A stretch of 55,949 nucleotides of DNA, filler included, from Sphacelaria rigidula (lineage: Eukaryota): the NCBI GenBank assembly GCA_964200075.2. It is 3 parts of 3 records of this genome, joined end to end, with 100 filler letters (N's around TTAATTAATTAA, not from the genome) between each part and the next. Parts side by side here need not be neighbours in the genome. Positions count along the whole stretch, not along the records: positions 18,685 to 37,267 come from CAXNAA020000833.1; 2 more parts are not named here. One strand, 5' to 3'. Under the pieces are notes generated by a model. The model saw only the letters and a list, made by a program, of their open reading frames with translations, searched no databases and had not been told where the DNA came from. The position numbers and the translations under genes are program-made. This document shows, in pieces, positions 1 through 55,949 of this stretch (position 1 is its first letter; the number at the start of each line of letters is the position of its first letter).

Positions 1-697
1 AACCCGGCAGTAGGAATGCGAGGTCAATGACCTTATGACTATGGCATGCATGATCATGAGTACACCCCCCCCAAAAAAAAAAACGAAATGGCTGGTTTGG
101 GGAAGCAAAATCTACACGTAAATCGAGTGGAAAAAAGCTGAGCACAACGAACAGATCGGAATCCTCACCCTCGCGTTCGTTTTCGCCACTGTTGGCTGTA
201 CGAGGCGCTTCAAGTCGCCAGAAACCAGACATCAGATACTGTATGAACACTTTCTTCGCGACAGTTTCGGGCTGGTGTTTGTGTGTGGGGGGGGGGTATC
301 ATAAAGAGTGCCGAAGGGGGAGGGGAGGAAGGGGGCTTCGAGTCCGAAAACGTTCTCTCGACAGGCGCTTGGTAGACCATATATACTGTATATATACTAT
401 ATACTACCATGTACGGAGTATATATGAAAGCAGTACAATGCACACAGCAGGCAGGGTGGAACCATAGGAAGGTATCCGGATATAAAAGGGGCCCCATCAA
501 AATAGCGCAGAAACCGCAGCCCCCCGTCCCTCTCATCTACGCCAATGGGACCACGAGAAGAATCGCCATAAAAAAATGAGGGTTTTCGTTCTTCCGACTA
601 CAATTGCTGGGGGGGGGGGGCACGGCTCTTTGGGTTTAGTTGGTGGGTGCCCTTGGGATATATGTATGGTAACCCTATCTCTTGTTGCGACCGGTAT

Positions 698-1103
698 TCT
701 GTTCAATGCACCTGTTGTGCATCGAGGCATACTCCTTGTGTATGCAACATACAGCATGGTGGTACAAGTCCCGTATCAGGCTACTCCTACTGTACTGCAC
801 GGTGGCGTCCTGCTTGTTTTCTGGCTGCACGGCTGGGCGGGCCGCCGGCGCCTTTCGGGCCGAGCCGTGCTATTGCCGTTCTGCAGTTGTACATCGGCGT
901 TCTGTTCAACGCACATCTTATACACTGAGGCATGCACCTTGCGTATGCAACATACAGCAGCATGGTGGTACAAGTCCCGTATCAGGCTACTCCTACAGTA
1001 CTGCACGGTGACGTGCTGCCTGTTCCTTCGGTACACGGCCGGGCGGGGCGCCGGCGCCTTGCGAGCCGACTCGTGCTACTGCCGTTTGGTAGTACAGCTG
1101 TAG
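698..1103. repeat. Tandem duplication, two ~203-bp diverged units
   Basis: Units start TCTGTTCAA at 698 and 901 and share GCATGGTGGTACAAGTCCCGTATCAGGCTACTCCTAC. Confidence 0.85.
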
Positions 1104-4100
1104 ATTGCGTGCTGCCAAGATATCTTGCTGCACGACCGTGCCTTTATACTGTCTACATTCGGCCTGAGCTATATGAGTACTTTTGTGACATGTTTCCCTC
1201 GATGACCACAGTAGTCGAAGACAGGCGCGTCGGCGCTTGCTCCAGGTGAGCCACCCTCGCTTGGATATTGTCACCTGACGATCAGGACCATCTTCCGCGC
1301 CTGAAACCCTGAAAATAATTTATTATCTTCCATTTGCATCATAAACTCTGATCATCTTCTAATAAAAGCAGTAGTCTGTACACAGTATAATAACTACGGC
1401 AAAAAGGTAAAGGCGGCTCATATGCCCCTCGCTTCAACGCATCACATTCGCATATCGAGTATTATGCCGTTCATGATGTTCCTCCCAAACGTACAGCAAC
1501 CACGTGTTGTATACCGCCAGCGATCGATCGACCCGATCTCATCATGCAGGAAAAATGATCATCAAATGAAATCACCATCATTTGCTGCCACACCTCTGCC
1601 ATTCACGCAGCCTTCGTTATTTACTTGGCGCAAGTGGGGGTGGTATCGGGTTGGTACTTGAGGTATTAATACCCGGGGAAATTTCGATCAATCAAACGAC
1701 ATCTCAGCTACAATCGTTGCACAATTCCCACACGAAATTGCGTGAATAACGACACTCCATACTTCACCAAACTTCACCACCGTGCAGCCGGAGCGAAGGA
1801 TAACGACTAGGGGCTGTAGAGGAGAGATACCTGATGCTAGTGGGAAAGGTTTGTGAGATCAAGGGAAATTCACGTCGCTGTCCCATCTGGATGCGCAACG
1901 CACGGAGGTGAGGCCAAGTGAAGCTCCTCCTTGTGAGGTAGTGTAGTGGGTGGCAGACCATAACACCCGCATGCGATCAACTGCTCGGTCTCTCGTGACT
2001 AAAAGCCTGCGATGGGCACGTCGCGGAAATATGGGGTCTTGAAGAGATTTGTTTAATACAAATGGTGCAAGTTTGCATCAAGTTTGCAGAGAAATGTAGG
2101 ACCTGCCTTCTCGAGATAAGAGACGATAGAGAACTCATCGCCGCTAGAGGGGGTGATGTACCCCGTAATTTGTTTTTTCACCACATGCAGTGTGTTCCAT
2201 GGACAGACAGGTACAGTGCAGGACAGAGCAGCACCGTCTGCTAGGAGAAGTGACCGGTTCCGCCCGATTCAATAGCAGACAATGAACGCACTGGAATTCA
2301 AGTCGTCTACATACGCTGAATCGTTTTCTTCTTCATGATACTGGTCCGTACCTTCATACAACCTTGACTGCACTTCACTTGGGCATGTCGCGTGTTCCAC
2401 AACACGCTATAGCGTAAAGCTCTTGAATTACCAGCTCCTCCCTGTCGATGGATGAATGTCTTGCCTCCAGCCGTTCGGTTCGACCGTCCCGCCTCTACCG
2501 GCCGTCTCAGTCATTGCCGCGGCGTGAAGGGGACGGGGGAGTTGTGTGTAAGGGGTGCAAGTGCGGGCTATGACCTGTACTTTTGGTACAGACAGCGTGC
2601 ATGTACAGCGCAGCAATGCACGGCCTCGCACAACACAAAATATACACCGACCACCGTGTTTCTGGCTACCGTGGTCCAGAATGATGAACGAAGCGGCCGA
2701 TTAGTCGGAGGTAGTGCAAGGGGGGCTACAAGTCACAGGCCAGTCCGCCCCCGCCGCACCTCCTCCCCTCGCCGACTGTTCACAATGCTGAAAAGCCACG
2801 GCAGAGACGTCTTTTTCGTGTTCCTCGACAAGCCTTCGCAAGTGAACAGTGGCTTGACCACTCAGCGATCGCCGATGCGAGCGCTGCTAAAAAAAATAGG
2901 AGATTTCGTGTGTCAGTTCTATTGGTGGCCATGGGAGGGGGTGGCTCGACCACTGAATTATTAACTTCGACTGTCGCGGTGGATCAAAATAAGCACTTGA
3001 CTCCGGAGCCCTCAGCTGGACCCTATATCGACACCTCATGAAGAATATTAAAAACGGCCGGTTCCCCGTGAAATCATGCAAGTGAAGGGTTCGGGACGCC
3101 GCATTTCTGCGGGATGGGGTGTTACCGGGAGTAAGTGGGTGATATTGAAATACACTTTGAACCGAGAGAATCACAAAATAACATACTACTTGTTATCTGA
3201 ACGAAGCGTCTTGATTACCCCGACGGTTGCGCAGGAATCGAGCACAGATCAGTTACGTGCATCAAGCATGACATTTGCTCAGTTGACTCTGACTGATAGC
3301 AGTGCAGCCGCAGGCTCGTGGGCAAGTGCTTGATGACAGTCCGTAGTGCAACTTGGAGTAAATAAGAGCGATAGCGGAGAAAACGACGCGGTGCTTTCTC
3401 CTGTATTCTGCAAAGGCGACCCTCAGTGCCTCGCCGTCGACTTTTCGTTCCACAACACATCGCCCGATTAGTACTCAGGCAAAAAACGGCCTTTGGTCAG
3501 CGTCTGTGGGGTCGATGTCACTCCTCATCTCTTTTGCGCCGCCGTGTGCACAATAGTACCGGTCTCTATTGACGGCAGACTGCTGGAGTGCTGTGACAGG
3601 AAACAGGCCAGCCATTTTGACATCCAACGTAGGCAGTACTACACCGTACTGTCTGTACTGTGGGTTGCTTCAATCTCAGGTATATGGTTGCACATATCCC
3701 AGGGAACTATCAGCCGAAATACGCTTCCGAAACGAGGCCCGCCGCAGAAAGGGTTAATCATTCACCCCGCTGTGTGTCACATGCCCAACAGTACCAAAAA
3801 CAGACCAATACCCACTCGTAGTTGTCATCAGTACTGCACCCACCATGTTGGTCGTGGGTGTAGTAGTTATTATGCTGGATATGTGGTACACTTCGTAATT
3901 AATACCAACCAGCGTAGATATATTCTACTTCCACCATGGCTAGTTAATGCCTCCGCTTGCCTCCAATTGGCCGGCCTGTACGCACACCCGATGTTCTATT
4001 GCAATACTGTACGACGCACAGGAAGGAAGAGGGGGCTTGTGTGCCCTCGGTGTTGCTGAGACAGAAGTAATTTGCGACTGAATTTGAGTAAAATATTGGA

Positions 4101-7100
4101 TTAGGTAGACCCGAACACAACGCAAAAATTTAATCAGGGGGGTCATGTCTGCCTGCTGCAGTGTTCTCTGACTCTGCGGCGTGTTTGCATTTCGACTCGG
4201 CTTCTGTGTGGTACTTTCAGTGACCTTCAAAGATCCTGGTGGAGATCTTGAAAATGGACCCTATTCAAGGAGCTGTGGGTTCTTTTTTCCCGTCGATCCT
4301 TCTGTAAGTCCTGTGGGGGTTGGCGAATGTATACGTGATGTATCTCGTCACATGATTGTTCGAACATGGGTGGTGCCCCAGTATTCAGTGTAAATTTCAT
4401 AAACGATAACATATTTGTATACCCATACTCCGATATCCTCGCAGCGCAACAATTCCAACTACGAAGGTGAAAACAATTGATGAGACACGCCGGCAAAATC
4501 GACCAAAAACACCGGCAGCCACAGCATGCACAACGGGGGAGCATCACTCCCGACAGCTGCAAGAGCGGGTAGACTTCCAAGCCCATCTCATCCTGCGCGA
4601 CCTTCCATTGCGTTGTGCGTGTCGATAATGACAGCATCATCGACTGAAAGGCATGCTTCACATCTCTGTCAACTCAACACAGCGCGCTGCTCCATATCGA
4701 CACATGACAAAAAAACAGTACCATCGAGTACTTTGGCAGCCATACCACTACATCCCACGCTGGTCCGCGATTCCCCGTACTTGCTCACCGCCTTATCCAT
4801 AACCGAATTTGGTGTGAACGAGCACCTGTACTTTAAACCGCCGCATTGGGCTTGTCCACGCGTTGAACAACGGGAATGGGGTAACACGGAGATGAATGGA
4901 AAAAGGTCGTTAGCAGACTGGGGTAGCGTTTACAAAAATGGGTATTAAAACCACAGGATGGAGGAACAGCCGATGTTTTGACAGTGTGGCGTAAAGTGCT
5001 GTGTGTGGCACATGGAATGAATATCGCAGGATCACTGTGGTACAAGACATGCGGTAAATTCATTGTCAAATCAACATATTGTGCTTTCCGTGGTATTTGA
5101 AACCCTCGGTGCCCTACGGCGGTAAATCATGGCTTCTTGGCATGCCCATGCCCGACCTACACTGTAGCGAAGTAATCGTGTTCGCGTTGGTAGTGAGGGA
5201 GTCAATTGTGACCCCGATGGTTAGGAATGTATCCGGGATAAACACACATAGGAGCAGGTAGGGTGCAAAAACCGCGTAGGACGATGCCGCTGTTTTCAAG
5301 TGAAGTGGCAGCACTGCCGTAGGGTACAGTATAGGATCCTTCGAAGCTGACGGGTGCGATGTCTAGAGTTCCTTCGCAAATGTATCCTTGGAATACCTAT
5401 GGCGAAGATGAAGGATCAAGCAGATGAAGGCAACCCATCGAGCGCTCACGTTGTATCATCCCCTTGGGATCTGGGGCTCTTATCACACCACCGCGTTAGC
5501 AGGGTGTACAGCTATATGTTCGTTTATTGAACCTTCCTATTGAACTAATCATTTTGTGGGAGGCGAGTCACCAAGTCGGCAGCGACCAAAATCCTTTCTG
5601 TTGCGTCAGTTCCACTCTGTAGAAAATCGTCCCCAGTAACGGATGGCTCTCTGCACTTCACACCATGAAAGGTGCAGTTGAGATCTTTAGTGGCAGAAAT
5701 GAGTGGATCTAAGTATCTAACCTACGATCTACATACTCGGAGTGAGACGCGTCGTTCCCTTGATACCACGGACTCGTCCCGAGGAAACGGGAGGGTTAGA
5801 TGGTGAGACACACAAATGCATAATTTTGCTCCACCCAAGTCTTGAAGTGCATCGCCTAGTCTCCGACCTCTCCTGAGTTGTTGCTGCCACACACCATAAG
5901 CGGGTAGTACATCAGAAACAGCACTGACGCGACGACTGAGTACTGAGGTAATGGCAGAATTCACCGTACTACACACCTGCGTGCCACCTCAAGCCATGGC
6001 TGGCAGCAAGGGGTTATGGACAGAAGTCGCCACGTACCGTGCATACACTGTTGAGCACATGAGTACCGCTGGTACACCATCTGCGTAGTGTTTTACGGCT
6101 CAGCTCGAGCCCTTTCTATGAAACCTGTCATGATGAAAATGATCCATTTGACAAGACAAGTACCGTGATATCCCTTCATCATCTGAACATTACCGGTCCA
6201 ACATGAGAGAAATCGTTGCCCGATGAACGCCAGCGCAAACGACATATGTCGGACGAAACATCACGCCACGTGCGTTTGAAGAATTTAGCCTCATGTAAGC
6301 ACCTACGGTTGACATAGCAGCTACCATGGCTTGAATTCCACCGAATTTGTGTACGTGTTGTCCCACGTGATATCGCATGTAGTGATACATTATACCACTG
6401 TAGAACAATATGCGCAGGAAGTCGTCTACTTTGGAGGATTGTGATTCAATTCATCCCTCAGAAAGCTTGGAGCGTGTGTTACAAAACTCAACATGATGGT
6501 CAGTAAGACGACACGCCCTAAAAAGCGTCCACCTACGATATGAAAATGTGGATGAACGCCCATAGAGGACTTGGTCATTTCATTTCACACCTTATGGAGA
6601 CACGCTTATTGTCGTCCGTGTGTATTTCCGACTCGCCATTGTCACAAACGTTCGCTGCTGCCCCGACGTCATGCTGGGAAATCCATCAATCGGTTGGATG
6701 CGTCGGCATACAGATTAGCATATCATAAATAGGACTGCGCTATCCTGTGCTGTACTGCTGTACTGTGACCGAAATGGGAAGCGAGCCGCACTGACTGCGC
6801 GCTATTGCTGCAGCGCATAATTGACTTCGAGCATATGTGTCATTGTCCGTACTCACGGCCAGTGCTTATAATGCACTCTCGGTCATTCGCAAAATCCAGA
6901 CCCCAGAAGGTTTCGCTGCCATACTAATCACCAATTACCACGGTCAATCTGACCAGAGTATTTACGAAAATACGAAATACGAATAGATGAGAAATGCGAA
7001 AAGTAAGGGAGCGACAGTAGTCAAGAAATAGAGATTCAGCTAGTACTACGAATATGTTCTGAACCAACATCACGTTTTGTAGGGCGTTTTTTTTTCCTTT

Positions 7101-9101
7101 GTTCAAGGTTTTTCAAGAGCCCCGTCGGCACAGGTATAGTAGTCACTTTTCGTCTTTCCTCTTGCTACTGTGCCAAAGCCTGTACCCTCACAATCCGCAA
7201 TCCCTCAGACATAGCCACAAACAGAGCCACCTCTCTTATGTTTGGCACCCAAACACTTCCTGGGGCAGCATGTAACGTCTTGGGACATGAGGTGCACCTT
7301 GACCTTCATACTGCTGCCGTTGGTGACAAAGGCCCCAAACGTCCCCACCAGGGCGCGAATAAGGGGGAAACTTGAACCCCATCACGAAGGGCAGCAGCAT
7401 GATGGCCAGGGTCCAGGCGCTCTCCGGAGATGTGAAGTGCTTCTTCAGCAGGCTGTGGACTGTGAGGACGTCGGGTATATGGTCACAGCGGCATGAAAGC
7501 ACGAAACATTCACCACATACATCAGTGGGATGGATGCTTGAAAGGAAGGCGACCGAGGGGACAGAGATCCACACGGCTAATGGTGGTGGCCTACAGACAC
7601 GCGTTCGTCATCATCCTGGAAGAAGGAACCAGCGCGCCTCCTTGGCCTTGTCGCTCAAATTGTGGTCGTCCACCTCCGCTGAATCCCCGTTCCCGCACAC
7701 CGAGTCGTCCATTGTTGTATAGCGCGGATCCAGGTAGAGAGCAAGGATTTCCACGGCGGTAGCAACCACGTTGACTTCGCGACCCTTGGGCTGCTCGATG
7801 CAGACAGATACCGCCTTTGCACTGAGGCCTGGAGGTCATCGACGCACTCCAGCTAGTGGACCGGCGGCTCCCCCTTCCCCGTCGAGGCCTCCCTCACCTT
7901 TTGAAGTCGACCATTCCCACCTCTGCAGAGGCGAGGATGTCAACCAGCTGGTGTAACAGGTAGATGGTTCGGCTGAGGACGCTGTCAGTGCCGCCCTGGA
8001 TACCAATCGTCACTCGCTCCGCGTACCCCACCACGCAGCAGATCTCCTCCACGACCACCCAGTCGGTCGGCGAGAGCCCGCGGTGCGCATTATGGTTTTT
8101 TTCTCGGAGGTACTAGGCGATAGACTTCTCGAGGGTGATCAAACGTACCAAACTCGCAAGCTGCGAAGCCCACCTGGCATTCCTTGTGGCGTACACACGC
8201 GTGGGTGAACGACGAGACAGCCATGAGCAACGTTTCCTTTTTGTATGTTGACAACGCATTGATTAAATTGATGTTCTCACGTTTTCTGATTCCCGACGAA
8301 TAGCTGTGGTCGCAAGGCGGACGACTTCAAGGTAGAGAAAGCGATGAAAATGAAAAATTAAACCCCACGAGGGAACATGTACACAACCGCTCTAATAATA
8401 GGAGGACAAAAAAAGACGGGATGAACCCGGCACACGGAAACACCCGGCAAAAAACAAGAAGCGCACACAACACAACGACAACTTAAACTGAAAGATATCA
8501 CAGAATAACCTCGAACGTCACATGCTTCTTCCTGTAGTGAAGCTGACCTGGTGTCATGGGCCCTCACTAGGTTCAGTATGTCGAACTTGATACTCTTCAA
8601 GTTGATCAGTTCCTCGCTACACAAAGTCATCTCTTTCGTCCTCCCCAGGAACTCGCTTTGTGCCAGAGTGATGCCCGCAGCCTCCGCGGCCATGGTTTCC
8701 GCATCTTCCTTCACCTTTTGCTCCTTAACTTTGGGCTGGACTGCTCGCAGAGCATCGTTGTTGACAGCAGAATGGCTGAACACGTCGACCAACGCGGCAG
8801 CCCTGTGGATTAGCTCCTTCATGTCCTTGTTCTGGCACCTACCGGCTGAGCCGGCGATCCCGAGCATCCACATCACAGCCGAGTTGATCCAGTGGGCGCG
8901 GCAAAGAAGTACGGGGGCGTCGAGAGATATTCAGGCGTCAGCCGCGTTTCCCCCCTGGTCGACTGTCGCTGCCACGAGCACATGTTTCGGTGTGACGTTG
9001 TCGATTGAGGACCTAAACGTGTCTGCGGTCACGCGCGGGAATTGCACCCAACAGCAGGGGGACAAATGGAGGCATTTTCATGTTTTTGATGGATCCTTGT
9101 A

Positions 9102-9370
9102 TCCAAGCTCGTGTTCTGTAGGGTACGGTTTTCTGTGAAATATGCCGGGTGTATTCTCCCGGGTATTCACCGTACCCGACAGTTCTGTGACTTCTGTAAA
9201 ACTTCCATACCGGTACCCGACAGTTCTGTACTCGCTGCAAGACTTCCATACCCTTACCCGATACTCCTGTGAGCTCTGAAAGCTTCCTGTATCGTTACCG
9301 GGGGACACAGGTGTGTTTTCGATAAGACACCCGCTGCGGGTACGGTTTTCCTCTCAACCTCTAAATACCT

Positions 9371-9407
<37 letters not shown>

Positions 9408-9985
9408 CTTCACATTAAAAAACCGTTCCGATATCTTCGCGGTACATTCGTACTGGGTATCTGATGCGGACGCCTTCCGTGGCCACAGGCTAGAAAAATA
9501 AGAACAAAATAGACGCAGATTAGAACTCACAAAACGCGATACAAGCAAAAACAGGGATAAAGAATGAAGAAGAAAGAAAACACATATCGCTGACCTCAGA
9601 AGATCCTGTGCCGCAGGTGGCCATTCGGACTTCGGGGGGTGGCACACGGCTTCTAACACCCTACCCGTCAATATCTGTATGTTCTGTAAGCCTCCTATAC
9701 CCTTTACCGACGGTTCTGCGAGTTACGTACATTGTGTACCCGTACCCGGAGCGCGAATATGCTCTTGGTGAAATACCGGATTTCTGGTACGGTTTTTCTG
9801 TAAGCCTCCCATACGCGTACTCGACAAGTTCTGTGATTTCTGCAAGACTTTCGTCCAGTACCGGTACCCGACAGTTCTGTGAGCTCTGTACGACTTTCAT
9901 TCCGATCCCCGACATTTCTGTAAGTTCTGTAAGGAATCTCATGCCCTGCAGACCGTAGTCGTACCCTACAGAATACAACCTTGGA
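9102..9985. mobile_element. MITE with ~27-bp TIRs and TA flanks (Tc1/mariner-type), inside an intron of the hAT pseudogene
   Basis: TA|TCCAAGCTCGTGTTCTGTAGGGTACG ... CGTACCCTACAGAATACAACCTTGGA|TA; internal degenerate ~40-bp GTACCCGACAGTTCTGT repeats. Confidence 0.8.
9371..9650 (-). mobile_element. 5'-truncated retroposon 3' end with a (CAA)n tail, nested in the MITE
   Basis: (TTG)n run at 9371-9406 followed by A-rich UTR-like sequence that interrupts the MITE internal repeats. Confidence 0.55.
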
Positions 9986-10879
9986 TATATTGGTTTCTGA
10001 TATATTTTGGTGGTGTTCATGTACAAAAATAAGTTACTTTTTGTGATTTAAATTGTTGGATTGGCAAGGTGGAGCAGGCCGGCAAGCTGACGTTTGTATC
10101 TACACCACTGATCATACTCTATACCATCGTTGAGAAAAAGACTAATAATATAATCACGGCGAATAACCTGACTGCTGGCCTTGTCTCCGCAGCAGCACTA
10201 GAACGGGCGCAAAGCATGAAAAGCGAACCAATCGCAACTGCAGACGATGAAGCTGTGGATGAACTTCGAATTTCGAATTTTGAACTCACAGTATAGGCCG
10301 TTCCCTTCGGTTTTGTGTTTAATGTTTGGTTGGGCTCGTACAGTAGTAGGCGGTCTGACTATTATTTTGTGGCATTTTGTAATTTTTCGTAAGTGGCGAT
10401 TTCCTTGGGCTCTTTTCGCTTCCCACCGCTCATCACATTGGTGATATTCTATCTGCACCACATTCCAATAAAAAAAACATTTCTACTCGATATTCAGTGG
10501 CCTACAGGCTGACCGGTCATCGGGAGTCCTGCCACGTTTCAGCTCAAATTCTCACTCTTCGGTATTTTCGGTCGATCGAATCTGTCCCGATCATATTTGT
10601 GAGAAAAAAGCACAGTATGAATTTTTGAAAATTTCACCGACTCATTGGATTATAAAGCCGAAAAACTGTGTTCCATGGTCAATAACGCCCTCCTGATAAA
10701 CGGGATATTTACTCGTATCGCCCGATAACACCAACTAACACTGACTTGGGCACCATGTTTCGAGGATGATCTGTTGAATGTACGAAAATCTACCGACGCT
10801 AGCAATTTCGACTTCTATCGAAGAGCAGTACGCGAGGAAAATCCCGAAACACCCCTGAACGGTTAAAACGCTCACTACT

Positions 10880-11290
10880 GTACTTTCCACTTTTGGGATA
10901 TTTGACAACGGTTTGATCCCGAACAGGGAGAATCACCACCACACGTCTTGGACACTTTGCATCACCCCACCGGGAGGAGTCTACCCGACGTTTCGAATTC
11001 GCTTGGGTCAGTGATTTCGAGAGTGGCCCCTGCACAAAAAAAATAGTGAAAAATCAAATGCGGTGTCTGTAGTGCGATCCTCAGAAGAAATGCCTCCAGA
11101 CACCGCATTTGATTTTGTATTCGTATTTTTGTCTAGAGGCCGCTCTCAAAATCGCTGACCCAAGCGACTTGGAAAAATGAGGTGGATTCCTCTCGGTGGG
11201 GTGATGCAAAGTGTCCAAGACGTGTGGGGACGGGATTTCCCCTGTTCGGGGATCAAAAACCTTACCAAATGTCCGGAAAGTGGAAAATAC
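10880..11290. repeat. ~410-bp foldback (long imperfect palindrome, MITE-like)
   Basis: Arms 10880-11069 and 11097-11290 are reverse complements, e.g. CACACGTCTTGGACACTTTGCATCACCCCACCG / CGGTGGGGTGATGCAAAGTGTCCAAGACGTGTG. Confidence 0.85.
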
Positions 11291-12811
11291 GAGCCCAACT
11301 AAATATAGAATACAAGCCCGAGGAAACGGCCTCATGAATGTGTTCTGGAAAACATGAAGAAGGTGAAGAACAAAACTCACCCGGAACACGGCTAGTTTTA
11401 CCGCCGAGTATTTTGTACGCAATATATCTAGTTCCCTCACCTCTTTGGTATACCGTGGCACGACGGCTTCCTTGTGAGTGCCAGGAAACGAGCGTTTTTC
11501 CAAACTGACGTGCTCCACATCGGTGCTGTCCGAAAAACACCAGTGAGAGATGCTGTGCAGAAGTCTTGGTTGACCACAGTAGTCAGATTAAGCTGCAGGC
11601 TGCGGAAGCCCCCGGTTTGTGCGATCTTGCGGTCTCTTCATGGCTGTCTTGAGGGCCCCGACAACGTCATCCTTTACTTCTGAGGTTAGGTCGTCGAGGA
11701 GCTTGTTGAGCGTCGATTACCCCGGCGTAATCCGGCGCAAACTCCGCGATGAGCATCCTGACACCGACATCGTCGAGAGATGCCCACGGTCGACCGTTGA
11801 CGCACCGTATGACGAGCTTGCGGTGCAGGTGCTTCGAGTCTTCCGTTGTGAACAGCGGCCGCACGCTGCTCAAAATAGAAAAATATTTCTTTCCAGAGCT
11901 CTGCTCTCCTGCAGTTGGGCACACGATAACACAGGGAGACAAGAACATACAAAATGTATAGAAAGGAGTTCGAGTGTCGTGGGGGGTGAAGCGTGCGAGT
12001 ATGCATAATATGTTGTCCTGATAAGTAGAAAACAAAACACTCAAAAATACAAAATTGGCGTTTTCGCGGGGAAAAAGTGGAATAAAAGGATGAACGCAGG
12101 ATTTGAACCAGCAGGGTAGGAGGATGTATATGCATAATATTCTATAAAAGTACATTGCAGTATATTCGAAACGGTACACAATCAATGACTCCAAACCAAA
12201 AATACTGAACTCCAGTACAACAGTCTCTAGTACAAGAGTACACTAGTAAAAAGAAGAAGTAAAACATACACCACACGATACATGTACGGTATTATCGTTG
12301 GTGCAGATAGAGTACAGCCGCACTGTATGTCTGCACTACAGAGCCATAGCACAGTACAGTACAGTATAGTAGTACAACGGGAGTAACATTATCGTACGAT
12401 ACACACCCTTGTATCATTCAGTTGTACACTGCGGTATGTTTTTATTTTGACGACCGCGGTTCTGAAAAAAACAAAATGGCTGATATGTAGACAAAACACA
12501 CAAACTCTGTACACCCAGTACAAAACACACGATACTTCTCAGTTTGTAGTACGTACCCTTCAGCTAACTTGTCTCCTGTTACAAGTGTTCGGAGCACAGC
12601 CGCCGCAAGGTTAAGTGTAGTACGGGACGTAGCACAGTTCACTAGACCTATTCTCCGAGCACTGTTACACAAGCATTGTAACTTGTAACAGCGCCGTACC
12701 GCCACACAAAATTGCCTACCGCAGACAAAACAAAAGGGGGGGAGAAGTAACCGCTACTGGCATCATTACTGCGGTATTGTTTCGGCGTTCAGTTGTTCTG
12801 CCGCCCACTCA

Positions 12812-12844
12812 CATCACACGCACGCACACACACACAAACATGCA

Positions 12845-12887
<43 letters not shown>
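12812..12887. repeat. (CA)n microsatellite
   Basis: Direct reading. Confidence 0.95.
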
Positions 12888-12889
<2 letters not shown>

Positions 12890-13569
12890 GTTGCTGATGG
12901 GGCTCTCTGGAGTATATGCTCGCCGCCATATACAACTTTTACGTGATTTCGTGATTTCTCTTCATGTGGTTCGGCATGACGCACGTTCTTATTGGACACG
13001 TATCTCATAAGGTAGCACCGGTCTCCCTTCGACGCCAAGACTCGGCAGATGACCGTTAGACAAGGCAGGCGAGAATTGGGTCACGTACTTCCAAAGCAGT
13101 GACACAGTACCCGACTTCGTGTGACGACCTTCAACTTCTTCCGCTCGTTTTGCACGATGATTAATGATCGTGTCGGCCACGGGGCAGGCGAGTCGTCGGT
13201 ACTGCCGTTTGCCATTTCGGTAGATGCTGCAGCTGTAGGCAACGGCCGAGATTGGCTGGAAGCTGCGGCACCCCTAGTTGAAGACCTGCCGACGTCCCCC
13301 CTGGATCCATGTCATGTACTTACTGCACGTGACCGTGAGGTGAACGGTTACGTCACGCCCGATCTCTTCTATCGATATGAATGCAGATAACTGTGGTTTT
13401 TTTATATTGATGTGCTGCAACGAAGACTTGCAATGTGTGCTGTGGCGCGGGGCGCGCGAACTGGCTGAAATAGTTTGTCCTATATCATGGTCATGAAACC
13501 TCACTCGTGCTCATTGAAGCACAATCTGTTACGATTTCAAAGTTGATTGCAAACTTGAAGTGTGCACCG

Positions 13570-13885
13570 CTTCATGTAACGTGTTTACGACGTTTAATGT
13601 AACGTGTACGGTCTAATGTACGTGTAAGGTCTAATACACGTTACACGTTCCAAAAAACGTTTCATATTACGTGTTTTGAAGGTTTGGACTGCTAGACGTT
13701 CACGTTACGTTTCGTTTGGCACGTTAAACACTTCACGTCACCTTAACGTGCTCTTTGAAGTCTTGACGATTTTGCTACGTTACGGTCATCGTGTAGGAAA
13801 ACTTGACCGTTCACGTTACGTTACGGCCGAAACGTGACGTGAACGTAACGTGTAATGCTGTACCACGTGTAACATGTATAGCCCT
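13570..13885. repeat. ACGT-dense subterminal region ending in a hAT-like terminus (TATAGCCCTG); probable solo end of a non-autonomous element
   Basis: Very high density of ACGT/TAACGT/CACGT. The end reads CAGGGCTATA on the minus strand. No partner end found. Confidence 0.5.
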
Positions 13886-14819
13886 GGAAATTATCAACTG
13901 AGGCACCGGGGCGACCGGCTTATCGACATGCAAAGAGACTTCCGGCTTCTTTCCGCGCAGCACTCGTGGTCGGTAGCACGCTATTACCAAAGATGAAATG
14001 CATGACCTACCCTTCACGATATATTTACGGGCACAGCAAAGGTAGCCGAAGCTGACAGTATCGGCATACTCTACATTGAGCATCCCCGATGTCATATTCT
14101 GAACCCCCGCCCTACCTGAGGACAAGCCAGTGGTCTCAAGGGATCAACGCATCTCTCCCCGCTACACGCTCCGTCTCGAAAGGGATGCGTGGTCAATGGC
14201 CGAACGATTGAGGCGAGCAGCAAGTAAGTTCGCCCCCCCCCTCGTGTACAGCCTGGTCTGGCAAGAACACGGCGTACTCAGTCCCGGATTTGTACGGGCG
14301 GACCCCCGATAGGATTGGCGTCGGTTGGCGATGATGCTGTACTACACATCGCTCACTACGTAAGCATGGGAGCCAAGTTACCGATTGTTTTGCGCGCTTG
14401 CGGTTTTTTGCGGTAAGCATGATGGTAGTCGAGCTCGATCATGTTGTGTGGGGTGGGAGAACCTCAACTCCGCCCAAGGGGGATAATCGTACTACGTAGT
14501 GTTCAAATAGTGAGACATCCATGAGGTAGTGTATAAGCCGTGGCTGTCTCTGGAAGTGGCGATACCAGAAAATGAAATACCTCATTGCAGGCTGTCATTC
14601 AAATGCAAGATAGTCAGCAGGCTTCGGATCGAACAGTCTTGAAAGGATACTGCTCACCCTTCATGAGACTCGCCGAACACACCACGGCGCTTCGCGCTTG
14701 GTGATTTAGTGCGAGCCTGGTCCGGCGAAAACCCCGCGTGCTCCGTCCCGGCTTTGAAGGGATGCAAGGTCAATCGTGTTTATGACTATGGTATGTATGA
14801 TCATGAGTATTACCCCACG

Positions 14820-15051
14820 GTATGTGCTTCGCATTTGAGTCTCGCGAGCTGGTTAAACACGCCCGCATGGCGTCAACTCTCGTCAAACAAACGCATGTCA
14901 ACCGCCTTTTATTCACACACACACTCACGCTTTTGACGGTGGAAGTTAGATGCCTCGATCATGATAACCGGCGGATTTGGCAGGAACCGAACTCACATAC
15001 TCTCCACCATAGCGGTAACAGTCATACCATTACACCACCGGGGCAAGGCGG
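14820..15051 (-). mobile_element. tRNA-derived SINE, family B (degenerate copy)
   Basis: Minus-strand head with A box GGTGGTGTAATGGT and B-box-like GAGTTCGGTTCC; body homologous to 54730-54936. Confidence 0.6.
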
Positions 15052-16381
15052 GGGAGAAAGTGTGTTCCTCACTAAATACAGCCACTACGTTTGTGACGCG
15101 TGTCGTGCGTTGCAGTATCCTCTCCTATCTGGGCATCCCCCCCCCCCTTCCCCCACACCTACTGTGGCGTTTGTATACCCTGGAATGAAAAGGGCACCGC
15201 GCCGTACAGAAAGTGAGGTGCAGCACAGGGTTATACTACTATTATACCGTCTGCACTATCAGTAAATGGTCAAATCGAAACACGTGCGAATGCGTCACTT
15301 TTTCACTTGCACGATATGTTGAACAGCGGTTCACTTTAGAACGCTTCTGCCGAGCGTACGCGGAACACGTGTCCACTTCAAACCATACGGGTGTGACACG
15401 CGGAGAGTATCCATCTGTTTGTAACAAGTGCGAGCCGCCTACGTGAAATACCTGTCTATAGTACAACATATGTGAACGGTATGGATACAAAACTTGTTTT
15501 CTAGAAGGATTGGGCCCAGCACACGTGGAACAACTCTTCACCCCAGAGACGGCTCTTTCAAACAAATACAGGTATTTTCTTCTTTCGGCACAACTCTTTG
15601 GATCGTTTTCAGCTTTCCGTGAATTGAAAGGAATCCTCTCATACGTATTATCAGACCATCTGTTGGTTTATATCAATGTTTTCGAACGATATGATGTATG
15701 TCTCTGAGTTTCTGTACATGTATGCTTGATATAGATGAGAAAATCCAAGATATGCCATTGTCAGCACACGCTAGGTGACCCCGTTTTCTCTGTAAAACCG
15801 GTCACACAGCTCTCACAATATTCCCTTGTGGGCGTACAACTGACCAACTGGCATCAGGCTGTAAGTCTCGGATATTAACACGTACACACGTGCGATAGAA
15901 AGTTGAAGATATTTGATCACTGTATATATATATATATATATACACGTATCGGTGTATGCGCGTGCTCTCCATGAGATTCAGCAGATATCGATACTTTTCT
16001 CTTCAAGTACGCTGACCACGTCCTGTACGAAGGAACAAATCACTGGCTTCCAAGCATCTGATGAATCGCCGTCCAGCACACGGGATACCCGTTTTCCGTT
16101 CCTAGCGATCGAGCGGAACAAAATCAGGACCGATATGGACGTTCCCAGATACATACAAGTTGAGAACAAAGTTCTCCGACGTTTGCAGGTATTCTGCGAT
16201 TTCGAAGCCACCTTTTACAATGCCGTGTGGTTTTCTGCGAATCTTGGGCATCACTCCCAAAGGTTGGAAGACCGTTTATCCCAGGAAAACGTGGCATGTT
16301 GCATATCAGATATGTGGAGCAAGGGGATATTTTTCATGTGTCGAATGTGTTGAATATTCGTGCGGCAGGACCAAGCATGTA

Positions 16382-16822
16382 ACACGCGATCTTACAAATT
16401 GGGGATGAACCTTTTCTTTGGGATGAGAAACCCGGAGAATCAAACTTTTCGTATCCACACCAAGCCTTCGGAAAATGCTTCCATTTCTTCACCTACTGAT
16501 GGCTATTGACAACTGCCACACGCCATAGAAATTTGGATTTCAATCACCGAAATGTTGGGGTCCTCAGTGAAAACACAATTTTGGGGAATTTCGGGTGTCC
16601 GAACGGACGCCAAAATGGTTCCGAAATGTTTTTTCATCTGGGTCCCCAAACTTCCGGTGATCGAAATCCAAAGTTCCATTGCGTGTAGCAGTTGTCAATA
16701 GCTATCAGTAGGTGAAGAAATGGAACCATATTTCGAAGATTTCGTGTGGATGCGAAGATTTTAATTCTCCCAGTTTCTCGTCCCCCGAAGAAAATCCATC
16801 CCCAATTTGTAAGATCGCGTGT
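16382..16822. mobile_element. ~440-bp palindromic MITE (copy 1), TA flanks
   Basis: TA|ACACGCGATCTTACAAATTGGGGATG ... CATCCCCAATTTGTAAGATCGCGTGT|TA; long internal inverted arms. Confidence 0.88.
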
Positions 16823-18584
16823 TATGTTCGTTTCTCTCGCTTGCTTTGTAAAAGCAACGGAGCCCACGCGTCAACAGTATGTGCGACCAACGCAATGTCG
16901 CCCGCCCGATCATCACTACTGCAATGCGTCAAGGTGATTGGTATACGTCCTCCGGTCTCGCGCTTGCCGAACAGGCAGCACGCGTTGCTCTTTGTTACCG
17001 CAGCACCGCGGGGTAATGCATAGTGGTTGTGCTCAACAGTACAGTCACTTTGTGTATTACCGGTCGTGAACACTAGACGCAACTCAGATGCGGATTTCAT
17101 GTGCAAGCGTCTTGACATTCCTGATTATTGAACTGTGACATTTTCCAGCTGCTCACATTGCACACGGGTCTCACATCGTACATGCTATCACGTCGCACAT
17201 TACGTGTGTTGGGGGGGCTGTGTTTCGGATGCATACACCCTCTTCAAAGCGACAGTTGACATTACTCCCCATGTCATGCCGGTGAGCGCGTGGTAGTGTA
17301 TTGGTATGCTCTGCCTCATAGGTGACTGAGAAGAATGTGCTCTGTGCAGGTAGGTTTCTTCATTCAGAAATCCCATCGAGGGTAACATTTTTTTCTCTGA
17401 TAATAACCGAATGATCCTCTCCCGTTTTTCGATAGGTTTGCTCTGTATGAATTCGTACGATGGGAATGCCACCATGGTGCAGTCAACATTACTTGTCCTA
17501 CTTGACATATCTCGTATCCGCTAGACTACTGAAAGTAGCTCCACTTTACCAGTATGATGCGGGGGCTTACCATAGTGCGGTGATCTGGGCCTTCAATCCA
17601 CCTTATTCTGCTGAGATCCCAAACAGGATGTACAGTGGGTGTCCAGGATAGCTTTTAGTATACGCGGGGATAGGTAAAACATGTGCATCATGAATCATTG
17701 TGGTAATGTGTCGATAGTCCTGCAGCAGATGAAGATCTACACCGTTGCCTGTCGTGAGTTCGTCTCTCATTGGCGAGGGGCTCCCCTTCTTTCTTATACG
17801 GTGTTTTGTTGAAGGAACGCTCACGGGCTTACAACTACTCAAGAACAGCTGTACAGGGTCGCCCTCACACCTTGTGTAGTTCATTCACGCCGGACAAACG
17901 TACACAGGGTCGCTAAAACCTATCCGAATGGTGTACAGGGCGCGGTCTGCACAGGACACCAAACTGTACCGTTACCTTGAATTCACGGCGAGCGCAGTTT
18001 TCATGCGTCGACACCACACAGTACCCCATCAGGCATGATTCATGTGGCGTCGTATATGTAGTCTCACCACTGTGGCTTTTGGATACCAGCGGCAGCCACG
18101 GCAGAACACAGCATAACGGCTCATTGGTACCATTAGAATGATGACAATCCGGTGCCTTTGCGTATCGAATCTCTTGTGGAGCCTGTCTTACATGCGATCA
18201 GAAGTCATGTTGATCCAGTACAAACACCAGAAGAGAGTAAAGTTGCGGGGGGTGAATGCTTCCTTTACATGCCGGCGCGTAGCTGACAAGGGGTTTTGAA
18301 ACATCTCACCGCCGATGCACGGACCGCGCAGCCATAGTGCATGTGCAGTCGCGCTTGACCTGGGGTGCTGTGCAAGCTAGAATACATTGCCGACGATGTT
18401 TGGGACACTGCTCTTGTCAAGGGGCCCCATATCGGGAAATCCATGCACCACTCTCCCCCTTCACCGCGCAAACCTCACTCTGGGGTTGGAGGAGGGGGGG
18501 GGGGGGGGGGGGTACCCGGTTCAATGGGGGGGGTCCCCCCTGATCGCTAGATGATGGCCCCGCCCGTTTTTGCGGGTAACGGCG

Positions 18585-18684
18585 NNNNNNNNNNNNNNNN
18601 NNNNNNNNNNNNNNNNNNNNNNNNNNNNTTAATTAATTAANNNNNNNNNNNNNNNNNNNNNNNNNNNNNNNNNNNNNNNNNNNN
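18585..18684. other. Artificial contig linker (N44-TTAATTAATTAA-N44)
   Basis: Exactly 100 bp. The 12-mer gives stop codons in all six frames. The flanking contigs are 18584 and 18583 bp. Confidence 0.97.
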
Positions 18685-19642
18685 GCTGGTGAAGCGGTGG
18701 CTTCAGCGGAAGCTGTCACCTACACGATCAATTTGACACATCACTTGATCGCAACGACGTAGTCAGCCCATTGCAACAAAAGATCCCCTGTTTCAGGAAA
18801 AAATGGTTAGTGCCTGACACAGTTTTAGTTCCGAAATGCCCCCAGGCGTAAAAATGCTTTGTGCGGTATCTCACCAATCAGACCGCCGAATTCCTCGAAT
18901 GGGGTACTGTACGGTAGCTGCATGCACAGGACGTGTGCGCGAGCAAAACAAAATTGCCTGTAAGGAACGCTAGAGCATCCACTCTGAATCCGATATTACG
19001 CTCTGAATCTCACGAATATGGCGTTCCATGCACCGGAAAACTAGGTCGCCAACAGGAATCCGAATGTGATGATTCCGAGTATTTGATACTTCTTCACCGC
19101 ACCCCGGTGGTCAAATGGTACAACGGAAGTCATTAGGTCGGGAGGATGCGACTTCGATCCGCGGCATGTACATGTGAGTTTCCTTCTGAGCAGTGCCGAT
19201 TTCTGATGTCGAACACGTGAGAGCGCAAGCAGAAGAAACTGCATTTTTCGAGAGTCGACGCGGCGCGGGAATACTGACACATTCCATTAATTACATTACA
19301 CCGTGAATCGTGTGCCGGGGGAGAGATGGGTCGATTTATCAAGCCCACGGGTTCGTCCCGTGGAAGGGTAGGAGTTTTACGTGTGCCAAAAAACAAATTA
19401 TTACGAGCCGTGGATTCGTGAGTCAACAGCGGAGTTGAAGATGGTAAGTGCCTCAGGTTGTCATGCTCGTGGCACCGGCAACGCCTAGCTGTTCGACCGG
19501 GCGAGTTTCCCCACCGCGATCAAGGGGTAGCCCTAGCCCGGACATTTGGGTAGTGTGACGATGCCCCCAACGTAGGTACTGCACCTACAATGTGCACCCG
19601 CGACAACGTAACTAAAATCGTTGAAGCCATCGCGTATGGTAC

Positions 19643-22600
19643 CTTATAGTTGAACTCATCCCATGTGTACATACGCATGCGCTTTTTCCTGGGAAGAACA
19701 CGCGAAACCCTCTCTTCGCCATCTGTTGAAACGAAGTCTTTGTTGACGACGTTCATCAGCCCGAGCACGCTCGCCGCACCCTTTCTCGAAAACTAGGTAC
19801 GCAATGAGCGACACAAGCGTGGGCAGATGAAGCGGTTTGGCAAAGGTCAATGTCCCGCCAAGATACCATGTTAACGAGATGCGCCATACAGGATATGGCA
19901 TGTACGCCCTAAACGCGTAAAGTCGAACATCCCGCCAAGTACTCTTAATGGGTTGGTTCTACCTTCCAATTGCAACGGTGTGTTTTGCCACCCCAAAACA
20001 TTATTGTTGCCTGAACAGGGCACCGAGTGACGTTTGAGTGGTGTCGCCTTCCGAAACTGGGCGGGGATCAATTTTTCATTATACTTGGGCACCAGCATGG
20101 AACACAGTTGCGTTTCTGTTTGCGTCTTTCACAACTCCCAATGGGAATATGTTCCCATGTCCCCACGCCTTCCGGAACAGCTCAACTTCCGTCCATCGCA
20201 GAGAACCCCTCGCCGATTTTGCATTCATCAACCGCGTATCAATTGTACACAAATTTTCGGTCTCACCCGCCGCATTTGTTTTCTGGTTTCGAAGATGGCG
20301 AAGGCCACCACCAAGAACCCGAACCAGAATGGGAAGAAGAGGTTTCGCACCAGCCCGAAGTTGGCAAACTGCGCACACGGTATGCGATGGCCACGAACAA
20401 CGCAAAACGCGGAAGGGAACATAGCACATTTTTCACGAATACTGAAATGAGACAAAGCGGAGTATGGCCTGATAAATCCTGTGAGAAAGTGCTCCCGTGT
20501 CGTGTCCCGCCTCGAACTCCGCGATATTAACTGTCAAAAAGGGATCCATGATGATTATTTCTTGCCCTGAACTGGCCCTGTTGCAGGTTAAGGGCAACGT
20601 CCGGTTAAGGGTAACTTTTCGGTTAAGGACAAGCGGTCCGGATTAAGGGCAAGCGGTCCGGATTAAGGGCAAGCGCCCCTGACTATGGGGAAGCGCCCCT
20701 GACTATGGGGAAGCGCCCCTGACTATGGGGAAGCGCACCTGGGTAACGGGAAGCGCTTCTGACTATGGGGAAGCGCACCTGGGTAAGGGGAAGCACACCT
20801 GGGTAGGGGGAAGCGCACTTGGGTAGGGGGGAGCGCACCTGGATACGGGCAAGCGCCTCTGATTATTGACATCTGCCCCTAGCGACGGAGAAGCGATACA
20901 CGTATCGTCAACATATTCCTGAATCAGCCGAAGAATGCCAAACTGTCTAGGGCGTGCTAAGGACTCACAATACGTGTGTCTCTGGCTCGTGGGCACACGA
21001 TATAGGTGTCTCTCGCTTGTGGGCACGCGATACAGGTTAGGGTTAGGGTATCGTGGGTCCTTAGTGTAGTGCGTGAGAGGGTCGCGTGCTTAGAGGACCG
21101 CGCCGTAGTTCAAAACACTTCAGAATCGACGTTTTTCAAAACCAATCCGGCCAGTCCCTGCAGGTACTACGCCCCTGACCATAACCCCGACACTAACCCT
21201 AACCCTAACCCTAATCATAGGGATATTCAAATTTAACCACAGGGATATTCAAATTTCGATGTGGTCCTCTAAGCACGCGGTCCTCTCACGCAATAAATTT
21301 AGCACGCCCTAGAGAGTTTGGCATTCTTCGGCTGATTCGGGAATATGATGACGATACGTATATCGCTTCTCCGTCGCTAAGGGCAGATGCCAATATTCAG
21401 GGGCGCTTGCCCGTATCCAGATGCGCTCCCCCCTACCCAGGTGCGCTTCCCCATAGTCAGGTGCGCTTCCCCATAGTCAGGGGCGCTTCCCCTTACCCAG
21501 GTGCGCTTCCCCATAGTCAGGAGCGCTTGCCCCTAATCCGGGCCGTTCCCCCCTAACCAGGGGCGCTTCCCCATAGTCAGGGGCGCTTGCCCTTAATCCG
21601 GACCGCTTGCTCTTGAGCGAAAAGTTGCCCTTAACCGGGCGTTGCCCTTAACCTGCAACAGGCCCGCGTCCATTTATTTGACGTTTCAAATTGAATTAGA
21701 GTTTTGCCTGGAGAATATCCGTCACGTTCAGGTTTCGATGAGCGGTGACATATGTCGACGGACCTATCAAGGTGAAAGTCATCCTGCATCCACTAGATCT
21801 TCCCCGTGCTCTCGTAATGTCAAGTGTCACGCGTCTAAGCATCAGATCGGGATGATATATTTCGCTTCTGCAAGAATACGAATTTAACACAAGCCAACCG
21901 CGACACCGCAGCACTCAGTGTACAGAGTTGGCACCTCGATGTCGATATCTAGGGTACTGAAGAGGAGACTGTCGGTCGAAGACACCAGCTCCACACCTCG
22001 GTAGCACTGCACCACACCAGCCAGGTAGGCAAAGCGCCCCGCCCAGATATGAAGGTGCTTGTTCATCTGTAAAGGACACGCGGTGAATCAGCGGTGGGAT
22101 GTGGTGAATTGAAAATGTACCCTACATGTCGATAATTGCTATTGTTACTTACTCCACTCCCAACAAAAACGGGATCGTTGAACAAACAGACGGCTGAGAA
22201 GCCGAGCCACGAAATCCGACGTAGCACACTTGGCAAGTCCATCATCGTGCAGAAGGCAGGAAACGGGGTTTGTGCGGAAGCGACAGGAATCCTCCGAAAC
22301 TGCATTTGAAATCCACCCCAAGACGGCAATTACTGATGTTCACGCTCGATTCATTCTGGAAATAGGTCGCCCTTCTCTCCACTCAACGCTGACCTGCCTC
22401 ATGTGGAGGCAAAGTCCCGAATCGTTCAACAGGGAGGAAGACATGAAACTGTGTGCGGCATGGTGCTCATGCAGAGAGGGATACCTGGTTAAGCAGAGAG
22501 AAGTTGCAGTATTTTCCCTCCAGTGCCTTCATGCGCAGACAGCCAGAGATCACTAGGGTAGCCACGGCTACGATGAGATAAATACCCCATCTATGCGCAG

Positions 22601-25600
22601 CAGAATACAACCACATTATAGCGGGAAACGATGGAGGGAATCAGAACCAAGCGTCTCGATGGCTGTCTTTAGTTTTGTAGACGAAGAGTTCACCGCGTTA
22701 CCTGGGAAGACAAAATTCAAGCTTAGTACTACCTTTTAAGAATCTTTGCTACAGTCCATTGCGGGCGTTACGATTGCTCTCATTCTACACTTGTATGACT
22801 CCACAAGTGTTGCGGGTGCCACGTGACGATGTGGATGGGGCACTGACATTGCGTGTTCGGAGGAATGGTCGCCGCTGGTTGAGAAGATAGCCGTGATGCT
22901 CAGTGGAAGCACCGTCTCGGAAGCGACGATCATCAGCTCGGCGTGCCTTCGGTGCCACGCTTGACCCAGTATTTCGTCACCCTTATGGTACCTGTACGTC
23001 AACCAAATGAATAGCGAGGCATCTAAACACAGGCTACATGCCTACTGCGCCACAGTTCTTCCAGGTTGTGAGGAATACTCTAGGACATGCTACTTTTTTC
23101 GTAAAGCATCAGAATGAAAAACCTCTTAAGAGCAGCACAACCGGTAGTACTGACTCACGAAGAGACCGTTCAGACGGCCAAATCAAGGGGTGGACTACGG
23201 TCGTACACCACTTTCAGTACCGAAGATGAGCCTAGAGAAGTCTACTTACGGGTTGTTTCGCACCCCATGATGTTGAACCATACCCAGTTAAACTTATGAT
23301 CAGTCAAAGACACGGGGTATCAGTTGCTGTCATATTACGGATCCCTTGGCTCCACCCGCGGGAAACTTCATTGTTCCGTCCTGAAAAAACTTGAATCAGC
23401 CACGGGGACAATACGCCGCCGTGTTCATACACCATGAAATCATATTTCCGGGCGGCAACAAAGCCTACAGTGTACCTTGCGAAGTAGATGCCTAGAGGAG
23501 CAATGAGCATCCACGAGAATAGCATGAGGCAGCCGTGGAGCAGGTAGAAGTTCATATCGTCTTCGCACACCTGTCAACGGCATATGTATCGTACCGGCTT
23601 ATCGGAACTTGGTGAAAGAAATTATCGGACATTCTTCTTTTCGAGTTCGACCCAAACATTGTACACGGGTCCGAGGTCAGATGTTGTGGCGTTTGTTAAT
23701 GTATGAGTAATTCCGCGTCAATGGAGGTCAACCTCACTTAACGCTTGAGTCCTGGCAATGAAAAAGTGCTGATCTCGAGATTCTGTGTTGAGAACAACAT
23801 ATGGTTGATTGTTTGCGGCTTCCAAGGACCACTATTTCGCCCAAGGCGTGTTTTTCAGACCCGCGACCGCTTCCAACTGGCGGTGAATCGCGTAAATGCT
23901 GTATTGCGCCTCAACCCTTCCACGTGTGGTGAGGGCATTGCTGTGCTCGGCCACACTACCTTGTTCCTGTGATGTGGCTTAGCACGCTTGCCAAGTGTTG
24001 GGCGGGTACGACCTCCAGACTCCAGCACAAACATATTCCGATGGGGTGCGTCACCTGTACCAATGTGTGCCAAGGTGCCACACGGGACTAAGTATGTAGA
24101 AAATATACAGGTGGTGCTGATTTTTCTTGTATGGCTTTAAGAGGCCGCGGTGCTGGTTTTAGCTGTGTGCATAAAGTTGAACACACTAGACCTGTTGCCT
24201 CCCCTCATTCGATAGAACTAATCCGACCGCACTGGCTAACGCCGAGCTATCCTTGAAAGTTCGACTGCTTAAAGCGGAGGTGGTGAAAGCTCCTTTGTAT
24301 GGGTGTCCCACATGGACGCTACGTTCTGAGGACTTCGACAGTCTGCGCACTGCCCATCACAAGCTCTTGCTGCGAGTGGTTGGATTCCGCAGGAACGATC
24401 GAAATGGCTACAAGATTCTTTCGTACAGAGCGGTGCTCGAGATGACCAACTGCGAGCGTATCGAGACGACTATCCGCAAACGTCAACTCTGGTTCGCGGG
24501 AGCCCTTGTCCGGCAGAAGGACACACGCCTTCCCAAGCGTGTCATGAACGGTCGGCTTTCCACACGAGGACCCAAGGAGGTCGGCTGCCCCCCCGAGCAA
24601 TGGGGGGATACCCTAAAGGAGAACCTACGTGCGCTAGGGGCTGTCCCGCACAAAGGAGCCCGACCAAAGTGGTTCGTCTCTACGATGTAGAGGTTAACGA
24701 TGCATGCGATTGGGTCACTGCGGCGAAGGGCCTGGGCAAATGGCATATTGGAGTCGAAAAGGGAGCGGAAGAGTTTGAGGACACGTGGCGACGCGCGGAC
24801 AAGCGAGAATCAGACCGCCGTCACAAGCGAGAGGCTGCTGCGTCGAGGGCTGCCAATAAGAAAATCCTGTCCTCTCATGTCGGTTGTTGATTATGTCCTT
24901 AGTCGGTGGCTCTGCGTTTCCCACTGGTTTGTGTCTGCATCTCCTTTGCTGCCCTGAATCCCTTAAGCCTCTTTTCCCCCCCATCGTTTCATTGTTTTTT
25001 ATTTTATTTGCTTTGTACTTTCCTCTTGTTTTCCTTTTTCTTGTTTTAGGTCGGTCATTTCTTTCTGTGCTTTGCTTGTGTTGACTTTTTATTACTTTTC
25101 TTGTCACGACTTAGTCTGCTATATCGTTTTGTTCTACCCCTCTCTTTTTTTGTTTCATTTTTTCCTGTTCCTGTTTTTTTTCTGCTCCTTTTCTTTTTCC
25201 TTAGAGCGTGTTTCAGTTTCGTTTTGTTGTGTACGTTCATCATGAGACCACGGCTGGACCCCTGAAGGGTCAGTTAAAGTGCGGCAATCAATCAATCAAT
25301 CACTGGCGCGACATTTTTGGTGCAAGCATGACATCTGTCGGTGTTTTCTGTGGCCATCCGCCCTCGAAATGGTTGTCGTCGGTATTTCTTTTTCCATTTT
25401 TTCTTCTTTGTCAGCGCTTGAAATAATGGGGCGTCTGGACCGGTGACGGGAGGGGAGGGTTCCCAAAGGGTTAATATTTGCTTGGTTGAGTAATCCTTTC
25501 AATCGCAATATGATCATACTAGGGCGGCATTCACCACGGATGTTTTTTCTGTACTGCTGGAAAACCATTGCATTATCTTGTGCTCCGGCAGTATTCATCT

Positions 25601-28600
25601 ATAGCGATTTGCGGCTGAAAGGAAAGCCTCCCACTCAGTTTTTAACATTTACAATAAGAAATCGCTCTTCGCAATGATGCAGAGCCGCGAAAACCGGGCC
25701 CTACGCAACATCACTGTTTTTACAGCTGTATCTGACTACCTCAAGCAACCCCTCCTGCGTGGCACGAGAAGAAAGTGCCCCCAAACCACCAGTTGAAGAA
25801 TCAAGCGCCACATTTCGTTGTCGTGAGGGGTAAGTGGCATAAATAAAGTGGTTTGGATAGGTGATGCGTCCCTGTATGTGAAAATATACGCCTTCTGAAG
25901 GGTAGCTACAGGGTTCAAACGTGTTCTGCGGACAAAACGTGCCACAAATCACCCAACAGCCGTTCATCGAAATTGAGGATGGAGCTTTGATTGAGGATGA
26001 GAACACGAAATAACAGAATCTTCGTATCCACACCGAATCTTTGAAATATGCTCCAACTCCTTCACCTACTAGCAGCTATTGACAACTACTATACGCCCTA
26101 CAAATGTTGATTTCGATAACCGAAATGTTGGGGTCCTAGATGAAGAGACAGTTTTGGGGAATTTAGGTGATGCGATCGGGTCGCCAAAAATTCCCCGAAA
26201 TTGGTTTCTCACCTAGGACACCGACATTCCGGTTATCGACATCAAAATAATATTCATGGCATGCAGTACTTGTCAGTAGCTACCAGTTGGTGGACGAATT
26301 TCGAAGATGTCGTGTGGACACAAACAAGATTTTAATCCTCCGGGTTCTCATCCTCAATGAAATACTCCATCTTGAATTTCGATGATAGGCTGTTACCTGC
26401 CGACAAGACGGCGCCATGCATCGCATCATCTTCATTATAGTGCTTCTTAACGAATGCGCCCGCACGTTTTGCATAGATGGCACCACCAAGCGAAACACTG
26501 TGAAATTCCTGACGGCTACAGTAGCTTGAGATTGTCACGTACCGCCAGTAGGCGGAGACGCTTTCTGAATGATACTAGTTTTGTATCTTTAAATTCAGAA
26601 CGGAAATCCTCGTGGTTTGCCGAGCTTCAGTGATCGCGTTCGCACATTCCACGCATTATCGAACGGCGCACGGTAAAATTCTGGCGAGGTCAACTTATCG
26701 CCGTTCTCATTTAACGGTAACGTAACACATGTTAGCTGTGAATGACGCTGATGTTCCTCGATAAACCGGTGCAGAGTGACAGTGCTCGTGGCGGTAGAGC
26801 TTCAGCAATAATCCTTGCACGTTGTACGCACCTCAGTTATCGTTGCATTACCGAAATGAACGGACGACGCACCCCGGTTTGTATTTGGATGCTGCCCCAG
26901 TCCTTTACCTCCCCTGTAAGCGTAGATGATGTCGGTGAAACGATCGGCGTTGATGTCCTCTAGTACATCGTAATCCTGGAAGGACGGTGGGGATACGTGC
27001 CACGGAGCGGACGGATGGAGGGCAATAAACACGACATCAAGTGTAGGGGAGGTATATGTTCTCATGCCATGTGCCAAACCTCACACCAACAATTTAGCAT
27101 GTACACATGTATTCTAAGTTGGATGATGGGGGGAAATTATAAGTAAGCAGCTAAATGTGAGCACAGCACAACAAGGATAACACGAACACTAGGGTCGTAC
27201 ATTGACCCGAAGACGACATGTACGTTGTACCTGCGAATCTAGCTCGGACGAGCATCGAAGGAACGTAACCGACGTCCAGTCTCCTTCGATGGCCACGCTC
27301 TCCACTTCCAACTGAGGATTTACATCATCCTCGGGTGGCACGCTGCGACTGCAAGGTGCAACGGAGAGCAGGTGTTGCGGGAAGAGTTGCGCCTTCTTTG
27401 ACAAGCCCTCTTTACTTTCCGTGTTATCCGCGTGTTGCTGGGAAAGGATTTCGTGGGAACTGGGGACCCTCCTGCGATCAAGCGATGCGAACCTCCGGAT
27501 TGATCGTAACAAAGTAGGTGGCTTTACAGTGCACTCATATATCACTACTCCGCCATGTGCCTCGTTGCAAGTGAGGTGTCCGCGTATTTAGCATGCTGAG
27601 GACTGCCTCAGCAACACACGGTCGATCGCCCGTGTTGGAGACCTCAACCCCACTGAAATCGTCTCATAGGAAACGATTCTGCTAGCAAGTGGAAACGTAA
27701 GTCAGATTCAGGCCGCTACACCTCTGTGCTACAACTGTTGCCCGTGCCGCAAGCCGTGGATACATCAGCGGTAGTCCCACTCGGCAAAACATACCAATAC
27801 TCAGCATTCCACCATGAACCACCAGCTATGAGTACCAGCGCACACCACTGATAGATGTGGGACGCACTGGGCTCTCCATATGGTCCCCCCACCACACAAT
27901 TTAGAAGGGGACTTGGCGGGAACACCGAAAACATCAGCTGCACTTTCGCAGAGTGCTTTCCACACCACATAGGTCGCGAACATACCACAGTTTCGTTTGG
28001 AATTCTCGGGTGTTCCTACCGCTTTATCGGCTGTCGGTCGATGCACTCTGCTGTTGGTCCATCTTTGACCTCACAGATGACGAAGTCTTGTGCTTTCACC
28101 ATTTCCGTACCCCCGAACCCAATACCCTGCAAAACGGAAGGACAGGACAGAAAATCGCCGAAGATCACTCAGCCATGATGGCGAGGTTTACGCGCACTTT
28201 TATATATCATATCCAAAGTGTAACATAGCTTCTAATATCGGCGCACGCCAGTACGTTTCTCTGACTGCTATATTCAGCTTCTTGCGACCATAACGTGCGG
28301 AGTGGCGTCGAGGTGCGTCAAAGCCTGACATATACTCACGAGCACCAAGCTCCCAGCTGATTTCCCAAAAGCCAGAAGTCTTCATCATACGTTTCCTTGC
28401 CCGAGGTTGGAGATACGATGAGTTGGGTGGTTACATAAGTACTTATACCTATACTTCGTATTGTGAACAACTGTACTTCATAACCATTTAGAGCCGGTCT
28501 TCTGGGGTCGAGATCGTGGGGCTTCCACTAATTTTGGATACGCACACGTCGGAGTCATTCTTGACAGCACCGGACGTGGCGAAACTCGATAAAGAGTATG

Positions 28601-31600
28601 AAGGCAAGAAATCGACAAAGCATACCTGTTCATACAGTGGGAACAAACATGTTAGGCTTTAGGCTTTCAGTTCGCAACCCCAAAAGTGACTGTGGAAGAA
28701 GAAACATGAGCGAAATGCTTCATATCGGAGCAACTCCCGGTAATACCACAAGCATTCAGTGAGGAGTACCTCAGTGGTCATGTAACTCACGATTGAAGCC
28801 GAATTACGTATGTAAACCAACTTCCACAGCCTTGTAATTTCTTCCCGACTTCGTGCTGCAACGTATACTAAAACGGAGCCTTCTGTGCCGTCACCGACTA
28901 CCATAGTATAGAATATATCAACCTCCTAATCCGACGGCTCCTTTGCTATGAATATGCATTGCCAGGGAGCAATGTACCTCTGGGCGATTCGGGTCGCGGC
29001 GTTGTGGTTCTTTCACTCCCAGCGTCAAGGAAGCCAGTAATATGCTGTTGTTACTCCCAGGACTCCATACACGCCGAGGGTAGTAGCGATGGAGAATGTT
29101 TGCTCTCGGTGGGGCCATCTTGCAGGGTACGGCAAAAGGTTGTACCGCTGAAACTCAGGACAACAGTACTAGCAGCGGTTTCAATCGAAAACGCGCTATC
29201 GACCGGGCGATGGGCCGTTTCGACGCAATTTCGTTTCGTTCGTTCACGTACATTAGCACGTGCTTGGCCCGAGGGACCCTCCTCATTGCGTGGCACTTTT
29301 GGGGGGACTAGGGTTAGGGTTAGGGTTAGGGTTGTCATTCAGGGGGAAGTACTCCACACCCTGGACAACAGAATACACAGTCAAAAGGTGTACTGCGTAC
29401 AGTATCGACTATTGCGCCTATTTCAACAGACAATAGATTCCATATTGTACGTAGTACACTTTTTTCAAATGGAATCTATTGTCCAGGGTGTGGTGTACTC
29501 ATGATCATGCATGCCATAGTCATAAGACCATTGACTTCGCCAGGAGGGGGGGGGGGGGGGGGCGTACTCATTCGTTGCTTGCCTTAGTCGTTTGACCGTA
29601 GACCACGCATCCCTTTCGAGACGGAGCCGACGAGGGGGGGAACGACAAACCCCACTTATTGTGTGAATCCAGCGATAGGCGCTAGACGGGCATACCTAAC
29701 ACCAATAATAATTTCCTGATCAGTAGAGCTACAACACCAAACCAACATGCATATTTGAGCGGGTCGGAGATGAACGAACTCACCAACATGCCCTCATCGT
29801 CGATATGTTTGCTGCTGATGGTGAACGCAATGACCTCAGCGGGTCGCACCTCCCACCCCAGGATGTAGCTGTCCACGAGAATGAACAATATACAATGGAG
29901 ACGAAGGTTAATGGGCATCATCACCATGATATTAGAACATGCTATAGTAACGCCGCTCTGAGTGCGTGCAGAGGCACCAGCACACCGACGTGCCAACAGT
30001 GAGATCCACAGCGGCAAGATAAACTCAAAGACCCAGAGAAGCAAGGTTCATGTTTCGGGACGAAACATGTCGCTGGGAGAAAATATTGCCGGAATCACAA
30101 GACTCTTAACCGAGAGGAAATGGCGACAACGAACAGATATGCATCTTGGGAACAAGCGCAAGACGGTGGCGAGACCAAGAGTAACCCCGAAAAATGGCGA
30201 TCAGGAATACTGTAGTGCCAACTGCACTCACTCGTCTGCCAGAGCGACCGCGTTCCTCTCCGTCGTTGTGCAGTCGGCGACACAGACCGTAATTTCGGGG
30301 GTTGTAAAGACAGCAAGGGGAAAATCCGTCATGTCCAAATTCAGTGAGATGAGATCGTGAAGCGTGGTATTCTCGACGTCCTCGATAGGTCGGGAGTGGT
30401 GGTGGTAGTGCCGATCTCCTATGAATGTTCGGAACATTTGTTCGAGCCACGCTTCCTGTCCACGAAAACGCACACGGCGCAAATGCGGTGCCACGGGGGG
30501 CAAGAACAGAAAATAAATACTTTATGTTTCCATAATGCAGGTAGTGTGAATCCTCAGCGACGAACTCGAAGGCACTTCCACTGACTTCTGGTCCAGCGAG
30601 ACGCAGCTAGAGGGTAAGCAATGCTGGGTAGAGCTATCGCGCACCTTGCATCAATCTCCTCGATTTACTCTCGAACAGCTGCGAAGATGCAAAAAAGTGT
30701 ACTGATTCCACACACCCAACAACGATACACAACATTTCTTCAGCCAAACACAACAATGATCCCTCGTTCCCAATCGACCGCCGAAATGGGATGGTTGCCC
30801 TCGAGCCCTCTGGGCAATAAGTCCAGCGTTCCCAAGTTCTGTATGAGCACCGTTCTCCACCACGCACACCTTCAGCAAGTCTCCAAGGATCCCTCTGGTG
30901 CCGCTGTCGCTGCCCTCCACCAGCGCACCCGTCACTGCATCTAGTGCGGAAATATCGCCACCGTATGCAGCGTCCAAGAGACCAGCTACGGTGGAATCGT
31001 CTGTGATGTCGAAAATTGTTTCGGCTTGGGGCAGACCGTACGCTTCCCGTGCATTATTATACACGGGGACTCCTATGCGAAGAGCGCCAATGGGTTCAAG
31101 AGCGCATGGGGGTTCGGGAGGAGGTAAACAGCAATGAAGTTCGTGAGTAATGACGCCTTACTCGATATAGAGATCAGCTGAAATAGAAAATACGACGTAT
31201 CGAATAGAGCATGGGCGTGTTTCCCCTGTTCCTACAGTCAGATAGTAGTCGGTACAATCCGCAGCGCTGACGATAAATAATATACATCAACTCTGTCCAT
31301 ACCGTGTTTGTGAAGTATGCAGATGTAAGCACAGATTAAACACGAGTACTCCACATCGAATCTCATTAGTACATGCAGTCGAGCAAAGAACGAAATCCGA
31401 GGTCCAACATCGCCAGAGTATGACACCAAACCGTTGATCGGATCGACCAGAACGACGCCTACCGTGATCCCGGCCTCTCTGCACAGCGTCGACAGGAAGC
31501 TTGAAGAGGGGCGAGGTGGTAGAAAGTGCCGCGGGGAAATGTGAATCGATCCGCAGGGAAGGTTCCAGCACGGCTCCCCTCAAAATAGCCGCCAGCCCGT

Positions 31601-33024
31601 TGCGGTCGATGAGACCGCCCACATCTTTGCACGCCTCCGCCAACTCGATCATATCCTGAAAATGAGAAAACCAAATATAGAAACGAACGATGCAATTGAC
31701 GAGGTTATGCGGAACACGACCTGAACACACAAAATCGTTGACACTGGTACCAATCGCAGCTCAGCGCTGTCTATGTCATTCACCAACGCCAAAAAAGCAC
31801 TCTAGCAGTGCTTGCACTGGTGCTTTCGCCACATGAGTGCTAGAAAATTAAAACATAGATGCCCCCCCCCATCACCCCACCGCTTTCAACGCCTTGAAGT
31901 TTTCACTCGTTTACCCATTTCACCTCGTCAGCTGGCTCGTAGTTCTCGGTTACAATCCTCGTGAAGGGGGGAATGGCTGCCTCGAAGGCAATCGCGCCAA
32001 CCGTCAAAGCAAAAACGTCCGCACCAGGGTTTATGGTGTAGTCGTAGTGCTCCGCCGTCAGCAGTTTCCTCGTGGATCCCCAGCCCCATCTCCTTGTACC
32101 CGAACCTGGCCCTCTCTCGGCCAATTCTATTTGTCGCAGTTGTCCGTACCAGTCGCGCCGAATACGAGCCCCGTACCTATCGTCGTCATCCCATAGAGGG
32201 GAACCATGGCCTCTGGTACTTCCCTCCGATTCTTGGTGTGAGTTTGTCCCAGTATGCCCAAGGCCTGTTTGGTGTTTGATGTCGTCGCCCAGCACTTGGG
32301 ACCGTAACAGCTGCTGCTGCTGCTCCTGGGTGCCAACATCCCCTGTCGAGGCGCCAAACGTATCTCGGCTGTTGTGGTTGCCATGGTGCTGGTTTCGGTC
32401 TTCTTCAAGGGCGCCTCCCGGCCCAGAACGCTCTTGCCCACGCGGAGTACCTCGTGTCAGGCGTCGGTTTGAACTGGATCCATCGCTATCTCCGGTTTCG
32501 AGAGACGATGCTGTAGTCTGGGACGCACTAGTCGTGTCTGTAGCGGACAGTGCGGATATGACCAAAGGCAATGCCTTGTTCAACCAGGTGATGAAGCCAT
32601 TTAGGTGACCGATTTATTCCATCTGCATCATTCTGTATTTAACATCTACATACTTCACACACATGGTGATATATGCTTGATTCACTCCGGATCAAGCCGC
32701 TGCTCTCAAGCTGCTGAGTACATGACTATGGATTCACCGATGCGATTCCCTCGTATTTTAGAGCTCGACTGATACACATTCGCTCGTCCGTACTGCAAGT
32801 GCTCTCCACAGAAACATTGCGGCAATACCCAGAGATACTACTCAAACCGCTTAGCTACCAAGCACGCAGTTACAGAGTCAGTACTCCCTGCGCGTACCGA
32901 CGTATTGATTGTCGTCGTCAAGATCAACGACGACCGAGGTTTCCAGCAAACGAATGGTGAAGTCGTGCTGCACGACGTGTTGGTAGCGCGCGATCGTCCA
33001 GCCACGACACGCCTGGTAGATATC
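19643..33024 (-). CDS. Partial multi-exon gene: heme peroxidase-like domain + DOMON + cytochrome b561 + start of cytochrome b5-like domain (membrane redox fusion protein)
   Basis: 15 GT-AG exons splice in frame with no stop (2544 nt, 848 aa): 33024-32898, 32537-31924, 31655-31463, 31072-30870, 30455-30232, 29868-29784, 28126-28020, 27348-27231, 26975-26832, 23570-23476, 22991-22848, 22590-22485, 22066-21935, 20368-20267, 19792-19643. Peroxidase motifs: DIYQACR..IARYQH, VDAVQRGRDHGVPVYNNAREAYGL, EQMFRTFIGDR. DOMON motifs: GIGFGGTEM, GQHPNTNRG. Four b561 His. b5 N-terminus RMYTWDEFNYK. Start and stop exons not found. Confidence 0.88.
20267..23570 (-). CDS. Exons 10-14 of the fusion gene: cytochrome b561-type transmembrane domain
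   Basis: LLHGCLMLFSWMLIAPLGIYFARY, WHRRHAELM, SEHAIWG and KHLHIWAGR give four His at b561 positions, followed by a fifth TM helix FPFWFGFLVVAFAIFE. Confidence 0.87.
20579..21660. mobile_element. Non-autonomous foldback transposon with TGT...ACA ends and 5-bp TSD GGCCC (Ginger-like), intronic
   Basis: GGCCC|TGTTGCAGGTTAAGGGCAACG ... CGTTGCCCTTAACCTGCAACA|GGCCC; ~380-bp inverted arms with tandem 20-bp GACTATGGGGAAGCGCCCCT units; central TTAGGG/CCCTAA tracts. Confidence 0.8.
24225..25302 (+). mobile_element. 5'-truncated RTE-clade LINE (ORF2 C-terminus, T-rich 3' UTR, (CAAT)n tail), intronic and antisense to the host gene
   Basis: ORF 24253-24690 reads LYGCPTWTL..HHKLLLRVVGF..IRKRQLWFAGALVRQ..RLPKRVM, a typical post-RT region of RTE elements; frameshift near 24680, continues to 24890; tail 25285-25302. 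Confidence 0.9.
25330..25470. mobile_element. Solo piggyBac-like terminus (…TTCCCAAAGGG|TTAA)
   Basis: GGG end followed by TTAA; homologous to 37765-37905. Confidence 0.55.
25956..26393. mobile_element. ~440-bp palindromic MITE (copy 2), intronic
   Basis: ACAGCCGTTCATCGAAATTGAGGATGGAG ... CTCCATCTTGAATTTCGATGATAGGCTGT; internal arms shared with copy 1. Confidence 0.85.
26832..29868 (-). CDS. Exons 6-9 of the fusion gene: DOMON domain
   Basis: YILGWEV..IAFTI..GMLGIGFGGTEMVKAQDFVIC..CIDR..WTSVTFLR..DIIYAYR..GQHPNTNRG. Candidate heme ligands Met and His are present. Confidence 0.85.
29355..29492. mobile_element. 138-bp MITE with CACACCCTGGACAA TIRs and an imperfect 8-bp TSD
   Basis: aagtactc|CACACCCTGGACAA ... 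TTGTCCAGGGTGTG|gtgtactc (flanks match 6/8). Confidence 0.75.
29493..29627 (-). repeat. Dispersed repeat modules A and B, adjacent (other copies: A 14168-14241 and 47182-47253; B 18-72 and 14764-14817)
   Basis: A: GCTCCGTCTCGAAAGGGATGCGTGGTC..ATGAGTACGCCCC. B: GGTCAAT..TTATGACTATGGCATGCATGATCATGAGTACACC. Confidence 0.8.
30232..33024 (-). CDS. Exons 1-5 of the fusion gene: C-terminal half of an animal-type (peroxidase-cyclooxygenase family) heme peroxidase-like domain
   Basis: QRGRDHG-x-P-x-YN-x-x-R-x-x-x-GL signature; AYGGDISALDAVTGALVE; GDR motif; TLHDLI..N..P..VF domain end. Confidence 0.88.
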
Positions 33025-33378
33025 CTGGCAAAGGCGCGACCCCGTAGCACAAGGGAACGAAACATAGCTGAGAGGGGATCACGAAGGAACATCAAGGCTG
33101 GGGTGTCGTACCTTTTGTCGCCAAGACAGCGATCCATTTGACGTGTTTTCTGCGGTCTGATTGACGACGCGGTGATATGAGAGCATTTGAGCAATATTGA
33201 GCAGTGGGTTGTTGAGATCACGGTACATCGGTTCGGCCGTGATGCGTGTATCCACACACCACAACCTGTAATTGGTGCGAACCCAGCGCGAGACGGGCGG
33301 CTTTGATACGCAGGGTGCTACTCAAGCACCGTTTGCGTCGCTGAGTATGCGACGGACAGGCCACAGGTAGCAATATTC

Positions 33379-34991
33379 CACACCCTGGGCAATACAATAT
33401 GTAATATATATTGCCCGCTCAATATGTGTACGCGTCGGGTGGTCGATATACATCGGGCGAGCAATATGATGGCACGAGAGAGGGTCAATATATACTGGGT
33501 GGGAAATATGTCAAGGCTCGCGACATGCAATATATATCGACCGGAAATATATCACGATAAGCGCCACCTCAATATATATTGGCCGAGTAATATGTTGGTG
33601 CGAGAAGGCACCAAATATGTATTTGTCGAGTAATATATTGGCTGCCACACGAGGTCAATATATATTGATGATTCAATACACTCAACATCCCAAGCGCCAA
33701 TATATATTGCCGCCCCAATATGCCGGGCGTCAATGCGTCCAATATATATTGGGCGTACAATACACGAGGGAACGGATGGTCACAATAAATATTGATATCG
33801 AAATATATTTTGATTTTCAACATGTAGATTGCAAAGTGTATTGGAATTAGTATGGTGGGCAACTCTATGTTCGCGGGCGCCATTGAAAGATGCATCATCA
33901 TATGCCGAAAACGCTCAATACATTCCTCCGCGAGTGTGTTTAATATATATTGGCTGCACAATACCTATGCGATGAGCGTGCGCAATATATATTGGAAAAA
34001 ATATATATTTTGCATGGTTTGCGTTCAATAAGTATAATGGTAACAATATGCTACGCATCGCTTCGACTCAATATATATTGACACTTCAATACATACACGA
34101 CCGGCATGCACAATATATATTGAATGTTTTATTCCCGGAGCAAAGGTACGCCCAATATATATTGTCATACATTACTTCATGATCATGACACGAGCAATAT
34201 ATGTTATCGCTCCAATGTCTCCGAGGACATTTCAAAACAATACATATTGAAAGGACAATATTTGCGCTGGCTCCCATACAAAATATTGGTATCATATTGG
34301 AACATCTTGTATTGTCCAGGGTATAAGCAACACAGCCCCGGTGACCACAGGGGTACGAAAAGGCACATATCGACCCGCGTTTTCTGTCATCGTGGTGTTT
34401 AGCCAAGATATATTAATTACATGCTGGGAAGGCGATGGGCGACCCCGCACCGGTGGCCTCTTAGGTATCAGGAGGCATATACACCAGGTCGCCTCTTCTG
34501 TCACCATATTTTCAAACTAGTACGTGTATGTATATTTATATATGTCAAACGCATTCGACTACTCTACATAGTAATGCACGCGAACTTCTACGGCTCCCTT
34601 TGAAGCTTTTCCCAATCTGCACGGGCTCCGGCATCCATCGCGTCTGGAATTTTCTTAGAGCATATACCATACTTATGATATCCATATATTATATTGATCG
34701 GCTAATACATTGGCACCCACGTAGATCCAATATATATATTGACCGGTCAATATGTTCTCACCATTGCGACCCTAATATATATTGGTCGTGCAATATGCCA
34801 TCACACACACTGCCCCAATATATATTGATGGGACAATATGTGTTCAACTCCACAGCACCAATATATAATGGGCGCGCAATACGTGTGCATTCCAAGGGTA
34901 CCAACATATATTACGCCGGCAATATATCGCGAAATTCCAATATGATCGACAAATATATGTATTGGGGACATATTGTATTGTCCAGGGTGTG
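33379..34991. mobile_element. 1.6-kb non-autonomous TIR element (23-bp TIR, 8-bp TSD; hAT- or P-like) carrying a phased repeat-spacer array
   Basis: caatattc|CACACCCTGGGCAATACAATATG ... CATATTGTATTGTCCAGGGTGTG|aaatattc (flanks match 7/8); extra internal right-end copy at ~34303-34322. Confidence 0.8.
33402..34925 (+). repeat. Regularly interspaced array, unit CAATATATATTG-N6-CAATAY-N18/19 (42-43 bp period) with non-repetitive spacers
   Basis: Palindrome starts at 33402, 33444, 33486, 33528, 33570, 33613, 33656, 33698, 33740, 33783; 33941, 33983, 34026, 34069, 34111, 34153, 34195, 34238; ~34685, 34728, 34773, 34816, 34859, 34902. Confidence 0.85.
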
Positions 34992-35324
34992 AAATATTCC
35001 CCTGGCAATACGAGGCTTGTCATGACTTGTGGGCAAGAATTGGTCACAAGTGTACGAATTGAATGTTGTATTCAGGCCACCTCGAGCGTGCTACGAGCTG
35101 GGCCGCCCAAGAAGCCACCAGATTTGTTGAACGCATTTTCTTCGCTCAATATTGGATCGTTTTCGATAAATTTTTGACACAATGTACAGGACGTATCTGC
35201 GAATACCTGTTCTGAAATGTTCTGTGGCCAATAACTCACGGAGAAAAACAAAAAAGACAGGGGATGAAAGATTGTGTATTCGCACATTCGTCCTGTACAT
35301 CGTGTCACAATTTCATACGTCGGG

Positions 35325-35812
35325 ACGAGCACGAGTGTGACTCGTGGCACTCGCACTCGTTGGGCTGCTCGTTGGCCGTGAAAATTCATAGAGCGAGCAC
35401 TCAAGTCATTGCTCGCTGTGGAGAAAATTAATAGGGCGAGCAAACGAGTCATTGCTCGTTGGGGAAAAAAATAATAGGGCGAGCACTCGAGTCATTGCTC
35501 GTTGGGGGGGGCGTACCCATTTGTTGTTGCTCGTTGGGGGAAAATGTTAATGGGGCGAGCACTCGAGTCGTCATTACTCGTTGTGGGAAAATGTTAATAG
35601 GGCGAGTTTTCGAGTCATTGCTCGTCGGGGAAAGAAATAATAGGGCGAGTACTCGAGTCATTGCTCATTGGGGAAAAAATGAATAGGGCGAGCACTCGAG
35701 TCATTGCTCGTTGTGGAAAAAATGAATAAGGCGAGCACTCGAGTCATTTCTCGTTGTGGAAACAATTAATAGGGCGAGCACTCGAGTTATTGCTCGTTGT
35801 GGAAAAAATTAA
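35325..35812. repeat. ~38-41-bp minisatellite (TAGGGCGAGCACTCGAGTCATTGCTCGTTGTGGAAAAAA..AA), left block
   Basis: About 12 tandem units, read directly. Confidence 0.9.
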
Positions 35813-36859
35813 CCCCTTTGGGACCGGGCCCCCAGAACGATCAACGAGGCTGGTTAGGAATGACGTGTCTGACGTCTACACGAAACAGTGCCACGTTGAT
35901 CAAAATCCGCGTATGTAACCGCAGGATTATGAGGAAGAGCGAAAGTTTCATCCAATCTATTTTCAGGTGCAGGGTGCGCATTAGGTAATGTACATCTGTA
36001 GCGAGCAGTATGGGTTGCGGTAGATAACTTTCAAAAGGATGCGGCGACCAGTGGGCCGCCCGCCACTTGTGGCCTTGGATGATGATACTGTCCCCATCAC
36101 CTTGCCACACAGCCCTTTGTCGTCAGGGTGGGCCGCCATTTCCCTCTTTGTTGTATGCAACAAATTCTCTTCAAAGGGCGTTGGCGTTGCGGCGCACATA
36201 CATACGATACAGTGCAGTACAGTACAGTACAGTAAGTGCAGTACGCCTCTCCGGCTGCAGCAGCAGCTGCCGCTGCATACTCCCTTCCACGTTCTAGGCA
36301 GTTCTCAGCGATGGAGATCAGCTGCCTATACACAGCTTGTTTATCCTCGCCCACAACATATACATATTCACCGTGTTCTGCAAGTCATCGGCAGAGGGAT
36401 AACCATGATTCATGACGGTAGCTCCTTTATCTTTCGACGGCACACCTGGGTTCAGTGCCTCATGAAAATGACCACATTGTGGCATGTACACTCCTTCCCG
36501 GTTTTCCCACTCCACCCTGTGTTGGTGTAATTACTACGTTTTAGTAAAGGCTGGCGACCCAAAAAAACTCCTGGGAAACCCCGGGAACGCTATACTGAAT
36601 GCAAGTAATACGATAAGCCATGCTCCGAGCACCCTGGTTTCAGAAACCTGGGAAGGCTTATCTGGGCCAGTGATAGGGCTCCACACCATCTTGGCAGTGA
36701 CATCACACTCGGCAACAGTCCCCGCGCTGGTCGTTCGGGTCTGGTCGACAAATTTCGCATCGCCGTGATTGGGCAGTTCGCTCCCTGACTTATGTTTTAC
36801 AATTTCACGAAGACATGGTCAACCTCGTGTTAGTGAGGGGTCGGTCCCATGCAAAAGGG
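35813..36859. mobile_element. Non-autonomous piggyBac-like insertion at a TTAA in the satellite
   Basis: TTAA|CCCCTTTGGGACCGG ... CGGTCCCATGCAAAAGGG|TTGA; no transposase inside. Confidence 0.65.
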
Positions 36860-37267
36860 TTGATAGGGCGAGCACTCGAGTCATTGCTCGTTGTGGAGAA
36901 AAAAATAGGGCGGGCACTCGAGTCATTGCTCGTTGTGGAAAAAAATAATGAGGCGAGCATTCGAGTCATTGCTCGTCGTGGAAACAAACTAATAAGGCGA
37001 TCACTCGAGTCACTGCTCGTGGTGGAAAAAAATAATGAGGCGAGCATTCAAGTCATTGCTCGTTGTAAAAACAAGTGATGACTCGAGCACACGAGTCATT
37101 GCTCGTGGTGGAAACAAACTAATAAGGCGATCACTCGAGTCGTTGCTCGTTGTAAAAACAAGTGATGACTCGAGCACACGAGTCATTGCTCGTTGTAAAA
37201 AAAAGTAATGACTCGAGCACACAAGTCATGCTCGTTGTGTTTTCGAAAAGCATCCACGAGTGCACTC
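36860..37267. repeat. Same minisatellite, right block, running to the contig end
   Basis: The unit resumes exactly after the insert at 35813-36859. Confidence 0.9.
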
Positions 37268-37367
37268 NNNNNNNNNNNNNNNNNNNNNNNNNNNNNNNNN
37301 NNNNNNNNNNNTTAATTAATTAANNNNNNNNNNNNNNNNNNNNNNNNNNNNNNNNNNNNNNNNNNNN
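37268..37367. other. Artificial contig linker (N44-TTAATTAATTAA-N44)
   Basis: Identical 100-bp linker. The flanking contigs are 18583 and 18582 bp, consistent with size-sorted concatenation. Confidence 0.97.
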
Positions 37368-37764
37368 CCGATCTAATTGCATATGGGTCGCTCTTCAGCG
37401 CTTCCACATGTGGCGACGGAATTTCCACGTGCTCCGCCATATCATTGTCGCCGGCCGTATAGTGTAGCTTCCTACGCTCGCCAACTCTTGATGATGGAGC
37501 CCACCAAAACGGCGCACTATTCTAATTTCAAGTATACTAGTGCGCCACTCTAAGTTCAAGTATACTAATGCGACATATTGGTGCACCGAACTCGAGACGT
37601 ATTTCACAGATTATACTGACCAAAATCACATGTATAGGAGTTTGTACTGTTTTGCGAGAGTTTCGTCGATGCACACAATTCGACACACTTCGCCCGTCGC
37701 GTGATATCATTGGACAAACCCTGCGCGACCGCTCCGGCGTTTCATCTTCGGTACATCCATGACG

Positions 37765-37905
37765 TGTGCATCTGGCGTCTTCTTTGGTCTTCCACAGAAA
37801 AAATGGTTGTCGTCGGTATTTTCTGTTTCCATCTTTTCTTCTTTGTCAGGGCTTCTCATATTGAGGCGTCTGGCCCGGGGACGGGAGGGGAGGGTTCCAA
37901 AAAGG
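37765..37905. mobile_element. Second copy of the piggyBac-like terminus
   Basis: Shares AAATGGTTGTCGTCGGTATTT..GACGGGAGGGGAGGGTTCC with 25330-25470. Confidence 0.55.
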
Positions 37906-52200: not shown

Positions 52201-53047
52201 TAGGTGCAGGAGTGAAACTATACTTCGAAGATTTGGTGTGGATACGAATATTTTAATTCTCCAGGTTCTCATCCTCAATAAAAAATCCACCCCCAATTTG
52301 CAAAATCCCGTGTTTATTACTGATGCTGGTGCTGGTGCTGCTACAGTTATTGCAACCATTTATTCCGCTAGTTTAACAAGTAGAAGAGTAGAGTTCTATG
52401 ATGCTTCACCGCAGAAACTGATTTCATAAAACGTGCCCACGTACCTTTATTGATACGGCACAGCACCATTCGAGGTTTGCAAATAAAATGCTACTACGCT
52501 GGTCAGCCGGCTATCGTTTAATTTCGTTCAGATGTGTAGGCTTTCGCATTTGTCACTTCTGTTTTCACATACACTCAGATACATGGGCAAGGAGCAAGCC
52601 AAGCACTGATAATAACCTTCTCCAGTCAGCCGATCGCGATTTTTTTCACGATTTTCTCTCCATACTATATCCACATCGATTCGCACGCAGGCAAGAGCAA
52701 GAGCGGATGATGGGGGCGGAGGCATCTTTGTTTTACCACACCCGAACGCCGTCGCGAAATGGGAGGTCTCCCGCTGGACCTACGCCGCCCTTCCCCTCTC
52801 TCCCCTCGCCATAAACATCGCAGAAAGTGCGCTTCTAATGCATCACTTTTCTGTGAGCAAAGGACTGCTGCTCATCGTTGTGGACCTGCTGGCCGTGTGC
52901 CCGGCACTGGCTCGGTTCGTGATGGAAGCGCTCGAAATGTCCACCTCTGTTCCCTTGAAACCGTACAGGAGAGGCGACGCAGATGCGGGGATCAAGTCCC
53001 CGACCACTCCTTTCAAGAGGAGTATCGGGCAGCACGGATTTTTGTGA
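43983..53047 (+). CDS. Tentative multi-exon gene for an unknown membrane protein (5' end unresolved)
   Basis: Phase-compatible GT-AG chain: 43983-44077, 44413-44580, 45170-45266, 45785-45830, 47357-47433, 48722-48836, 49906-50228, 51544-51577, 52863-53047 (stop). The best exon, 49906-50228, encodes hydrophobic helices (WLLLVYYACVAKGGYFWSIWVALGVLLLTGHFAQ). No family recognised; the upstream exons are less certain. Confidence 0.45.
46197..46361. repeat. (CAT)n microsatellite
   Basis: Direct reading. Confidence 0.95.
49173..49535 (-). mobile_element. tRNA-derived SINE, family A (copy 2)
   Basis: B box GGGTTCGAATCT; shares CATCCCATCTATT..GGACGCC and TTCCTTCTGCGGTGCTTG with copy 1. Confidence 0.75.
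50830..51272. mobile_element. ~440-bp palindromic MITE (copy 3)
   Basis: Same termini and arms as copy 2. Confidence 0.85.
51872..52313. mobile_element. ~440-bp palindromic MITE (copy 4)
   Basis: GGGATTTTACAAATTGGGGATGG ... CCACCCCCAATTTGCAAAATCCC; termini like copy 1. Confidence 0.85.
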
Positions 53048-54414
53048 CGGCTTCGTTTCACGATGTCTTCTGCCGTGAAACATTGTGGGTACAATTTCCT
53101 TAGTCAGATTATTGTTGACCATACCTTAATCTTTGTACCGGCTGCTGGCTTCATCAATTTTAGCGGTACACGGTAGATCGTCGAAGTGGCAGAAGTAGGA
53201 GTAGCAGTAGTGTACCTTGAGAGTGAAAGTTGCCAGCGCATAAAAGTGGTCACGAAGAGGGTAAATGTTTGCTGTTTTGGATTTGTGAGCAATCGCAATT
53301 CGATACACACGATGGACGCTACAGCATCATCTCCGCGAGGTAGGTATGTTTCCCGACACTCAGGTCGCCCCCACCCCATCCTCTCTAATCCCTTCCTCGT
53401 GCTTGCCCCTGACTATTTGCTGTACTGGTAGACATCCCCCATGGCCCCTGCGAGGTGATGAAAATAGAAGGGTCTTGGACTATCGTGGTAATTGATTGAC
53501 AGACTGATTGAGCGAACGAGAACCCACTGGGTGGTATTTGACAGAATCCACCAGATACATCGTACTCCACACGTAATTATATCTGATGGTGGTCCTGTCC
53601 CTCGATAATTTCGACATAAAAAACATTGCGAAGGCCGTTCGACCATAAATGGTGTTCATCTAGTGTAAATTGTGAAAGTATCGGACGTAGTGCTGTGTAT
53701 GTGAGAGCGGGGTGGTCAGGATGAAAACAAATAATAAGCAAATGACGATTTAATGGTTTTCATTCACGTGTTTTCCGCCTCAGTGCTACGGAAACATGGC
53801 GCTCTCTATATAAAGGGTCATATACCAAAGTAGTGTGTAACATATTACTCTTTCAGACGGATCGGGGGGGAAATCTAGCTGGTTGCTTCTGAGCCTCAAT
53901 TTTGACTGCCTCGGGTGGGTGTTGATGGATGGAAGAAGAAGAAGCGGATTTATGTGTCATGCATTGACCATTCACATTTATTCCTCGGTGGCATTGAGAA
54001 ACTGCCAAGTAGTAAGGTTGTGGTCTGGTTCCTTGTGTTTACCCTTCTGTAGTTTGTTACCGACAATATCGGGCACGTGTGCGCGTGCATGTGAGTATAC
54101 ATGTGTTGTATACTTCGTGTTATACACGGCTTTTGCATGGCGTGTGTGTGTTGTCATCTCATCTATTCTGTACGTGTAGTCAATGATTCCTTGGACAGTG
54201 GATTTTCTAAGAATCTTACTCTTTTTTAGTGGATCTACGGTAGGGGTTCAGATGTTTTTCTCTGAGGCTCTTCAAGGTAGGAGCCGCGCGATGACAAACA
54301 TCTGGGCCTTAGTGGGCAGCTTCAGAAACCTCTTGGACTGAACAGTGCACCCCTACCGTAGAATTACCCTCTTGAAGGCTAACTCGTGCCACCTATCTAC
54401 CTCGGAGGAGATCG

Positions 54415-54598
54415 GTCGATTGATTGATCGATTAATCGTCGCACTTTGACTGATCCCCCAGAGATTCAGCCGTGGTCACACGGTAGACGTACCCGAGACA
54501 AAACAAAACGGACACACTTGCTGAAGACAAGTGAAGAAAAAACAGAAAAAGGTAGAACAGACAAACAGAGTAGACTAAGAAAATAAAAGAAAGGAGGC
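54415..54598 (-). mobile_element. 3' end fragment of the same RTE LINE family
   Basis: Reverse complement matches 25230-25302 (CCACGGCTG..GGTCAGT(T/C)AAAGTGCG + ATCA repeats). Confidence 0.7.
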
Positions 54599-54600
54599 AA

Positions 54601-54936
54601 TTTATTTATTTATTTACTCATTCACTTATTTGTCGCCCTTTGAACCCCTCCCCTTTCTCGGGACGAGTCCGTGGTCTACTAGTCTCAAGGGATCAACCCA
54701 TCTCTGCCCCGGTGCACGCCTTGCAATTTGGTCTCGCGGATGTATTCAGCACTCCCGCACCGCGTCAACGCACGCCAAACAAATTCAGTCAACTGCTTTG
54801 TTTACTCACGTTCTCTCGCTTTCCACCGTGGGAGTCAGACACTACGAAGAAAAAACCCAACGCATCGGGACTCAAACCCTCGTTCTCTCCACCCCAATGG
54901 CGACAGTCGGACCACTACGCCACCAGGGTGCGGCGG
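54601..54936 (-). mobile_element. tRNA-derived SINE, family B, with (TAAA)n tail
   Basis: A box GGTGGCGTAGTGGT, B-box-like GGGTTTGAGTCCC; (TTTA)n at 54601-54615 on the plus strand. Confidence 0.7.
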
Positions 54937-55949
54937 CTACAGAAAGAAGAAGAACAGAAATGGGCGTCTGCCACACAGCTTCGGTGAGAAAGGTCTTCCG
55001 CAAATCCACGTTCATACCCAATCGTAGAAAACAAAAATCCGTGGGAAAAGGTTGCGGCTCATTTACCCCGCCCCCACTGTTTTGGATATGCGGTTCGATT
55101 CTCGTTTGTCTTCGCGTCGCCACGTGGAGAGGTCATTGTATTTGTAGTCAAGTCCAACCTTTTCTATAGTGCTCTGCCCGACCACTAATAATATATGTCC
55201 TCGTTCGCGCTAGCCTGCATTTATGCTCGCTTGCACGCTACGTATGCTTTGTGGTCGGTGTGCGTGTGTCGCGTGTTGCCGTTTCAGTGATGCCTCTAAG
55301 CGTCATAGATGAGTGTCGCCGCGTTGCTGGGGTACTGGAGGATGGCAGCTATGTCGCACGCAGTAGCACCTCGTAGACATATACGCTCGTGGTAACAACA
55401 CAAGCTATACTGGGGGCGCTGTAGTGGTGGCCGAGTGTCGTGTGGGCGTGTGTGGTGTGCGTGCACACGATCATCTTGGTATGCTACGCCCGGCGCCGTT
55501 CTCATCATTGAATGCTTCGACTCTGAGGTTATTGCCGCGTGCGTAGTACCCGTTTTTTCGCTCACGGCTTGGATGACAAGAGGGGAGTACATAGATCGGT
55601 TTGTTATCGAGATTTCATTAGATGGGGGTCAAGACTCCATTCTTCGAGTGCAATGTAGTTATTATCCTGTGTTTCCACGTTTGTCCACCAATCAATGCGA
55701 ATGTTTACGATTCGTATTTTTTTGCATGAATATCCTTGCAGAAAAGATCCCGAACACTTTGTGCTCACGCAGATAATATGCATGACTACTGTGGTTTTGT
55801 GCGTTTTTTTTTCCGGTACACCCTAAACACCTCCACATCCCGACCCCGATGGGGTTGGCGTCGCTCGGCGATGGCGCTGTAAAACACGCCACTCACTGCG
55901 TAAGCCAGGCAACCAGGTTACCGTTTTTTTTTTGCGCGCTTGCGTTTTT

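What the first reader, a model, noticed from the sequence alone, without database searches (positions are those of the whole stretch)
19643..33024. DUOX-like redox machine from different parts: peroxidase-like + DOMON + cytochrome b561 + cytochrome b5-like in one chain
Seen: 15 exons splice into 848 uninterrupted codons, ordered peroxidase-like domain, DOMON with Met/His ligands, b561 with four His, a fifth TM helix, then the b5-like start YTWDEFNYK. Known: DOMON-b561 (CYBDOM/FRRS1-type) proteins move electrons across membranes, and DUOX joins a peroxidase-homology domain to a NOX module. Inference: a single-polypeptide electron wire from a cytosolic b5 (possibly followed by an FAD/NAD reductase beyond the contig end) to an extracellular peroxidase-like head. 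Possible roles are cell-wall cross-linking, ROS or halogen chemistry, or iron reduction. I know of no biochemical characterisation, though similar architectures may exist in databases.
Basis: partly seen in the sequence, partly recalled or inferred. Interest (0 to 1): 0.75.

Follow-up and report, generated by a model that had tools for sequence, protein, structure and literature searches.

The report
Brown-algal peroxidase-capped membrane electron wire
This is part of a real brown-algal gene for one long membrane protein that appears to carry electrons from inside the cell through a chain of haems to the outside; the design also occurs in diatoms, early-branching fungi and other protists, seems unstudied, and here its outer 'peroxidase' cap has lost its haem-binding histidine.

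Summary
Observation confirmed: 15 GT-AG exons on the minus strand give 848 stop-free codons, collinear at 46-50% identity with 1,440-1,840 aa brown-algal proteins carrying peroxidase, DOMON, b561, b5 and FAD/NAD modules. The gene is cut by both contig ends; a recent duplicate in this genome (C1062) has the b5 and reductase exons. Contigs of three probable RNA runs splice exons 2-5 exactly, but come from a ~95%-identical copy. The architecture is widespread (diatom, xanthophyte, chytrids, Glomeromycota, Rigifila) and sits in databases under automatic names; seven literature searches found no description. This scan noted it before in three windows of other genomes, described as fungal. The eight wire-haem ligands are kept in 57 of 57 aligned proteins (one gap), whereas the peroxidase proximal His is Glu here and absent in 10 of 10 close relatives. 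Best reading: an NAD(P)H-fed, five-haem trans-membrane reductase (a self-powered CYBDOM) with a haem-less cap; not a DUOX/NOX member. The acceptor is untested.

The parts
32898..33024 (-). Exon 1 of the model (not the first exon of the gene): peroxidase-fold helix; model aa 1-42
   Evidence: (An_peroxidase E 8e-4)
31924..32537 (-). Exon 2: about 155 aa low-complexity insert, then the proximal helix; Glu228 (31983-31981) stands in the proximal-His column
   Evidence: spliced in run contigs
31463..31655 (-). Exon 3: peroxidase fold, ends in the QRGRDH motif
30870..31072 (-). Exon 4: peroxidase fold
   Evidence: (An_peroxidase E 1e-6)
30232..30455 (-). Exon 5: end of peroxidase fold and linker to DOMON
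29784..29868 (-). Exon 6: DOMON, first strands
28020..28126 (-). Exon 7: DOMON, haem ligand Met491 (28102-28100)
27231..27348 (-). Exon 8: DOMON
26832..26975 (-). Exon 9: DOMON, haem ligand His586 (26891-26889)
23476..23570 (-). Exon 10: b561 helix 1, His617 (outer haem, inferred)
22848..22991 (-). Exon 11: b561 helix 2, His653 (inner haem, inferred) and His683 (outer haem, inferred)
22485..22590 (-). Exon 12: b561 helix 3; carries Q697L and W702C against the duplicate and the family
21935..22066 (-). Exon 13: b561 helix 4, His726 (inner haem, inferred)
20267..20368 (-). Exon 14: fifth membrane helix
19643..19792 (-). Exon 15: cytosolic linker and first 9 residues of the cytochrome b5-like domain
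18685..19025 (.). Dispersed repeat at the contig end (39 other places listed at about 90% identity among 40 scored candidates); begins about 56 nt before the point where the duplicate has its b5 exon, so the rest of the gene is cut off here

Best explanation
A fragment of a brown-algal member of an undescribed eukaryotic family of single-chain trans-membrane oxidoreductases: signal peptide - peroxidase-fold cap - DOMON - five-helix cytochrome b561 - cytochrome b5 - FNR/b5-reductase-like module. Most likely path: cytosolic NAD(P)H -> FAD -> b5 haem -> inner b561 haem (His653/His726) -> outer b561 haem (His617/His683) -> DOMON haem (Met491/His586) -> a one-electron acceptor at the cell surface or in a secretory lumen, most probably Fe(III)/Cu(II) chelates or quinones. 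It is a CYBDOM that carries its own NAD(P)H supply instead of relying on ascorbate. In this clade the cap has lost its haem ligands and acts as a structural or docking domain, as in human DUOX1. Shown: gene structure, domain order, ligand residues, folds (on a homologue), splicing of a near-identical copy. Inferred: haem binding, topology, direction of flow, the C-terminal modules of this very copy, the acceptor.
For: Exon model and homologue collinearity. Pfam on 9 close homologues: An_peroxidase 9, DOMON 8, Cyt-b5 7, NAD_binding_1 5. Duplicate C1062 holds exons 6-15 at 82-98% identity plus a b5 exon with both His (Pfam E 3.7e-12) and reductase exons with the RxY and G-x-M-S motifs. In 57 aligned proteins Met/His of DOMON, three b561 His and both b5 His are invariant, the fourth b561 His is 56 of 57 (one gap); FAD-motif Arg 53, Tyr 56. 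AlphaFold model of homologue P0036 (pLDDT 82): peroxidase fold (8s6c Z 41.6, rmsd 2.6, 488 aligned), DOMON/CDH-cytochrome (4zel Z 14.1, rmsd 2.6, 136; 1d7c Z 12.1, rmsd 3.1, 146), b561 (4o6y Z 13.1, rmsd 3.7, 162), five membrane helices. The CYBDOM HYP1, with the same Met/His and two His pairs, passes electrons across the membrane to ferric and cupric acceptors (PMC10784544, passages). Ectocarpus takes up iron by a reductive route (PMC3904714, passages). dN/dS 0.23 between this copy and C1062 over 394 codons. Human DUOX1's cap lacks the His ligand and shows no haem (PMC7794343, passages).
Against: No activity was measured and nothing here names the acceptor. The Ectocarpus paper assigns surface iron reduction to an FRO2-like enzyme, so that job has another candidate. 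A plain metal reductase does not explain why the cap is kept across eukaryotes, nor why 41 of 47 distant members keep the proximal His. The b561 structural Z (13.1) is at the level that helical bundles reach by chance (note), and Pfam b561 is weak. This copy's own b5/reductase exons were not found in the assembly and the spliced contigs differ from it at 4.8% of letters. The two residue-level structure checks (haem distances, pocket) could not be run.
Confidence: 0.5

Rival explanations
1. A NOX-independent ROS source: the same wire ends on O2 and makes superoxide/H2O2 for defence or wall chemistry done by separate enzymes (e.g. vanadium haloperoxidases, recalled), a functional convergence on DUOX.
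For: Same logic as DUOX: FNR-like module inside, two membrane haems, peroxidase-homology cap without haem ligands. Several copies: b561 exons on five contigs of this genome; four neighbouring gene models on one Undaria scaffold.
Against: The membrane part is b561-type, with one His on each of four helices, not the NOX arrangement that forms the O2-reducing centre. The outer haem is followed by a conserved DOMON haem, which in characterised relatives relays to metal acceptors. No EF-hand found by Pfam in 9 close homologues.
Confidence: 0.2
2. The cap is the terminal redox centre: the wire reduces a haem in the peroxidase fold, which then activates O2 or H2O2 for cross-linking or halogenation.
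For: Plausible for the wider family: proximal His motif in 41 of 47 distant members, both His in 19 of 47, including a Discosporangium protein. Fold, distal Arg and the TSxxD cation-site motif are kept in the close clade.
Against: For this gene the proximal column is Glu; 0 of 10 close homologues have the proximal motif or the distal His; N-terminal halves C3184, C6647, C19096 lack the distal His; a search of this genome with the His-retaining Discosporangium protein found only the known contigs (6 matches).
Confidence: 0.1
3. The family works as above, but this particular copy is a decaying duplicate: truncated at the repeat or silent, with C1062 the working gene.
For: Spliced contigs fit a copy about 95% identical, with poor cover at exon 14 where C1062 differs most (82%). 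Of 31 residue differences, 15 polarise to this copy, 6 to C1062, 10 unresolved (p 0.08), among them Q697L at a site that is Gln in 10 of 10 homologues. Its b5 exon is not in the assembly.
Against: 848 codons without stop or frameshift, all 28 splice sites intact, all six ligands in the fragment kept, pairwise dN/dS 0.23. The assembly is fragmented (27,214 contigs) and another paralogue (C4727) also breaks before its b5 exon.
Confidence: 0.2

Closest known systems
CYBDOM proteins (Arabidopsis HYP1/CRR; animal FRRS1/SDR2 recalled)
   Same: Extracellular DOMON with Met/His ligands joined to a five-helix b561 with two His pairs; His spacing 36/30/43 here, 34/33/36 in HYP1.
   Different: Adds an N-terminal peroxidase-fold cap and C-terminal b5 + FAD/NAD modules; HYP1 is fed by ascorbate, this chain is built to be fed by NAD(P)H (inferred).
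Dual oxidase (DUOX1/2, NOX family)
   Same: Peroxidase-homology cap outside (7d3e Z 37.7, rmsd 2.8, 494 aligned) that lacks the haem His; two membrane haems; FNR-like module inside.
   Different: b561 rather than the six-helix ferric-reductase domain; extra DOMON and b5 haems; no EF-hands; cap closer to cyanobacterial 8s6c and DdPoxA than to DUOX1. Some databases mislabel members 'Dual oxidase 1'.
Peroxidase-cyclooxygenase superfamily, DdPoxA (6erc) and cyanobacterial peroxidase (8s6c)
   Same: Fold (Z 40.6 and 41.6), QRGRDH and GDR-type motifs, distal Arg in close homologues.
   Different: Proximal His replaced by Glu, distal His absent in the close clade; membrane-anchored and fused to a wire.
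DOMON-bearing ferric reductases (eFRE clade of Naegleria, Phytophthora, Albugo; PMC3591440, passages)
   Same: NAD(P)H -> FAD -> membrane haems -> DOMON in one chain, in stramenopiles among others.
   Different: Those use the FRD membrane domain and have no b5 or peroxidase-fold cap; the paper does not mention b561 or Ectocarpus (0 occurrences).
Database entry UniProt D7G7J2 / CBJ27734.1 'peroxidase', Ectocarpus siliculosus, 1,490 aa
   Same: Same family and clade, 49% identity over the shared region.
   Different: Name only; no function found in print.

Membership tests
NOX/DUOX | Six-helix ferric-reductase membrane domain with four His on helices 3 and 5 | tested here: not met
   Five helices with one His on each of helices 1-4; NOX pattern from PMC1940245 and PMC7794343 passages; no Ferric_reduct Pfam hit in 9 close homologues.
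NOX/DUOX | EF-hand calcium module (DUOX) | tested here: not met
   No EF-hand family at E 0.1 in 9 close homologues.
NOX/DUOX | N-terminal peroxidase-homology domain | tested here: met
   Pfam An_peroxidase and fold match.
NOX/DUOX | Cytosolic FNR-like FAD/NAD(P)H module | tested here: inconclusive
   Met in homologues and in duplicate C1062; lies beyond the contig end for this copy.
NOX/DUOX | Makes superoxide/H2O2 | not testable with these tools
   Needs assay.
CYBDOM | DOMON with haem-ligand Met and His | tested here: met
   Met491, His586; invariant in 57 of 57; fold matches DBH DOMON and CDH cytochrome.
CYBDOM | Five-helix b561 with four His | tested here: met
   His617/653/683/726; five helices in the homologue model, best haem-protein matches 4o6y and 5zlg; Pfam b561 weak (1 of 9 close; shown for 3 of 33 distant, only best 5 families listed).
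CYBDOM | Two-domain build, ascorbate as donor | tested here: not met
   Four further modules present in the family; donor itself untested.
Active haem peroxidase (peroxidase-cyclooxygenase superfamily) | Superfamily fold | tested here: met
Active haem peroxidase (peroxidase-cyclooxygenase superfamily) | Proximal His (RxGH motif) | tested here: not met
   Glu228 in that column; 0 of 10 close homologues have the motif.
Active haem peroxidase (peroxidase-cyclooxygenase superfamily) | Distal His (GQxxxHD motif) | tested here: inconclusive
   Exon not in the window; absent in 10 of 10 close homologues and 3 of 3 N-terminal halves in this genome.
Cytochrome b5-like domain | HPGG and second His | tested here: inconclusive
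   Only the first 9 residues are in the window; both His present in C1062 and in 57 of 57 aligned proteins.

The most novel reading that the evidence does not exclude
The family is a second, independently assembled kind of NAD(P)H oxidase: an old eukaryotic wire (FNR-b5-b561-DOMON) whose ancestral end point is a haem in the peroxidase fold, reduced from inside the cell to activate O2. The brown-algal/xanthophyte branch lost that haem, as vertebrate DUOX did, multiplied, and supplies cell-surface ROS or reducing power in seaweeds independently of RBOH/NOX and FRO enzymes.
Probability: 0.2. Interest if true: 0.85.

Novelty: new variant of a known kind. Interest (0 to 1): 0.56.

Why it matters
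Trans-membrane NAD(P)H oxidoreductases of eukaryotes are usually taken to be the FRD superfamily (NOX, DUOX, FRE/FRO) and STEAP (recalled). Here is a multi-kingdom family that reaches the same design from b561, b5 and FNR parts, with all eight wire ligands fixed over very large distances, and it is hidden under labels such as 'peroxidase', 'Dual oxidase 1' or 'delta-9 desaturase'. For brown algae it is a concrete, multi-copy candidate for surface iron reduction or ROS output, testable in Ectocarpus and in oocytes. The natural pairs with and without the cap's His ligands make the old question of what a peroxidase-homology cap does on an oxidase directly testable. The window itself holds only a fragment of one copy.

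Tried and rejected
1) Reading the rest of the gene in window 1-18584 or 37368-55949: these are other contigs; motif scans and tblastn found no b5, reductase or N-terminal exons in the window. 2) An open frame at 33079-33321 (-) looked like the missing upstream peroxidase exon; no tblastn hit at E 1 and no Pfam hit: rejected. 3) Joining C833 to a 5' or 3' contig: no unique end overlap with C3184, C19096, C6647, C2521 or others; scores did not assign an N-terminal half; the b5-exon DNA search found only C1062 and the intron stub. 4) Single-sequence fold of P0036: pLDDT 33, unusable; repeated with a 58-row alignment. 5) No RNA holder is on record as RNA; the runs laid are guessed RNA. 6) Joints table was swamped by repeats and listed no splice joints; only the pieces and depth tables were used. 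7) NADH versus NADPH preference: b5 reductase (E 7e-4) and FNR (E 1e-3) score alike: undecided. 8) Literature: searches found no paper on this architecture; one search found nothing on the brown-algal burst. The library lacks most subscription papers (Iyer 2007 on DOMON architectures and the Zamocky peroxidase surveys were not seen); supplements were not searched. 9) search of earlier findings by sequence: nothing. 10) ESM Atlas structure search not possible (no model). 11) No complex prediction was run.
Full report
Observation. The window is three contigs joined by N-linkers; the finding lies on C833 (window 18685-37267) of a 244 Mb, 27,214-contig assembly. A search with exon 3 returned 37 proteins among 237 candidates; the named ones are brown-algal, up to 1,844 aa. 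tblastn with nine of them recovers the exons in order, and the model aligns with Ascophyllum P0025 residues 253-1027 at 46% identity. So about 250 residues are missing in front and about 640 behind. Pfam on those nine: An_peroxidase 9, DOMON 8, Cyt-b5 7, NAD_binding_1 5, Cytochrom_B561 1 (weak); on the single exons only 2 of 15 score, both An_peroxidase. The organism is a brown alga by these homologies and by the tree, an inference.

The missing ends. The genome holds several copies: b561 exons on C833, C1062, C4727, C23507 and C2521, b5 exons on C1062, C2521 and C12643, reductase exons on C1062, C17524 and C9971, N-terminal halves on C3184, C6647 and C19096 (lower bounds). C1062 is a recent duplicate: exons 6-15 match at 82-98%, with the same splice sites, 92% amino-acid identity and dN/dS 0.23 over 394 codons. 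On the same contig it continues into a b5 exon with both His (Pfam E 3.7e-12) and reductase exons. In the window copy the last intron matches C1062 up to about 56 nt before that b5 exon, then runs into a high-copy repeat where the contig ends. This copy's own b5 exon was not found; the assembly is fragmented, so this is not proof of loss.

Transcript. Four runs were laid: three guessed-RNA runs of one study and one genomic-looking run. In each of the three, a 6,189-6,321 nt contig carries exons 2-5 back to back at the predicted borders (exon 3 not listed for X2; the table is cut). Pieces for exons 6-15 were not listed, but depth per bin equals that contig's depth times the exon share: within about 5% in 8 of 12 exon-bearing bins tested, higher in 3, lower in 1 (exon 14), and zero in two intron-only bins that the genomic run covers. 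So one spliced molecule very probably spans peroxidase to the b5 linker, with 3,028 nt left for b5, reductase and UTR; this is inferred from depth. The contig differs from the window at 59 of 1,236 letters, and is weakest at exon 14 where C1062 differs most, so it is probably the C1062-type copy. Expression of the window copy is not shown. Independent support for one chain: Trinity-derived proteins of Rigifila (1,341 aa) and Tribonema (1,623 aa) carry the whole set.

Range. phmmer with P0033 over 1.84 billion representatives gave 71 hits at 1e-30 and 927 at 1e-10 (many will be plain peroxidases). I picked 33 long, low-identity proteins from the upper part of the 150 listed: An_peroxidase 33, Cyt-b5 32, a FAD or NAD family 30, DOMON 23 (best five families shown only). 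Of 20 looked up, 11 carried an organism: Discosporangium, Chrysoparadoxa, Tribonema, Seminavis, Rigifila, Cladochytrium, Lobulomyces (with Clydaea in its cluster), Spizellomyces, Sorochytrium, Blastocladiella, Funneliformis. Names are automatic: 'peroxidase' (Ectocarpus D7G7J2), 'Dual oxidase 1', 'Peroxidase mlt-7', 'delta-9 desaturase'. The ESM Atlas has a 179-member cluster with this domain set, possibly the query's own.

Cofactor sites. In an alignment of 10 close and 47 distant proteins (P0106, which has no b5, and P0131 were left out), DOMON Met and His, three b561 His and both b5 His are invariant, the fourth b561 His is 56 of 57, and the FAD-motif Arg and Tyr are 53 and 56 of 57. The window copy has all six ligands that fall in the fragment. 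The cap behaves differently: the proximal motif is kept in 41 of 47 distant members, the distal His in 21 of 43 with a residue there, both in 19; in the close clade neither, 0 of 10. Here the proximal column is Glu228; two relatives have Tyr. The sister group with Tribonema and Chrysoparadoxa also lacks the motif (FastTree support 0.92 on the whole protein, 1.0 on the shared region), while a Discosporangium protein keeps both His. Selection therefore holds the wire fixed and lets the cap's haem site go, which argues against the cap as the electron sink in this gene.

Structure. The spliced model itself was not folded. Homologue P0036 with a 58-row alignment gave pLDDT 82, pTM 0.62: a peroxidase fold (8s6c Z 41.6, 6erc 40.6, DUOX1 37.7), a DOMON sandwich (4zel Z 14.1, CDH cytochrome 12.1) and five helices whose best haem-protein matches are b561 (4o6y Z 13.1, Dcytb 12.8; NOX5 10.0), though designed helical bundles score 12.4. 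N-terminal hydrophobic stretches in P0027, P0028, P0031, P0091 and P0104, not in P0025 or P0036 at my threshold, and an odd helix number put cap and DOMON outside and b5 and reductase inside; this is inferred.

Mechanism. NAD(P)H to FAD to b5 to the inner and outer b561 haems to the DOMON haem, then to an external one-electron acceptor. The His pairing follows HYP1, where the same DOMON-b561 unit passes electrons from ascorbate to ferric and cupric acceptors (PMC10784544, passages). I put metal or quinone reduction at 0.5, ROS output at 0.2, a working cap at 0.1, and a decaying copy of a working family at 0.2. For the last: 15 of 31 differences from C1062 polarise to this copy against 6 (p 0.08), including Q697L and W702C. 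Ectocarpus uses reductive iron uptake, but that paper credits an FRO2-like enzyme (PMC3904714, passages).

Comparison and novelty. It works like DUOX or a ferric reductase but is not an FRD-family member: five b561-type helices, no EF-hands, extra DOMON and b5 haems (PMC1940245, PMC7794343, PMC3591440, passages). It shares with human DUOX1 a cap without the haem His. It contains a CYBDOM core but is not a two-domain CYBDOM. Seven searches found no paper on the architecture; I read passages only, of seven papers (also PMC8027222 and PMC6881991, which did not bear on it), no supplements, and subscription papers are missing. This scan noted the same design in three windows of other genomes, described as fungal; my reading was on record before I saw them. 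Verdict: real, a fragment of one copy, an undescribed but database-visible family; new variant of a known kind; interest 0.56.

Noticed in passing
window 18585-18684 and 37268-37367: N-runs around a TTAATTAATTAA linker join three contigs of nearly equal length (18,584, 18,583, 18,582 nt); neighbours across them are not real neighbours.
   Followed up: yes
window 20574-21665 (intron 13): Large palindromic element, arms up to 316 nt at 88%, built of 20-nt tandem units; MITE-like.
   Followed up: partly
window 24190-24890, + strand (intron 9): Frames that resemble the C-terminal end of a non-LTR reverse transcriptase (by eye, recalled); no Pfam hit.
   Followed up: partly
window 32070-32537 (exon 2): About 155 aa low-complexity insert in the peroxidase fold, ending in a basic motif (RRRL in most homologues, Arg375/Leu377 invariant in 9; RKLL here); could be a processing site, untested.
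   Followed up: no
G000:C4727 with C23507; C6647 with C19096; C833 with C1062: The paralogues come as close pairs, suggesting repeated recent duplication (or retained haplotypes); Undaria has four neighbouring models on one scaffold.
   Followed up: partly
proteins P0047, P0050: A second brown-algal subclade has Tyr in the proximal-His column; Tyr can ligate haem in catalases (recalled).
   Followed up: no
ESM Atlas rank 2: A mostly ciliate cluster (54 members, score 0.77, lead only) has b5, DOMON and FAD-binding families without a listed peroxidase family: possibly the wire without the cap.
   Followed up: no
window 49773-50267 and 52616-53047, + strand: Frames that look like exons of another gene (hydrophobic stretches); no Pfam hit.
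   Followed up: partly
window 7236-8930 and 11081-12242, - strand: Broken frames that look transposase-like by eye; Pfam gave nothing clear.
   Followed up: partly
window 33300-37267: Repeat-rich stretch upstream of exon 1 with AT-rich and about 46-nt tandem-like units; high depth in all runs.
   Followed up: no

Follow-up and report, generated by a model that had tools for sequence, protein, structure and literature searches.

Phased CAATAT half-sites beside the ends of a non-autonomous Sphacelaria rigidula transposon: probable protein-binding sites rather than a guide array

Does a layout of repeats and "spacers" inside a eukaryotic transposon mark a guide array, or does it serve the transposon itself? 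The question arises at positions 33379–34991 of a Sphacelaria rigidula window (the whole stretch of DNA analysed here, 55,949 bases), where short palindromic repeats alternate with inserts of fixed length and an initial annotation had proposed either a CRISPR/TIGR-like array made into small RNAs or a helically phased protein-binding scaffold. Our analysis argues against the guide array and makes the protein-binding reading the probable one.

Layout of the element and its array

The element is 1613 bp long (33379–34991) and bounded by 23-bp terminal inverted repeats (TIRs) which agree at 22/23 positions (33379–33401 versus 34969–34991). A repeat finder returned inverted-repeat arms of 31 nt with 94% complementarity, comprising the TIR and an outward extension. 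Outside the TIRs lies a putative 8-bp target-site duplication (CAATATTC and AAATATTC, 7/8 matching) that is judged on this one copy only, and the AATATT core of CAATATTC is palindromic, such that the octamer can also be read as the outward extension of the TIR. Duplications of 3, 5 or 9 bp do not fit the flanks. The TIRs and the flanking duplication bear out the DNA-transposon setting that had been proposed, and with these features, dispersed copies and no transposase gene the element belongs among the non-autonomous cut-and-paste (class II, TIR) transposons, although its length is above the usual size of a MITE. Array and TIR sequence make up three quarters of it, and the sole internal ORF of at least 150 aa (34465–34992) has no Pfam match. 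The features are as follows.

33371–33378, no strand: putative 8-bp target-site duplication, left copy, CAATATTC; 7/8 match to 34992–34999
33379–33401, plus strand: left TIR, CACACCCTGGGCAATACAATATG; from inverted-repeat search and depth
33402–33825, plus strand: block 1, 10 units, starting directly at the left TIR; spacings 42, 42, 42, 42, 43, 43, 42, 42, 43
33826–33940, plus strand: TIR-distal stretch with decayed unit remnants only (e.g. CAAAGTGTATTG at 33832, CAATAC at ~33916); family member by depth (bins 33791–33952)
33941–34280, plus strand: block 2, 8 units of the same polarity, reaching the internal TIR copy; spacings 42, 43, 43, 42, 42, 42, 43
34281–34325, minus strand: internal copy of the right end; TIR core 34303–34321 with 1 mismatch in 19, tip CACA changed to TATA
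34326–34729, plus strand: non-array internal segment of the family; summed depth as high as in the array (bins 34358–34681); overlapped by the ORF without Pfam match
34730–34944, plus strand: block 3, five 43-bp units that keep this polarity, near the outer right TIR; TRF period 43
34945–34968, plus strand: decayed last unit beside the TIR, ATATATGTATTG at 34953 with 3 mismatches; placed by unit register
34969–34991, minus strand: right TIR, reverse complement CACACCCTGGACAATACAATATG; from inverted-repeat search and contig breakpoints
34992–34999, no strand: right copy of the putative duplication, AAATATTC; 7/8 match to the left copy

Each unit consists of the palindrome CAATATATATTG, six variable nucleotides, CAATAY and a further 18–19 variable nucleotides. 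At up to 2 mismatches, CAATATATATTG occurs 30 times in the window, where 1.92 occurrences (sd 1.15) are expected by chance and 0/100 shuffles reach 30; the region 33402–34913 holds 24 of them. In register, the array comprises 23 well-formed units (10 + 8 + 5) plus 2–3 decayed ones at block edges, and all 20 anchor-to-anchor spacings are either 42 bp (10) or 43 bp (10), in agreement with the ~24 units of 42–43-bp period first described. These units do not form one array from 33402 to 34925, as had been thought, but three blocks (33402–33825, 33941–34280 and 34730–34944) parted by two non-array stretches (115 bp and 404 bp) and by the internal TIR copy. Every block starts from or ends at a TIR copy, both non-array stretches are TIR-distal, and the inner half of the left TIR already contains two CAATA(T) half-sites. 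The polarity is single throughout, as claimed: in 18/23 units the third half-site follows the palindrome after 6 nt, on its downstream side, and the upstream mirror image of this arrangement is found in 0/23. Contigs of other copies bridge position 34325 at ~87% identity, and the composite with its internal TIR is therefore ancestral to many copies rather than a private nested insertion.

Motif and linkers within and between copies

Contigs of four public sequencing runs were aligned to a 2.4-kb stretch around the element and those of at least 80% identity were counted, a cut-off below which any sub-families with other linkers would fall. The three DNA-type runs, from two studies, contributed 10,366 (X1), 8,622 (X3) and 9,983 (X4) contigs. 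Summed depth within the element was 7,043–209,363 as against 30–92 in the adjoining single-copy bins (33224–33304 and 35006–35086), figures which are not a copy number; it starts to rise in bin 33305–33385 and has returned to flank level by bin 35006–35086. Fifty contigs of X4 continue past 34991 into unlike sequence with an agreement among continuations of only 0.41, and this disagreement points to many different flanks. The element is a member of a very high-copy, dispersed family. The remaining run (X6), which we guess to be RNA, gave 203 contigs, which cover the element at low depth and are absent from bins 33062–33304 and 35006–35086.

Contig pieces of 280–360 nt cover 6–8 consecutive units together with their spacers, with 38–66 differing letters (~80–87% identity). 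Such identity over 6–8 units would be impossible if only the 18/42 motif columns matched, and the spacers therefore belong to the family. The initial annotation had asked whether spacers are common to other copies, and they are, in thousands of contigs at family-level identity, an outcome that the annotation itself had named as counting against a guide array; because the set recurs in this way, the "spacers" are fixed family sequence.

Between the units of this copy the picture is very different. In the unit alignment, columns 1–12 and 19–24 carry 0.7–2.0 bits, while all others carry 0.44 bits or less apart from column 26 (a pyrimidine, 0.84 bits), and the only conserved columns spell the hexamer CAATAT in three placements. 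Between-unit identity is 78.7% in motif columns versus 27.2% across all variable columns; for columns 27–42 it is 25.8%, against 25.2% when shuffled, and 400/2000 shuffles reach it. With these columns at chance and every spacing at 42 or 43, the description of the spacers as mutually unrelated and of fixed length is upheld. They were also described as GC-richer, which is correct in direction and mild in degree (55%, and 59% in the N6, versus ~50% for the window). When blocks 3 and 2 are paired from the TIR inward, 69/90 motif positions are identical and 30/120 variable ones, such that the two right ends (outer and internal) share TIR and motif and not linkers. Across family copies, the run contigs show ~36 indel places versus ~436 substitution places; because linkers so saturated with substitutions should otherwise have drifted in length, their length appears to be under selection.

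The motif does change in single copies. At 33445, 33451 and 33454 ~97–99% of the summed depth contributed by other copies shows the consensus palindrome, and all of the copy-specific departures (these three, 33941 and the lack of a C after 33545) have the consensus in most other copies. Since copies decay at these positions after insertion, the motif has no intrinsic immunity to mutation.

The adjoining DNA contains a second element with same-polarity 43-bp arrays at 35381–35812 and 36867–37239, which flank a unique centre. It has another palindromic core, GCGAGCA...TGCTCG, and is unrelated in sequence to the CAATAT element. Its units are 80% identical throughout, and its arrays look like an earlier stage of the array type seen in the CAATAT element. 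The CAATAT element lies just beyond the end of an intron-split haem-peroxidase gene on the minus strand. A fragment of this peroxidase matches eukaryotic peroxidase clusters only in a protein atlas. Among 30/31 window ORFs of at least 150 aa searched against Pfam, An_peroxidase (haem peroxidase) was the only family found and there was no transposase; the ORF left out (11686–12141) is nested within a tested one.

Guide RNAs, DNA structure, decay or a host factor

On paper, the likeness to CRISPR or TIGR is clear enough: conserved repeats alternate with two variable stretches of fixed length per unit, as would suit a transposon-borne array in which the variable parts of small RNAs guide a protein. 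TIGR arrays have a 36-nt unit with two 8–12-nt spacers, box C/D motifs and an adjacent Nop-domain Tas gene, and occur in prokaryotes and their viruses (PMC12045711). The unit described here, in contrast, is 42–43 nt, its variable parts are 6 and 18–19 nt, there is no second motif resembling the box C/D consensus, and the setting is a eukaryotic transposon with no Nop-domain or cas gene nearby. That no cas or tas gene is present had been noted from the start, and no Cas, Nop or other such domain was found in the 30/31 ORFs, a search that intron-split genes could escape. Whereas CRISPR spacers are acquired from invaders and differ between loci or strains, the variable parts here recur as a shared set, at family-level identity, in thousands of other-copy contigs across three runs and two studies, with no sign of acquisition or turnover. 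The target search proposed for the spacers, run on the rest of the window, gave matches no better than those of shuffled spacers (mean best 13.48 of 18–19 positions versus 13.43–13.65). The strand does fold better than its shuffles (z −3.0 and −4.3), although this is expected of any repeated palindromes; as these pair trivially among themselves, we rejected the z-scores as evidence for an RNA. No Rfam family reached threshold, the only hits being to two miRNA models at 22 bits versus gathering scores of 67–70. The inverted repeat ATATTG-N6-CAATAT, said to be capable of forming a hairpin, is indeed present, but it does not covary: 82.4% of cells are paired versus 84.0% for shuffled columns, and compensatory changes number 0. 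Nor was such an array seen in viral, prokaryotic or metagenome collections among the matches listed. A scan for the palindrome followed by N6 and CAATAT gave 6 viral and at least 119 metagenome loci, each with a single site; among the matches listed (130), no locus had more than 2 palindromes, and two palindromes 28–32 nt apart were found at 0 viral loci and, as single pairs, at 4 prokaryote loci, which is the chance level. A single match to the TIR in viral contigs (L126) was to ordinary, coding-looking DNA with no array, where by our own estimate about one chance match is expected. The element is almost certainly not a guide array: the spacers of its repeat/"spacer" layout are shared by the copies, and we give the production of guide RNAs from it next to no chance. 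The same symmetry could instead act as DNA, with structure rather than sequence as the signal, the palindromes extruding as cruciforms or as single-strand hairpins while the element transposes or replicates. Each unit does contain a 12-bp palindrome that is perfect, as well as 6-bp inverted arms separated by 6 nt, and the two symmetric double changes in the palindrome arms noted earlier are real. However, they are not above chance (57–81/500 shuffles reach two double changes) and one of them, at 33444, is private to the copy studied here, while the stems comprise only 6 A/T-rich pairs and would be weak, and the N6 hairpin shows no compensation. We regard a structural signal as very unlikely.

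A functionless origin deserves closer attention. If an old minisatellite had been amplified by slippage as a 42–43-bp unit and then decayed, its uniform polarity would be expected from simple tandem duplication, the homogeneous array of the neighbouring element would be a ready parallel, and tandem arrays are common in non-autonomous elements, to judge from reports on Galileo (PMC3573991) and on a Porphyromonas MITE minisatellite (PMC4596501); the palindrome would then owe its persistence to mutation or structure, for instance to conversion between palindromes or to low mutability, and not to any reader. Neutral decay, however, cannot hold 18/42 columns at 79% while the others reach chance, nor can it hold 20/20 spacings at 42 or 43 bp. 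The private hits in this copy speak against an immutable motif, and the right ends have retained TIR and motif while losing their linker likeness. On balance, a decayed minisatellite is unlikely. We find it similarly improbable that the transposon spreads sites for a host factor, the lattice serving gene regulation or chromatin organisation as an enhancer, insulator or silencing platform. The position of this copy just past the end of the minus-strand haem-peroxidase gene would suit such a role, as would the many phased sites, which favour cooperative binding by any dimeric factor, and a number of sites above the known need of transposition. Against this, all blocks abut TIR copies and the inner half of the TIR bears the same half-site, which ties the motif to end recognition; furthermore, a second family nearby follows the same plan with another core, and this is more easily explained by family-specific transposases.

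Predicted binding sites and their counterparts at other transposon ends

We consider it likely that 33379–34991 is a non-autonomous cut-and-paste transposon in which the lattice represents predicted TIR-proximal binding sites for a transposase or accessory protein encoded elsewhere. The helically phased protein-binding scaffold put forward at the outset fits the abutment of the blocks on the TIRs, the retention of both motif and spacing across linkers at chance identity, and the 43-bp plan of the neighbour. We infer that selection for transposition keeps motif and period and that the reader is a protein. Each unit would present three CAATAT half-sites, two head-to-head as the 12-bp palindrome and a third 6 bp further on. 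The period would correspond to four helical turns and would place successive sites on the same face of the helix, such that cooperative binding by a multimeric protein is possible. The uniform polarity would make the left and right ends differ, and the 6-nt and 18–19-nt stretches would be linkers of which the length alone matters. To our knowledge, however, 24 units over ~1 kb are far beyond the need of any characterised transposase. Many of the sites may be redundant or serve otherwise, because the Hermes transposon keeps ~70% of its activity when its interior repeats are mutated (PMC10368747).

A bolder and rather doubtful extension is that the lattice serves as an assembly track for an unusual, higher-order transposition complex, along which the transposase or a partner polymerises from unit to three-half-site unit using a four-turn ruler (42–43 bp). 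Such a ruler would characterise one lineage-specific group of transposons, and sharing it would explain why two unrelated adjoining elements both carry same-polarity 43-bp arrays beside their TIRs. If true, the family would show in nature a transposon end that is recognised by a filament or ring stack of protein in place of a few sites.

Whatever the reader of the sites, a false lead is removed: a eukaryotic repeat/"spacer" layout is no evidence of a guide array when the spacers are the consensus of a transposon family. The family also offers a very clean natural view of the features that selection would retain at the end of a transposon, namely a half-site, a three-site grammar and a four-turn spacing, with the bases of the linkers left free. 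Its high copy number near genes may matter for annotating the genome of this alga. It should lend itself well to a search for the matching transposase and to tests of phased subterminal sites in transpososome assembly, a role which the Hermes work leaves partly open (PMC10368747).

Searches of the literature by sequence string and by topic found no description of this family in the text covered; within the same scope the palindrome string had no match, and matches to the TIR-tip 10-mer were to unrelated, primer-like strings. Of the superfamilies considered, hAT elements are expected to make an 8-bp duplication, found here at 7/8 in one copy. Duplications of ~8 bp are also made by P, Novosib, Zisupton and some Mutator-like elements. 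The TIR starts with CACAC, unlike the characteristic hAT start, and the octamer does not fit the hAT target consensus. An autonomous hAT partner would encode a BED-finger, RNase-H-like transposase with a hAT dimerisation domain, and the 30/31 window ORFs searched hold no transposase domain. CACTA (En/Spm) was rejected as an assignment, its 3-bp duplication being absent, with TTC and AAA as the bases outside the TIRs.

Several known systems nonetheless resemble parts of this architecture. The subterminal repeats of CACTA (En/Spm) elements are bound by TNPA, and the ends of Tn7 and Mu are multi-site; all three share with our element many copies of one short motif near the TIRs and functionally unequal ends, whereas their motifs are irregularly spaced, number 3–14 per end and, in CACTA, occur in both orientations. 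Related in general form are Galileo (PMC3573991), the Porphyromonas MITE (PMC4596501) and the coral CMITEs (PMC2872659), which by their abstracts are likewise gene-less, TIR-bounded and high-copy with a repetitive interior, the interior of CMITEs being more conserved than expected, suggestive of a role in transposition. Their units resemble one another as a whole by these abstracts, whereas here only motif and spacing are kept and 24–25 nt stand at chance.

A close counterpart is the hAT transposon Hermes (PMC10368747). Its transposase uses BED domains to bind short subterminal repeats, the first two of which make up a quasi-palindrome that adjoins the TIR and is bound cooperatively. Exact phasing is crucial, a shift of 1 bp impairing cleavage, and the ends are asymmetric with ~220 bp per end required in cells (PMC10368747). 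Subterminal short motifs, a TIR-adjacent (quasi-)palindrome, unequal ends and an 8-bp duplication are therefore common to Hermes and the CAATAT element. The two differ in regularity and scale: Hermes has 4-nt motifs, irregularly spaced and numbering 17 and 14 (PMC10368747), whereas the CAATAT element displays 6-nt half-sites in a three-site unit, repeated 23–25 times over ~1 kb with a strict period of 42/43 bp.

Architecture of the element and its surroundings

The + strand of 33402–34944 is built of units comprising CAATATATATTG, six variable nucleotides, the half-site CAATAY and a further 18–19 variable nucleotides. These were initially annotated as one array; they form three separate blocks within a 1613-bp transposon copy, each touching a copy of the terminal inverted repeat (TIR).

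Features of the element, in window coordinates (array units on the + strand)
33379–33401: left TIR, 23 bp, CACACCCTGGGCAATACAATATG
33402–33825: array block 1, touching the left TIR
33826–33940: non-array stretch, away from the TIRs
33941–34280: array block 2, touching the internal right-end TIR copy
34303–34321: internal TIR copy (19-nt core), inverted relative to the left TIR, 1 mismatch
34326–34729: non-array stretch, away from the TIRs
34730–34944: array block 3, touching the outer right TIR
34969–34991: right TIR, inverted relative to the left TIR and 22/23 identical to it

The window holds three TIR matches where chance predicts 0.01. Two half-sites already stand in the inner half of the TIR, with the first palindrome directly adjoining. 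The outer TIRs are adjoined by CAATATTC and AAATATTC, an 8-bp duplication (7/8 positions identical) whose palindromic AATATT core leads the repeat finder to extend the inverted repeat through it. A target duplication length of 8 bp, read from one copy, is likely rather than secure. The duplicated octamer itself contains the half-site CAATAT, and the single-copy flank right behind the right duplication (35000–35011, CCCTGGCAATAC) equals the TIR core minus one G; the element possibly prefers targets resembling its own sites, or the likeness is coincidental.

Directly to the right lies a second element (approximately 35320–37267), bounded by TIR-like sequences, with same-polarity tandem arrays (35381–35812 and 36867–37239) flanking a 1-kb unique centre. 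Its 43-bp units, built around an inverted-repeat core (GCGAGCA-N9/10-TGCTCG), are 80% identical between copies over their whole length. The period and plan are those of the CAATAT element but the sequence is unrelated, and the element looks like an early, still homogeneous stage of this architecture. It is truncated at the join (37268–37367), where N runs stand on both sides of the TTAATTAATTAA linker.

Between the two elements lies a hairpin-type repeat (35166–35316), its 41-nt arms 85% complementary and separated by 69 nt. In the sequencing runs it shows 'opposite strands' joints and very high summed depth; Rfam yields just one sub-threshold miRNA-model match to it, and it is probably a foldback MITE. 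On the other side, exon-like minus-strand ORFs (30651–31760) match animal haem peroxidase (PF03098; E 2.4e-07 and 0.0016); this ORF run reaches 33317 and the transposon stands just beyond its last member. Elsewhere in the window, two mutually inverted 20-bp tandem-repeat arrays (20588–20856 and 21393–21607) form a foldback-like element with CCCTAA-type telomere-like repeats between them (21173–21219), and beyond them TAGGGT occurs four times (29309–29333). Two further repeats are a (CAT)60 microsatellite (46182–46361) and a tandemly duplicated 206-bp sequence present in 1.9 copies (697–1086).

Array units and other copies of the family

The palindrome, allowing up to two mismatches, has 30 matches across the window, of which 24 fall within 33402–34913; chance expectation for the whole window is 1.92, and 0/100 shuffles reached 30. 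Read in register, the array comprises 23 well-formed units, with another 2–3, decayed, at block edges, and all 20 anchor-to-anchor distances are either 42 bp (n = 10) or 43 bp (n = 10). Information content is 1.0–2.0 bits in columns 1–12 and 0.7–1.6 bits in columns 19–24, while the remaining columns hold at most 0.44 bits, column 26, a pyrimidine, being the one exception. Between-unit identity is 78.7% in the motif columns and 27.2% over all variable columns. Because columns 27–42 lie at the shuffled level (25.8% vs 25.2%; reached by 400/2000 shuffles), the slight excess over the full set of 18 spacer columns (27.1% vs 25.0%, z 3.3) stems from the motif-extending columns 25–26. In 18/23 units the palindrome is followed downstream by a third half-site, whose mirror image upstream is seen in 0/23. 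Counts, shuffles and column identities thus bear out the unit as initially annotated, with its palindrome, fixed spacing, mutually unrelated spacers and single polarity.

Logan contigs from four public runs were aligned to 32900–35300 with an identity floor of 80%, below which copies with other linker sets would score and so fall outside the comparison. Contigs at or above the floor numbered 10,366, 8,622 and 9,983 in the DNA-type runs X1, X3 and X4, part of them deriving from a second repeat at 35087–35300; those of X1 divide into 934 at ≥99% identity, 1,931 at 95–99%, 4,010 at 90–95% and 3,491 below 90%. Summed depth is 30–92 beside the element (33224–33304 and 35006–35086) and 7,043–209,363 inside it, rising and falling at the TIR tips. 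The family has very many copies, summed depth being no copy number. Contigs of 280–360 nt span 6–8 consecutive units at about 80–87% identity (38–66 differing letters). Since a match in the 18/42 motif columns alone would give about 50%, below the floor, the "spacers" are part of the family sequence. Contigs from other copies also bridge the internal TIR copy at 34325 (about 87% identity), so the composite 1.6-kb form is itself the transposing unit. Loose contig ends, such as those of 39 X1 contigs that diverge before 33505, hint at family variants.

At the places where the window copy departs from the motif, other copies restore it. Three changes (33445 G>A, 33451 C>T and 33454 C>T, in 97–99% of summed depth) convert CGATATACATCG to the consensus palindrome, 33941 T>C gives back the first C of its unit's palindrome, and a C inserted behind 33545 in about half of local depth regains CAATAT.

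Guide array or protein-binding sites

The initial annotation offered two readings, a protein-binding scaffold and a CRISPR/TIGR-like array processed into small RNAs, and we reject the latter. The array strand has low RNA folding z-scores (-3.0 and -4.3), which follow trivially from repeated palindromes. The proposed ATATTG-N6-CAATAT hairpin pairs no better than shuffles (82.4% of cells vs 84.0%) and shows 0 compensatory changes. Two symmetric double changes in the palindrome arms are indeed present, but 57–81/500 shuffles reach that count, and one is a change private to the window copy. Spacers shared family-wide are the first part of what the annotation itself had set against a guide array; the second, a lack of targets, holds within the window, where the mean best spacer match is 13.48 of 18–19 nt vs 13.43–13.65 for shuffled spacers. 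An Rfam search gave no match near the gathering score. The initial annotation noted no cas or tas gene, and Pfam searches of 30/31 window ORFs of at least 150 aa found haem peroxidase as the sole family, with nothing of the Nop, Cas or transposase type. Scans of viral, metagenome and prokaryote collections gave single chance sites and no arrays among the matches listed. TIGR arrays, as described, have 36-nt units with two 8–12-nt spacers flanked by box C/D motifs, adjoin a Nop-domain gene and occur in prokaryotes and their viruses (PMC12045711); the element differs from that account in unit size, spacer sizes, box C/D motifs, Nop gene and setting.

The best explanation, which we hold with moderate confidence, is that the element, one of a very abundant family, is a non-autonomous cut-and-paste transposon whose TIR-proximal arrays are phased protein-binding sites; the scaffold reading is supported in that motif and spacing are kept and linkers are at chance. 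The argument is evolutionary. Inserted copies decay throughout, motif included, yet the family sequence keeps 18/42 columns and the unit length, with 24–25 linker positions at chance identity. The two right ends within the element have TIR and motif in common (69/90 columns) but not linkers (30/120). With linkers saturated by substitutions and about 36 indel places to about 436 substitution places among copies, linker length should have drifted, and it has not (20/20 spacings). The 42.5-bp period is about four helical turns, placing the sites of successive units on one helix face. The second element, with the same plan around another core, likewise supports family-specific protein sites over guides. 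The binder would be encoded elsewhere, as a transposase or an accessory protein. Uniform polarity would make the left and right ends unequal, and would also result if a single unit had been duplicated in tandem.

Comparison with known transposons

An 8-bp duplication is compatible with hAT, P and a few other superfamilies. The start of the TIR departs from that typical of hAT TIRs. A CACTA-type 3-bp duplication is ruled out by the flanks. A search of the main text of papers for the motif strings returned nothing relevant, and the element is apparently an undescribed non-autonomous DNA transposon with putative subterminal binding-site repeats. In the Hermes study, two subterminal repeats form a quasi-palindrome beside the TIR and are bound cooperatively by BED domains, cleavage is impaired by a 1-bp shift, and interior repeats are largely dispensable (PMC10368747). 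The element resembles Hermes, so far as described there, in its half-sites within the inner TIR half with a palindrome directly next, and in its unequal ends, here through uniform polarity. DNA transposons with subterminal binding-site repeats are a known kind, and what distinguishes this one is its strict four-turn lattice.
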